Below are positions 1 to 64,000 of a stretch of DNA of 64,000 nt, one piece after another. Within the stretch, counting starts at the first letter, position 1. Every line of letters starts with the position of its first letter. A program made the position numbers and the translations under genes. The stretch comes from an uncultured bacterium (GTDB lineage Bacteria; Chloroflexota; UBA5177; JANWHV01), in contig CAWHAE010000014.1 of the NCBI GenBank assembly GCA_963827235.1, positions 224,001 through 288,000 of the forward strand, given 5' to 3'. Below the pieces are notes generated by a model. The model saw only the letters and a list, made by a program, of their open reading frames with translations, did no database searches and was not told where the DNA came from.

Positions 1-2
1 TC

Positions 3-638
3 AACAAAGCCAAGTTCGCCGACCGGTTCACCACCGCGCAGAGCGTGGCCGAGATCGCTGGCCGGATGATCAGCGAGATTCGTGGCGGCGATGGGGCCGT
101 TCGCGCGGGCATGATCAAGGCGGCCAGCAGCCTGGACGGGGCGGGAGAGAATGAGCTCAAGGTCTTTGAGGCGGCGGCTGCAGCGCACGGGGAGACAGGA
201 GCGCCGATCAGCACACATACGGAGAAGGGCACGTGGGCGCTCGAGCAGGTGGCACTCCTTACGTCGCGCGGCGTGGCACCGAGCAGCATACTCGTAGGCC
301 ACCTCGACTTCAGAGCCGATCTGAGCAGCGTCGTCGAGGTCGCGAAGTCCGGCGTGTTCGTCGGCCTGGACCAGTTCGGCAAGGACAAGTACTTGCCTGA
401 CGCGGAGCGGGTTCGCTTCGTGCTCGGTCTGGTCGACGCCGGCTATCTGCACCAGATCGTGATCTCCGGCGACATGGCCAGGCGATCGTCCCTGCGCGCC
501 TACGGCGGCGGGCCCGGTTTCACGCATATACCGATACGAGTGCGAAGCATGCTGATCGAGGCCGGTCTCAGCACGGTCGACGTGGAGCAGATACTGCTGC
601 ACAATCCCTCGCGGTTCCTGGCATTCGATCCCGCCTGA
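3..638 (+). CDS. Phosphotriesterase-family amidohydrolase (5' end outside window)
   Basis: Frame open from the window edge; PTE-like motifs GMIKAA, ISTHTE, VGHLD, ISGD, NPSRFL. Confidence 0.85.
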   Translation, partial: NKAKFADRFTTAQSVAEIAGRMISEIRGGDGAVRAGMIKAASSLDGAGENELKVFEAAAAAHGETGAPISTHTEKGTWALEQVALLTSRGVAPSSILVGHLDFRADLSSVVEVAKSGVFVGLDQFGKDKYLPDAERVRFVLGLVDAGYLHQIVISGDMARRSSLRAYGGGPGFTHIPIRVRSMLIEAGLSTVDVEQILLHNPSRFLAFDPA

Positions 639-707
639 GACGCCGAGCAGATGCGAGAGCCGGCCTTCCGCGACGAAAGGACTCCCCCGACTGTCCGCCA
701 ACACCGG

Positions 708-736
708 TTGACGCCAACTGAACTGCCAAGTAGGAT
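708..736 (+). promoter_or_regulatory. Sigma70-type promoter TTGACG-N17-TAGGAT
   Basis: -35 at 708-713, -10 at 731-736, 17-bp spacer; no convincing CDS downstream. Confidence 0.7.
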
Positions 737-742
737 GGTCGC

Positions 743-1117
743 ATAGTGCAGGTATCCGGAGGCTGACAGCCTCCCAGCCAGCGCCTAGAATGGAGACTTC
801 CTATGTACGCACGCGGGAAGCCACATCTGTTCTTCGGAGTCTTGCAGATCGATTGATGCCGGCCCGGCCTTCCTGTGGATTACGCGACAGTTGGTCCGTA
901 GGATTGCCGGAATAGGAGGGGGTATTCGCTCGTCGCCACCCCGCAGGCCATCCGCCCGCGCACTACTTGGGTCCTCGAGATCGGCATCATTCGAGGAACG
1001 AATGCGGCGGAGCCGTTTCGAGCCGACGGATGGCATTCCAGGCGGATGCCGAAGGTAGGAACTGCTCGTCTTGGATACGACCGAGAGGGGAGGGCGGCGG
1101 AAGCGCCCTCCCCTCTC
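743..1117 (+). ncRNA. Candidate large structured non-coding RNA of unknown class
   Basis: Promoter upstream and hairpin downstream; ends pair (GTATCC 752-757/GGATAC 1073-1078); long-range helix 850-861/982-993; hairpins with G-U pairs; cUUCGg loop at 832-837; possible pseudoknot 947-954/1027-1034. Confidence 0.55.
1083..1117 (+). terminator. 14-bp perfect GC-rich hairpin, likely 3' end of the upstream transcript
   Basis: GAGAGGGGAGGGCG-gcggaag-CGCCCTCCCCTCTC; only a weak T tract follows. Confidence 0.65.
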
Positions 1118-1431
1118 TGCGTCTGCTTCATTCCCTCGCGCCCGGCGTCAGCGCGACGACTACCTGGTGCCACGCTCCAGCCCAGCAACCGCGTACACTG
1201 GTAGAGCCTGCTTGCGCACGCGCCGACGCAGTGTGGCACCTGGCAGCCTGCGCCACGGCGAGCCCCACCGTTACTGCGCGGCCTGCTAGCGTGCCATATA
1301 TGCGCACAGCCGGCCGATAAGAGGTCAACAAAACGTCTTTGCGGAGGTAGACCGGCCTGCGGCCACGGACGCCTGGCAGCACCGGGGCGACAATGGTCGC
1401 AGGAGACGTGAGCTTGTGTTGTCGGCTGCTA

Positions 1432-1605
1432 CTAGTACCCCGATGGTGTCTTGCATCCAAACGTCGACACCAACTGGTGACTCTTACGCTCTCCACACTT
1501 TGGGCACGGCGGCGGCTCCTCCTTGAGCTTCTGATACTCGGCAATCGGCATGGTGACCTGAAATCGTTCACCGCACGCTTGGCACTCGAACTCATACGCG
1601 GCCAT
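1432..1605 (-). CDS. FmdB-family zinc-ribbon small protein
   Basis: MAAYEFECQACGERF...CPKCG...QLVSTF; two CxxC pairs; AAGGGGAAGG RBS upstream. Confidence 0.85.
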   Translation of the reverse strand: MAAYEFECQACGERFQVTMPIAEYQKLKEEPPPCPKCGERKSHQLVSTFGCKTPSGY

Positions 1606-2178
1606 TTGCCTTCCCCTTGACACTACACCGGTTCGTCGTCCGATGGAGCGGCCGACGTTCCACCTATCGACCCAGTGGGCGTTCCCCTTTCCGGGCGATT
1701 CCCATCGCCACGCTGCCTCCGTTCATCACCTCTACCAAGCGTACACCCGGAGCAATCTGACCACCAGCGTTTGTCGGCCTTCCCGCAAGCGTTGCCCAGA
1801 CCCACGCCACCTCCGCTCGACAGTGGTGCGCCACGGAGCCCATAAGCGGATCGCGTGTCTGCCGGGAGCGGCCACGTCGTTTGTCGTTCCCGTAACGCGC
1901 AGGAGCCCCCCACCGGTGGAGGCATACCGAGTGCGCCTGGCGGTGCCGGACACGAAGCGCTGTGCGACATTGCCCCGATTGGCTCCCCCGTGCTGGTGAT
2001 GGTACAAGCGGCGCTCAGGCCCTATTATGGTCTCGTGCCCGGACCGGCCTCGGGCAGATGCTGCCGGAATACTTCTGACCCGCATGCTCGGCTACACAGG
2101 GCCTGTACTCTCACGCGGGAACTCGTGGAGCGGCGGTCTCGTTCACAAGCACGCCACGCGGAATTGAGAGGATGGCCG

Positions 2179-2982
2179 ATGACCAAGGGACACGCGTTAA
2201 TAGCACTTGCGCTGGTCGGGAGCACGATCTTGTCGTCGGGCGGCGCGTACGCCGCTCGCGGTACTGGCAAGAGTCCTGAGAATGGCAGAGCGACGCCGAG
2301 GAGTGGCGCCATAAAGGGCTTTGGTCCCACCGTGAGCCTGGCACCATTCCGTGCCGGGCAGGAGACAGGTGTGGTGGTCGCACCCACGCAGACCGGCTGG
2401 ACGATGAGCCTGCCGCAGGCTCTGCCCCTTTCAGTCACAGTGGTCAGCACGACGACCGTGGTAGAAGCGGGCGGCCAGGTCACCGCGGCGTCCGTGCAAC
2501 CGGGACTCTGGGTAAACGTCGCCGGTTCTTACGACCGCACGTCGCAGAGCTTCGTCGCCCGGCGGGTAACCGTGTTGCTACCGCGCGTCGACGGCATCGT
2601 GCAAACCGGCGGCACCAGCCAGTTGACGGTTCTGACCAATCGCGGCAGCACAATCGCGGTCAATGCCACCCAGTCTACGAAGTGGCTGCGCACCGTGGCC
2701 TTGCGAAGGATGATGCGACGTGCCGGACCTCGGGCAGGCACCACGCCGATCAGCGGCACTGTCACGTTGAGCGGGACAACTTCCCTGAGCGGTACGACCT
2801 CAATCAGCGGCACAGTCACTCAGCCGCCGGCGGCTGCGGCCGGAGCGGCAGCCGGCGAGAGAGTGCTCGTCGAAGGCACCATCGATGCGAGCGGCATCTC
2901 GATGACCGCGTTGCGGATCCTGGTGGGCGTCCCCGCCGGGCCAGCCGCGATGTTCCCGGACGACGCTGGGAGTCATGGTTAG
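2179..2982 (+). CDS. Secreted DUF5666-like (repeated beta-barrel) protein
   Basis: Signal peptide MTKGHALIALALVGST...AYA; two repeats ending in V.V.G...F/M.A.R(V/I); GAGAGGA RBS. Confidence 0.6.
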   Translation: MTKGHALIALALVGSTILSSGGAYAARGTGKSPENGRATPRSGAIKGFGPTVSLAPFRAGQETGVVVAPTQTGWTMSLPQALPLSVTVVSTTTVVEAGGQVTAASVQPGLWVNVAGSYDRTSQSFVARRVTVLLPRVDGIVQTGGTSQLTVLTNRGSTIAVNATQSTKWLRTVALRRMMRRAGPRAGTTPISGTVTLSGTTSLSGTTSISGTVTQPPAAAAGAAAGERVLVEGTIDASGISMTALRILVGVPAGPAAMFPDDAGSHG

Positions 2983-3070
2983 CAGATAGTCCGAACGCCA
3001 GACCTGCCTGCCGTTGAGACGACACGCGCGGGCTCCGGAGCGGTTCGCGGAGAAGCGCCGGGCTGACTGA

Positions 3071-3111
3071 GACGGGGCGCAGCCTGCAACCACGGCAGGC
3101 TGCGCCCCGTC
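3071..3111 (+). terminator. 17-bp perfect hairpin downstream of the DUF5666-like gene
   Basis: GACGGGGCGCAGCCTGC-N7-GCAGGCTGCGCCCCGTC. Confidence 0.65.
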
Positions 3112-3123
3112 CAATTGTCTCCG

Positions 3124-3166
3124 TGCTATACTGAGTTGCGGAGATAGTTCTGTTACAGACAGATAT
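3124..3166 (+). promoter_or_regulatory. Extended -10 promoter and likely MarR operator
   Basis: TGcTATACT at 3124-3132; palindrome TCTGT-T-ACAGA at 3149-3159 just upstream of the marR gene. Confidence 0.5.
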
Positions 3167-3177
3167 ACCAATCAGGG

Positions 3178-3666
3178 GTGGGCGTGCCGGCTTCAACCGA
3201 GATCAGAACTCAGGCTGCGTCCTCCGTTGGGCCGGAGCTGGCAGGGGCGGTTAGCCGCCTGCATCGTGCGCTCCGACGGCGCGTACGCGAGTCGATGAGC
3301 GGACCCGTGCTGCCCCAGTCACAGGTGGAGATTCTGCGGCTGTTGCTTCGCCGGCCGGGGTTGCGAGCCAGAGAGATAGCCGAGGAGCTCGGCCTGGCAT
3401 CCAACACAGTGAGCACGCTGCTTCATCAGTTGGCGGCCAGGGGCTACCTGGAGCGAGAGGTCGACAACCATGACCGCCGGTCGGCGCGCATCACCATCGC
3501 TCCGGCGGCCGTCGACCGTCTGAACACGTGGAGCGATATGCGGTCCGCTCTCCTGACAGCTGCACTGACGACGCTGGATGCCGCCGACTACGAGCGGATG
3601 GTTGCCTGTCTGCCGGCACTCGAGCGGCTTGCAGGCCTGCTGGAAAGTACATCCGATGTCGACTGA
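3178..3666 (+). CDS. MarR-family transcriptional regulator
   Basis: wHTH: EIAEELGLASNTVSTLLHQL...DRRSARI. Confidence 0.9.
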   Translation: MGVPASTEIRTQAASSVGPELAGAVSRLHRALRRRVRESMSGPVLPQSQVEILRLLLRRPGLRAREIAEELGLASNTVSTLLHQLAARGYLEREVDNHDRRSARITIAPAAVDRLNTWSDMRSALLTAALTTLDAADYERMVACLPALERLAGLLESTSDVD

Positions 3667-4462
3667 AATGCCCGCCATTTACTGCCGGGACCTGGAGATG
3701 ACCTTCGGCACGACTCGCGCGCTCGACGGGGCAAGCTTCACCGTCTGGCCGGGCGAGGCCTTCGGGCTGCTTGGACCAAACGGCGCCGGCAAGACGACGA
3801 CGATCCGCATCCTGGCCACTCTGCTGCCTCCGGATGGAGGACAGGCGGTGGTCTTCGGCAACGACGTGAGGAAGCATGCCATGGTGGTACGGCGCCTGCT
3901 TGGCTACGTGCCCCAACAGTTGTCTGCGGACTCGTCGCTCACCGGCTTCGAGAACGTGTGGCTTTTCGCCAGGCTCTATGATGTTCCGCGCCGGGAGCGC
4001 AGAGAGCGAATCGAGGAGGTCCTGAACAGCATGGGCCTCGAGGAAGCGGCAGACCGCCTAGTGTCAACCTATTCGGGCGGTATGGTCCGCCGTCTTGAGC
4101 TGGCGCAGGCCCTCGTGAACCGTCCGCGCATACTGATCCTCGACGAGCCTACGGTGGGACTCGATCCCATAGCTCGCTCCGGGGTCTGGGAGCGAGTGCA
4201 GAGCCTGAGGTCAGAGCTCGGCACGACGGTGCTCCTGACCACGCACTACATGGAGGAAGCGGACGCCCTGTGCGATCGCGTGGCCATGATGCATCGAGGT
4301 AGCGTGCGCGCGCTGGGCACACCGTCTGAGCTGAAGGCGTCACTGCACCCCGGGGCCAGCCTCGATGAGGTGTTCAGACACTATACGGGCGATGTCCTAG
4401 ACGATCAGGGGAGTTTTAGAGATGTTCGCAGCGCACGCCGCACCGCACGCCGCCTCGGCTAA
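3656..4462 (+). CDS. ABC transporter ATP-binding protein (DrrA-like exporter)
   Basis: GPNGAGKT, YSGGM, ILDEPT, TTHYMEEA. Confidence 0.93.
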   Translation: MSTEMPAIYCRDLEMTFGTTRALDGASFTVWPGEAFGLLGPNGAGKTTTIRILATLLPPDGGQAVVFGNDVRKHAMVVRRLLGYVPQQLSADSSLTGFENVWLFARLYDVPRRERRERIEEVLNSMGLEEAADRLVSTYSGGMVRRLELAQALVNRPRILILDEPTVGLDPIARSGVWERVQSLRSELGTTVLLTTHYMEEADALCDRVAMMHRGSVRALGTPSELKASLHPGASLDEVFRHYTGDVLDDQGSFRDVRSARRTARRLG

Positions 4463-5246
4463 TCCCGCCCACGACGTGCCTGCCTGGCGGGTACTTGTCA
4501 GCCGAATCGCCACGCTCTGCCTGGTCGAGCTCTTCAAGATCCGCCATGACCGCACGGAGATCTATACCCGCGCTATCCAGCCGACCCTGTGGCTCCTGAT
4601 CTACGGCGAAACATTCAACAAGCTGCGCGCCATTCCCACAGGCAATCTACCCTACCTGGCATACCTCGCACCGGGCATCATGGCGCAGTCGGCGCTCTTC
4701 ATTGCCATTTTCTACGGCATCCAGATCATATGGGAGCGCGACGCGGGAGTGCTCACCAAGCTGATGGTCACGCCTACGCCGCGTACAGCCCTAGTGGCCG
4801 GTAAGGCCTTTGCCTCCGGCGTGCGGGCCATGAGCCAGGTGTTGATCGTGCTGCTGCTGAGCGCAGTTATGCGCATCGACCTCAACTGGAATCCGCTCCA
4901 CCTGGCTGCCGCGTTCCTGCTTGTGGTAATCGGCTCCGCCTTCTTCTCGATGCTCTCCGTTTCGCTGGCCGGATTGGTGCTCAAGCGTGACCGCCTGATG
5001 GGAATCGGTCAAGCGATCACCATGCCGTTGTTCTTTGCCTCCAACGCACTCTACCCGACGCACTTGATGCCCGCATGGTTGCAGGTCATTAGCAAAGTCA
5101 ATCCGTTGAGCTACGAGGTCGACGGACTCCGAGGAGTCTTGCTGAACACCTCCAGCAACATCCTGCTTGACTTTGCCGTGCTCCTGGTCGCTCTCGTGGC
5201 CGGCGTTATCGCGGCGTCGGCACTTCTGCCGCGCCTGGCCCGCTGA
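4422..5246 (+). CDS. ABC-2 type permease
   Basis: About six TM segments; YLAPGI, ERDAG, NPLSY motifs; overlaps the ATPase gene. Confidence 0.92.
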   Translation: MFAAHAAPHAASANPAHDVPAWRVLVSRIATLCLVELFKIRHDRTEIYTRAIQPTLWLLIYGETFNKLRAIPTGNLPYLAYLAPGIMAQSALFIAIFYGIQIIWERDAGVLTKLMVTPTPRTALVAGKAFASGVRAMSQVLIVLLLSAVMRIDLNWNPLHLAAAFLLVVIGSAFFSMLSVSLAGLVLKRDRLMGIGQAITMPLFFASNALYPTHLMPAWLQVISKVNPLSYEVDGLRGVLLNTSSNILLDFAVLLVALVAGVIAASALLPRLAR

Positions 5247-5485
5247 TCCCCGCGAGCAGACGAAATACGGCATCTGCAGCCTTGTCGCCGGCCATGCCCA
5301 CGGTTCGCTGCACTCTGCACGAGCGCCCTTCCCCAGCGCGGTGCGCGGCCGTGATCTCTACGCGGCGCCTTCGGCGAACTCGCCGGATCGGTGCTTGATC
5401 ACGTTTTGCGCCGACGTGGTACCCTCGATGCACTGGGTTGCGCCGGCACAGTGCGGGTGCGCCCAATGTAGGAAAGCAGCAGGCA

Positions 5486-5704
5486 ATGGCGCAAGGTACA
5501 ATCGCTCGGCTCACCGACCGGGGATTTGGGTTCATCGATCAGGGCAACGGACAGGATGTATTCTTCCATAGCACGGCACTGGTCGGCGTAGCGTTCGAGA
5601 GCCTCAGGAAGGGCGATCACGTGGAGTTCGACCGCGAGCGCGATCCACGCGGACGCGGCGACCGGGCGGTCAACGTGAGGCGAATCGACGCCACGCAGGA
5701 TTAG
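5486..5704 (+). CDS. Cold-shock domain protein
   Basis: RGFGFI (RNP1), DVFFH (RNP2), RAVNVR. Confidence 0.93.
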   Translation: MAQGTIARLTDRGFGFIDQGNGQDVFFHSTALVGVAFESLRKGDHVEFDRERDPRGRGDRAVNVRRIDATQD

Positions 5705-5873
5705 TGTCCTACTGTCGGCTGCTCTGCCGGGCCCATTGGGCGCGCCGGAGCCTCCCGGTAGTGCCGGCGTGACGCGGCGCGGCGCGCGAACGAGAGAACA
5801 TCGCGGTTTGTGCCTTTTCCTCGTCGCAGCCCTGCCGCTTCCGCCATCGGTCGGACAGCGCCCCATACCTGTC

Positions 5874-5916
5874 AAACTCGAGGACGGCGCGCATTCTGCG
5901 CGCCGTCCTCGAGTTT
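5874..5916. terminator. Bidirectional terminator between convergent csp and ABC ATPase genes
   Basis: 20-bp perfect inverted repeat AAACTCGAGGACGGCGCGCA-ttc-TGCGCGCCGTCCTCGAGTTT. Confidence 0.8.
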
Positions 5917-5952
5917 AGTGGTCGTGCTAGCCCCGTCTCCGCGAAGGCAGGC

Positions 5953-6750
5953 TCAGCCGCCTCCCGCCATACTGAAATCGGTCGCAGCCACGGCGCCCGT
6001 CATCAGGCTGACTGCCTGGTCCATGGTGTCGGTCGGGTAGAGCGTGCCGACCCGCCGGCCGTGACGCAGCACGACAATCCGGTCGGCCACCGCCCACACG
6101 TGCGGCATGTTGTGGCTGATGAAGATGACCGCCACGCCTTGGTCGCGAATTCGCTTCAACAGCTCGAGCACGACGCCGGCTTGAGCAACGCCCAAGGCCG
6201 CGGTCGGCTCGTCCAGGATCACGATATCCTTGCCCCAGAGCACGGCGCGCGCCACGGCGACAGACTGACGTTGGCCGCCCGAGAGAGTCTCCACCGTCTG
6301 CCGGATCGACTTCACGTTGACGCGAAGTTCCTTGAGGTGCCTGCTGGCGTCCTCACGCATCAGGCGCTGGTTGTAGACATCCAGCAGGCCGAGAAGGCCA
6401 CGGTACTTGATCTCGCGTCCCAGGTAGAGATTCGCCGCGACGTCCAAATCCGGTGCCAGGGCCAGATCCTGGTATACGGTCTCGATACCCGCGTTTCTGG
6501 CCTCGCGCGGTGAGTGGAAGCTGACCTCGCGCCCGTGCACCTTGATCACACCGGAGTCAGGTCGCAGCACACCGGCAAGTACCTTGATCAGCGTGGACTT
6601 CCCCGCACCGTTGTCGCCTATGAGCGCCGCGATTTCGCCGGGGTACACTTCGTAGTCGGCGCCTTCCAGCGCCACCACGTTGCCGAAGTGCTTTGAGATG
6701 CCGCGCGCCTCCACCGCGGCAGTGCGGCTCTCCGTCGGGGCAGCGACCAT
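5953..6750 (-). CDS. Monosaccharide ABC transporter ATP-binding protein (single domain)
   Basis: GDNGAGKST, VYQDLAL, LSGGQRQ, DEPTAALG. Confidence 0.92.
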   Translation of the reverse strand: MVAAPTESRTAAVEARGISKHFGNVVALEGADYEVYPGEIAALIGDNGAGKSTLIKVLAGVLRPDSGVIKVHGREVSFHSPREARNAGIETVYQDLALAPDLDVAANLYLGREIKYRGLLGLLDVYNQRLMREDASRHLKELRVNVKSIRQTVETLSGGQRQSVAVARAVLWGKDIVILDEPTAALGVAQAGVVLELLKRIRDQGVAVIFISHNMPHVWAVADRIVVLRHGRRVGTLYPTDTMDQAVSLMTGAVAATDFSMAGGG

Positions 6751-6974
6751 CTGATTCCCCCCTCTAAGCGGACCTGCTGCGCAGCGCCCGCTTCTCACCG
6801 GGCGTTCGGCACCCGGGCCCAATACTGCGCCACATGCCCGAAGCCTTGGGCCGGCCCGTGAGTGCGGTGCGACGCCGTGCGAAGCTCACGTCTTGCCTTA
6901 TGATAGTTCGGAGACCGTTCATGGCGCCACTCGCCCAAGTTGCCTACGACGCCGTAGTGCATCGCCACCAACGC

Positions 6975-6987
6975 GAAAGCGCTTACC
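6975..6987. promoter_or_regulatory. LacI-family operator-like site
   Basis: GAAAGCGCTTACC, CG-centred palindrome in the divergent intergenic region. Confidence 0.55.
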
Positions 6988-7137
6988 AGTGATGACCAGT
7001 GCGATAATATCCGCGCGCCCGTGGGCCTGTCAAGGCCGAGTTCGCCAACCCGGTCATATCGCGCACGGCAGGCTGCGAAGTCGGGCGAAGGCCGGCCAAA
7101 TCGCACTCGACCCGCCACGGACCGGCTTGAGAATCGC

Positions 7138-7187
7138 TTGACGGCGACAAAGTGATGTGATAATGTACAGTCCGGAAAACGCTTACC
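7138..7187 (+). promoter_or_regulatory. Promoter of the sugar ABC operon with LacI-type operator near the start site
   Basis: TTGACG 7138-7143; TGtGATAAT/TAATGT -10 around 7156-7166; GGAAAACGCTTACC at 7174-7187. Confidence 0.6.
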
Positions 7188-7435
7188 CCGCAGAGGAGTG
7201 TGAAGCGGTTTCGATCGGCCGCCAGAGGCGCCGAAGATGCCTGCGCCTCCCACTAACCAGAGAGGAGGTGACCGTTCCTCGGACAGGTGAAGCAGGGCAA
7301 GCGATGACCTAACGGGTCATCTCGGTTATCCGTCTGGCGACGACCGTGGAATTGGGTGATGCGCCGGGGACCGTGATGCCTGGTGGCAGGTCTCAGGTCG
7401 CCTGCAGTTCTCATAGATGCACTTGGAGGCTACAC

Positions 7436-8501
7436 ATGACTATGGAACGACGTGAACTCTTGAAGCGAGCCGCGGTGTCTCGGCACTGGCGCTGCCATGG
7501 CTGGCACCGGTGCCTCGCTGCTCCGGCCACAGTTCCTTGCCGAAGCCGCCGTGCTGGGCAAACCCCTCAGCAAGATCCGCTTTGAACTCATCGTCAAAAC
7601 CGTGGCCTCGCCTTATTGGTCCATCGTCATCGCGGCCGGCAAGAAAGCGGCCGCGGACCTTGGTGTTACTGGCCTGGCGTACACGGGCGGTCCGTCGGAA
7701 GCGGATATCGCGGCCGAGGTCACGCTGCTTGAGAACGCCATCGTCAAGAAACCCGACTTTATTATCTGCGCACCTACCGACAAGACTGCCCTGAACACCT
7801 CGCTTGACAAGGCCTACAATGGCGGCATTCCGGTCATCCTGATCGATTCCGATGCACCGGCGGCCAGCCGCACCGTATTCCTGGCTACCGACAACTTCGT
7901 AGCCGGCGGCAAGTGCGCGGACGCACTGGCCGCGGCAATCAAGGCCAAGACGGGCTCGGCGTCGGGACCGATCGGCTACACGACGTTCCAATCAAACGTG
8001 GGCTCGCTCAGCGAGCGCGACAACGGCTTCCTGGCCGGCCTCAAGAAGTATCCGGGACTCAAGGTTGTAGCGCACAAGGATGCCGCCGGTGATCCGAGCT
8101 ACCTCAAGGAAGCTACCGTCTTCGCCGACGCGCTGACCGCGAACCCCAACCTGGTGGGCTGGTTCGGCGACAACCTGCAGGGCGTCGAGGGCGCGGCGAA
8201 TGCTGCCAAGGAAAAGCACGTGAACATGAAGAAGTTCTCGCTGGTTGGCTTTGACAGCGACACCAACCTGATCAACTACCTGAAGACCGGCGGCGTCGAC
8301 GGCCTGCTGCTGCAGGATCCCTACATGATGGGCTACGGCGGCGTGTGGTATGGCGTCATGGCTGCCATCGGCATCAAGATGCCGCTGCTCCTCGACACCG
8401 GCTCCACCGTTGCCACGCCCGCCACGGCGAGCAGCGCCGTTGATCGAGGGCATGCTGGATCCCGACTGGCAAGCCGGGCCGCGGCCTCGGCCTCTATGTA
8501 G
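7436..8501 (+). CDS. Sugar ABC substrate-binding protein (RbsB-like) with Tat signal; frameshifted near 7480 and possibly near the C-terminus
   Basis: MTMERRELLKRAA in one frame joins the periplasmic-binding fold (ATDNFVAG, VGFD, QDPYMMGY) in another. Confidence 0.85.
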
Positions 8502-8531
8502 TACACTCGATGGCATAGCGAGCTTGTATCA

Positions 8532-8586
8532 GCAAGAGTGGCCACCGCCTGCGCGCGTTCCGCGGCAGCGTGGTGGCCACTCTTGC
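8532..8586 (+). terminator. Stem-loop after the substrate-binding gene (partial terminator or mRNA stabiliser)
   Basis: 15-bp perfect repeat GCAAGAGTGGCCACC/GGTGGCCACTCTTGC. Confidence 0.7.
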
Positions 8587-8611
8587 CTTGCTCGTCTGAG
8601 GAGTGATGTTG

Positions 8612-9693
8612 ATGGCTGACTCACCAGGACCTACCGGACCTGCTTCCCAGCCGGTCGCCGGAGTGACGTCGCGCGGCCGCACCAGTTTCTCCGCCTGGCT
8701 GGCTGCACGAATCGACCTGGTACTCCGCCTTGGCCTCTTCCTGATCATCGTGATCGAGGCGGTCGTCTTCACCATCAAGACCATCCCGAGCGGGAGTATC
8801 TCCGATATCGGAACCTCCACATTCATCAGCGTCGGCAACCTGCAGGACATCGGCAGGCAGATGGCAGTGATCGGGGTCCTTGCGCTCGGCGAGACTTTCG
8901 TGATCATCACCGCCGGTATCGACCTCTCGGTGGGCTCCACGATCGGCATCACTGGGGTGATCTGCGGCGAGGCGATGACCAACGGCTGGCCCGCAGCCCT
9001 GGTGATAGTGATGGTCCTCCTCTTTGGCGTCGGCATCGGCCTGGTCAACGGCACTCTGGTGGGCGTGGCCAAGGTTCCCCCGTTTATCGTCACCCTGGGC
9101 ATGTTGGGCATCCTGCGCGGCGCAGCCTACCTGGTGACGGGAGGCATCAACCTGGCGCTCTCTCCCACCGGCGCGCCGACGCCGTTCACGGACTGGGTCG
9201 AGACCACGAATCTGGGCGTGCCAAACATCTTCGCCGTGCTGCGTCGTGCTGGGCATCGTCGCCGCCTGTTTCTTGCGCTACACGCGCCGCGGCCGCTATA
9301 TCTACGCCCTGGGCAGCAACCCCGAATCGGCACAGGCGAGCCGGCGTCAATGTGATCGCCACGATCCTGACCGTCTACGTGCTCAGCGCCGTGTTGGCGG
9401 CTGCGGCCGGCTTGCTGCTTACCGGCAGGCTGGGCACCGCCAATCCCAATGCGGGCTTGAGCTACGAGCTCGACGCCATATCCGCCTGCGTGCTTGGCGG
9501 CGCCAGCCTGTTCGGCGCGCGCGGCGGCATTGTCGGCACGTTCCTGGGCGTGGTGCTGGTGAACACACTGGCCAACGGCATCGACCTGATCGGTATCGAT
9601 CCGCACATGCAGCAGGTGATCGAAGGCGCTTTGCTGATCATGATCGTATGGCTGGACCAGTGGCGAAAGCAGCGCGTCGTCCTCGGGGAGTAG
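8612..9693 (+). CDS. Sugar ABC permease (RbsC-like), frameshifted around 9240-9350
   Basis: GIDLSVGS, PPFIVTLG, GRYIYALGSN, YELDAISACVLGGASLFG spread over three frames. Confidence 0.85.
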
Positions 9694-9782
9694 GCGGCTG
9701 CTCCGGGGAGCGAGAGCACGCTGCTGTGCGTTCGCTGGTACAGCCTGCGATCGTTCGCCGCTGTTGCGGCAGGGTGGGGACC

Positions 9783-10837
9783 GTGAAAGGCAGCGCCTCG
9801 GATCGACGACAGAAAACCGTCACCATCAGCGAGGTCGCTTCGCTGGCCGGCGTGTCGATCGCCACGGTGTCGCGTGTCCTGAACGGCGCCACGACCGTCG
9901 ATCCCGTGCTGGCCGGGCGGGTTCGCTCCGCCTGCGCCGAGCTGCAGCTATCAGCCGAACCGGGCCGCGCGCATGCTCGCCGGCCATCGATCCTCGCTTA
10001 TCGGTCTCCTGGTCACCGACATGCAGAACCCCTTCTTTATGGAGATGGCGCGTGGCGTCGAGGACGTTGCCCTGGAGAAAGGGTTTCTGGTAGCCCTCTG
10101 CAATTCGGCCGAGGACGCTCGACGCGAGCGCCGGTTCATCGAGGCACTGTGCGCCGAGGACATAGCCGGCGCCATCATCGTGCCCGCGAACGAGCGACAT
10201 ACACCGCTGCAGCTCTTCCTCAATCGCGGCATTCCCGTGGTCACGGTCGACCGCCGATCGCACCTCGACTCGGTGGACGCCGTGATAATCGACAACGTGT
10301 CTGCCGGCAAAGAAGCAGTGGCGCACCTGATCGCCAACGGCTATCGACGCATCGCCGTGATCGCCGGGCAGCAGACCAAGACGACTGGGCATGACCGCCT
10401 GAGGGGATACCAGCTTGCCCTGCAGGAAGCCGGTATCCCGCGAGAGCCTTCCTACGAGCGAGTCGGCACCTATGAGCAGGGCGTGAGCCGGCATATCGTC
10501 GGCGAGCTGCTGGCGGTCGGATCCGCCGCCGGAAGCGCTGTTCACGACAAACAATCGCATGACCATGGGAGCCCTGGAGGCGATTCACGAGCGCGGCCTG
10601 CACATTCCCGAGGACATCGCTATCGTCTGCGTGGACGAGCTCCCATGGGCCTCGCCGGTGGCGGTGCCCTTGACCGTCGTACGGCAGCCCGCCTACGAGA
10701 TCGGTAGCGCTGCCGCCATGCGTCTCGACCAGCGCATGCAGCATGGCGGGTCGGCATGACGCGCCAGGACATCGTCCTCGCCCACCAGTTCGTCGATCAG
10801 GGAGTCGTCGCGCCCGAAGGCGGCCGTCGCCCTCTGA
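9783..10837 (+). CDS. LacI-family transcriptional regulator, several frameshifts
   Basis: TISEVASLAGVSIATVSRVLN HTH; NPFF; IPEDIAIV; LTVVRQP in successive frames. Confidence 0.85.
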
Positions 10838-10985
10838 CTCCGGGCCTGACTGGCTCGAGCCCGAACCTGTCCGGCCGGCCGGCTGGGACGCTGAGCTTTC
10901 CGGCCTGTAAGCTCCCGGACCCTCTACGGTCGCCAGTCGCACGAGTGCCCCGGGGCCTCTGGCCGAATCCAAGCAAGTTGCACTG

Positions 10986-12060
10986 TTAGTGAAGCGCAGT
11001 GCCTCGTCAGGCCGCGCGATCTTGCCGTCGAGATCCCACAGATCCTCCCACGAGCGCGCGCCTCAGGCCAGAGAAAACCTGCCCTTTGATCAGCCGGCAG
11101 TTCCTGTCGATGGTGGCCAGCTCGGCCATCTCGCCCGCGGTCAGGGGCTCGGAGACGGCGGCCCTCAGATTGCCGAGATACTCGTTCGGTAAATCGAGAA
11201 CGGGATAGGAATCTGTCCCCGTTGCACGGCCCACTTGACACAGACGACCGCCGGGATGCACGTTCAGCCGCCGGCGATGCGCACGGACGACCGGGTCTTC
11301 GATGTCGACAGTGTCGGCTCGGATCTTGTCCCGATCCGGCCTGGTCGGTGATCCGATTGGGCTGAATCCGATGGGCACGATGCCGTTGTCCAGTCACGAA
11401 CTTGAACAGCTCGGGCTGCTGGAAATGGGGATGGAGCTCCATCTCGTTGCAGGCCGGCTTGACCGCGGCGTCCCTCAGCAGAAGCTTCAGCTTGGCGATC
11501 GACATGTTGGACGTGCCGATGTGGCGCACCAGTCCGCGCGAGACGAGTGCCTCCATCTGTCGCCAGGTGGCCATGAACTCCTCGTGTACGTATGGCCGGG
11601 CGTGCGGATCGCGCGAGCTCACGTCAACGCCCGGCGCGTGAGCATTGGGAAACGGCCAGTGCACGAGGTAAGGTCCAGGTAGTCGAGCCCCAGGTCCTTG
11701 AGCGACTGCTCGCAGGCGGGAATCACGTCCTTCGCCGCGTGCTTGTCGTTCCAGAGCTTGGAGGTGATCCAGAGATCCTCCCGCGGCAGTCCCGCACGCA
11801 TGGCAGCCGGCCAGCGCTTCGCCGATTATGGCCTCGTTCAGGTACACAGCCGCACAATCAATATGCCGGTAACCTACCTCGATAGCACCCTTGACCGCCT
11901 CGCCAACGGCCTCGAGTGGAAAGCGGTCCGAGGCAAAAGTGCCGAGTCCGATGGCCGGGATGCTTGGCGCCGGTCCAGGTCGAGCGCTGAGGAACAAGCC
12001 GCGGGATCCACGCCGTCCGGCGCTCCGGCGAACGTCTGGGAGGGTTGTCGATGCTGGCAT
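10986..12060 (-). CDS. Aldo/keto reductase, frameshifted (3' end approximate)
   Basis: IGLGT, GYRHIDCAAVYLNE, ITSKLWN, YLVHWP, IGTSN, NEMELHP. Confidence 0.85.
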
Positions 12061-12076
12061 CTGCTGACCTCCTGCG

Positions 12077-13131
12077 TCACTCCCAGACGATGGCGACTTT
12101 ACCCGTCTTGCCCTAGATCGAATAGCTCGTACGCCTCACGTGCCTGGTCGAGGCGTGAACTTGTGCGTCACCAGATCGGTCGGGATGCAGTCCCCAGCGC
12201 ACCAGATGCTCGACCAGGTCGATCATCTGCGGCATGCTGCACACCCAGGATCCGTGCAGCGTGATCTGCTTGTGGATGAGCAGTCGGGCTGGGCGCGAAC
12301 TCCACAAGTCCGCCTTCGCCGACGTAGACGACCCGTCCCCACTCGCGCGCGACTTCCAGACACAGGCGCCGCGCAATGGCGTTGCCGGAGCAGTCGATGC
12401 CGACCTCATACCCGCGTCCGCTCGTCTCCTTGAGCAGAGCCGCTTCAGGTCGTTTGCCTCCTGCGGCGCAACCACCGTGCACACCTGTAGCTGCTCGGCC
12501 AGGGCAGCGCCGTTCAGGCATGGTGTCGGTACCTACCACGCGGGCGCCCATGGCCTGGCAGAGCATGGCGACCGCGAGGCCGACCGGTCCGAGGCCCGGT
12601 CACGAGCACGGTGTCCCGCCCGGACACGCCGGCGCGAAGACAGGCTGCATAGGCGGTGCCGAGTCCGCAGGCCACCATGGCGCCGTCAAGATAGCTGAGC
12701 TCGTCAGGCAGCGCCACCAGTGTGCGCTCCTCGGCCAGAAGGAATTCGGCATGCCCGCCGTCGCGCTGCCAGCCATAGGCGGCGCGCGTATCGCTCGTGC
12801 AGCTTATCTGCCAGCCACCCTGGCAATCCGGGCACAGTCCGCAGCCCGCGATGTGGTACATCACCACGCGGTCACCCGCATGAAACCTGGTCACGCCGGG
12901 CCCCACCTGCTCGATCACGCCGCAGGGCTCGTGGCCGGCGATCACACCGCGGTACGCCTCGGGACCGCTGCCCTGGTCTGTCGGCCTGTAGATGGCCCGC
13001 AGATCGCTGCCGCAGAGCGACGACGCCTTCATCCGCACCAATGCCTGGCCCGGACCGGGGGTGGGCACGGGAAACTCGCGAAACTCCAGTCGGCGGTTAC
13101 CGGGAAGGACCACGCCTTTCATGGTTGCCAT
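12077..13131 (-). CDS. Zinc-dependent alcohol/polyol dehydrogenase, frameshifted
   Basis: [19 protein letters not shown] Zn cluster; C-terminus ...[11 protein letters not shown]. Confidence 0.87.
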
Positions 13132-13205
13132 TGCTCATCCTTCTTCCGTGAAATACAGTGCAGACACCTTGAACTTGTACCAATCACTCGACCACCGCAG
13201 CGATG

Positions 13206-13979
13206 CTACCAGGCTGTGTACCCGCCGTCGATAACCAACGAGTGTCCGGTCATGTAGGAGGACGCATCCGATGCCAGGAAGACGACGGCGCCCCGCAGCT
13301 CTCGCGGCTCGCCCATGCGACCCAGAGGGATGAGGTGCTCCCAGGTTTCGAGCAGTCCGGGCTTGCCGGCCAGCACCTGGTCAGTGATCGCCGTCCGCAT
13401 GTAGCCCGGAGACAGCGCGTTGACCCGCACGCCGTACGGCGCCCACTCCGCAGCCAGGCTCTTGGCAAGCATGATCACCCCGCCCTTGGACGTGTTGTAC
13501 GACGCCTGTTTCTGCGGAGTGTTCACGATCACGCCGGACATAGAAGCGATGAGCACGATGCTGCCGGTCCGGCGCTTGATCATGGAGCGCCCAACCGCCT
13601 GTGCGGAGAAGAACACGCCGTTGACGTTGACGTCCAGCACCTTGCGCCAGGTGTCGGCCGTCGAGTTCTCGGCCGCCTCGCCGATCACGATGCCGGCCGA
13701 AGCGACCAGAATGTCAATCGGTCCGAATTCTTTCTCTACCTCGGCGACGATAGCGTGCGTCCTGTCGTAGTCGGTCACGTCGAGCGCGCGGGCGCCCCAA
13801 CGCACTCCATGCCGCCTGCCTACTTCCTCGGCCGCCGAGCGGGCCTGGTCTGCGAGAAGGTCCAGGGCAACCACGGAGGCGCCGGCCTGAGCCAGGGCAT
13901 CCATCATCTCCAACCCCAGCCCACGCGCGCCGCCCGTGACCACCGCCAGTCTATTCTGCAGGGAAAACTCCGGTAACAT
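13206..13979 (-). CDS. SDR oxidoreductase (arabinitol/sorbose/xylulose reductase-like)
   Basis: TGGARGLG, ASMSG, NTPQKQASYNTSK (YxxxK), DGGYTAW. Confidence 0.9.
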   Translation of the reverse strand: MLPEFSLQNRLAVVTGGARGLGLEMMDALAQAGASVVALDLLADQARSAAEEVGRRHGVRWGARALDVTDYDRTHAIVAEVEKEFGPIDILVASAGIVIGEAAENSTADTWRKVLDVNVNGVFFSAQAVGRSMIKRRTGSIVLIASMSGVIVNTPQKQASYNTSKGGVIMLAKSLAAEWAPYGVRVNALSPGYMRTAITDQVLAGKPGLLETWEHLIPLGRMGEPRELRGAVVFLASDASSYMTGHSLVIDGGYTAW

Positions 13980-14050
13980 TGTGCTCTCCTCCTCGTTGAG
14001 CCGGGACCGCACACCTCGCTCGTGCGCGGCCCGGCAAGACCGTGCGAAAC

Positions 14051-15868
14051 TTATCGCCTTCCGTACAACGGTCCGAAGGCATCACAGGCGCGGAAGTCGG
14101 CCCCTTCCAAATCGCTCGTTCCGAAGGAAGACCACGTGCTCGGACGGAAGATGCGATCTTCCTCGACGTTGTGCATGAATATCGGAATGCGCAACATCGA
14201 GGCCAGCGTCAGCAGCTCAGATCCGATGTGGCCGTAACTGAAGGCGCCATGGTTGGCACCCCAGTTGTTCATCACTGAATACACATCCCTGAAAGCACCT
14301 CTGCCGGTGAGCCGCGGTGCGAACCACGTGGTGGGCCAGGTGATATTCGTGCGCTCGTCGATGGCGTCCTGCACGTTCTTCGGCAGCTCTACCGTTTGCC
14401 CTTCCGCGATCTGGAGCACGGGTCCAAGACCATGGACGAGATTGACCCGAGACATGGTAATCGGCATGCCGCCTCGCGTCACGAATTTCGAGGAATAGCC
14501 GCCGCCGCGGAAGTACTCGGTCATTCCCGGGTGCCAGGTGGTGGCGGCCAGGCATGCAACCGCCTCTTCGTTAGTGATCTGCCAGAACGGCTTCATGGCG
14601 GGGCGGCCGTCGACTTCCTGCCTGCCCGATCCGTCGAGCGCAGCTGCTCCCGAGTTGATCAGGTGGATGAGCCCTCCCGCGGCGTCACCCGACAGCTCGT
14701 AGCCTGTCGCTTTCTTCACTGCATCGGGGCTCCAGTAGGTTCGTACGTCGGCAAACACCTGGGCAGTGCCGGTAAGCAGGTGCCCGAAAAGCATAGACGT
14801 GGCATTCAAGCTGTCGTTCTCGGTCGCCATCACGAACGGCTGCCTGATGCCGTTCCAATCGAACGAGGAGCACAGCATGGCCTCCATGAAGTCGCCGTTC
14901 GGCAGATGGTCCGTCCACTGGCGCTGTCCCTGGAAGCCGGCGGCAATCGCGTTGCGGCCCAAGGCCTCTTCGCCATAACCCAGCTCGGCCAGGCGCGGAT
15001 TGCCGATCATCAGGTCGCGCGCTATCATGGCCATCTTGACCGACCACTCCCAGGCGCGCCGGTTGGCCTCCGGCGAGAGCCGGTCGGACTCGACGTTGTA
15101 GTCCTGGCCCTCCGGGCAGTTCTCCTTCACCCAGGCGGCGGCGCGACGGAATTCCTCGTCGTCGAAAATCCCGCGCTCGATGCGCCGAACGAACTCGACC
15201 ATGTCCACGGTCTCCACGCGCATGCCGAGGTATTGCTCGAAGAACTCATGGCTGACGCGTGATCCGGCGATGCCCATCGCCACGTTGCCCAGCGAGAGAT
15301 AGGACTTGCCGCGCATCGTGGCCACCGCCAGGCCCGACTGCACGAAGCGCAACATCTTCTCGCGGACGTCGGCCGGGATACTGGCGTCTCCAAGGCTTTG
15401 CACGTCTCTCCCGTAAATGCCGAAGGCCGGCAGACCCTTCTGCGAATGGCCGGCCAGCACGGCAGCGAGATAGACCGCGCCGGGCCGCTCCGTGCCGTTG
15501 AAGCCCCAGACAGCCTTGGGAACCAACGGGTCCATGTCCATAGTCTCGGAACCGTAGCACCAGCACGGCGAGACAGTCAGCGAAACGCCGACACCGGCGC
15601 GGGCGAACTTGTCCGCGGCTTGGGCAGCCTCGGCCACACCACCTATGCAGGTGTCGGCAATAATGCACTCGACAGGCTCGCCGGATGGGTAGCGCAGGTT
15701 ATCGCTAATCAGGCGGGCTGCCTCGCGCGCCATGCCCATCGTGGGCTCCTCCAGCGACTCGCGCACGCCGCGCCGGCGCCCATCGATAGCCGGGCGAATA
15801 CCCACCTTGGGCAGACCGCCGATCAGCCGATTCGAACTCGAGCCAACTTGACTTCCACCGCTGCTCAT
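14051..15868 (-). CDS. fucI: L-fucose (D-arabinose) isomerase
   Basis: IGIRPxIDGRR-like N-terminus, [41 protein letters not shown]. Confidence 0.96.
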
Positions 15869-16233
15869 GTCACCAACCCCCCTGTATACAGTAGACAGAC
15901 CCCAAATGCATGCCACTGGCGGTCATGCATGCCACTCTCGTCGCAGATGCAGGCTCTCCGCGGTCTGGCGCGGGCGAGTTGTCTCGCGGCCGCGGCGACC
16001 GCCGGTCTTCGCCTGCGGACCTGAGATGGCCCCACCAGGTGCAGCCATGCCGCCCTGCAAGGTGTGACCGGACTGCGGATAGCGCCCAGCGCTTGCCTCC
16101 GGTAGCGCGGTCATTGACCGCTCGACCGGGAACGACTCCAGCGACGGCGTGCCCACCGGGCAGACCTCGAAGGCCGACAGACTTGCATGCTCGGCGCCAC
16201 CACAGATACTTGCCATGGCCACCCACGCGGGTC

Positions 16234-16296
16234 AGAAAACGCTTTCTCGGAACTCGACCAAGGTCGAGTCTATAGCGTGAGAGCCCCCCATGTCAA
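16234..16296 (-). promoter_or_regulatory. fucI operon promoter (TTGACA-N18-TAGACT) with downstream LacI-type site
   Basis: Minus-strand -35 at 16291-16296, -10 at 16267-16272; AGAAAACGCTTTTCT palindrome at about 16234-16248. Confidence 0.6.
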
Positions 16297-16450
16297 TCGA
16301 TTCAGCTGCCGCGCCTGCTTCAGTCGCGCCCTGCCATACTCCTCCGGGCGTCGCGTCGTGTACGATGAATCTGATGCGCAAGCCAGCATCAGACTTGTTC
16401 GGCGTGATCCACCGGGTAGAGTTCCCGGGCAGACGGTCAAAGGAGGTTCA

Positions 16451-17221
16451 ATGGACGCCTCGCATCTCAAGAACTTCCTGATCGACATGGACGGCGTGCT
16501 GGTCTCGGGTGAGACGGTGGTCCCCGGGGCGCCCGAGTTCATCGCACGCCTCGCGGACAGGAACGCAAGGTTTCTCGTACTGACCAACAACTCGCTGTTC
16601 ACTGCTCGAGACCTCCGCGCTCGCATGCTCCGCATCGGTCTCGACATTCCTGAAACCTCTATCTATACCTCTGCCATGGCTACCGCGCGGTTCTTGCACG
16701 CTCAGCACCCGCACGGCACGGCCTACGTGCTCGGCGAGTCCGGGCTGACCACCGCGCTGCACGACATAGGCTATACTCTCGTTGACAGCAAGCCTGACTA
16801 TGTCGTGGTAGGCGAAACCCATTCCTACTCCTTCGAGCGCATCACCAGAGCGGTGCAACTCGTGTCGGCAGGCTCTCTTTTCATCGCCACCAATCCCGAC
16901 GTGGCAGGGCCGGGAACCTGGGGCGTCGTTCCCGCCACTGGTGCCGTCGCCGCGCTGATCTCGAGCGCCACCGGTCGCAGACCGTACTTCATCGGCAAGC
17001 CGAATCCGCTCATGATGCGAACCGCCCTCAACGCCATCGACGCCCACTCGGAAGAGTCGGCTATGATCGGCGACAACATGGACACCGACATCATCGCCGG
17101 GGTGGAGAGCGGCATGGAGACCATTCTCGTGCTCTCCGGTATCACGGCCCGTCCCGCGATCGGCCAGTTCCCGTATCGTCCGACCCACGTCGTGGACTCC
17201 GTAGCAGACATCTTCCCTTGA
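16451..17221 (+). CDS. HAD-IIA phosphatase (NagD-like)
   Basis: DMDGVL, LTNNS, ATNPD, GKPNP, IGDNMDTDI; AGGAGG RBS. Confidence 0.93.
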   Translation: MDASHLKNFLIDMDGVLVSGETVVPGAPEFIARLADRNARFLVLTNNSLFTARDLRARMLRIGLDIPETSIYTSAMATARFLHAQHPHGTAYVLGESGLTTALHDIGYTLVDSKPDYVVVGETHSYSFERITRAVQLVSAGSLFIATNPDVAGPGTWGVVPATGAVAALISSATGRRPYFIGKPNPLMMRTALNAIDAHSEESAMIGDNMDTDIIAGVESGMETILVLSGITARPAIGQFPYRPTHVVDSVADIFP

Positions 17222-17308
17222 CAGGATCGGTTGGCTGGACCCCCCTTGGTCGGCCGGCGTCGCAACCGGAGGATGGGTGGTCGAAGGGCGCGGCAATGGA
17301 GGTGGACG

Positions 17309-18853
17309 ATGAGCTTCGTGCTTGCACACGACCTCGGCACGACCGGCAACAAATCGACACTCTATGACGAGTCCGGGGCTCTTCGGGGCTCCGCCTTCGG
17401 CGCCTACGATACCAGCTATCCGTACGCCGGTTGGGCTGAGCAGGATCCCGAGGATTGGTGGCACGCACTGTGCGGCGCCACCCGGAGACTGCTCGACGAG
17501 ACCGCCGTCTCACCGAGTGACATCGTCTGCGTAAGCTTCAGCGGGCAGATGCAGGGGCTCGTCCCCGTGGACCGCCGCGGCCGTCCGCTGCGCAAGGCGA
17601 TCATCTGGGCGGACCATCGGGCAACCGAGATGATCGCGGACATCGACGCACGCCGTGTCTACCAGCTATCCGGCCACCGTTTGAGCGCCTCCTACACCGC
17701 CGCCAAGGCGCGCTGGCTGCAAAGGTATGAGCCGGACGTCGCGGTCCAATCGGCGGCCTACTTGCAGGCCAAGGACGCCATGGTAGCGAGGCTCGCCGGT
17801 GTATTCGCCACCGATCAATCGGATGCTTCCGGCACGAATCTGAATGATATCGTTGCGGGCGGGTGGTGCCCCGAGCTGCTGGATCTGTTCCACGTGCCTG
17901 CCGAGAAGCTGCCCACTATCTACTCGTCGACCACGGTCGTAGGTGAGATCCTGCCGGAGGCAGCCGCGGAAACGGGACTACTCGCCGGCACGCCGGTGGT
18001 AATCGGCGGCGGAGACGGCTCGTGCGCGGCCGCCGGGGCAGGAGCCGTCGAACCCGGCGACGCTTACATGTATATCGGATCCTCGTCCTGGATCATGGCT
18101 GCCTCTGACAGGCCGAGCTGGGATGCCGAGATGCGAACCGTCACGTGGGCACACGTCGTGCCCGGGCTCTACGTGGTCGGAGGGGCCATGCAGGCGGGAG
18201 GCGCTTCCTACCAGTGGGCTCGCAATGAGCTGGCTCGCGACCTGCGAGAGGCTGCCGAGCGATCCGGCTCGTCGACCTTCGACTTGCTGAACGAGGAGGC
18301 GGGCTCGTCGCCACCTGGCGCTCGTGGCGCCATCTTCTTGCCCTATCTGCTCGGTGAAAGAAGTCCCCGCTGGAATCCGCACGCCCGAGCAGCGTTCTTC
18401 GGCATCACCATGCGCCACCGGCGCGCCGACCTGGCGCGCGCCGTGCTGGAGGGCGTGGCGTTCAATCTTCGCGCTATTCACGATGCGCTCGTGAGCCAGG
18501 GGGTGTCGATAGACAGCCTGCGCGCGATCGGCGGTGGCGCGCAGAGCGTGCTCTGGAGCGAGATACTGGCCGACGTGCTGGATTTGCCAATCCACGTGCT
18601 GGCGATTCAGGAGGAAGCCACCTCGATGGGAGCTGCCCTCGCCGGAGGGATCGGAGTCGGCATGTGGCGCGACTTTGACCAGATACGCGAGATGGCGCGT
18701 GTCGAGCGGATTGTCGCGCCGAGACCCGATAGAAGACAGCTCTACGACAGACTCTATGGTCTGTTTGACCGGCTGTACGCGGTATTGCAGGCCGAGGGGC
18801 TCTTTGACGAGTTGGCCGCTCTCGACGCTGTCCCCGGGGACGGTGGCGCATAG
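17309..18853 (+). CDS. xylB: FGGY carbohydrate kinase (xylulokinase-like)
   Basis: DLGTTGNK, EQDPEDWW, FSGQMQG, GGGDG, PYLLGERSP, GGGA. Confidence 0.85.
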   Translation: MSFVLAHDLGTTGNKSTLYDESGALRGSAFGAYDTSYPYAGWAEQDPEDWWHALCGATRRLLDETAVSPSDIVCVSFSGQMQGLVPVDRRGRPLRKAIIWADHRATEMIADIDARRVYQLSGHRLSASYTAAKARWLQRYEPDVAVQSAAYLQAKDAMVARLAGVFATDQSDASGTNLNDIVAGGWCPELLDLFHVPAEKLPTIYSSTTVVGEILPEAAAETGLLAGTPVVIGGGDGSCAAAGAGAVEPGDAYMYIGSSSWIMAASDRPSWDAEMRTVTWAHVVPGLYVVGGAMQAGGASYQWARNELARDLREAAERSGSSTFDLLNEEAGSSPPGARGAIFLPYLLGERSPRWNPHARAAFFGITMRHRRADLARAVLEGVAFNLRAIHDALVSQGVSIDSLRAIGGGAQSVLWSEILADVLDLPIHVLAIQEEATSMGAALAGGIGVGMWRDFDQIREMARVERIVAPRPDRRQLYDRLYGLFDRLYAVLQAEGLFDELAALDAVPGDGGA

Positions 18854-18938
18854 GGGACAGCCGGCGCCGGAACTCAGCCGCACCCGAACCGGCATCCGAT
18901 TGGCACACGCCGCACCTGATAAGCCAAGGGTTCTGGCA

Positions 18939-18967
18939 TTGCTTTATTAGAACGTATGTACTAATAT
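18939..18967 (+). promoter_or_regulatory. Promoter TTGCTT-N17-TAATAT overlapped by a LexA (SOS) box
   Basis: ATTAGAAC-GTAT-GTACTAAT at 18946-18965 matches Gram-positive-type GAAC-N4-GT(T/A)C in an AT-rich island. Confidence 0.75.
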
Positions 18968-18984
18968 TATTGAGCGCTGACATT

Positions 18985-20319
18985 ATGTCGTATTGGGACG
19001 CGACTCACGAGCTTGGAGCGACGATGCAGGATGATCTTGAACTCGACGAATTGGAGCACATCGGGCCGGAGCGGATCCTGCAGGTGCTGTCTGAACCGGA
19101 CATCGACTGCCCGGCGCTGCCGCTCCCGCGGACGGAGCACGCGCTTGCACTGCCCATGGCGCTCGCGCTGCACCCGCGACCGTACCAGCGCGAGGCAGTA
19201 CTGCGCTGGCTCGAGGCGGCAGGACGTGGCATCGTCGTGCTGCCGACCGGCTCAGGCAAAACGATTGTAGCTATGATGGCGATGGAGGCGACCGGCTCTC
19301 GTACACTGATCGTGGTGCCCACGATCGAGCTGCTTGAGCAGTGGCGCACCACGCTGCTGAAGAACCTCGGGATTCCCGAGTCGGCGGTTGGCGTCATAGG
19401 CGGAGGACGCCGTGAGCCGAGGCCGATCACCGTCATCACGTACCAGTCCGCGCGTATCGCCGGACATTTGCTCGAATCCTTCGGCCTGGTCGTGTTCGAC
19501 GAAGTGCATCACCTCCCTGCCACCGGTTATCGGCGCATCCCGCGCCTGGCAGGAGCTCCCTATCTGCTCGGACTGAGCGCGACCACCGACCGGATGGATG
19601 GCAAGGACGGGGATCTGGACGTGCTGATCGGTCCGGAGGTGTATCGCCGGTGGCCGGCGGAGCTGTCGCGTGACGGACACATCGCCGAGTTCGTCGAGAA
19701 GCGACTGTTCGTCGATCTTTCCCCGGAGGAACGGCTGCGCTATGAGAGTCTCAGCGCGGAATACCGCTGGTACATGGCGAGACGCCGCGGACACTTCGCG
19801 CCGGGGGATGCTTTTCAGGATCTCATTCGGCGGGCAGCCGTTGACCCGGGGGCGCGCAGTGCCTTGCAGGCACATCACGAAGCGCGCCTCATCGCGCTCA
19901 ATGCCTCGGCGAAGATCGATCTCGTTGCCGATTTGTTGGACCGCCACCGAGATGAGAAAGTAATCGTGTTCAGCGAGTACAACGCCATCGTCGACCGCAT
20001 GAGCCGCGAGCTGCTGCTGCCGTCCATCACCTACAGGACACCCACGGTCGAGCGGCGCCAGGTGCTAGATCGTTTCCGGACCGGGCGATACAGCAAGCTG
20101 ATCACTGGCCGCGTGCTCAACGAAGGCGTGGACGTGCCTGACGCCGGCGTGGCGATCGTGGTGAGCGGTAGCTCGGCAACGCGGGAATACCTTCAGCGTC
20201 TCGGGCGCATCCTGCGTCCGAAATCGGCAAGGGCAATACTCTATGAGCTGGTCACGAGGCAGACGAGCGAGGGGCGGTCCGCGGCGCGGCGCCGGCCACG
20301 CGAAGGCCACGTGGCCTGA
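18985..20319 (+). CDS. SF2 DNA helicase, XPB/Rad25/SSL2-like
   Basis: LPTGSGKT, DEVHH, GLSAT, LNEGVDVP, QRLGRILR; alternative start at ATG 19024. Confidence 0.9.
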   Translation: MSYWDATHELGATMQDDLELDELEHIGPERILQVLSEPDIDCPALPLPRTEHALALPMALALHPRPYQREAVLRWLEAAGRGIVVLPTGSGKTIVAMMAMEATGSRTLIVVPTIELLEQWRTTLLKNLGIPESAVGVIGGGRREPRPITVITYQSARIAGHLLESFGLVVFDEVHHLPATGYRRIPRLAGAPYLLGLSATTDRMDGKDGDLDVLIGPEVYRRWPAELSRDGHIAEFVEKRLFVDLSPEERLRYESLSAEYRWYMARRRGHFAPGDAFQDLIRRAAVDPGARSALQAHHEARLIALNASAKIDLVADLLDRHRDEKVIVFSEYNAIVDRMSRELLLPSITYRTPTVERRQVLDRFRTGRYSKLITGRVLNEGVDVPDAGVAIVVSGSSATREYLQRLGRILRPKSARAILYELVTRQTSEGRSAARRRPREGHVA

Positions 20320-20375
20320 GTAGCTCGCACGCTCGTGGCCAACCACTGCGGCGCCGAATCAAGGAGCGGGGTTCA

Positions 20376-21849
20376 ATGTCATTTCGACTGACGGATATCA
20401 AGAGGACGATGCGCTCTCGCGGCGACGGCGAGCGGTATCTTCATCCGAAGCTCCTCCAACCCACCGAAATGGAGGGACGGATGGACCTGGCGCTGTCCTA
20501 TTTCCACACCCGGCTGGGCCGCGCGCGCCGCGATTTTGACGCCGAGATGCTGGTTCGCTTCTTCGGAGACCCCAAGCTCGCGCGTGGGATCGTGTCCTGC
20601 CTCGGCAGGACCTACCGCTGGCGCTTGCAAGCGTTCTCCGACGTGCTCGACGGCGGCGAGCTGCAGCGCCTTGGGCTGCATGGCATCCGCTGTCCCAGCG
20701 ACCTGCGGCTCTACTTGTTCGATCTGGTGAACCGAGCGGGCCACGGCTTTCTTGCAGGTGATCGCAAGTCTGAGCTGCAGGTGCAGAGCGGGCGCCTAGG
20801 CCTGGCACCGGCGCGGCTCGAGCGGCTATTCAGCCTCGACTCGGAGGACAATGCCGTGCTGGTGCGCGCAGGCGACGCGCCTGCCGCCAGAGACGTGATT
20901 TCGCAGTACAACTTCCAGGTCGTGCATGCGATTATTCGGAACTGCGAATACCTGGAGTTTGCAGACCTGCAGGTCCCCGCCCGTGCAGCGCTTGTCGCGG
21001 CCTGCCGCGAGCATGGCGTGGCGCTGAGCGAGCAGGGCACTGCTCTCCGCGTGCACAACCGCGCCGATGCTTTCGGCAGCTATGCCCGCTGGGGCCAACG
21101 CCTGGCGCGCGCCTTGTACACCACCGCGTCGGTGGTGCCTTCGCTCCTGCAAACCGGCAGAGCAAGGCTGCAGACGCGCGGCAGGCATGCGTGGTACGTG
21201 TTCGACCGGCATACCTTGACTTCCCTAACCGGCGCAATAGGCGCCATTTGGTGCGCCGACCCTCTGCCGGAGATCGCCGACCGCTGGCAGCACCGGCGTC
21301 CGGCGGGCGGCACAATGGGCTGGCACCTGACCAACCTGGCAGAGCCGTTCGTGTGCCCGGCCGGCCTGATCGTGCCATCCAGCAGGATAATGCGCGGCGA
21401 GCTCGAGGTCCTGCTTTGGCCGCTCGACACGGAGACCGACGGTCTCGCCGTGACCGCTCTGCACGGTGCAGGACGGCCCGTGCTCGCCGTTCGCCGCTCG
21501 GGCGCCGCCGTCGTGGCGCCTGAGCCGGTCGCGTGTGTGGAATCCCGAGATCGCCAGCGCCGAGTTGGTCGCCGCGCTTACTGCCCGCTGGGGCACAGTG
21601 CGGGCCGATGCGAGCGCACAGGCGCTGGAGGGGCTGCTCGCCGATCTTCAGTCGCGCGGCTTCATTCCCGAGACTGACGTCCTCGATGCGCTTTGCTGCG
21701 AGTCTCCGGACGAGCTGCCCGTTCGCTTGCGAGCGCTCGACCCGGTACGAGGCACGTTCATGCCGGGCCTCGGGCTTTGCAGTGCCTCGTTTGCAGGGGC
21801 GATGCGCCGCGGGCTGCGGCGCAAGCCGCGCGCCAAGCCGGCCGCCTGA
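20376..21849 (+). CDS. DUF790/Bax1-like protein with degenerate nuclease motif; frameshift near 21540
   Basis: Directly follows the XPB-like gene; KLARGI, D.E.N.L, P...I..YN, WG.RLA, W.L...EP features; C-terminus continues in the 21466-21849 frame. Confidence 0.65.
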
Positions 21850-22073
21850 ACGACAGTCACCAGGCTGCGCGACTCAGGCCTTTGAGGGCGGGGCGATCCC
21901 GGTTCCGGACGTTCAGCCTCAGCCGGCGAGCGTCACCCTGTGGAGTTCCCGTTGGCGCGCACCCGCTGGACCGGTTTGGCCCTATGCCTCGGCTGGCCTG
22001 CCATCGCCGCCACTGCCGGCTATCCCGTGGTCCACGGCTGGAGCGATGCCTTCGCCCGGTCCGACCAGTCCGC

Positions 22074-22403
22074 TCAGCCCACGACGATAATGGACTTGAA
22101 GTTCATCATGTTGGGCGGATCGGCCGCCAGCATACTGAACTGGTACTTGCCCGGCGAGATAGGCGTGTTGGGACTCACCGTAATCGTGTCTCCCTTGATC
22201 ACTGCCGGCTTGAGATCGGGCATGCCCTCCGGCGTGGGCTGGCCGGACGAGTCCACGTGAAACACCATAGCCTGCACGGTGGCATCTGCCGGCGCAGCGC
22301 CCGCGAACGTCAGCACGATGGACGAGGTCGGCGATATGTGGACACCGGGAGGCGGGCTCATCCCTGTCAGTTTCGGGAAGTCGCCGGTCGCAACCCGCGT
22401 CAC
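22074..22403 (-). CDS. Small Ig-like beta-sandwich (Big_5/CopC-like) protein
   Basis: SPPPG...SIVLTF...TITVSPNTPISPGKYQF pattern; start uncertain. Confidence 0.5.
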   Translation of the reverse strand: MTRVATGDFPKLTGMSPPPGVHISPTSSIVLTFAGAAPADATVQAMVFHVDSSGQPTPEGMPDLKPAVIKGDTITVSPNTPISPGKYQFSMLAADPPNMMNFKSIIVVG

Positions 22404-22458
22404 ACGTCCGCCAGAGAATGTGGTCGCGTAGCCAGGGTACCGCGTCGAGCGACGGCGA

Positions 22459-23247
22459 TCAGTAGTAGCCGCCGCGGGTGGCGGACATGCCTCCGTACCA
22501 GCGAGGTGGCCGAGGCAGGGGACGCCGTTGGCTCGGACGCTCGAATATCTTGACCAATATGAGCCCGGCGACGAAACCGCCCACATGCGCCCACACCGCG
22601 ACTCCGCCGCCGCCGGCCTGCTGTCCAAGCGACGTGACGGCCGGCACAAACTGCATTACGAACCAGAATCCGATCAGCAGAGCAGCCGAGACTCGGGTGA
22701 ACGTGAAGAAGAACCCAATGAAGATGAGGGCGTTGACCAGCGCGTGGGGGTAGAGCACGAGGTAAGCGGCGAGCACGCCGGCTATAGCGCCGCTGGCGCC
22801 CAGGTTTGGCGTCAGCGCGTCTGCCGTGCTTGGATCGAAGCTCAGAGTCACGACCACCTGGGTGAGCCCGGCCAGGAGGCCGCAGACGACGTAGAAGACC
22901 AGGTAGCCGAGATGGCCGAAGGCATCCTCCACGTTGTCGCCGAAGATCCAGAGGAACAGCATGTTGCCCAGTATGTGCTCCCAGCTCGCGTGCATGAACA
23001 TGCCGGTCAGCAGCGTGAGCCATGCCGGCGTGGTCAACAGTTGGTGCGACTGCGGATCGTAGACGCAGGTGGAGAACGGGCACTGGTGAAGCTCCTGAGG
23101 AATGACCGACAAGTTGCCTACCAGCCACGTGGCATTGCCGCTGAGATAGTAGACCCAGATGAACACGGCAAAGTTCGCCGCGATCAGCACGTAGTTCACC
23201 AACGGGAAGGTCCGCCGCTGCGAGTTGTCGTCCGATAGCGGTATCAC
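22459..23247 (-). CDS. Rhomboid family intramembrane serine protease
   Basis: FMHASWEHILGNM, GASGA (catalytic Ser), AHVGGF (catalytic His). Confidence 0.95.
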   Translation of the reverse strand: MIPLSDDNSQRRTFPLVNYVLIAANFAVFIWVYYLSGNATWLVGNLSVIPQELHQCPFSTCVYDPQSHQLLTTPAWLTLLTGMFMHASWEHILGNMLFLWIFGDNVEDAFGHLGYLVFYVVCGLLAGLTQVVVTLSFDPSTADALTPNLGASGAIAGVLAAYLVLYPHALVNALIFIGFFFTFTRVSAALLIGFWFVMQFVPAVTSLGQQAGGGGVAVWAHVGGFVAGLILVKIFERPSQRRPLPRPPRWYGGMSATRGGYY

Positions 23248-23616
23248 TGGGACACTCCGGGTGCCAGGCACTGAATCCTACACATTCAGCATACCTTCAC
23301 TGCGCTACGCTGCCTGATCAGGAGCCGCACCGGGCTTGTCCGAAATCCCCGCACCAGCGCTTCGCGTGGCCGCACCTGTGAACGCGGTCGTCTCGACCGC
23401 CTCTGGGCATGCCCGGGATGTCTTCAGGCGTCGTCAGGCAGCAAACCTTCATGCCACAATGACCGTGTAGGCCCGCTGCACCGGCCCCTGTTACCCGCCG
23501 GAGCAGGAAAGCACCAATCATGGCGCGCTGCGGTCACCGTGCCGGTCGCGCGCCGTTCACTCCCTTCGCCCGCATGGAAGTGCGTGCTTACTCGGCGCGT
23601 GACTCTTGCCAGTCGG

Positions 23617-24573
23617 TCAGCGGGCTGTCGCGGAGGCCACCGGTCCGTTGACCAGCCGGCTCGTGTCCACGACTTCGAAGTCCGCCCCTGTAATCCGGTT
23701 TATCGTATGGAAGTCGTCGTCGTTGAAACGGGAGTCGGAGGAGCCCGAGATAAACCAGTTCGAGCCGTTGTCGGCGAGGATCATGCCGTATTTCTTGAGC
23801 GCCGTGAGCAGGACTCGAACCTGGGGCCTGAATCCACTGATGTCCACCGAGGCTTTCAGGCGCACTCGCAGGCCCATGGGTGGGTAGGCGGCGGCGTGCA
23901 CGCCGGCGTCGTGGCGGGCCGGGTAGATGTGCGCGCTACGCGTGTGCACGGCCGTGAAGCGAAGTGCGTGGTCTATCACGCCCGCGGCGATCTCGTCGTA
24001 ACGCACGAGCCCGGGCAGAATGGGTAGCCCGGCTGCGTCGGCGCTGGTCCAGCCATCGGGTCTCAGCGCGTTCGAGCGCAGATTCCAGATGGCGCCCGAT
24101 CCGGCGGTCCATCGGGCCCCGATCCTGTTCACGTCGTACAGCTCGTAGAGATTGCAGTTCGCTTTGTCCACGATGAGCAGGTGGCGGTCGCTTCCGCCCT
24201 CGATCAGCGGCTTCGCGGGAATGGGATACGGCCCCGAGTCGGACTCTAAGGCGTAGTCAAAGTGCACCCGTACCATGGGCTGTTTCCCTGACACCACATT
24301 GAAGGGAATACCGTAGCCCAGATAGGATCCGAAGTCGGGGTGCAGCCCGGTCGAGAGGCCGATCGAGCGGATCATGGCCGTCGAGTTCGCGGCGGCGGGC
24401 AGTCCCGAGACGTCGACGTTCCACACGTTGTTGGCTGGAAACAGCGGGCAGCCCGGTGCGCCGGGAACCGGAGCACCGGAGCGGCTGGACGAGCGGTCTC
24501 GAGCGTGCGCGTCGGGCGCCGTGCCGGCGAGTATCAGCGCGGCCAGGGCCGCGATCCCGAGCCTGCGAAGCAT
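23617..24573 (-). CDS. Secreted conserved hypothetical protein
   Basis: Signal peptide MLRRLGIAALAALILAG..AHA; motifs DRHLLIVD, SADAAGLPILPGLVRYDE, IDHALRFT, YGMILADNG. Confidence 0.75.
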   Translation of the reverse strand: MLRRLGIAALAALILAGTAPDAHARDRSSSRSGAPVPGAPGCPLFPANNVWNVDVSGLPAAANSTAMIRSIGLSTGLHPDFGSYLGYGIPFNVVSGKQPMVRVHFDYALESDSGPYPIPAKPLIEGGSDRHLLIVDKANCNLYELYDVNRIGARWTAGSGAIWNLRSNALRPDGWTSADAAGLPILPGLVRYDEIAAGVIDHALRFTAVHTRSAHIYPARHDAGVHAAAYPPMGLRVRLKASVDISGFRPQVRVLLTALKKYGMILADNGSNWFISGSSDSRFNDDDFHTINRITGADFEVVDTSRLVNGPVASATAR

Positions 24574-24925
24574 GGGCGAACTCCTTGGACTGTTCGGCTC
24601 AACGTGTCGGAGGCACCCAAAGGTCACGTCCTGCGCACGTGGCTCTCCAGGCGCGGAAGCTGGCTCAGGCGTCTCTGCCGCCATTGTGGCAGTGCGGCCG
24701 GAACTCCACAAGCGCCCATTAGGCGTGTTTCGAGGTGCCAGCCGGTTGAGCACCATGCTTGCGGCCGATGCCGCGCCATGACATTCGCCGGATCAGGTGT
24801 GCCGGCCAGCGCGCCGGCTGATAGCTCAGTGATCGGCCCCACCGTTCACGCGCCTGCCCACTGCGTGCCGCGTGAACGGTGGGAACCCATCTCCAGTCAA
24901 GATCCGCGGAGCCGGCGATCCGCGA

Positions 24926-26425
24926 CTAACTCGGCGCGCCGGCTGTCCAGCAGCTACTTGCACCGTGGCAGGTTGAGAGCGCCGAGACGACGGAGTGCAG
25001 ACGGGCTCGATCGGACGCACCAAGCTGGCCGTAGACGTTCACCCGCTCCTCCGGGTCATGACTGATGTTGTAGTACTCGTGCTCGCCGTTGGCGTACTCG
25101 ACGTACACCGCGTTGGGAAGCCGAATAGCCTCGTACGTGGTGGGATTGCCACCCAGGGCGCCATTCTCGTAGTCGATATCACTCGTGTCGGTGTCGGGTC
25201 CGTGGTGCTCGATCAACGCGGCAGTACGCCAGCTCGACACCGGCCTAGCCAGAAGCAGCGGCACCAGGCTGTGCCCATCCACGGACGGGCTGGGTGTGCC
25301 GCCGCTCAGCTCGACGAACGTGGGATTAAGATCGATGTTCTGCGCAATCTGAGAGATGGTCTGCCCGTGCGGCACCCCAGGACCCATGACGATGAGCGGC
25401 ACCTGAATGTCGGAATCGAATGCAGTCATCTTTCCCGGCAGAAGCCGGTGCTGACCCATGTGGTAGCCGTTGTCGGAGCTGAAGACGATGTAGGTATTCT
25501 GAGCCAGACCGCGAGCGGAGAGCGTGGATTCCAGCCGGCCAATCAGGTCGTCGACAGCCTGCACGGCCTGGGCGCGCTTCCGGAATCCCGCGTCAATCAG
25601 GTTGATCTGCTTCTTTGTCAGCGGCAACCGCGGGCCCAGCCAGGTTGGCGGGTTCACGTTGTTCTTGTCAAACGAAGCCGTGCGCGGCGCCGCCAGGTTG
25701 GGGAAGTGTCCGGCGTCGCGCGGGGCGGGCGTATACGGCGCGTGAGGCGCGAACGTGGCGACCTCAAGGAGGAACGGCTTCTGCGCGTCGGCCGCCCGAT
25801 TGATGAACGCGGCGCCGCGGTCGGCAAGCACGTCCGTCAGGTAGTTGGATCGATTGGCCGGGCCGCCAAAGTGGACGAGCTTGCCGTTCTCGTTGAGGCC
25901 GTAGTTGAACTCGGCGTAGCCTTCGCCCGCCACATGCCAGTCGTTCCAGCCCGCTGGGTTGAACAGAGACGACGGCTCATATCCGTTGAGATACTTTCCC
26001 ATCATCGACGTAAGGTAGCCACCGGCTTGCAGCCCCAGCGCGAAGGTCTTGCCTTCGTCGCCGTTGGCGAGAAACGCGTAATAACCGCCCGAGGATCCCG
26101 AATTGGCGAACACGCCGGTATCGTGCGGGAACAGGCCGGTAAATATGGACGAGCGCGACGGGCAGCAGAGCGAATCGCTCACGATGTAGTGGCTGAATGT
26201 AACGCCCTTGCGCTCGAGCTGCAGCACGTGCGGCATGTACTGCACCAGGTCCCAGGACAAATCGTCGGTCAAGACGAAGACGATGTTCGGTCGCTGGTCT
26301 GCCGCGCCCGAGGCAGCGACCACGCCTCTGGCGTGGGCACCGGCCAGGCAGCAAGTGAGGAACGAACCGACGGCAAGTCCGCGCAGAACATGTCCCAGCC
26401 AGGTACGCAGGGATGGACCCTCCAT
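24926..26425 (-). CDS. Secreted sulfatase (N-acetylglucosamine-6-sulfatase-like)
   Basis: PNIVFVLTDD, CCPSR (formylglycine motif), GKYLNGY, SSDNGYH; signal peptide. Confidence 0.93.
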   Translation of the reverse strand: MEGPSLRTWLGHVLRGLAVGSFLTCCLAGAHARGVVAASGAADQRPNIVFVLTDDLSWDLVQYMPHVLQLERKGVTFSHYIVSDSLCCPSRSSIFTGLFPHDTGVFANSGSSGGYYAFLANGDEGKTFALGLQAGGYLTSMMGKYLNGYEPSSLFNPAGWNDWHVAGEGYAEFNYGLNENGKLVHFGGPANRSNYLTDVLADRGAAFINRAADAQKPFLLEVATFAPHAPYTPAPRDAGHFPNLAAPRTASFDKNNVNPPTWLGPRLPLTKKQINLIDAGFRKRAQAVQAVDDLIGRLESTLSARGLAQNTYIVFSSDNGYHMGQHRLLPGKMTAFDSDIQVPLIVMGPGVPHGQTISQIAQNIDLNPTFVELSGGTPSPSVDGHSLVPLLLARPVSSWRTAALIEHHGPDTDTSDIDYENGALGGNPTTYEAIRLPNAVYVEYANGEHEYYNISHDPEERVNVYGQLGASDRARLHSVVSALSTCHGASSCWTAGAPS

Positions 26426-26515
26426 TGTTGGCCCCCTTGTCTCTACGCTGCGTTCCCTGGCAGAGCCTGCCGGGGCGGGCGGTATCGATACCGAGGCTCA
26501 TTCTATGTGTGACGC

Positions 26516-26531
26516 GCAATACTGATATTGC
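26516..26531. promoter_or_regulatory. Inverted repeat upstream of the sulfatase, possible operator
   Basis: GCAATA-CTGA-TATTGC in an AT-rich patch; TATTGCAC recurs near 26558. Confidence 0.4.
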
Positions 26532-26596
26532 ACAGACGTTAACGCATGTAAAGAGTCTATTGCACTTCCGATCCGGTGCGGCACGTTCATAGCCGA

Positions 26597-27415
26597 CTAG
26601 AGAGGACGATGAGCAACCGCGAGCAGGTGGTTGCTTACTCCGAGCACACTGGACTCATGCTCAACGCATGCAATCGCCTCCAGCAGTTGCCGCCTCTTCC
26701 GTTCGTCCTGCCAGCGAGCGTCGAAATCGGGTACGAGCCAGCCGGGCCCTTCGACTGCCAGGAGCGCGTCCAGCCGTAGACCAGCCTCCGCGATCTCCTC
26801 TGCTAGCTGGTCCGGCTTGTGGTAATAGGCGGTGGTGAACCACTCTCTGCCCGCCGGGTTACGGTGCTGCCCTTCATGCACATCCCGCTCGATCACCCTT
26901 ACATGCTCGGGGTCGCCTAAGTCGCGCCACCACAAGCCGTCGAGCATCGACGCGTAACGAGAGATCGCAGCCGCAAAGATCATCTGTCCTGGACGCACGA
27001 TCCGGCTGGCCTCCGCTATCGCCGCTAACCTGTCGGCGCGGTCCGTCAGATGATAGAGCGGGCCAAGCAGCAGGACAGCATCGGCCGACGCATCAGGCTC
27101 GCGTAGATCGCGTGCGTCACCGAGCGCCGCCGTGTACCCGTTCGACGCGGCCCGCGCCTGTTCTACATGGAGCGGGACCGGATCCACCAGGTGCACCCTG
27201 TAGCCCCTAGCGGTGAGCCACCGAGCATAGGCGCCCGGTCCACCACCGATATCGAGGATGCGGGCGGGTGGCGGCGGAAGGTGCCGCTGGAGAATCATGC
27301 ATGTGCGCTCGAACTCTAGGCGATACGTGCCTTCCGTCAGGCGACGCTCTTCCAGTCCATCGCCATAGTACGCGACGATCTCCGGCGCTGGCTGGAGTAA
27401 AGGCTCTTCTGGCAT
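26597..27415 (-). CDS. Class I SAM-dependent methyltransferase
   Basis: LDIGGGPG, GDARDL, LLGPLYHL. Confidence 0.9.
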   Translation of the reverse strand: MPEEPLLQPAPEIVAYYGDGLEERRLTEGTYRLEFERTCMILQRHLPPPPARILDIGGGPGAYARWLTARGYRVHLVDPVPLHVEQARAASNGYTAALGDARDLREPDASADAVLLLGPLYHLTDRADRLAAIAEASRIVRPGQMIFAAAISRYASMLDGLWWRDLGDPEHVRVIERDVHEGQHRNPAGREWFTTAYYHKPDQLAEEIAEAGLRLDALLAVEGPGWLVPDFDARWQDERKRRQLLEAIACVEHESSVLGVSNHLLAVAHRPL

Positions 27416-27747
27416 AACAGGTGCTCCTGACCGTGATGCGGCAATGCTAGCACAGCGCTCTGGCGAGTGGTGACTCCTGCCCATCATCCCACGGATCCGG
27501 TTGGTATCGTCCAGGCAGACACGGCGGACCGTCCAAAGCCACGGTGAACGGTGCGATCTGGGTCCGCAGTGTGATGCTCGGGTTGGGAACCGACAACGCA
27601 GACTGGCAGTGCTTCCGCTACGCTCTTGAGGGCGCGACGCGAGTGCTCTGGCAGTGCCGACACTATAGGCTGGAACGCGAAGGTCGAGCACTCAGCGACG
27701 AAAGCCTGCTCGCCCTAGCGCTCGCGCCGGCCGGCACCTGGCGGCCG

Positions 27748-28410
27748 CTAGATCTGAGTCAGCTCGCTCAGCATGACCGCGTCGAATTCCGCCAGCGAGT
27801 CCAGCACCCGGTCGGCGATCAGGAAATTCGCATGAGACCGCAGCGCCTCGTCGGGCACAGCCACGCACTTCATCTTCGCCGCCTTGGCGGAGAGTACGCC
27901 ATTCGGCGAATCCTCGAAGGCTAGGCACTGGTCGGGGCGCACGCCGAGCCGCTGCGCCGTGCTGATAAAGACGCCCGGATGCGGCTTCCCATACGTCTCG
28001 TGCTCGGCAGACTGGAGGACGGCAAAGTACTGCCGCATGTTCAGCTTGTCCACCACGCACTCGATCAGGGCCAAGGGCGAGGAGGACGCTATGGCCATCG
28101 GCAGTCCGGCACGCGAGCAAACCTCGAGCGCCCGGTATGCGCCTTCGCGAGCCACCCCACGCGACCTCACAAGATCGCTCAGCCGCCCGATCAGGCGCTC
28201 AGCCACGACAGAGACTGGAGGCTCAGCCCAGGGATAGCGGGAACGCCAGTGGTCGACAATCTCCTCGGTCCTCAGCCCGGTTGTCTCCTTCTTCAGCAGG
28301 GGCGTAAGCGGCACGCCCAGCTCGGGAAAGATGACCATCTCCGCTGCTTCCCACAGCGGCTCGCTGTCTATGAGCAGCCCGTCCATGTCGAAGATCACAG
28401 CCGCGATCAC
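27748..28410 (-). CDS. HAD phosphatase (HxpB/YniC hexitol-phosphatase-like)
   Basis: FDMDGLLIDSEPLW, ASSS, GKPHP, FEDSPNG. Confidence 0.9.
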   Translation of the reverse strand: MIAAVIFDMDGLLIDSEPLWEAAEMVIFPELGVPLTPLLKKETTGLRTEEIVDHWRSRYPWAEPPVSVVAERLIGRLSDLVRSRGVAREGAYRALEVCSRAGLPMAIASSSPLALIECVVDKLNMRQYFAVLQSAEHETYGKPHPGVFISTAQRLGVRPDQCLAFEDSPNGVLSAKAAKMKCVAVPDEALRSHANFLIADRVLDSLAEFDAVMLSELTQI

Positions 28411-28636
28411 GTGCGTCCTTTCACGGCGATTCCGCCTCGGCAAGTCCGGTGACCGCCAGCCCTCACCGGACGCCTACCCTTGCGCAGCCAACTCCATGGT
28501 ATCGCCTCGGCAACGGCAGGCGAGTCCCGGACCCAGTCTCGACCGCGGCACATGCAAGAGGCCCGGGAGCTTGCTCCGGGCCTCTCGCGAGCAGCAACGG
28601 CTGCCCGGCCTCTACGAACCGTCCGTCTTCAGACGG

Positions 28637-31096
<2,460 letters not shown>

Positions 31097-31107
31097 GGTC
31101 CTAACTC

Positions 31108-32451
31108 CTATTGGGCCTGTAGTATGGCTTCCCGCAGCGCCTCGGAGACGGTAGGATGCGGGAAGACAATTTCTGCGGCGTGAGACGCGAGCAGTTCCAT
31201 TTCGATCAGCGCGGCAGCGGCCACGATGAACTCGCTGGATGAATCGCCCATGGCATGCACACCAAGAATCTCGCCGTGCTTGGCCCCGACCAGCACTTTG
31301 ACGAAGCCCGATCCCTTCTCGTTCTCGATCAGGAACCGCCCGGCGACACCCATGGGTACCATGGCCTTCTTGTACCGGACGCCGGCCGCCTTGAGCTCCT
31401 CTTCAGTAGCGCCGACCGTCGCGACTTCGGGATGGGTATATATCACGGCCGGCACGGCCTCGTATCGGATGTGGTCTGCTTTTCCGAACATGGCGTTCAC
31501 CGCCACCAGGCCCTCGCGCGTCGCCACGTGCGCCAGCATGTGTTGCCCGGTGACGTCGCCACATGCCCAGATGCCCGGCACATTGGTTCTGCCCTGGTCG
31601 GTAATGCGAATGCCTTTAGGGCTGAAGTCAACGCCCACCTGCTCCAACCCGAGACCTTGCACGATCGGCGTGCGACCGGTAGCGTTGAGCACGCTCTCGG
31701 CGGAGTAGCTCTGCTTCGCCCCGGTGTTGTCCGCGTACTGCACCGTGCCGCCGTCGATGGAGAGAACTCTGCACGACAAATTGATCGTCACGCCGCTGCG
31801 TTTCAGCGCTTGCAAGAGCCTGTTCGAGATATCGCCGTCGCAGCTGCCGGCAATCTGAGGCAGCATCTCGAACACGGCCACCTCTGCCCCGACCTCGCTG
31901 AAGAACGATGCAAACTCGAGACCGATGTAGCCCCCGCCAATGATGGCGATGCTGTGCGGCACTGCCGTGAGATCGAACACCGTGTTCGAGTTGAGAACGC
32001 TAGTGGCATCGATGCCCGGAATCGGCGGCACGGCAGGCCGCGAACCGGTCGCAATCAGGATGTTCTGCGTCTCCAACTGCCGGTCGCCAACCTGCACGCG
32101 ATCGCGCGCCACCAAGCGTGCACTGCCTTCCACGACTTCGACGTTTGAGCGCTTCAGCAACCCTTCCACGCCCTTGACGAGCGTGCCTACGATGCGATTC
32201 TTGCGCTCCACCACGGCAGGCATATTGAAGCTGAAGCCGTCAATGTGCACGCCGAACGCTTCCGCCTCCCCGCACTCGCGGTAGAGACGCGACGAGCGCA
32301 GAAACGACTTCGCCGGAATGCAGCCGACGTTGAGGCAGGTGCCGCCGATCTTGGACTTTTCGAGGAGAGCGACCTTCTTGCCCATCTGGCCGGCGTGCGC
32401 GGCGGCTTCGTACCCGCCCGGGCCGGCGCCGATTACAATCAAATCGTACAC
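31108..32451 (-). CDS. lpdA: Dihydrolipoyl dehydrogenase (E3)
   Basis: [29 protein letters not shown]. Confidence 0.96.
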
Positions 32452-33806
32452 AGCGACTCCACGTTTTCAATCTTGTCCTTGATCACTTTCAAGAACCTGG
32501 CACCCGGCGCGCCGTCGACAATCTGATGGTCGAGAGTCAGCGACAACCCGATGGAGTCGACGAATTCTATGTTGCCCGAGCGATTGCGTACCGCCTTGAG
32601 CTGGATAGCATCGACGCCGAGAATCGCCACCTGAGGCGGATTCAATATCGGGGTAAAGGACTCGATACCGAGGCTGCCCAAGTTGCTGACCGTGAACGTA
32701 CCGCCGTTCATGTCGTCCACGGCGATCGTCCCTTTCACAGCCTGAGCGGCAAGCTCCTTCATACGGCGGGAGAGACCGATCAACGACAGATCCTGGCAGT
32801 TGTGCACTACCGGCACGATTAGGCCGCGATCAGTGTCGCAGGCGAAACCCACATGTACGTCGGCGTGCCTGTGAAGCCGGCCGTCGATGAACTCGACGTT
32901 CAGGTCGGGCAGCTCGAGCAGCGCCTGCACCGTACAGAAGACCACCAGATCGTTGATCGTGATCTCGGACGTCGCCGCCGACTGCTTCAGACGCTTGCGC
33001 ACGGCCAGCAGGCCGCCGGCGTTCGCCGAGCCGTTCAACGTATACTGGGCCGTCGTGGTGAGGGACTCACGCAGGCGCTTGGCAATGCGCTCTCGGGTGC
33101 TCGAGATTCGGCCCGCGCCGGCTTCTCCCAGCGCGCGGGGCTGAGCCGCCGCTTGCGGCGCCGCGGCCGGTTGGGCGATCGCGGGCGCCAGATCGGCGGC
33201 TCGAATCATGCCGCCTATGCCCGAGCCCGGACCGCTCGGCACGACGTCCGGCCCCGCCTGCTGCCGTGCCGCGGCGGTCAAGCGCGGCGTGGAGTAGTAG
33301 ACATCGCGCAGATCAGCCTCCAGCACTCTGCCGCCCGGGCCCGAGCCGGCGATTGCCGGCGGCTGAAAGTCATGCTCGCGCGCGAATCGGCGCGCACGCG
33401 GACTAAGCGGTCGCGCATCCTGCGGCGTTGCCACGGGCGCGGCCTGGGCAGAAGTGCCTGCTTCGGGCTCCGCGCTCACGGCTGGCTCCGTGCCGGCGCC
33501 CTCCCGTGGCACGACGCCGTCTCCGCCGGCACCCGCGCTTGCCGGCCTGTACGGCTCGATAGTCTCACCGGGAGCCCCTATGACGCACAGGTTTGTGAAG
33601 ACCGGCACCAGGGCGCCTTCGTCGAAGAAGGTCTCCAGCACGACGCCACCCGACGGCGCCGTGATCTCGAAGTTCGTCTTGTCGGTCTCGATCTCGGCGA
33701 TGACGTCGCCCACGGAGACGGAGTCGCCCTTGTGCTTTCGCCACGCCGCGAGGAGACACTCCTCCACGGTGTTGCCAAGCTTGGGCATTTCCACCACAGT
33801 TGCCAT
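32439..33806 (-). CDS. Dihydrolipoamide acyltransferase (E2)
   Basis: Lipoyl ETDKT, binding domains SPRARR/GSGPGGR, catalytic DHQIVDG. Confidence 0.94.
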   Translation of the reverse strand: MATVVEMPKLGNTVEECLLAAWRKHKGDSVSVGDVIAEIETDKTNFEITAPSGGVVLETFFDEGALVPVFTNLCVIGAPGETIEPYRPASAGAGGDGVVPREGAGTEPAVSAEPEAGTSAQAAPVATPQDARPLSPRARRFAREHDFQPPAIAGSGPGGRVLEADLRDVYYSTPRLTAAARQQAGPDVVPSGPGSGIGGMIRAADLAPAIAQPAAAPQAAAQPRALGEAGAGRISSTRERIAKRLRESLTTTAQYTLNGSANAGGLLAVRKRLKQSAATSEITINDLVVFCTVQALLELPDLNVEFIDGRLHRHADVHVGFACDTDRGLIVPVVHNCQDLSLIGLSRRMKELAAQAVKGTIAVDDMNGGTFTVSNLGSLGIESFTPILNPPQVAILGVDAIQLKAVRNRSGNIEFVDSIGLSLTLDHQIVDGAPGARFLKVIKDKIENVESLCTI

Positions 33807-33969
33807 CTACTGGCACCTCTCTTGATCACTAGCTCGCGCACTACGCACCACGGCGGTCGCGAGGAGACAATGTTGCAGGTCTCGCGGCAGATTCACCCCA
33901 TTATCGCGTGGCGCACGTGTCGCGGCGCCCCGGGATACCTGGATAGCTGTTGCTGCCGGACGCACCTCC

Positions 33970-35686
33970 CTACGCGGGCTCGCGTTCGCCGAGCACCGCA
34001 CGCAGCAGCTCTTGCTCCGCTGCCCTGCACCACTGACCGTTATCGAGCTTTGCAGCAACCGTGGGGAAGCGATCGCCGAGCTGTGACAGCGCGATCAACT
34101 CCACGTCGTGCAGCATGGGATAGACGACGATCTTGCCCGCCATGGTGCGGTTCTCCACCGCCGCGATGCCGTCGGCCGCACCCGCCATGCCGGATATGGC
34201 GTCGACCGACCAGTTTGTGTCGAGCTGCCCGGACGTCACCCGTTCCAACATGATCTTCATGTCATGGATATTCGAGCCGCTGGTGCCGAACATGTAGCAG
34301 CGGCGTGCGATGTAGGTATCCAGGTCCAGGTCGTGCCGGGCAGGAGCAGGAATGCCGGCGAAAATATCGATCAAGCCGCCTTCGGCGCTCGATACTATCG
34401 CCGCCGCCACGAGCGCCGCCGGAAGGGACCAGCAGTCTGCTGATTGCTGAAGCGCGCCTTCAGCGGCTCTTTGGCGTGTTGACCAGTCTGAGCGGCACGC
34501 CGTTGCGCCTTGCGATCGGCTCGGCCTTGCGCCTGAGCGACTCCAGGCGCGCGTCGTCAACGTCGGTACCAACCACCGAGAGGCCCTCGATCGGCGCGAC
34601 AGGGCGCGGATGACGTGCATCTGACCCATGGGTCCGGCCGCGCCAACCACCAGGACGCTGTCCTTGCGGCCGCAGCTCACCCGATACCGGAATAACGCGA
34701 GTAGGAGTCGGCGCAGGAGATGCCCGTGCGTGCCTATCCAGCGGGTAAACCCGTAGTGAATGCGGCCTACGCCGACCGAGACCGGCGGCCCGATAGACTG
34801 CCCGCCGAGCACGATATTGATCATGCCAAATGCGGCAAGCTTGTCGTTGAGGAGCCTCGATCGTCTTCTTGGCCGCGCCGAAGTAGACGATATCGTCGAA
34901 GCCTCGTTTCCAGACTGTCCGTTCTGTCCAGAATAGGATCGGAAAGCCCAGCTCCTCGATGCGCGCGCGCTGGCCAGGTTCAGCGACGATCGCGGTCACG
35001 TAAGGCATGCCCGCGCTCGCCTTCGCCGCCTCCGCGCAGGCCGACCACCTGGTGACCCGAGTCGGCCACCACGAGCAGGCGTCCACCCCGCAGGATAGTC
35101 GGCGATCGACATGAGCATAAGCGTCCTCGACGCAGGCCCAGGGTTCCACAAGGGCGATGCCGACGCGCTGAGCGATTCGGGCACCGGAATGAGGAATGCG
35201 TTCTCCGGTCTGGCCGGCTCGATGTTGATACGCTCGTCGGTAAGCACATACTCCTGAAGGCCGCCTTCGAACGAGTAGCCGAAAGCCGCGTTGGATCCGC
35301 GCGTTGGGAGGAATGCGATAGTCGGTCTGCACCAGGCAGCGCTCGCCGACCTTGGTAGCGCGTTACGTCTGTTGCCTACAGCCACGATACGGCAGCAGAC
35401 CTCGTGTCCGGGCACGGTCGGCTTGTCCCCAGGCACGTAGCTCGGGCACTGGTCGAGCACCGCCCGGTCGATACCCGGACACGATTTCGGCCTTACGCGG
35501 GTGCGCGGAGAACTGCTTGAGCAGCTTCAGATCCGAGAAGCAGAGCCCGACTGCTTCGACCTTGATCAGGATCTGGCGCGGCCCAGGCTGAAAGATCTCC
35601 TTGTGCGAGTTCAGGCTGAGCTGTCCGGGCCCGACCAGCTGCAACGCGTATTGCGTCTTTCCGGCCGAATATTCACGCTCTGTCAT
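33970..35686 (-). CDS. Long Zn-binding dehydrogenase (L-sorbose-1-phosphate reductase-like), multiple frameshifts
   Basis: GLCFSDLK, PGHE, AFGY..GGLQEY, EPWACV, GAAGPMG, GTSGS, GKIVVYP across frames. Confidence 0.75.
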
Positions 35687-35792
35687 GTTCTCCACACCTC
35701 CGCCATTCAACCGCCACTCGGCTGACTTCCGCCCAGCTACCCGGTGGCAAGCCGCCGGTTAGCCGTCCTGGTCGTCAAACCGCCACACGCCT

Positions 35793-37847
35793 CTAGTGCA
35801 GCATCACCTGTCCGCCGGTCACCGGCAGTGCTTGCCCGGTCTCGTACTTCTGCTCGATCAGGTAGTAGATTGCCTTCATCACGTCGGCAGTCGTACAGCC
35901 TCGCGCCATTGGCACCTTGCTCTCGTAGAAACGCCTGACATCGTCCACAGTTGTGGCGCCCGGCACCTTACCCGTACGCAGATACTGCACGAACAGGCCG
36001 GTGTTCGGATCGGACCACAGCGGTCCGGTCAGGAAGTTGCCCGGGCAGATCGAATTCACCTTGATGCCGTCCGAGACCAGCTCCAGCGCAAACGACTGCG
36101 TGAGGCCGATGCCGCCGAACTTGCTGCCCGCGTAGGCAAAGTTCTTGTTCGAGCCCTCAAGGCCCGACTTCGAGTTGATCTGGATGATGTCGCTCCAGTA
36201 GTCGGGCCGTACCTGGTGCTGAATGGCCAGTATCGGTGCCGCCGCCTGCACGCAGACGAAGTAGCCTTTGTAGTTGACCGCGGTCGACAGGTCGAAGTCT
36301 CGCTCGGCTTGTGTCTTGACGCTGGCGGCGCGAAGCACGCCGGCATTCGAGACCAGCACGTCCAGGCCTCCGTACGTGCGGACTACCTGGTGGATCGCGG
36401 TCGGCAACCGACCGACGCTGGTCACGTCGACTGCAAGGCCGAGCGCCCGCCCCTCGCCGTGACTTTCGTTGATGGCATCCGCGGCCTGCCGTGCCCCGGC
36501 GGCGTTGACGTCTGCCAGCACGACGCAGGCGTTCTGCACCGCCAGGTCCTGGGCGATTTCCAGGCCGAATCCCTGCGCTGCCCCGGTTACCAGGGCCACC
36601 CTGCCGGCCGCACGACCGGAGCCCAGCGACGACGCGGCAATCTGCCGGCGATACGACTCGACCTCCCACTGTTCGATGAACGTGCGGAAGTCTTCGTCAA
36701 GATAGGCGATTCCACCCAACTTGCTGGCCCCGATCATGACCCTGATCGCATCGCGATAGACCAAGCGCACGAAGTTGGCATCAGGCCAGGCTCCGCCGCT
36801 CGCGAACAGCCCCAGACCCTGCACGAGGACCACGTTTGGCAGCAACTTATGCCGCTCCTCGTAGTCGCGCACCGCCGTGGAAAGCCTGCCTGCCAGCTCT
36901 GCCGGCGACTCGCCCGCCACCGTATCGATCCAGAGCGGGAACGAGCGGCAGTAGACGATTTGGTCGGGGGTGAGGGGACCGCCCATGGCGATCTCACATC
37001 CACCCGGCGTCGACACGATATCGTGTATCAGATCGTCGGTCGTCGAACGTCACGACATTCAAGGCCTCGCCCTTGCTGAGCAGGCCGCGCAAAGCCGGGC
37101 CAATCGTGTCACCAGCGACCGGGCTTCCACAGCGGAGACGCGCTGCTGCGCGGCGGGCCGCGTGCCTGGACCTGCGCTCTCGAGAGGTCGCTCAGCATGT
37201 CGAACAACCACTCGACGTCCTCCCGGATGTCATCCGCGGTGTCGCCGCAAAGCACCAGGCCATGGTTCTGCATGATCACCGCCCGAGGCCGCTCCTTGCC
37301 TGTCGCGCGCGGAACGCCTTCAGTTCGTCGCGCAGCAACCTGGCCAGGGCAAAGCCCGGATCGACGAGATCTATCCACAGTCACGTCGTCTGCGAGGCGA
37401 TGTTCGATCAAGTGCTTACCCGCTCTTGAGCACAACTGAATTGGTTGACCAGCGTGGCGTGCAGATGGACGACAAAGCGACCCGGCATGAGATGGTGCAG
37501 GACTGATTCCACGGATGGACGTTGCTGCTTCTCGGGCTGCAGCCGCGCCGCGAGCACGGCTGCCTTGAACTCGCTCTCGCGAGCCTGCCTGCGAGGTGCT
37601 CAGCTCACTGTCGAGCAGTCTCTGCAGGGCGGAGCGATCGAGATCCACGAATCCGTCCGGACCAATCGAGGCGAGCGCGGCACCGCTGCCTTTCACCTGC
37701 AGATGGTCGCCGAGCTTGACCGAGGTGTTACCGCCGCCGCCAAGGACGAGGTCCGGGATCCGATCCGAAGTAGCGTGACAGCTCGACAATGGTCTCCAGA
37801 GGGCCGAGTTCTTCGACCGAGGCCGGCCATGGAACGGTTGACGCCAT
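35793..37847 (-). CDS. Class II aldolase-like/SDR fusion (SDR resembles sorbitol-6-phosphate 2-dehydrogenase), frameshifted
   Basis: GGGGNTSVK, KGSG, MQNHGL, TPDQIVY; SDR TGAAQGFG, INSKSG, YAGSKFGG, ICPGN, ETGQALPVTGG. Confidence 0.8.
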
Positions 37848-37857
37848 GAATATCCTC

Positions 37858-39158
37858 TTACTCGCGATTTACAGCGGCACGGGCGCGCGCTGGCTGGGCA
37901 TACTGGTCGATGACTGCCGCTCCCAGGCGGGCATACGCCTCGAGGCGTGCCTCGCCGGCACCGTGGTCCCGGCCCGGCATTCCAGCCTCGTCCACGTAGC
38001 CGCTCTGCCCGTTGGCAATCAGGAACTGGTGCGCAGCCACCACGCATGCGCCTTCCCAGAAGATGTCTTTGACTGGCTCGGGTACGGGTAGCGTCGCCCG
38101 CGCACCTCGGCTCCAGCGGCAGCATCTCCGGCGAGTTGTGCTCCGTACCCGCGAGCACGGCAATGCCCGCCGCACGCAACCCGCGAACGTAGGCAGTCAG
38201 CACCTCGGGAAGGTTTCTGTTCGGAATCAGCTCGGCGCAATAGATGTGCCGGTCCGCGAGCGTGCTCACCAGGCGCTCGACCGGTTCCTCGAACGGGCAT
38301 ATGGGCGAAGCGCCGTCTGCCAGTACCGGATAGCACGGAATCCCTCCCAGGGCCAGCACCAGTGCGTACGCGTGATCGAAGCCGACGAACGTCTCTTCTA
38401 CATAGCCGGGTTTTCCCGCCTTCATGAGCTGGCTGCGAATCGTATTCTGCACCGGGAGCGCGTCAGTTAGCCCTCCCACCCAGGTCCACTCCCAGCACGA
38501 CGCCCAGAACACCGGCTCGACGTTCCGGCGCAATACGCTCGAAAACCGCCTCCTGGAACGCCTGCGCCACGTGCCGTTCCTGCAGAAAGACTGAGGAGTA
38601 CGGCACACCGTAGCGTTGCACTACTGCCGCCTTGATGGACTCCTCGCTGACGCCGGTCTCCATGCCGTGTGCGGCAAAGAGTCCGGCCAGCTTGTCGATC
38701 ACGGCAGCGAGCCTTGTCGAGTCGCTTCGCCGGATAGTCTCCAGCAAGCCGACCGCGGTGCCGGACATGGGGGAGAAGCGGGAGATGCCTTTGCCGCAGA
38801 GGTACATCTTGCCGGGGTTGCCGGGATCGTTGATTTTGACTCCGGCGAGGGCAAGGTCGTCGATCAGGCAAATCACCTCAAGCCCGAACAGAGGAAAGAC
38901 GTTCGCCGATCTGGCCAGATCGGCGAACGCCTCGTACACGCCGAAGTCGTAGTAGTTGTTTACGCCGACCACGCCGATGCCTTCGGCGGTCGCCCGCCGC
39001 AACACCTCGTCGACCGACTGGAATGCGGAGAAGTTGGGCGGAATGTGAATGTGCGCGTTGACCTTGATCCGGCCCGGCGACCTCACCTTCCGCTGCCAAA
39101 GCTCCTCAGGATCGCCCAGCGTCTTCAAGGCAGCAACGGGATCGTGGGCAACGGCCAT
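37858..39158 (-). CDS. PHP-domain metallo-hydrolase-like protein, frameshifted
   Basis: NAHIH, FGLE, NDPGNPG, ERHVA, GGIPCYPVLADG, ELIPNRN, GTEHN. Confidence 0.75.
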
Positions 39159-39328
39159 CGGTTCTTCCTCCGGCGCCGCCTGCCGGCGCGAGCCTTCCAT
39201 ACAACCCTCAGGTGCGTGACGGCAGTCGGACTTGCGCAACGACTCGCGGCCGGCCGCTCATCACAGAGTTACATACTTTGACAATATATTACATCGACCA
39301 CCGGCTCCGTGCCAAGACTGGCCTGCCG

Positions 39329-39652
39329 TCAGTCGACGTGAAACACTTCAGGCAGACGCACCCACCACTCGCCTGGGCCATGCTCCGGCACTTGCTCCTG
39401 CATGGGGTCGGTATGGGACCACCACTCCATGGTCACCGGATCGGCGGCCATCTTCTCCATGTCGGCCCGGTAGTCGCTGCCGGCGTACTCGAAGTAGGCG
39501 ATCAGCAGCGTTCCATAGCGATAGATCGAGTAGTTGCGGATGTTGCATGCCGAGATGGTGGCCAGCACGCCCGGCCACACCTGACTGTGAATGCGCTCGT
39601 ATTCAACGACTCGCTCGGGCTTGACGCGGACGACTTGCAGATAGCGCTCCAT
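39329..39652 (-). CDS. rhaM: L-rhamnose mutarotase
   Basis: EYERIHSQVWP, NIRNYSIY, EWW, EVFHVD. Confidence 0.9.
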   Translation of the reverse strand: MERYLQVVRVKPERVVEYERIHSQVWPGVLATISACNIRNYSIYRYGTLLIAYFEYAGSDYRADMEKMAADPVTMEWWSHTDPMQEQVPEHGPGEWWVRLPEVFHVD

Positions 39653-39667
39653 TTCGACGGCGCTCCT

Positions 39668-40903
39668 CTACCAGCTCATCGCCGTGCCGCCCACGCGGGC
39701 GGCATTGATGCGCTCCTGGTAGCCACTGGCCTGAAACGCCGCCAGAGGGTCGGCAGGACAACCAAGGTCGGTTCTCACCTGGGCAAGCAGCGGCCGCACG
39801 TCAGTCTCGAAGGCGGCAGTGAGCACGGCAAGGGCGCCGACCACGTCTCCGGCCTGCTGCTTCCGCGCCAGCACCGGACGATCCACCAGCAGGGCCTTGG
39901 CGTAGGCGGACTGGCAGTTGACGATCGACTGGATCATGGCCGGGATCTTGGCCTCCACGTTATGCGACTGGTCGATCATGTACGCCACCTGCTTCGCGCA
40001 CGCTTGGACGGCCGCGTCATCTTCGGCCGCGGCAAGCTCGTTGTAGATCAGGAAGAGCTCGAAAGGATTGGTCGTGCCGACGATCAAATCGTCGTCCCCG
40101 TACTTCCTGCCGTTGAAGTGGAAACCGCCCAGGCGACCTTCATCGATCAGCGTGGCGACGATCTGCTCGATGTTCGTGCCCGGCGCGTGGTGCCCCAGGT
40201 CCACCAGCACCTGAGCCTGCGGCCCGAGCTTCTGGCAGAGGAGCAACGACGTGCCCCAGTCCGGGACGTCGGTTGCGTAAAACGCCGGCTCGAAGAACTT
40301 GTATTCGACCAGCAGCCTCATGCCGGCCGGAAGCGCCGCATAGATCTGCCGTAGCGAGCAGGTCAGGCGCTGCCGCCTGCCGCGAAGATCGTCCTGTCCT
40401 GGGTAGTTGGTGCCGTCGGCCAGCCATAGACTGATCAGCGACGACCCAACGGTGCGCGCGATGTCGATGCATTCGTGGACGTGCGCCACGGCCTTGGCAC
40501 GCACTGACTCGCTGGGATGAGCCAGCGAGCCCAGCTTGTATTCCTCGTCCTGGAAGAGGTTCGGGTTGATCGCGCCGAGCATCAGCTTGCGACCGGCCGC
40601 GTGCTCCTGCGCGGCCTTCCAGTCGTCCACACGGTCCCAAGGGATGTGCAGTGCGACGCTGGGCGCCACGCCGACCAGCGACTGCACCTCTGCCGCGTCG
40701 TCCAGCTTCTCGAACAGCGTGCGCGGCACGCCGGCTTGTGGAAACACCTTGAATCGCGTCCCCGAGTTGCCGAATGCCCAGCTCGGCATCTCAATCCGCT
40801 GCGCGCGCAAGCGCGCAGCCACGTCCTCGAGCTTCCTGCCTTGCCCCGCAAGGATCTCGGCTACCACAGAGAGACCGGCCGACTGCATGCGTTCTGCGAC
40901 CAT
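39668..40903 (-). CDS. rhaI: L-rhamnose isomerase (RhaI type)
   Basis: PSWAFGNSGTRF, LHIPWD, WLADGTNYPGQ, EYKFFEP, DLGHH, GFHFN, IDQSHN. Confidence 0.93.
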   Translation of the reverse strand: MVAERMQSAGLSVVAEILAGQGRKLEDVAARLRAQRIEMPSWAFGNSGTRFKVFPQAGVPRTLFEKLDDAAEVQSLVGVAPSVALHIPWDRVDDWKAAQEHAAGRKLMLGAINPNLFQDEEYKLGSLAHPSESVRAKAVAHVHECIDIARTVGSSLISLWLADGTNYPGQDDLRGRRQRLTCSLRQIYAALPAGMRLLVEYKFFEPAFYATDVPDWGTSLLLCQKLGPQAQVLVDLGHHAPGTNIEQIVATLIDEGRLGGFHFNGRKYGDDDLIVGTTNPFELFLIYNELAAAEDDAAVQACAKQVAYMIDQSHNVEAKIPAMIQSIVNCQSAYAKALLVDRPVLARKQQAGDVVGALAVLTAAFETDVRPLLAQVRTDLGCPADPLAAFQASGYQERINAARVGGTAMSW

Positions 40904-41012
40904 TATCGAGCTCCCACTGTCACTGCGTGAGGCTGAGGCCTCCTTGCCCGGCGCTCTCCCGGCCGGCGCGCCCTCGCCTGACCCCGCCCACCGGAGCGGA
41001 CGTGGCCATCCC

Positions 41013-41187
41013 AGGATAGATCGAGCTGTAAAGTCATGTCAACATGTGTAAGAGTTTTAGCCTCTGACCGCGAGAGCGTTTCCAGATTCTCTCGTAAACG
41101 TTCTCGGATTCTCGAGAAAACGTTGCCACGCCGTTGACATGAGATGCCCACCGCCCCAGACTCATAAGCGCACATTGATTAAATGTG
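41013..41187. promoter_or_regulatory. Divergent rhaI/ino1 promoters flanking three tandem LacI-type sites
   Basis: Minus TTGACA(41037-41042)-N18-TATCCT; plus TTGACA(41134-41139)-N17-CAGACT; sites at 41072, 41094, 41116; CACATT-N5-AATGTG at 41171-41187. Confidence 0.65.
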
Positions 41188-41331
41188 TCTTTATGCATTC
41201 GGACTGCCGGGCCTGCCGGTGGGCCGGTCCAATGAGCTGAGGGCCACCGACGCCCCGCCTATCAGGCCATCTCGCTCGACCGGCTTGGCGCACGGCACGG
41301 CAGCCCGCATATGATCGGAAAGGGATTCGTC

Positions 41332-42432
41332 GTGGGCAAGGTCAGGGTAGCCATCGTCGGGGTTGGGAACTGCTCCTCCGCGCTTATCCAGGGAGTGTAC
41401 TACTACCGAGACGCGAAGGAAGGCGACTTCGTGCCCGGACTGATGCACGTGAATCTTGGCGGCTACCATGTTCGTGACATCGAGTTCGTGGCCGCGTTCG
41501 ACGTCGACTCGCGCAAAGTGGGCAAGGACCTGTCGCAAGCCATGTTCGCCGAGCCCAACAACACAATCAAGTTCTCGGACGTGCCGCACCTCGGCGTGCC
41601 GGTTCAGCGGGGCATGACACACGATGGTCTGGGGAAGTACCTCTCGGAGATCATCACCGAGTCTGCCGAACCGGTTGCCGACGTGAAGTCGATCCTCCGT
41701 CAGGCAAAGTGCGACGTCGTGATCAACTACCTGCCGGTGGGCAGCGAAGTAGCCACAAGGTGGTACGTCGGCCAGGTGCTCGAAGCCGGCTGCGCCCTGG
41801 TCAACTGCATTCCCGTGTTCATCGCCAGCGAGGACAGATGGCAGCGTCGCTTCGTGGAGAAGGGCCTGCCGATCGTGGGAGACGACATCAAGTCGCAGGT
41901 CGGGGCCACCATCACGCATCGGATGCTCGTCCATCTCTTCCGCGAGCGGGGTGTGCGGCTCGAGCGTACCAGCCAGCTCAACGTGGGCGGGAACACCGAC
42001 TTCCTCAACATGCTGGAGAGAGAGCGCCTCGAGTCGAAGAAGATCTCCAAGACCAACGCGGTGACGAGCCAGCTCGATTATGAAATCGACAAGTCGAACG
42101 TGCATATCGGTCCCAGCGACTACGTGCCGTGGCTGACCGACCGCAAATGGGCCTACGTGCGCTGCGAAGGCCGCACGTTCGGCGACGTACCGCTCAACGT
42201 GGAGATGAAGCTCGAGGTATGGGACTCGCCCAACTCGGCCGGGGTCGTGATCGATGCAGTGCGCTGCGCCAAGCTCGCTCTGGACCGCGGCACAGCCGGC
42301 ACCCTCGGCGGACCGTCCGCGTTCTTCATGAAGTCGCCGCCCGTGCAGTATGCCGACGACGTGGCATACGGCATGGTGGAGGACTTCGTTGGCGGCAGAG
42401 TAGGCCGCGAGGCCGCCGGAGCGGTGGCGTAG
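41332..42432 (+). CDS. ino1: myo-Inositol-1-phosphate synthase
   Basis: [53 protein letters not shown]. Confidence 0.96.
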
Positions 42433-42593
42433 CGAGTACCCGGGCCATGGCGAGGAGATGGAGAACAGGGACTCCGACCGAGATCTAGCGACAGCTGCGG
42501 GGACAACAGCCTCAGCCGCGCCTCACGGCAGGAGCGCGGTACGAAGGCATCTGGCTATGGCCGGAGGCCCTCGTACCCCGGTCGCGCTGCTCC

Positions 42594-44108
42594 TCAGCTC
42601 CCGGCCACGCCCGCGATCTGCGCCCTGGCGCGCATCGCGACGAGCCGGCTGTGCAGCTCGTCCCAACTTCCGCCGGTACGCGGCTCGTACCGTTGCACCT
42701 GGGCGGACGCCCGGGCGACTTCACGCGCCTGGGCCATGCCGCGGATCTCGCCGGCGCCCATGGCCTGCACGAGCAGGTTTCCCAACGCGGTCGCCTCGGT
42801 CGGGCCGGCCACCACTCGCCGGCCGGTGGCGTCGGCTGCCAGCTGGCAGAGCAGGCTGTTGCGCGATCCGCCGCCGACGATGTATACGGCCTCCACCGGC
42901 GTATTAGCTAGACGCTCGAGCTGTTGGACGGTAAGTCTGTAGGTGATGGCCAGACTCTCGAGAATAGCCCGCGCAAGCACCTCAGGCGTGTCCACCCGCT
43001 CGCGCTCGGCCGCGTTGAGCTGCACCTTGATCGCCGCTGGCATGTCGTCCGGATGCAGGAACGCCGGGTCGTCGACGTTGATCACCACACGCGGGGAGTC
43101 GACTGCTGCCGCCCGCTCCATCAGCTCCTGGTAGCTCCAGTCGGCCTGAGTCCGGCTGCGCGCCCATGCCCGTCGGGACTCCTGCAGAAGCCACAGTCCC
43201 ATGATGTTCGTGTGGAAACGATACGTGCCGCCGGCGCCTCGCTCGTTGGTGAAGCCCGCCAGCCGGGCCGCTTCGCTGGTGTTCGGGCGCAGCAGCTCCA
43301 TGCCCATCAACGACCAGGTGCCGCTGCTCAGGTAAGCATGTCCATGACCCGAGCTATCCGGATCCGCCGGCACGGCGGCCACGGCGCAGGCCGTGTCGTG
43401 CGTGGGCGGTACGATGACCGGTACCGGACCCAAGCCGCTCTCCTGCCGCGTACCCGGTCGAAGCGTGCCCAGCACCATTCCTGCCGATACCGGTCCGGTC
43501 AGCATGTGAGACGGCACGCCCAGCCGCCCGATCATCTCGCGATCCCACTCGCCGTCAATGCCGAGGGCGCCAGAGGTGCTGCCGTCTGTTTGCTCGCATG
43601 CCTGTTCGCCGCACAGCCAGTAGTGCATCAAGTCCGGCATCATCAACATATTCCGCGCCAGCTCGAGCGTACGGTCACCCGATCGCACGGCAGCCATGAG
43701 CTGGTAGAGCGTGTTGAACTGAAGCTGGGCAATGCCTGTGCGCGCGAACTGCTCGGCAGCGGGCACGATCTTTGCCGCCTCGGCCGGCATGCCGTCCGTC
43801 CGGGCATCGCGGTAGTGGTAGGGATTGCCGAGCAGACGTCCTTCGAAGTCCAGCAGCCCGTAGTCCACGCCCCAGGAATCCACACCGATGCCTGCGACGT
43901 CGCCGGGATGCAGGTCGGCTGCTCGCTTCAGGCCAGCCAGGATCTCACGATAAATGCCCAACGTGTCCCAGTGCAGGCCGTCCGGCGTGCGAACGGGGAC
44001 ATTGGGAAATCGATGGATCTCCTCGAGCTCGAAGAGCTCCCCGTTGAACGCGCCCGCGATGACGCGACCGCTCTCGGCGCCCAAATCGACGGCAAGATAG
44101 CGAGACAC
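42594..44108 (-). CDS. rhaB: Rhamnulokinase
   Basis: DLGAESGR, DSWGVDY, FNTLYQL, HDTA, SSGTWSL, NIMGLW, GPTEATALGN. Confidence 0.93.
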   Translation of the reverse strand: MSRYLAVDLGAESGRVIAGAFNGELFELEEIHRFPNVPVRTPDGLHWDTLGIYREILAGLKRAADLHPGDVAGIGVDSWGVDYGLLDFEGRLLGNPYHYRDARTDGMPAEAAKIVPAAEQFARTGIAQLQFNTLYQLMAAVRSGDRTLELARNMLMMPDLMHYWLCGEQACEQTDGSTSGALGIDGEWDREMIGRLGVPSHMLTGPVSAGMVLGTLRPGTRQESGLGPVPVIVPPTHDTACAVAAVPADPDSSGHGHAYLSSGTWSLMGMELLRPNTSEAARLAGFTNERGAGGTYRFHTNIMGLWLLQESRRAWARSRTQADWSYQELMERAAAVDSPRVVINVDDPAFLHPDDMPAAIKVQLNAAERERVDTPEVLARAILESLAITYRLTVQQLERLANTPVEAVYIVGGGSRNSLLCQLAADATGRRVVAGPTEATALGNLLVQAMGAGEIRGMAQAREVARASAQVQRYEPRTGGSWDELHSRLVAMRARAQIAGVAGS

Positions 44109-44127
44109 GCTACTTTCCTCCCGATCC

Positions 44128-45183
44128 TCAGCCAAAATCTTGTACTGCAGTATAGAGAGCTACAACGTTCTCCGTAGGCGTGTTTGCCTGAATGTGATGG
44201 CACGGGGCAACGATATATCCCTTGCCGCCGCGAAATGCCCGGATGTTCTCAGCCACCTGCTCCCGCACGTCGGACTCACTGCCAAAGGGTAGTGTATGCT
44301 GGTTGTCCATGCCACCGTGAAAGATGAGCTTGTCGCCAAAGTCTCGTGCCAGCCCCTCGCGGTCCATGCCGGCGCATCGCCACTGAATGGGGTTCAGAAT
44401 GTCGACGCCCGCCTCGATAAGGTCGGGGATCATGGGGCGCATAGCACCGTCGTCGTGGTGCATAACGCGCACGCCGTAGGAATGTGCGAGCGCGATCAGC
44501 TTCGCCATGCGCGGTTTGAGAAAGCGCCGGAACAGGCGCGGACTCATGAGCAACGACTGTTGAGTGCCCAGGTCCTCGGCCACGTACATCAAGTCGATGT
44601 GGTCGCCCACCTCGCGCAGAATCCGGCTGAACACCGCGTGGTCGACGGCAAAGATGTGCTCGAGAATGCATTCCGCGATCTCGGGCGACTCGATCAGGTC
44701 CGCCAGTGACCGCTCCATGCCCCGCAGTCGGCAGTAGAGATAGAACGGCTCGCTCGAGCCGCACAGAATCGGATTCTCGGGCCACTCCGCGCACTGATCC
44801 CGCAGTGTGCTGTAATCCCACGTGTCGACCTGGGGCCAGTCGAACGCGTCCACGTCGGCCACCGATTCCGCTCCGGCAAGCGGGTAGTTCACCGCCTCTT
44901 CGTAGACGCCGAGTCCCTCCCCGTAGGAGATCATCTCCGTGCCGATGTGCCAGATCTTGAAGTGGGACTGCATGTGCCAGCCATCCGAGGCTACAGTCGC
45001 ATGTCGCGGCACCAGATGGATGCACTTGTCCACACCGAGCCGCTCATAGAGCTCGCGCTCGCCCGAGCAGCCCAGATCCTTGAGCAGGCGGGCGGTCACT
45101 TCAGCAGTTCCCCAGTAATCGCAAGGCACGCGATCGGGGCGCTCTCCGTCGAAGAGGGCTCGCCAGCGTTGGCGAGGTGTCAT
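44128..45183 (-). CDS. Uroporphyrinogen decarboxylase/MtaA-fold family protein
   Basis: RPDRVP, LRGME, EDLGTQ, HHDDG, GVDILNPIQ, GGMDNQ..LPFG, APCHHIQ. Confidence 0.88.
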   Translation of the reverse strand: MTPRQRWRALFDGERPDRVPCDYWGTAEVTARLLKDLGCSGERELYERLGVDKCIHLVPRHATVASDGWHMQSHFKIWHIGTEMISYGEGLGVYEEAVNYPLAGAESVADVDAFDWPQVDTWDYSTLRDQCAEWPENPILCGSSEPFYLYCRLRGMERSLADLIESPEIAECILEHIFAVDHAVFSRILREVGDHIDLMYVAEDLGTQQSLLMSPRLFRRFLKPRMAKLIALAHSYGVRVMHHDDGAMRPMIPDLIEAGVDILNPIQWRCAGMDREGLARDFGDKLIFHGGMDNQHTLPFGSESDVREQVAENIRAFRGGKGYIVAPCHHIQANTPTENVVALYTAVQDFG

Positions 45184-45243
45184 CCTCCTACCTCCCTGGA
45201 GTGGACAGGGTGGACGGCCCCGCCGGAGACCGCGGGCACCCGA

Positions 45244-45282
45244 TGCGCGGGCCGGGACAGTCCCGCTGTCCCGGCCCGCGCA
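45244..45282 (-). terminator. 17-bp hairpin after the rhamnose substrate-binding gene
   Basis: TGCGCGGGCCGGGACAG-tcccg-CTGTCCCGGCCCGCGCA. Confidence 0.7.
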
Positions 45283-45333
45283 GTGCCGAGCGCCACCGGT
45301 CAGGTGCCGAATCGCCCTGCCGGAACACGTGTC

Positions 45334-46347
45334 CTAGAAGTGGAACTTGTCGATGTTGGTCTTGTCAAATACGGTCGGAGGCCCGAGCACGACCACGTTG
45401 TTGGCGCCGATCGTGTACGCACCGAGTCCGGGCACCGTGAACTTCTCGCCCACTTTGCCGGTGATCGTGCCGGCCACGAGGTCATGCGCGACGTATTCAG
45501 CCAGGTAGCCCAGGTTGCCCGGATCCCACAGCGCGAAGGCAGGAACCTGTCCGCCCTTCACATAGCCGCGCATGTCGTTAGGCGTTCCCAGACCGGTGAC
45601 CAGTACTTTACCCGTCTTGCCGGCCACTTTAACCGCTTGAGCTGCCGCGAGGATACCTATCGTGGTCGGCGAGATGATGCCTTTGAGGTTGGGATAGCTG
45701 GTGAGCAGGCCGTTGGCTTCGGTCGTGCTCTTGTTCGGATCATCGTTGCCGTAGGCGATCTTGACCAGCGTCATGTTCTTGTACTTGGGCAGAGCCAGCT
45801 CCTGCTTCATGAAGCCGATCCAGGCGTTCTGATTGGTCGCCGTGGTGGTCGCGCTCAGAATGGCAACCTGACCCGTGTAGTTCAGCAGCTTGCCGATGAT
45901 CTGAACCTCGATGCGGCCAATCTGCTCGGTGTCCGCCTGATTGACGAACACGTTGCGCGCACCGACCGGATCGGAGTCATAGCCGACGACCTTGATCCCC
46001 TTGGCCATTGCCTTTTGCAGAGAGGCCTTGATCGCGCCGGGATCGTTGGCCGAGACGACGATCGCGTCGGCGTGCTCAGTGATGAGCTGGTCTACGTACT
46101 GCGTCTGCGTGGTGGTGCTGCTGGAGGTCGGCCCGACCATCTTCAGAGTGTCGCCGAGCGCCTTGTTGGCGCGAAGGCTGCCGTTATAGGCGGTGGTGAA
46201 GTACGGATTATCGGTCGTCTTCGGCAGCACGAATACCTTGTAGGGTTTCGCCGCGTGAGCGATGTGCATTGCCGCCTGGGGCACGGCCGTTGCGGCCACG
46301 CTGCCAACGAGAACCGCGGCACAGAGAACGCGAGTGTACCGGCGCAT
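45334..46347 (-). CDS. rhaS: Rhamnose ABC transporter substrate-binding protein
   Basis: Signal peptide; PK..DNPYF, ATNQNAWI, YGNDD, ISPTT.G, TGLGTPN, ALWDP, NIDKFHF. Confidence 0.9.
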   Translation of the reverse strand: MRRYTRVLCAAVLVGSVAATAVPQAAMHIAHAAKPYKVFVLPKTTDNPYFTTAYNGSLRANKALGDTLKMVGPTSSSTTTQTQYVDQLITEHADAIVVSANDPGAIKASLQKAMAKGIKVVGYDSDPVGARNVFVNQADTEQIGRIEVQIIGKLLNYTGQVAILSATTTATNQNAWIGFMKQELALPKYKNMTLVKIAYGNDDPNKSTTEANGLLTSYPNLKGIISPTTIGILAAAQAVKVAGKTGKVLVTGLGTPNDMRGYVKGGQVPAFALWDPGNLGYLAEYVAHDLVAGTITGKVGEKFTVPGLGAYTIGANNVVVLGPPTVFDKTNIDKFHF

Positions 46348-46435
46348 ACTACGAATACTCCTTTATTGATGGACGGCGCAAGCACGCATGTGGTGCTTTG
46401 CAATTACATGCACCTTCCCGATTGTAACCTTCCTG

Positions 46436-47524
46436 TCAGTCGCCTCCTTTCATTGCCACCCGGCGCAATCCCAGGCGCTGCGCCACTCTAGGGCCAAGTA
46501 TGGAGAGGATGAGCAGAGCGCCGATGACGATGGTCTGGTCCTGGTCGCCGATATTGGCAAGACCCATACCATTGCGCAGAATGCCGATCAGGAAGAGGGC
46601 GAGGACCGTGCCTCCCATGCTGCCCGAGCCGCCGTTGATGTCGGTGCCGCCCAGCACCACCGCAGTGATCACGTCGAGCTCAAACCCGGTACCCATGTCC
46701 CATCGAGCGCTACCCTGCCGCGACGCGTAGATCAGTCCGGCCATGGCGGCGAACAGGCCGGACACGGTGTAGATCGCTATCTTGATCCTGTCTACCGCGA
46801 TACCGGAATATCGGCACGCGTCCTCATTGTTGCCTATGGCGTATACGAGTCGTCCGAAACTCGTGCGGTGGAGAAGCAGAGCGAACACGATCGCAAGGAC
46901 GATGAAGATCAACAGCGGCCAGGGTACCATGTCGCCGAACGGCAGCAGCGGCTTCACTCCGATGTAGCCCTGGCCCAGATTGTTGAAGCTGTCCGGGAAG
47001 GAGCTGACCGCGCGGTCGCCCAGGATGACCTGGGCCAGGCCGCGATAGAGCGCCATGGTGCCCAGTGTCACCACAAGCGGATGCAGCTTGATGCGCGTCG
47101 TGATTGCGCCGTTGGCGAAGCCCGCCACCAGGCCGATCGCCAGCGCCAGCAAAATGCTCACGCCCAGGTCTCCCGAGGTCGAGTAATGCAGACCGAACGA
47201 GACCCCCGCCAGCGCCATGACCGACGAGATAGAAAGGTCGATGCCTCCCGTGATGATGATCAGGGTCATGGGTAGGGCCATGATGGCTTTCTCCATGAAC
47301 TGGGACGTCATGTCGAAGAGGTTAGACCAATCCAGGAAGTAGGGAGACAGGTAGGTCGACCAAGCCCCGGCGACCACGATCAGCACCACTAACAATACTT
47401 CCCAGCGCATGAGGGTGTGGAGGGCAACTCGACCCAGTGCCGGCCCGTCGCCGGCCGGTGCCTTGTCGTCGGCTGCTGCCGGGGAAGCAGCAACACCGGA
47501 GTCGTGCTGGTGCCGCGCGCTCAT
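46436..47524 (-). CDS. Rhamnose ABC transporter permease
   Basis: IDLSISS, VVTLGTMALYRG, FELDVITAVVLGG. Confidence 0.92.
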   Translation of the reverse strand: MSARHQHDSGVAASPAAADDKAPAGDGPALGRVALHTLMRWEVLLVVLIVVAGAWSTYLSPYFLDWSNLFDMTSQFMEKAIMALPMTLIIITGGIDLSISSVMALAGVSFGLHYSTSGDLGVSILLALAIGLVAGFANGAITTRIKLHPLVVTLGTMALYRGLAQVILGDRAVSSFPDSFNNLGQGYIGVKPLLPFGDMVPWPLLIFIVLAIVFALLLHRTSFGRLVYAIGNNEDACRYSGIAVDRIKIAIYTVSGLFAAMAGLIYASRQGSARWDMGTGFELDVITAVVLGGTDINGGSGSMGGTVLALFLIGILRNGMGLANIGDQDQTIVIGALLILSILGPRVAQRLGLRRVAMKGGD

Positions 47525-48579
47525 CGCCGTACTCCCTGCAGAAGACGTTGCAGCCGGTGGCTGATCAGCGCATCCGAGACCACCGCCGCCAGAATGATCA
47601 TGCCCGTGATTGCCTGAGACCAGAATTCGGAGAGATTGAGCAGGGCAAGTGCGTTCTGCACCACGCCCAGGAGAAGGCAGCCTAAAATCGTGCCCAATAT
47701 GCTGCCGCTACCGCCGGCTATCGTGGTACCCCCGATCACCACGGAGGCGATCACCGTGAGCTCAAACCCGTTGCCGGCACCGGCCGTTATCGTACCGTAG
47801 TCCGCCCCGTAGAGGAAACCTCCCAGACCGGACAGCGCACCTGACAGCACGAAGACGAGAAACACGATGCGATTCACCTTAACACCGGCCAGGCGAGCCG
47901 CCAGCGCGTTGCTGCCCACCGCGTAGATCTGCCGGCCCGTACGCGTGCTGTGCAAGAAATACGCGGCAATGATGGCAAGCACCGCCGGGAAGATGACCAG
48001 CCAGCGGATGCTGAACACAATTCCCCCCGGCAACGGCAGGGAGACGGCGTTGGTGCCTGCGAGGTTGAGATAGCTTCCCGGCAGGTCGCCGCTGACCACC
48101 TCGCCTCCGCCACTGGCGATGGACTGGATGCCGTGGTAGATGTTCAGCGTGCCCAACGTGGCAATGATCGCCGGCACGCCGCCCACCGCCACGAGCAGAC
48201 CGTTCGCGGCGCCCAGCGCACTGCCTATCGCCACGCAGATCACCACTGCCAGGGCCAGGGACATTCCGGGATGCGCCTTCAGTAGCTGGGCCACGATCAT
48301 CACCGTTACGCCCATATTGGCCGCCACCGACAGGTCGATTTGCTTGGCCAGGATCACCATCGTCTCGCCGAGCGCAAGCGTGGCTAGGATGGCGATGGCG
48401 AGCAGAATATTGCGGAAGTTCTCGGTAGTGAGGAAGGTCGAGTTGCCCACGCTCACCACTGCCATGAGCAGCAGCAACGCTACGATGATCCCTGCCTCAC
48501 GCAGGCGCGCGACCCAGATGATGACGGAGCTGCCGCGATCCAGGGCGACGTCGCCGCCGGCAGCGCTTCCGGCGATCAT
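47521..48579 (-). CDS. Rhamnose ABC transporter permease
   Basis: IDLSVAA, IATLGT, GRQIYAVGSN, FELTVIASVVIGG. Confidence 0.92.
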   Translation of the reverse strand: MIAGSAAGGDVALDRGSSVIIWVARLREAGIIVALLLLMAVVSVGNSTFLTTENFRNILLAIAILATLALGETMVILAKQIDLSVAANMGVTVMIVAQLLKAHPGMSLALAVVICVAIGSALGAANGLLVAVGGVPAIIATLGTLNIYHGIQSIASGGGEVVSGDLPGSYLNLAGTNAVSLPLPGGIVFSIRWLVIFPAVLAIIAAYFLHSTRTGRQIYAVGSNALAARLAGVKVNRIVFLVFVLSGALSGLGGFLYGADYGTITAGAGNGFELTVIASVVIGGTTIAGGSGSILGTILGCLLLGVVQNALALLNLSEFWSQAITGMIILAAVVSDALISHRLQRLLQGVRR

Positions 48580-50093
48580 GAAGCGACTCCTTCTGTCGTG
48601 GTCTGACCGGCGGCGGCGGACATGATCGATTCCTGAGTGGCCTCCTCGCGGCTGAAGCGCCCGGCAATGCGACCGCCTCGCATAACCAGGATTCGATCGC
48701 TCATCGCCAGTACCTCGGGAAGTTCCGACGAGATCATCAGAATGGCCAGTCCCTGTCCGGCCAGCTCGCCCATGAGTCGGTGCACCTCCGCCTTTGCTCC
48801 CACGTCGATGCCGCGCGTCGGCTCGTCCAGGATCAGCACCTTCGGCCGCGTGGCCAGCCACTTCGCAAGCACTACCTTCTGCTGGTTGCCGCCCGACAGC
48901 TCTCGTACCCGCTGGCGCACGCCTGACATGCGAATACGCAGTCGCGACTCGTATTCTTCGGTCACCAGCCGCTCCCGATTGTCACGTGTCCATCCCGCGG
49001 CGCTCACTTCGCGCAAGATGGTCAGAGTGACGTTGTGCTGGATCGTCATCGGCGTGACGAGCCCGAACGTGCCGCGATCCTCGGGCACGTAGGCCAGGCC
49101 TAAACGCACGGCCTGCCGAGCGCTGCGGATAGTTAGAGCCTTGCCCTCGAGCGATACATGGCCGCTATCCGGCTTATCGATGCCGAAGATCGCCCGCGCC
49201 ACTTCCGTGCGCCCCGCTCCCACGAGGCCCGCCAGACCCACGATCTCGCCGTGGCGCACGTCCAGGTCGATGTTCTGGAACACGCGACCCCGGCTCAGTC
49301 CGCGCACTTCCAGGCATGGTGCGCCGACCAGGCGCTCGCCCCGCTCGAACAGCACGCTGAGCGGTCTACCGACCATGAGCTGTACCAACCTCTCCGGCGA
49401 AGCTTCGGCGCGGGGCATGCTGGCCACCTGCTGTCCGTCGCGCAGCACTGTGATCCGGCTGGCGATCTCCAACACTTCGTCGAGCCGATGGCTGATAAAG
49501 ACGACCGCTGCGCCGCTGGCCCGCAGGCGCTCCACGATGGCAAACAGGTCGCGTACCTCGCGTGGCGTCAGGGCGGCGGTCGGCTCGTCCATGATCAGCA
49601 CTCGCGCGTTCATGGACAGCGCCTTCGCCACCTCGACCATCTGTTGATCGGCAATGCTCAGGCCCCGTACTTTGTCGCGGGCACCGATGGAGACGCCGAG
49701 ATTGTCCAGAATAGCCTGTACCGAGGTGTTCATCGGCTGCCAGCGAATCCTGTGCATGCGGTCTACCGGCTGCCGGCGCATTAGCACGTTTTCGGCTACG
49801 CTCAGGTCCGGGAACAGCGTGGGCTCCTGGTAGATCACCGCCACGCCATACGCCTGGGCGGCCGATGGCGAGCCGATATCGGCCGCCTTACCGTCCACGT
49901 AGACGTGGCCGGTGTCCGGGTGATGCACACCCGCCAGAACCTTGATCAATGTCGACTTGCCGGCACCGTTCTCGCCGACCAGGGCATGCACCTCGCCGCC
50001 ATAGACCTCGAAGCCCACGTCGCGCAGTGCGTGCACGCCGGCAAACGACTTGCTGATGTTCTCCAGCCGCAGTATAGGCACCGCGCCTTGCAT
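48576..50093 (-). CDS. Sugar ABC transporter ATP-binding protein (two domains)
   Basis: [34 protein letters not shown]. Confidence 0.95.
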
Positions 50094-50403
50094 CTACTCC
50101 TCCAAGAAACGCCGCGGCATCACCCAGCGACCGCTGCCAACACTGCCCATGGGTTCGGTATCGCCGCACGCGTCCCAACGGTCCGCGCCGGCCACGCCCC
50201 AGGACGGAAACCACAGGTGAAACGCTGCGAAAACAATAACACTGTTGAGCACTGTCGTCAAATTGTCGTCGTATCATGAGCGCTGGTGTGAGTTTTGTTT
50301 CGACACTACTGGTCGAGCCGGGCACGCGGGCAAGCCCGCGCCGGCCTCATTCCCATCCCAACAAGTCGAGCGGCGGCTTCCAGGTCACCGGCAACCTGCT
50401 GAC

Positions 50404-51210
50404 TCAGGCACTCTGAGCGGCATCCGTGGACCTAGCTGCCACACAGGCTAGCCGCACCTCGATGCCTGCTTCCCGCAACTGCTCCACGATCTGGGGATTG
50501 GCCCCGTCGTCGGTTACCAGTACCGAGATTGCCTCCACGGGAGCGAAGACGCTCAACGCCGTGCGCTCGAGCTTGGTGCTGTCGGCAAGCGTCACGACTC
50601 TGGCGGCGTTTCGAACCATGATCTCCTTCAGAGAAGCCTCCGAGACGTTGGCCTCGGTCAGACCGTGATGCAGCGACAACGCTCGCACGGAGATGAACGC
50701 AGTGTCCACGTAGAGACGCCTGAGCGCATTTTCGGCGATCGGCCCGCTGAAAGAGAGAGACGTGTGCCTGAGCGTACCGCCGAGCATGGTAAGTGAGACC
50801 TGCGATCGACGACTGAGCTCGGTGCCTATGGGCAGTGCGTTGACCACCGCGGTGAGCTGGATGCTCGGCGACAGCACACGAGCCAACTCGAGGATCGTGG
50901 TCGACGCATCCATAATCACGGTTGTGCCCGGCTGCACCAGGTCCAGCGCCGCCTCGGCCAGCGCGCGCTTCTGGATCATATGCTCCGACTCACGCGTCAG
51001 AAAGGCACGCTCGCGACCGGACTGGTCGTCCTCTCGCGCCACGGCGCCGCCGTACCGCCGCGTGATCAGACCCTTCTGCTCCAGGTATTGCAGGTCTCGG
51101 CGTACCGTCTGCGGCGACACGGCAAATCGATGTGCCAGCACGTCGACCGTAAGTACCGGGGTCTGCTCCAGCAGCTCCGCGAGAGCCATTCGCCTCTCAA
51201 ACGCCAGCAC
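50404..51210 (-). CDS. DeoR/GlpR-family regulator (probable rhamnose regulator)
   Basis: VSPQTVRRDL, DASTT, LADSTK. Confidence 0.92.
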   Translation of the reverse strand: MLAFERRMALAELLEQTPVLTVDVLAHRFAVSPQTVRRDLQYLEQKGLITRRYGGAVAREDDQSGRERAFLTRESEHMIQKRALAEAALDLVQPGTTVIMDASTTILELARVLSPSIQLTAVVNALPIGTELSRRSQVSLTMLGGTLRHTSLSFSGPIAENALRRLYVDTAFISVRALSLHHGLTEANVSEASLKEIMVRNAARVVTLADSTKLERTALSVFAPVEAISVLVTDDGANPQIVEQLREAGIEVRLACVAARSTDAAQSA

Positions 51211-51667
51211 CTGGGACCTCCTCTACTCGCGGAGGCTCGTCCAGCGACGAGTATGGTGGCCGGGCGCACCACATGCTTCGCCCACGCCCACGCTCGCAGC
51301 GGTCACGCTCAGCTCTGCTCATCAGCGACCATAATAGCACGAAATGTTATCAGAAGTCATCGCTCGTCGGCGGGCCGGCTTGGGCTCCTCGGCTTCTCGG
51401 AGCCCGGCCACGCCTGTACGTGCGTCATCGGTGAAGCGCGGCAAAGAAGCTCGCGTTGTCTCGCCATACACGATCGTGTGGGCGAAATCCAAGATGCGCC
51501 CGAGTGCGCGACCCATCGCAGCTTGCCTGCGCTCCAGTATCAAGCAGCCGGAGCGAGCGAACCGCTCGCGCTCTCGGGCCGAGTTGGCTTCCAGGAGACT
51601 TCGCCGGCGGCATCGTTCATCGGGGGGAAGCTCCGGCTTTGCTTGCCGGTGTCGCCGGGCGCCGAGC

Positions 51668-52666
51668 TCACTCCGCTACGGCGCGCTTGGCTTCGGGCAG
51701 AGCAGAGTATTCGGCGCGGTCCGCGCACGGCCTGGACCGCAGGAACGCCGCAACGCCGCCGCTCTGCGACGCCGGCACGGCTATCTCCAGCCTGTGACGC
51801 GACTCCGCCGGACCCAGCTCGCACACGAGCGTTGCCTGCTTCCCGCGGTTGCGCAGCTCGGCAGAGACCAGCTTGTCCGGCCGAAGCAGCCAGGCGTCGC
51901 AGCCGTCTTCGGCTGGTTGCAGTATCCGGCGAGGTGCGTCTCGCACCAACAGGATCTGCTGCTCCGCCTGAGCGATCATCAGCGGCGGCGCTTCCGGCAC
52001 CAGGAACGAGAGAGCGCCGTACCGGCCTACTACCGGCACGGCCGGCGGTGCCAGCAATCGCTTCAGTCCACCCTCGCCCGCCAGAAACTTCCGCAGGAAG
52101 TAGCGGTGGCGATGGTCGAGATCGGGGATCGCCCGCCCGGCTTCGTAGCGGTCCTCCTCATTGCCTGTCGTTCCGGCCGTCGCTCCCTGTCCCACCAGCC
52201 GTGCCCATGACGCGCGGATAGCGACCAGTGCTTCGAGCACTGTGGGCTCGTGTACCCCGTTGTACCGCACGGTGATGCGCCGGGGCTCGGCGATCGTGGC
52301 GACCGCGAGACTGAGCGCGCAGTCGAGAAGGTGGGATCGAAGCTCGATCGAGACGATATCCGCTATCGCACACGACGCGGCGGCGCATTGCCCCGGTGTG
52401 CCGGTCGATGCGCGATCTTCGGGGTCGTCGAGCACCAGCACCCTCGTGCCAGTGACGATCAGTGCGCGGCCTGGTGCCACAGCGCGGCGGCCGGGCGCCG
52501 CGCGATGCCAGCGGACATTGCCGGGATCGCGAACCTCGAGTAGATAGACCGTCGCCAGCACCGGCTCAGAGGGAGAAAGATGCCACTCGGCCAGGTCTTT
52601 GAGCGAAGCCGGCAGCCGATCGAGCGATCCGCGGCCGGCTGTCGACCGGCATGTGCTATCAGCCAT
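51668..52666 (-). CDS. Hypothetical protein, possibly two tandem PH-like beta domains
   Basis: 332-aa ORF overlapping the USP stop; two similar halves (LIVT..RVLVL...IVSIEL / LMIA...ILLV...LVSAEL). Confidence 0.6.
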   Translation of the reverse strand: MADSTCRSTAGRGSLDRLPASLKDLAEWHLSPSEPVLATVYLLEVRDPGNVRWHRAAPGRRAVAPGRALIVTGTRVLVLDDPEDRASTGTPGQCAAASCAIADIVSIELRSHLLDCALSLAVATIAEPRRITVRYNGVHEPTVLEALVAIRASWARLVGQGATAGTTGNEEDRYEAGRAIPDLDHRHRYFLRKFLAGEGGLKRLLAPPAVPVVGRYGALSFLVPEAPPLMIAQAEQQILLVRDAPRRILQPAEDGCDAWLLRPDKLVSAELRNRGKQATLVCELGPAESRHRLEIAVPASQSGGVAAFLRSRPCADRAEYSALPEAKRAVAE

Positions 52667-53552
52667 CTGCTGGAAAGGCGTCGTGCTCGTTCCGGTGCGC
52701 CGAGGCCGCCGCCAACCCGGTTCGCACCAGCAGCACGGCCCGCGCCTTCTCGTGCAACAAGCGCTCTGCCACCGTGCTCGCGAACCAGTGCGTCAGCGGT
52801 GCGTGGGCGTGCGTGGCCATGATCAGCAGGTGCCCGGACCGGGCCAGGGAGCCGAGCGCCGGCACCGCCGAGCCCACCAGCACGTGGCGCCCCGCGATAT
52901 GAAGGCCCTTTGCCGCAAGCCTGGCTTCAACGTCTACCAGGTAGCGCTCAGCGGCCAACTCTTGCTCTGGGTCCCGCACCACCCGAACGAGGCTCACCTG
53001 ACGCACCAGGGCGGGCATGAGCGCCGGAAGCACGTCGAGCACGGTCTCATGCTCCGCCGACCCGTCCAGCGGCACCAGGGCATGCATGAGATCCGCCGGA
53101 TCGGCGCAGCCGCCTGCCAGGAGAATGGGTGCCGTGCCGTGACGCAGCAGCTGCGTGGTCACGGAGCCCAGGGCCAGCCGCGCCGGTCCGCCATGTCCAT
53201 GTACCCCCAGCACGACCAGATCAATCCCGCACTCCTGCTCGTAGAGCAAGAGCTGGGGAGCGGCCAGGCCGGCCAGGGCATTTGTCTGAACGGTCACGCC
53301 GCCGGCCGCCAGGCGCGAGCGCACGTGGTCCAGATAGTTGACGGCCGCGCGTTCGTCCGCCGCTTGGGCGGAATCGTAGGTCGACTGCGGCAGGTATGCT
53401 CCGGTAATGGCCCAGGGTAGCTGCGGTAGAGGGACTACGCGCACGAGATGGACGAGACCGCAGCTGGATTGCGCCAGCTTGCGGGCGATCGGCAATGCGT
53501 GCTCGGCCTCTGACGAGCCATCGAGCGGCACCAAGAGCTGTCGGAACACCAT
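52659..53552 (-). CDS. Universal stress protein, two UspA domains
   Basis: LVPLDGS twice; GSVTTQLL and STVAERLL. Confidence 0.92.
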   Translation of the reverse strand: MVFRQLLVPLDGSSEAEHALPIARKLAQSSCGLVHLVRVVPLPQLPWAITGAYLPQSTYDSAQAADERAAVNYLDHVRSRLAAGGVTVQTNALAGLAAPQLLLYEQECGIDLVVLGVHGHGGPARLALGSVTTQLLRHGTAPILLAGGCADPADLMHALVPLDGSAEHETVLDVLPALMPALVRQVSLVRVVRDPEQELAAERYLVDVEARLAAKGLHIAGRHVLVGSAVPALGSLARSGHLLIMATHAHAPLTHWFASTVAERLLHEKARAVLLVRTGLAAASAHRNEHDAFPADG

Positions 53553-53617
53553 CAACGCTACTCCAGACGGCCTGCCTGCGCGCCAGGCGACAAAGCACAC
53601 GCGCCAACAGTTGGTGC

Positions 53618-53630
53618 TTGTATAATACAA
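53618..53630. promoter_or_regulatory. Probable MarR operator between divergent usp and marR
   Basis: Palindrome TTGTAT-A-ATACAA containing TATAAT; second degenerate copy near 53637-53654. Confidence 0.6.
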
Positions 53631-53731
53631 CTAAATGCGTGTACCCTGCAAGCAATACTTTCGGCGATCCGACTGGTAGTGAACGGCGTTACGAAGTTGT
53701 CACGGCAGCGCGAGCGTGAGGATTCAGGGAT

Positions 53732-54277
53732 GTGAGGGACGTGCAACACCTTGCCGATCCCGTCGAGGTGGTGGCCCACGAGCTCGCGGTGGTCGTACGG
53801 CGCGCCGAGTCGGCGCGACTGCGGGCCCAGCCGCTCGATCGGTCCGCCTATCTGCTTCTGGACGCCGTGGTGGAGAGCGAAGCCCCGGCGCTCGGCTCCC
53901 TGGCGGATCTCTTCCAGCTCGATCTCTCCACGGTCAGCCGGCAGGTTGCGACGCTGGAAGCCAAAGGCCTGGTGGAGCGGGGCGCCGACCCCGGTGATGG
54001 TCGTGTGACCCAGCTGAGCATCACTCGGGAAGGCTCGAGCCAGCTGCAGATTACTCGCGCCGCCCGGCACGACTTCTTTACCAAGCTCCTTGCCGACTGG
54101 AGTGACGAGGACATCCGCTCGCTTGGCGAGGCCCTCCATCACCTGAACCTGTGCATGGCTCGCCTTGGCAAGCTGCCGGTCTCGCTCTCGGCACCCTCTC
54201 GGCGCCGGCGAAAGATTCCGCGTTCCCGAACAACCGCCTCCGGCTCGCCGCCGCCCCGCTCACAGGCGGCTCGGTGA
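53732..54277 (+). CDS. MarR-family transcriptional regulator
   Basis: LDLSTVSRQVATLEAKGLVER..DPGDGR. Confidence 0.9.
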   Translation: MRDVQHLADPVEVVAHELAVVVRRAESARLRAQPLDRSAYLLLDAVVESEAPALGSLADLFQLDLSTVSRQVATLEAKGLVERGADPGDGRVTQLSITREGSSQLQITRAARHDFFTKLLADWSDEDIRSLGEALHHLNLCMARLGKLPVSLSAPSRRRRKIPRSRTTASGSPPPRSQAAR

Positions 54278-54392
54278 CCCGGGTACTCCGGTGCTCCATA
54301 CGGCGGGTATTATAAAACGTGGGTGGACGGCCGGCATCGCGGAGCCGGTCGGAACGTGACGCGCGCGCCAGACCAGTGGAAGGATTGACCAC

Positions 54393-55217
54393 ATGGCTCT
54401 GCAGGAACCATTCCCGAGCCTGGACGAGATACTCACCAGCATCGGACAGGCCGGATTGCGTGCGAGCGACATCGAGGCAAGCGAGGGCGCCGCGGGCAAT
54501 ATCTCGATCTGCGCCGGCTGGCCTCTCGAGGTGCGCCGCCATTTCCCGCTCGTGGAGCAGATCGAGCTGCCCGAAGCGGCACCGGCCCTGGCCGGGCACG
54601 TGCTTATCGTCACCGGGTCGGGGCGGCGTCTCCGCGATCTGCATACGGATCCGGTAGCGAACTTGGGCGCCGTGGTCGTCGACGCGCAAGGTCGCGGCGC
54701 GAAGCTCTATACCTCCACTCGACGCTTGTTCGAGACCTTGACCAGCGAGTTCAACTCTCACCTGGCGGTTCATGATGCACTGGTCGCCCAGACCGGCACC
54801 AACTTCCACGCCTTGGTCCACGCGCAGCCGCCGCATCTCGTCTATCTGAGCCATGTCGCAGCCTATCGCGACCAGGCCGTGCTCAACCAGAGGCTGCTGC
54901 GCTGGGAGCCGGAGACCATCGTCAACCTTCCCGAAGGGATCGGAGTGCTGCCGTTCATGCTGCCGGGATCCGCGGACCTCATGAAGGCCAATGTGGCCAA
55001 GCTGCTTGAGCATCGAATCGTCCTCTGGAGCAAACACGGCGTCATGGCCAGATCCGACCTCTCAGTGACGCGCGCTGCGGACCGCATCGACTATGCCGAG
55101 TCGGCCGCACGCTTCGAGTACATGGACCTCGCCTCGGGAGGCAGGGCGGATGGCCTGACAGGCGAAGAGCTGCAGGCAGTCGTGAAGGCGTTCAAAGTCA
55201 ACACGACGCTCGTCTGA
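54393..55217 (+). CDS. rhaD: Class II aldolase, rhamnulose-1-phosphate aldolase-like
   Basis: EGAAGNIS, VTGSG, TSEFNSH, HAQP, WSKHG. Confidence 0.8.
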   Translation: MALQEPFPSLDEILTSIGQAGLRASDIEASEGAAGNISICAGWPLEVRRHFPLVEQIELPEAAPALAGHVLIVTGSGRRLRDLHTDPVANLGAVVVDAQGRGAKLYTSTRRLFETLTSEFNSHLAVHDALVAQTGTNFHALVHAQPPHLVYLSHVAAYRDQAVLNQRLLRWEPETIVNLPEGIGVLPFMLPGSADLMKANVAKLLEHRIVLWSKHGVMARSDLSVTRAADRIDYAESAARFEYMDLASGGRADGLTGEELQAVVKAFKVNTTLV

Positions 55218-55249
55218 GATCGCTTCCGGTACCGGGCACCTGTTTCACA

Positions 55250-56083
55250 CTAACGGCCGCAGGAGCCGCTCGTCTCAGCGACGTACACCGCGCAGGGCAC
55301 GCGGCGCAGCTCGTCCAACTCCTCTTGGGGCGCTGCGCAGTCTGTAATCAGGGCGTCTATGCTCTCGATTCCCGTCACGCGGTGCACGGCCACGCGGCCG
55401 AGCTTGCTGCTGTCCGCCAGTACGAGCACGCGATCGGCGCGGCTCAGGATGCTGCGCTTGAGCGCCGCTTCGCCGGCGTGCGCCTCCATCAGCCCGAGCC
55501 GGTGATGGATGGCCCGCGCCGACATCAGCACCGTGTTGACCGCCATATGCCCCAGCATCTCCTCGGCCAGTGGACCTCCAAAGGACCGTGAGGAATGCCG
55601 GAACTCGCCCCCGACGACCATCAGCCGCGCGCCCGGCAGTCGAGATACCTCGACCGCGGCGGGCAATGAGGTCACCACGACGTCGCCCGTCCAGTCGGTC
55701 GGCAGCAGCCCGACCAGCGCCAGTACCGTGGTCGATGCATCGAGGTACAGACTCTCGCCCTGTCGGAGCAGTCCGAGAGCCAGATGCGCGATCGCCGTCT
55801 TCGCGGTTGAGTGCTGGCTCTGCCGCGACAGAAATGCGGGCTCGCTCAGATTCAAGGCGTCGCGCGTCACGGCGCCGCCGTGCGTGCGCCGAACCAATCC
55901 CTTGCGCTCCAAGCGTGCCAGGTCGCGGCGGATCGTTTGCTCGGACACCCCGAACCGCCTCGCCAGATCGTCCAGCGCTACCGCGTCCGTGGCAGCAAGC
56001 AGTGCCGCGACCTGAAGCTGCCGTTGTTCAGGCAGGAGACGCGATTCATCGGCCACCCGCGGCCCTCCGCTCCCGAGGATCAT
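55250..56083 (-). CDS. DeoR/GlpR-family regulator
   Basis: VSEQTIRRDL, RTHGGA, DASTT, LADSSK. Confidence 0.92.
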   Translation of the reverse strand: MILGSGGPRVADESRLLPEQRQLQVAALLAATDAVALDDLARRFGVSEQTIRRDLARLERKGLVRRTHGGAVTRDALNLSEPAFLSRQSQHSTAKTAIAHLALGLLRQGESLYLDASTTVLALVGLLPTDWTGDVVVTSLPAAVEVSRLPGARLMVVGGEFRHSSRSFGGPLAEEMLGHMAVNTVLMSARAIHHRLGLMEAHAGEAALKRSILSRADRVLVLADSSKLGRVAVHRVTGIESIDALITDCAAPQEELDELRRVPCAVYVAETSGSCGR

Positions 56084-56341
56084 GTCATGCTACCGCGCCT
56101 TAGTCAGTCGGCATTATACCAACTTGCGACAGGAGTTGACATCAAGTTACGAATTGTTACAGATCTTGACGCCCGAAACTCGGCCGCGGCAACCTCCCGG
56201 ACGACAAGGCCCTCCAACCATGCGGCAGATTCTGAAGATGGAGGAGGGACAATGGCTTGCGCACGGCGGGCACGATACTCCGTGCTCGGCGAATGGCACA
56301 GATTGGGATCCTGCGGGTATCCTCTTGACGGGAGGACTGCC

Positions 56342-57628
56342 ATGAACGATGACGCACACGTGGACTCGAACGTACCGGGCAATCCGGCGTATCACTTCGG
56401 GGTGGTGCCTCCCGGGACCGAGGTCTCCGCCGGCTGGAAAGAGCGGACCGCTCTCCTGCACGATGCCCAGGTCGCCACGCAGTGCGTGCACGTGGGCGCC
56501 TTTCCAGACCCCGCGTTCGGCTCAGTCGCCGCACCCATCTATCAGACGTCCACCTTCGCCTTCAACGACCTCTGTACCAACGCTGGATTCGACTACACGC
56601 GCAGCGGCAATCCCACGCGCGCCAGGCTGGAGGACGCCATCACCCGGCTCGAGGGCGGCTCCGGCGCCGCCTGCACCGCCAGCGGCATGGCCGCCGTGCT
56701 GTTGGCGCTCAATCTGCTGGAAGCCGGCAGCCATGTTCTGTGCACGGTGGACTGTTATGGCGGCACCTTCCGCACTCTCGAGCACGGCAGGCTCGCCAAC
56801 AGCCTGTCCGTCGACTACCTCGACCTGGCGGACCCGGCCGCCCTGGCCCGAGCCATGCGCCACGGAACGCGCATGGTGTGGATCGAGACTCCGTCCAACC
56901 CATTGCTCAGGCTGACGGATATCGCCGCGGTGGCACGCGTGGCCCGGCAGTCAGGCGCGCTGGTAGTGGTGGACAATACCTTCCTTGGACCCATCCTGCA
57001 GCGGCCGTTCGAGCTGGGCGCTGACTTGGTCGTGCACAGCACGACCAAGTACCTCAACGGCCACAGCGACGTCGTTGGAGGTGCAGTCGTGGCCGGTCCC
57101 GGGCGCGAGGCGCTGGCCCAGCGCATCGCCTCGCTGAACAATCTGATGGGGACCGGCCAGAGTCCACACGACTGCTTCCTCGTCCTGCGAGGAATCAAGA
57201 CGCTCGCCCTGCGCATGGCCGCTCACGAGGCAAACGCCCAGGCGGTGGCATCGTTCTTGAAGGACCACGCCGCCGTGGCGAAGGTCAACTATCCCGGCCT
57301 GCCGGACCATCCGCAGCATGCGTTGGCAAGTTGCCAGCAAAAGGGATTCGGCGCCATGGTCAGCTTCGAGCTGCTCGACAGCGCACGCGATTCGGTAGAC
57401 AATGTGCTGCGATCGTTGCGTTGGTTCACGCTGGCCGAGAGCCTGGGCGGCGTGGAAAGCCTGGTGTCGCACCCGGCCAGTATGACGCACGCCTCCATGA
57501 CGCCCGCCGCGCGAGCCCGAGCCGGGATCTCGGACGGGCTCATCCGGCTCAGCGTGGGCATCGAAGACCGGCGCGATCTGATCGAGGACCTGAGGCAGGC
57601 CCTGCCAAATCCTTCGGCTTCGCGCTAG
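56342..57628 (+). CDS. metB: PLP-dependent cystathionine gamma-synthase/lyase
   Basis: YTRSGNPT, SGMAA, ETPSNP, DNTF, HSTTKYLNGHSD, LAESLGG; GGGAGG RBS. Confidence 0.9.
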   Translation: MNDDAHVDSNVPGNPAYHFGVVPPGTEVSAGWKERTALLHDAQVATQCVHVGAFPDPAFGSVAAPIYQTSTFAFNDLCTNAGFDYTRSGNPTRARLEDAITRLEGGSGAACTASGMAAVLLALNLLEAGSHVLCTVDCYGGTFRTLEHGRLANSLSVDYLDLADPAALARAMRHGTRMVWIETPSNPLLRLTDIAAVARVARQSGALVVVDNTFLGPILQRPFELGADLVVHSTTKYLNGHSDVVGGAVVAGPGREALAQRIASLNNLMGTGQSPHDCFLVLRGIKTLALRMAAHEANAQAVASFLKDHAAVAKVNYPGLPDHPQHALASCQQKGFGAMVSFELLDSARDSVDNVLRSLRWFTLAESLGGVESLVSHPASMTHASMTPAARARAGISDGLIRLSVGIEDRRDLIEDLRQALPNPSASR

Positions 57629-57675
57629 CGAGCCGTTCGGCACGCTCATCGCCGCGGATCCCGTCACAGAAGCCA

Positions 57676-58062
57676 TCATTCCTCAGGCGGCTCGTCCTCC
57701 AATGCCTCCAGCTCGCTGTCCGACATGCCGAACTGGTGTGCGACCTCGTGCAGCACGGTCTCGCGGATCTCGGCGCGAAGCTCCGGCAACGAGCGGCAGT
57801 GCCGTTCGTGAGGGCCCTGGAAGATGGTGATGCACGGCGGCAGAGCGGGATCGAAACCATCCGTACCCGCGGTCAGCGGCACGCCCTCGTAGAGCCCGAG
57901 AATGGGACCGTCGCGGGCCAGTGTCGCGGCGTCCGGCTCGTCCTCCACCACGACCACCACGTCTGCCAGCATCGACGCAAAAGGATCGGGAATGGAGTCC
58001 AGCGCGCGCCCCACCTCGCGCTCGAACGCCTCTCGACTGAGCCTAGTCCCCCGGCGACGCAC
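57676..58062 (-). CDS. Minimal zincin-like metallopeptidase
   Basis: LGLYEG, ITIFQGP, VLHEVAHQFG (HExxH). Confidence 0.88.
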   Translation of the reverse strand: MRRRGTRLSREAFEREVGRALDSIPDPFASMLADVVVVVEDEPDAATLARDGPILGLYEGVPLTAGTDGFDPALPPCITIFQGPHERHCRSLPELRAEIRETVLHEVAHQFGMSDSELEALEDEPPEE

Positions 58063-58093
58063 CGCCTATACCCCCAGAATGCGCATCACACCC

Positions 58094-58987
58094 TCAGCTG
58101 GCGGCAACGCCGTATGCCTGCAGAGTCCTCAGTGCGTCGAGCGTCACGATGCCGCGCCACTCGATCTCGCAGGCCGAGCTCACAGGCTCCCAGATGATCG
58201 GCCAGCCGCCGTCGTCCCGTTGCCTGGCCGCCAGGGCGCGCAGGTGCTCGGCGATCACCGCGTCGTCGAAAAGCGAACGGCACAGGCACTCCGGTGCAGG
58301 CGCGAAGTCCAGTGGCCGCTTGACGTAGCCTTCCCCCGGCAGGTCCGCCGCCACTAGATGATGCTCGGCAATGGCTCGAGCGAGGCGCGCAAAGGCTGTC
58401 TCGGCACGCTGCCGATCGGGCACACGGTCCAGGAAGGCAAGCGCCGCCAGCACGTCGTGCACGTCGGTCAGATCCGTCGTCTCGAGAATCCGCCAGCAAT
58501 ACGCCGTCGCTCGATCCAGCCACGGATGGGAGACGCCCACCTGACAGAGCAGGCCCGCTACGCTGGCCGTCGGATTGATCGACGCTGGTGGATTGTCTGC
58601 CGTGTTCCACCACGGCGCGTGCGGATAGGCGCGCACGCTTGGCAAGACGAACGGTATGCCGCCTTCGCTCGTGGTGATCGTGCTCAAGTACTCGCAGAGC
58701 CGTCGCGTGACCTGCCCGTCGTCACCGACCTCGGCAAGCACACGCAGGGCCATCTCCGCGTCAACCGGTTGGCTATCGGGACAGCGCTTGTCGGGCTCCA
58801 GGGCATTGCCGAAGCCGCCGTCGGCGTTCCGGTAGGCCACGAGTGCCGCGATTACCTTCTCCCGTGAGCCGTGTGCGTAGCGGAAGGAAAACAGAGCGCG
58901 CTCCAGCAAGCGGGCATTACGCCAGATGAAGTCTGCGGCGCGCGCCATGATACGTGCGCCCTCCATGTCGACGAGCGGCGTATTCAT
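58094..58987 (-). CDS. Conserved hypothetical protein with prenyltransferase/squalene-cyclase-like repeats
   Basis: ARLLER, YRNADGGFGNALEPD, QRDDGGW. Confidence 0.8.
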   Translation of the reverse strand: MNTPLVDMEGARIMARAADFIWRNARLLERALFSFRYAHGSREKVIAALVAYRNADGGFGNALEPDKRCPDSQPVDAEMALRVLAEVGDDGQVTRRLCEYLSTITTSEGGIPFVLPSVRAYPHAPWWNTADNPPASINPTASVAGLLCQVGVSHPWLDRATAYCWRILETTDLTDVHDVLAALAFLDRVPDRQRAETAFARLARAIAEHHLVAADLPGEGYVKRPLDFAPAPECLCRSLFDDAVIAEHLRALAARQRDDGGWPIIWEPVSSACEIEWRGIVTLDALRTLQAYGVAAS

Positions 58988-59152
58988 CGAATCCTCCTGC
59001 GGACGGTGCCAGTCTCACGCTTGCTGCCTGCTTGCCGTCCAGAATCGATCATACGAGTCCCGGGCGCCGGATCAAGTGCGGCATCCGCATATCGCCAAAC
59101 GTGAAGCGGCACCGCTAGGAGCAGTAGACACGAAGCATCCGCCCAGGCTGCC

Positions 59153-59312
59153 GACGCGCGACCGTGAGCAGGTGGGTGCTGGCGTCGAGCATGTTAGGCT
59201 CGCTATCCACGCGCGCCACGGCGTCCAGGATCTGCCCGTGCCGCCGCTCGTCTTGCCGGCGCAGATCGAAAGCGGGCAGGGGCCGGCCGGGACCTTCCAC
59301 GGCAAGCCGCAA
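59153..59312 (-). pseudogene. C-terminal remnant of a SAM methyltransferase paralogous to 26597-27415
   Basis: LAVEGPG..FD..QDER..Q.L.A.A.V..E...L..S.HLL.VA.R aligns by eye with the C-terminus of the intact gene; N-terminal part absent. Confidence 0.75.
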
Positions 59313-59333
59313 TGCCGGGCCGCCGCAACGGCG

Positions 59334-60983
59334 TCACTCGTCCGCCATACCCGGACCCACCACTGCTTCCACGAGCCGCGGGCCCGGTGCGGCGATCGCA
59401 CTCCGGAGAGCCTCGCGAAGCGCATCCGGATCGGTGGCCACGACCGCGGGCACACCGTATGCCCTGGCAATCGCCGCCGTGTCGAGCCCCGGCAGATCGA
59501 GCCCCGGGGCGCCGGTGCAATCGCCGAGATCGCCGAACCACTTGAGAATGGCATACTCACTGTTCCGCAGCACGAGAATGGTGAGCGGATCGCCGAGATG
59601 CGCCGCAGTCCACAACGCCTGAATGGCATACTGCGCGGAACCATCGCCCAGGACGCAGACCACCGGCCGCTCAGGCCGTGCAAGCTTCACGCCGATCGCT
59701 GCCGGCAGACCGAAGCCCAGTCCGTTCCCGGCGTTGAAGAAGTAGCTCCCCGGTCCCGAAAGCCTGATACGTCGCCGCAGGGTGGTCGTCACGGAAGGCG
59801 CCTCGGACACCAGAATGCCGTCCTCGGGAAACAGCTCAGCCAGTACGGCTACTACCGAGGTACCGCTCATCGGCTCCAAGTGCGGCGGCTCGGGTGCCGG
59901 TGTCCTCGATTCCGGCGCGGGTCGACCAAGCGCCTCCCCGAGGTCGTCCAGTAACATTTCCAGTGCTAGGCCGACATCGGCCACGATGGCGTCGCCCATT
60001 GGCGCCCGTGCCGCCGCGTCCGCGTCGTCGGTGATTGCCACCAGCGCGGCACCATCAGGCAGAAGTGGCCCGGGGACGTAGGGGTAGTAGGAAAATACGG
60101 GGGCGCCGACCACCACGACGAGGTCGTGTCCCTCGAGAGCCTGGCTCAGAGTGCCTATGCCCGGCGGCAGGATGCCCCGGAAGTGCGGATGGTGCTCGGG
60201 GAAACCCAGGCGCCGACCGCCTATGGCCGGGCTTGCCCACACCGGCAGCCGCTGGCGCTCGGCCAATTCCACCGCCAGGTTCCACGCCCCGGCCGCGTCG
60301 ATGTCAGGCCCGGCGACCAACACCGGCCGCGCTGCGGATTGCAACCGTTCCCTCAAGGCGCGGATTGCTGCCGGATCCGGGCCTGCACGCCCGCTGATCG
60401 ACCGGGACAGTAGATGCTCGGCAGCCCGTCGATCGACCGGCGCCATCCAGTCATCCATGGGTATGGAAAGGAATACAGGCCCCTGCGGCGGCAGCATCGC
60501 CACCTGCACTGCGCGAACCAGTGCGTGCGGCACGTCTTCGGCTCGCGGCGGCTCGTAACTCCACTTGACGCGCGCCGCCGGCACAACGGCGGCGTCACGG
60601 TTCGTGAGGTTGGCTTGCAGGGTGATCATGGCGCGCACCTGCTGGCCGGCGGTAACCACCAGGGGCGTGTGATTGGCCTGCGCGCCGTAGATCGCGCCCA
60701 TGGCGTTGCCCACCCCCGGTGCGGTGTGCAGGTTGACCAGGGCCGGCCGGCCGCTGGCCTGCGCATAGCCGTCGGCCATTCCCACCACTGTGGCCTCTTG
60801 CAGGCCCAGCACATAGCGGAAATCTGCCGGCAGCCCGGCCAAAAACGGAAGCTCGGTCGATCCGGGATTGCCGAACACCGTGGTCATGCCTTGCCGGCGC
60901 AAGAACTCATAGCACACGTCGCGCACGCTAACCGCCGGTCCTGCAGCACCGATCTCCATGCGCGCCGCTTCTCGCCTCTCCAT
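59334..60983 (-). CDS. mdlC: ThDP-dependent benzoylformate decarboxylase-like enzyme
   Basis: FGNPGSTELPFL, LQEA, NLHTAPG, TAGQQ, GDGSAQYAIQALW..N, PGLDLPG. Confidence 0.88.
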   Translation of the reverse strand: MERREAARMEIGAAGPAVSVRDVCYEFLRRQGMTTVFGNPGSTELPFLAGLPADFRYVLGLQEATVVGMADGYAQASGRPALVNLHTAPGVGNAMGAIYGAQANHTPLVVTAGQQVRAMITLQANLTNRDAAVVPAARVKWSYEPPRAEDVPHALVRAVQVAMLPPQGPVFLSIPMDDWMAPVDRRAAEHLLSRSISGRAGPDPAAIRALRERLQSAARPVLVAGPDIDAAGAWNLAVELAERQRLPVWASPAIGGRRLGFPEHHPHFRGILPPGIGTLSQALEGHDLVVVVGAPVFSYYPYVPGPLLPDGAALVAITDDADAAARAPMGDAIVADVGLALEMLLDDLGEALGRPAPESRTPAPEPPHLEPMSGTSVVAVLAELFPEDGILVSEAPSVTTTLRRRIRLSGPGSYFFNAGNGLGFGLPAAIGVKLARPERPVVCVLGDGSAQYAIQALWTAAHLGDPLTILVLRNSEYAILKWFGDLGDCTGAPGLDLPGLDTAAIARAYGVPAVVATDPDALREALRSAIAAPGPRLVEAVVGPGMADE

Positions 60984-61440
60984 GCCTGGTCACTCCGTTT
61001 CTCAACCGCCCAATCGGGAACGGCACTCTGTCCCGACTTGACCCGCTGCCGCCCGCGGGGGCGCGGCGACGTAGCATGCTCCCGGCGGAGCGACCGCGTG
61101 CCGCGCGGACCTGCCAGGCGTCCCGACTGTCGTCCCCAAGGGTACCGCGCGAGCGCCCAACACAGGCCGCGATGCCAGTGACAAGACTTGACGCCAGGGT
61201 ATGGTCCCTGTGGTCGCTGCCGACCGCGGCTGCGGCGGCCGGCTGACCGCGAAGCTTGCTACTGAACTCGGCGGGCGACCCTGGCGCCGACCGAGGGCAG
61301 CCCCGTAACCGCGGTCGCTGCTGCCGCGCGCCGCCGGACGGCCACGCGCTGTCGAGCCCGGTCGAACATTGGGGTGTAGCCAGCTGTTATAGTCGGGACT
61401 GTCCGGCTCGTGGCACAATGCTTCGGGGGTGCTGCAAGCC

Positions 61441-62781
61441 ATGGCAACTGAAAAGCTGGCTCGCGACGAGATGTCCGGCGGCCCGGGCGGCGAAGGAGTT
61501 CCTCCGCCGCTGAGCCCCGGTACCCGGCTCTGGCGCAACCGGAACTTCAATGTCTTCTGGCTCGGCCAGACCCTCTCGGGACTGGGCGACGCGTTCGCCA
61601 TGATCGCCATGCCGCTTCTGGTGCTGCAGGCAACCGGCTCGGTAGCTCAGATGGGCCTGGTGACCGGCACTTACGGCGTGGTACAGCTACTGGCGGGCAT
61701 TTATGCCGGGCTGCTGGTAGACAGGCTGGACCGCCGGCGCCTGATGATCGCCTGCGACTTGGGCCGTTTGCTCGTGTACTCGCTGATCCCCGCCGGCTGG
61801 CTTCTGGCCGGGCCCCAGGTATGGCTGATTTATGTCACGACTGCCCTGGGATCTCTGCTCGGCAACGTCTTCGGCATTGGCTACATCACGGCACTCGCGA
61901 ACCTCGTGGATAGAGACCAGATCATGGACGCCAACTCGCGCATGCAGATCTCGGGCGGGCTGTCGTTCATGGCAGGCCCTATGGTGGCAGGCGTGGCGAT
62001 CGCCATATTCAATCCGTCGTTTGCCATCGGCGTGGACGCCGTTACCTTCCTGATCTCCGCGCTCTCCCTGATGATGGTTCGCCTGCGCCAGGTAGCCGTG
62101 GTCGAAGGGACCGAGACTCGCCGAGCCTACGGCCGCGACGAATTGCTGGCCGGTATTCGGTACCTGGTGCAGCATCCCCTGTTGCGAACGGTGACTATCG
62201 TGCTGGGCGTTACCAATATGGTGTTGATGGGCGGCATGGATCTTTTCGTTTACCGGCTCAAGCACGATCTGCACCAGAGTGCCGGCATGGTTGGCGTCGT
62301 CTTCGGCCTCGCCGGTTTGGGCGCCATCGTGGCCGGAATGCTGACACCGGCCATCCGGCGGCACTTCGGCTTCGGCTCCGCCTGGATCGGCGGACTGCTC
62401 GGCCAGGGAGTGGCCCTGATCGCCTTCGCCATGACGCGCAACATAGCAGCGCTCGTGCTGCTGGCCAATTTCTTCTCCTTCTCCAGCTTGGTCACGAACG
62501 TGGCAAACATGTCGGTGCGCCAGGAGATCACGCCGGACTACCTGTTGGGACGCGTGACCGCGGCCTTCTGGACTATCGCCGGCATCGCCGCCCCCGTCGG
62601 TGCCGCCGTGTCCACGGCCCTGGCCGCGCAGTTCGGTGCGCCGGTCGTTCTGGCCGGCATGGGCATCACCACGGCAGTGATGGCATTGATTTCCATCGGC
62701 ACGCCGGTGAATAGCCGCCGGCCCGAGCTGATCTACGCGCCGCAAGGCGGGGAGATTCTCCAGCGCGACGTCCAGCCGTGA
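61441..62781 (+). CDS. MFS transporter (DHA3/macrolide-efflux-like)
   Basis: About 12 TM; LVDRLDRRRLMIACD motif A; LLGRV. Confidence 0.92.
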   Translation: MATEKLARDEMSGGPGGEGVPPPLSPGTRLWRNRNFNVFWLGQTLSGLGDAFAMIAMPLLVLQATGSVAQMGLVTGTYGVVQLLAGIYAGLLVDRLDRRRLMIACDLGRLLVYSLIPAGWLLAGPQVWLIYVTTALGSLLGNVFGIGYITALANLVDRDQIMDANSRMQISGGLSFMAGPMVAGVAIAIFNPSFAIGVDAVTFLISALSLMMVRLRQVAVVEGTETRRAYGRDELLAGIRYLVQHPLLRTVTIVLGVTNMVLMGGMDLFVYRLKHDLHQSAGMVGVVFGLAGLGAIVAGMLTPAIRRHFGFGSAWIGGLLGQGVALIAFAMTRNIAALVLLANFFSFSSLVTNVANMSVRQEITPDYLLGRVTAAFWTIAGIAAPVGAAVSTALAAQFGAPVVLAGMGITTAVMALISIGTPVNSRRPELIYAPQGGEILQRDVQP

Positions 62782-63297
62782 GCTCGGGCGCTAAAGATGC
62801 CACCGGGCCGGTAGTCGAGCCCAGGTGGGCACGGGCGGACATGCAGTCACGGCAGCCACCGTCGCTTGGGCGGCCCTTTCCGGCTTGCCACCGACCAGGT
62901 GCACCCCGCACATCGGATGATCAGCGAGGGAAGGATTGCGCGGCGCGCGCCCCGGGGCTCATGTATCGAAGCTCATCGACATCTGGTATGACTTCCGCAG
63001 CCTGGCGATCGCCTCGGTCAACTGCCGCCGAGGTTGCAACAGGCTACCCAGGATGTCCGCCGCCTCCAGGGCCTTTCGCCCTTCCGCAGCACCGCCGCCC
63101 AGCAGGCTGATGCAGGTCAGGAGAGCTGACGCGCTCGCCCGCGAGGCGGTCGCCGAGTCTTGCAACAGCCGAGGCAGGAGAGCCACCCGCCGCAGTGAGT
63201 CGCTCTTCCATCCTGCTTCGACTTGGGGCCGTCTACCCGGTATCTCCGTCCTGTTCCAGTGCTCGTGTCTAGCCGCGGCGTCATGCCAGAGCACGTC

Positions 63298-63888
63298 CTA
63301 TGGCACGATCGAGGGCCCCCTGTTCGCCGCGCGCTTGCTGGCGAGAGGCCTGATCGCCTGTAGGAAATCGTCGGCCGAGTAGAGCCGCTCCGCTTGAAGC
63401 CCGTCGGTTACCGGCGCAAGCGGGTAGAGGAGATCCGAGCCCCCGGCATCCGCCTTGAGCCATATCGCCAGCAGTGGGATAGCTGCGATGCGCAGAAGCC
63501 GGGCTTCGAACGAGCCGGCACGCGCCTCGTTGCCCGACTCCAGCTGGGCAAATGCCTTCGCCGTGGCCTCTACGAATGGGCCGTAATTGATGTTCGCCAC
63601 CAATGAGGCTGCGCCGGAGGCATCGGTTTGCACCTCGGCGGCAGCTACCGGCGTGGCGCCAGCGTTGACAAGATAGCGGTAGCTTGTCAGATGGGCGGAC
63701 TCGAGTCCGCTGCCGCCGGCGATAAGGTCGGCAGGCAGGTCGTATACGGCGTGCGGCCACGCCGTTTGCAGTGCTGCGAAATCTATCCCGCGGCCTGTGA
63801 GCGGGCTGCGTCGGGCTGACACGCGGTGGAGGCCGGCGAGGACCATCGCAGACCCGTTGTGAGGCTCTGTCCCATATCGAAGAGGCAT
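63298..63888 (-). CDS. Conserved hypothetical protein, putative partner of the upstream protease
   Basis: PHAVY, YRYLV, AAAEV, GPFV, RLLRI..I...AIWL, PLAP; AAGGGAGG RBS. Confidence 0.75.
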   Translation of the reverse strand: MPLRYGTEPHNGSAMVLAGLHRVSARRSPLTGRGIDFAALQTAWPHAVYDLPADLIAGGSGLESAHLTSYRYLVNAGATPVAAAEVQTDASGAASLVANINYGPFVEATAKAFAQLESGNEARAGSFEARLLRIAAIPLLAIWLKADAGGSDLLYPLAPVTDGLQAERLYSADDFLQAIRPLASKRAANRGPSIVP

Positions 63889-63906
63889 GGCTTCCTCCCT
63901 TGCCGT

Positions 63907-63999
63907 CTACTCTGTGAAATACGTGGCGCCCCATGAGGCCCCGCCTTGGTACGTGGCAGGAAACGTGTTGTAATCCTGGGTCGAGGGACCGTACCAAGG
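63907..63999 (-). CDS. C-terminus of a probable papain-like (C39/C70-type) cysteine protease, truncated by the window edge
   Basis: PWYGPSTQDYNTFPATYQGGASWGATYFTE* resembles the (D)PWxG...Y..F...Y...W..TY ending; not in the ORF track. Confidence 0.55.
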   Translation of the reverse strand, partial: PWYGPSTQDYNTFPATYQGGASWGATYFTE

Positions 64000-64000
64000 A

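Follow-up and report, generated by a model that had tools for sequence, protein, structure and literature searches.

We tentatively interpret the 794-nt gap at 639–1431, the largest in the 64-kb stretch of DNA that was analysed (the window), as carrying an unannotated small transcription unit on the + strand with a micro-ORF, rather than a new class of large non-coding RNA (ncRNA), and we hold this reading with somewhat less than even confidence. Two sigma-70-type promoters in tandem (708–736 with a start at ~743, and 763–791 with a start at ~798) would drive it, singly or together, and the transcript would carry a GGAG motif (792–795), a 17-codon ORF (803–856) and, 8 nt later, a stable hairpin (864–910). 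Beyond this, ~170 nt with little conservation would lead to the G+C-rich 14-bp hairpin (1083–1117), where the transcript would end or be stabilised. We would place the functional, conserved core in the ribosome site and the micro-ORF, so that the product of the unit would most likely be the 17-residue peptide; an additional RNA-level role of the 3ʹ part is possible. That the unit is transcribed and translated, and that the peptide has a function, we infer from the sequence. The original prediction had described 708–1117 as a stand-alone, highly structured RNA of an undescribed class. The observation behind it was partly confirmed: its motifs are in the sequence, and both the pair of promoters and the end hairpin go beyond chance expectation, unlike the fold as a whole. 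A free-standing unit that has its own promoter and a terminal hairpin is plausible; the tests do not support reading it as a large structured ncRNA of a new class. The flanking genes and the elements of the proposed unit are:

3–638, + strand: PTE (phosphotriesterase-family) gene, C-terminal 211 residues, upstream flank (PF02126, E 2.2e-40)
708–736, + strand: promoter-like site P1, TTGACG-N17-TAGGAT, predicted start ~743 (9/12 consensus matches)
763–791, + strand: promoter-like site P2, CTGACA-N17-TAGAAT, predicted start ~798 (10/12 consensus matches)
792–795, + strand: Shine-Dalgarno-like motif GGAG, 7 nt before the ATG at 803 (from the sequence)
803–856, + strand: 17-codon ORF plus TGA (854–856), peptide MYARGKPHLFFGVLQID, candidate micro-protein (from codons and codon usage)
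864–910, + strand: hairpin of 19 pairs, several of them G-U, starting 8 nt after the ORF stop (−24.9 kcal/mol)
1083–1117, both strands: G+C-rich hairpin of 14 perfect bp with no T-run (−32 to −33.5 kcal/mol)
1432–1623, − strand: small Zn_ribbon_8 (FmdB-like) gene, convergent, downstream flank (PF09723, E 1e-8), its start probably being the ATG at 1605

The next gene is convergent, as originally noted, and no same-strand gene follows for ~1.4 kb, so the region is no cis-leader of a same-strand gene. The following + strand gene begins at 2179, beyond the convergent Zn_ribbon_8 gene and 1062 nt past the 1083–1117 hairpin. Within the gap (640–1430), G+C was flat by codon position and the coding signal was absent, whereas third-position G+C was near 0.8 in the flanking genes and in genes elsewhere in the window. 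Six ORFs lying within the gap were tested against Pfam and matched no family, nor did the ORF at 1128–1595, which extends into the Zn-ribbon gene. Ten ORFs from the gap and its surroundings were looked up exactly in the protein collection, a procedure that depends on the start codon chosen, and none was present. ARAGORN detected no tRNA or tmRNA genes. A repeat or mobile element was rejected, as there was no second copy of the gap in the window and no meaningful repeat family. The window also contains decayed genes at 8.6–13.1 kb.

The main alternative, which we consider unlikely but take seriously, is that the gap is a functionless spacer between convergent genes, in which the promoters are fortuitous or weak, the 1083–1117 hairpin is shared by the PTE and Zn-ribbon transcripts, and the helices arose by chance. 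The decayed genes at 8.6–13.1 kb favor this reading, because they show that relic DNA exists in the window. However, those genes keep the third-position G+C signal and the gap has none over 640–1430, so a recent pseudogene was rejected.

The promoters provide the first evidence for the unit. The hexamers TTGACG (708–713) and TAGGAT (731–736) of P1, separated by a 17-nt spacer, match 9/12 consensus positions and lie where the original prediction had placed them. P2, which had been overlooked, sits 55 nt downstream of P1 and scores better, and its predicted start lies a few nt before the ATG at 803. Both predicted promoters match sigma-70-type hexamers with a spacer in the 16–18-nt range. Within 500–2300 there were two promoter-like sites, compared with 0.4 ± 0.6 in shuffles, and P1 and P2 both fall within 84 nt; on the − strand of this region there was no promoter-like site. 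When the whole 64-kb window was scanned on both strands by the same rule, 20 sites were found, 11 of them in the ~18% of the DNA that is intergenic. Eight of the nine other intergenic sites lie 47–224 nt upstream of a same-strand gene start, indicating that in this organism matches to the consensus mark real promoters. P1 and P2 are orphans, with no same-strand gene for ~1.4 kb (1443 nt from P1). Two good matches within 84 nt, of a kind that marks real gene starts here, argue against a functionless spacer.

Downstream of the promoters, the layout of a small ORF is complete at 803–856, with Shine-Dalgarno spacing, start codon, open frame and stop codon. Genes in the window with clear ATG starts have GGAG or GGAGG 6–10 nt upstream, a pattern that the motif at 792–795 fits. 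The codon-usage score of 803–856 was +0.340 per codon, compared with 0.42 ± 0.29 for in-frame gene segments and an off-frame 95th percentile of 0.295; with 17 codons only, this score is noisy, and ~5% of off-frame 17-codon segments reach it. The other five gap ORFs tested all had negative codon-usage scores. One of the rejected candidates was the 41-codon + strand ORF at 790–915, which has no Shine-Dalgarno motif and scored −0.427. The features of a type I toxin-antitoxin locus were also not found, as the hydrophobic stretch of the 17-residue peptide is 6 residues only and there is no − strand promoter-like site in 500–2300.

To place the gap among relatives, we collected 17 PTE-homologous loci by searching genome contigs with the flanking PTE protein. 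These loci, mainly from Deinococcota, reached 59% identity at best (58% for the top-ranked), and none is a close relative. No match was found in them by blastn, nhmmer and tblastn with the gap, the peptide and P0002 (described below), and DNA and translated searches likewise gave no relative of the gap DNA in these loci, in plasmids or in phages, which is what a functionless spacer would lead one to expect. A HMMER search with the − strand frame 788–1147 against 1.84 billion proteins gave two matches, P0001 and P0002. P0001, a 362-aa tandem-repeat translation, was set aside as spurious. P0002 is a 95-aa "hypothetical protein" from a JGI metagenome (E 3.8e-4), with one 1426-nt contig and 2 members. 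In word-based protein searches, the 119-aa and 83-aa − strand ORFs had no match and P0002 matched only itself. P0002 aligns to the − strand ORF at 785–1036 and shares its stop. All of the similarity lies in 788–910 (47 bits, 55% identity over 40 residues), and the N-terminal halves of the two sequences gave no match when compared alone. The features defined by this comparison are:

785–1036, − strand: 83-codon ORF antisense to the unit and in the same codon register as 803–856, judged to be a shadow ORF (codon score −0.182)
788–862, no strand assigned: conserved block 1, with 15/25 codons encoding the same residue as P0002 in the − frame
893–910, no strand assigned: conserved block 2, which is the 3ʹ arm of the 864–910 hairpin, with 6/6 codons identical in the − frame

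Between the two blocks, only 1/10 codons at 863–892 was identical to P0002, compared with 21/31 in the flanks (Fisher p 0.0025). Such block-wise unevenness is not expected of neutral DNA and counts against a functionless spacer. Block 1 coincides with the GGAG motif and the 803–856 ORF, and the identity falls just after the stop codon of that ORF. As P0002 is a single, distant relative seen as a protein, synonymous changes in the − frame are invisible and its codons were inferred by parsimony. Conservation with this only relative found was thus detectable, at the translation level, over at most 123 of the 340 nt.

By parsimony back-translation of P0002, eight nucleotide changes were inferred within 803–856. 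Five of the eight are silent on the + strand, four being synonymous and one changing TGA to TAA with the stop kept. The other three replace a residue (L by F, L by M or V, R by L), and the inferred relative keeps ATG or GTG as its start codon. By codon position, five changes were at first and two at second positions, a difference that is not significant; the third-position bias on the + strand was also seen at positions 790 and 859, where two changes were inferred beyond the ends of the ORF, and a protein-level search itself favors such conservative changes. The original prediction had named conservation of a small ORF with codon-type substitutions, at 790–915 or 803–856, as an argument against an RNA. 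The ORF at 803–856 lies in the conserved part, with inferred substitutions compatible with codon-type change, while the one at 790–915 gains an inferred stop at 850 in P0002. Block 893–910 is conserved outside the 803–856 ORF and is without explanation in the micro-ORF reading.

The 14-bp hairpin at 1083–1117, originally proposed as the terminal element, was found with perfect pairs and a z-score of about −5 on both strands. It likely forms the 3ʹ end or stabiliser of the unit, or else serves the convergent flanking genes in this way. Its tail is TGCGTCTGCT, in which a U-tract directly after the stem is absent, and there was no canonical intrinsic terminator in 500–2300. The window has five long perfect intergenic hairpins, all without a T-run. 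The other four lie 37–170 nt past a stop codon, whereas for the one at 1083–1117 the flanking gene stops are 445 and 315 nt away, farther than any annotated stop codon is from the others. These distances fit an extra unit between the flanking genes and speak against a spacer whose hairpin serves its neighbors. The hairpin is also 227 nt past the stop of 803–856, again outside the range of the other four, which counts against the micro-ORF unit. On the other side, the hairpin is symmetrical, with the same stability whichever strand is read, and in this resembles the one at 5874–5916 between a convergent pair, which is consistent with a spacer. In having a perfectly paired, long G+C-rich stem but no T-run, it resembles the "I-shaped" U-tract-less hairpins proposed as terminators in high-G+C bacteria, whose activity is disputed (PMC3993855); according to that report, mycobacterial RNA polymerase did not terminate at U-tract-less hairpins in vitro. 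The missing U-tract and this result weigh against the unit ending here.

We then assessed the folding of 743–1082, which the original prediction had described as highly structured. The elements concerned, besides the two hairpins above, are:

758–774, + strand: 7-bp hairpin in the 5ʹ leader of the P1 transcript (−10.7 kcal/mol, 7/7 pairs, p 0.97, z −3.7)
849–994, + strand: long-range complementarity of 849–861 with 982–994, 13 nt with one mismatch (92%), from complementarity and the minimum free energy (MFE) fold
947–1052, + strand: mutually exclusive 8-bp complements 947–954/1027–1034, 949–956/1041–1048 and 981–988/1045–1052, from complementarity

The MFE on the + strand was −134.6 kcal/mol, compared with −129.8 ± 5.5 in shuffles (z −0.86), and 19/100 shuffles folded at least as well; on the − strand z was −1.07 and 18/100 shuffles were as good. 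Replicate shuffles gave z-scores of −0.78 and −1.50. Ten control windows of 340 nt, taken every 6 kb and some of them containing the other strong hairpins of the window, had a mean z of −1.41 (sd 1.98), and five were below 743–1082. Among 100-nt sliding windows, none inside 743–1080 fell below −1.1, and only those with the 1083–1117 hairpin fell below −2. Thus, the overall fold was no better than that of shuffles, an outcome that the original prediction had itself named as refuting an ncRNA, and control windows were similar or better. The description as highly structured is not supported, and the result agrees with a functionless spacer.

Individual helices fared unevenly, although every motif listed in the original prediction is present in the sequence at its position. 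In the thermodynamic model, the basal stem (752–757/1073–1078) kept 6/6 pairs (p 0.85), and the long-range 12-bp helix with one mismatch (850–861/982–993) kept 11/12 pairs in the MFE fold (p 0.89); the 5ʹ strand of this helix (849–861) covers the stop codon of the 803–856 ORF. The CCTA/TAGG stem (784–787/1056–1059) is complementary but had 0/4 pairs, and the hairpin with a UUCG loop at 825–849 was missing from the model (0/5 and 0/3 pairs). The hairpin at 758–774 overlaps the −35 hexamer of P2. The hairpin at 864–910 had a z-score of −4.3 on the + strand and −2.6 on the − strand, and is more stable on the + strand because several pairs are G-U; the z-scores of both hairpins come from elements chosen after the fact. 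Perfect 8-bp complementary pairs numbered four in 743–1082, compared with 0.87 expected, and 0/200 shuffles reached this number. They are 854–861/982–989, 981–988/1045–1052, 947–954/1027–1034 and 949–956/1041–1048, the third being the previously noticed complementarity between GCCATCCG (947–954) and CGGATGGC (1027–1034). The four share segments, so that forming one prevents another, and a single fold cannot contain them all. A longest perfect helix of 8 bp is ordinary (123/200 shuffles reach 8 bp), as are 12-bp windows with at most one mismatch (30/200 shuffles). A perfect 8-bp complement is expected about once per 340 nt, a point in favor of a spacer.

Comparison with P0002 bears on the same helices. 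In 911–1082, where about half of the proposed helices lie, no similarity to P0002 was detectable at the translation level. For the 864–910 hairpin, the inferred P0002 sequence touches eight pairs, of which four are kept as wobble pairs and four are broken, with no two-sided compensation; the 5ʹ arm has diverged and the 3ʹ arm (block 2) is conserved. Pairing of block 1 with block 2 gave −18.8 kcal/mol, which does not exceed chance: 10% of shuffles and 26% of other window segments pair at least as well. Rfam 15 gave no match at the gathering level over the whole window, which agrees with the original statement that no known RNA family is present, and permissive searches (600–1300 with E up to 10; 1100–2300 with E up to 1) gave nothing usable. 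The 12 sub-threshold matches had a best E of 0.3 and 11–20 bits, compared with thresholds of 37–218, and all overlap or adjoin 1083–1117.

Given these results, we regard a new structured ncRNA of ~340–375 nt, whose ends pair and which has a multi-junction fold and either a pseudoknot or a pairing switch, as improbable. The promoter, the terminal hairpin, the high pair probabilities of the basal stem and long-range helix, the excess of 8-bp complements and the strand-specific stability that G-U pairs give the 864–910 hairpin are all in keeping with such an RNA; RNA-level constraint could equally explain the conserved blocks, and the lack of an Rfam match means that the RNA, if real, would be new. 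Against it stand the ordinary folding energy, both over the whole region and in every 100-nt window, the end of similarity to P0002 at 910 (123 of 340 nt) ahead of half of the helices, the broken and uncompensated pairs of the 864–910 hairpin, the mutual exclusion of the four complements, and the absence of the UUCG hairpin and the 784–787/1056–1059 stem from the ensemble. The proposed undescribed class is not supported. The locus resembles the Rfam families OLE, GOLLD, HEARO, ROOL and raiA in size range, intergenic site and lack of a protein match, but differs from them in having no Rfam match, no excess folding energy and conservation over 123 nt.

Another reading, which we judge distinctly improbable, is that the + strand RNA reads through the U-less hairpin into the Zn-ribbon gene (1432–1623) and lowers its expression by pairing or collision. 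The orphan promoters do face this convergent gene, which lies 315 nt beyond the hairpin, and the in vitro behavior of the mycobacterial polymerase reported in PMC3993855 would allow read-through of a stem without a U-tract. Yet this reading leaves the conserved block 788–862 without a reason, and a 14-bp hairpin of −32 kcal/mol with the partly T-rich tail TGCGTCTGCTTCATT may still stop or trim transcripts. Such interference is compatible with the micro-ORF unit and does not exclude it.

A small − strand protein of 83–95 residues (785–1036), orthologous to P0002 and functional in its conserved C-terminal 25 residues, is very improbable. The frame is open in both sequences with the same stop, the substitutions are mostly conservative (V/I, D/N, E/K, Q/E), and P0002 was predicted by a gene caller. 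However, the codon score, −0.255 over the conserved C-terminal 25 codons, is −0.182 overall and falls below even the 5th percentile of 83-codon segments from real genes (0.208), and third-position G+C is ~0.60, compared with ~0.79 in genes. There is no Shine-Dalgarno motif before the ATG at 1036, no − strand promoter-like site in 500–2300 and no Pfam family, and the N-terminal halves are dissimilar with a start that is not conserved. ESM recognition was 1210, while 91% of known families reach 2300, and AlphaFold2 gave a pLDDT of 57.8 and a pTM of 0.12 with no secondary structure. By our estimate, at this G+C any one frame would stay open for 83 codons with a probability of ~9%.

Scarcely probable, finally, is a dual-function RNA that would yield the peptide from its conserved 5ʹ part while ribosome occupancy of 849–861 selects which exclusive helix forms, switching the fold and the activity or stability of the 3ʹ domain; if this were true, the excess of exclusive 8-bp complements (0/200 shuffles) would be a designed switch and not noise.

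The favored micro-ORF unit resembles dual-function sRNAs and micro-protein genes in several respects, namely its own promoter, a short ORF led by a Shine-Dalgarno motif, a long untranslated part with hairpins, a terminal hairpin, and an intergenic position that gene callers have missed. Examples of dual-function sRNAs are SgrS/SgrT, RNAIII/hld and SR1/SR1P, whose ORFs have a few tens of codons or fewer. The present unit has no sequence relationship to them, its ORF is shorter (17 codons), and it is predicted from DNA letters. Leader-peptide transcription attenuators of the trp, his and erm type also have a short ORF followed by a stable hairpin, and share with this locus mutually exclusive helices, here with 849–861 covering the stop codon. 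They differ in that the locus has no same-strand downstream gene and no regulatory codon run in the ORF, and its terminal hairpin is not among the alternative helices. An attenuator was rejected, the next + strand gene starting only at 2179 with the convergent gene in between.

These results bear on how such loci are to be read. Long helices arise by chance in G+C-rich intergenic DNA, and a large structured RNA can be read into it. As it stands, the practical value of the analysis is negative, in that the locus should not go on to be treated as a large ncRNA of a new class unless comparative DNA or transcript data back it. If our preferred reading is true, the gap would hold one more unannotated micro-gene, and the finding would gain greater weight if the DNA of relatives showed clear codon-type conservation of the peptide or covariation for a fold, as neither has a known family.

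In the gap between the phosphotriesterase-family and Zn-ribbon genes, a second promoter-like site, CTGACA-N17-TAGAAT, was located at 763-791 on the + strand, immediately before the 17-codon small ORF that starts with ATG 803. With 10 of 12 consensus matches, it outscores the promoter-like site of the original prediction (9/12, 708-736). As the end of its -10 hexamer lies 12 nt from ATG 803, the small-ORF transcript predicted from this site would be nearly leaderless. Another promoter-like site, TTGATA-N16-CATACT (35225-35252, + strand, 9/12 matches), was found in an intergenic gap and is an orphan, with no same-strand gene following it for about 6 kb.

When species-representative genomes were searched with the flanking phosphotriesterase-family protein (3-638), the nearest relatives, at 17 loci, were 44-59% identical, and their hosts were mostly Deinococcota (Calidithermus, Meiothermus, Trueperaceae), together with two alphaproteobacteria. 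Within this set of genomes, the gene was not encountered in any organism closely related to that of the window.

A further long stretch without coding signal, of about 555 nt, occupies 1624-2178 and has no Rfam match. It is bounded by the Zn-ribbon gene and by a + strand gene starting at 2179, whose product is probably a secreted DUF5666-like protein.

Between 8600 and 13134, there is an apparent run of decayed or frameshifted genes, which are either pseudogenes or the result of assembly indels:

8600-9355, ABC permease, N-terminal part of the profile only (positions 5-109 of 269)
within 9246-10394, LacI-family regulator, HTH, in one frame
9883-10707, LacI-family regulator, truncated ligand-binding domain, in a frame different from that of the HTH
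10924-12060 (- strand), aldo/keto reductase, partial
12514-13134 (- strand), alcohol dehydrogenase, N-domain only

A large deoxy-sugar (rhamnose/fucose-type) utilisation cluster was observed at 35793-51210 on the - strand, encoding a rhamnose mutarotase, a xylose-isomerase-like TIM barrel protein, an FGGY kinase, a short-chain dehydrogenase, class II aldolase pieces, a DeoR regulator and an ABC transporter for sugar, made up of a binding protein, two permeases and an ATPase. Its span includes a myo-inositol-1-phosphate synthase gene at 41311-42432 on the + strand.

Besides the perfect 14-bp hairpin at 1083-1117, the window contains two intragenic perfect palindromes (38900-38929 and 57024-57050) and the following long perfect G+C-rich hairpins, all without a T-run:

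3071-3111
5874-5916
28557-28585
45244-45282

These four hairpins have stems of 10-20 bp, and each has a stop codon 37-170 nt upstream. G+C-rich hairpins lacking a T-run and lying past stop codons are apparently the usual 3'-end signal of this genome.
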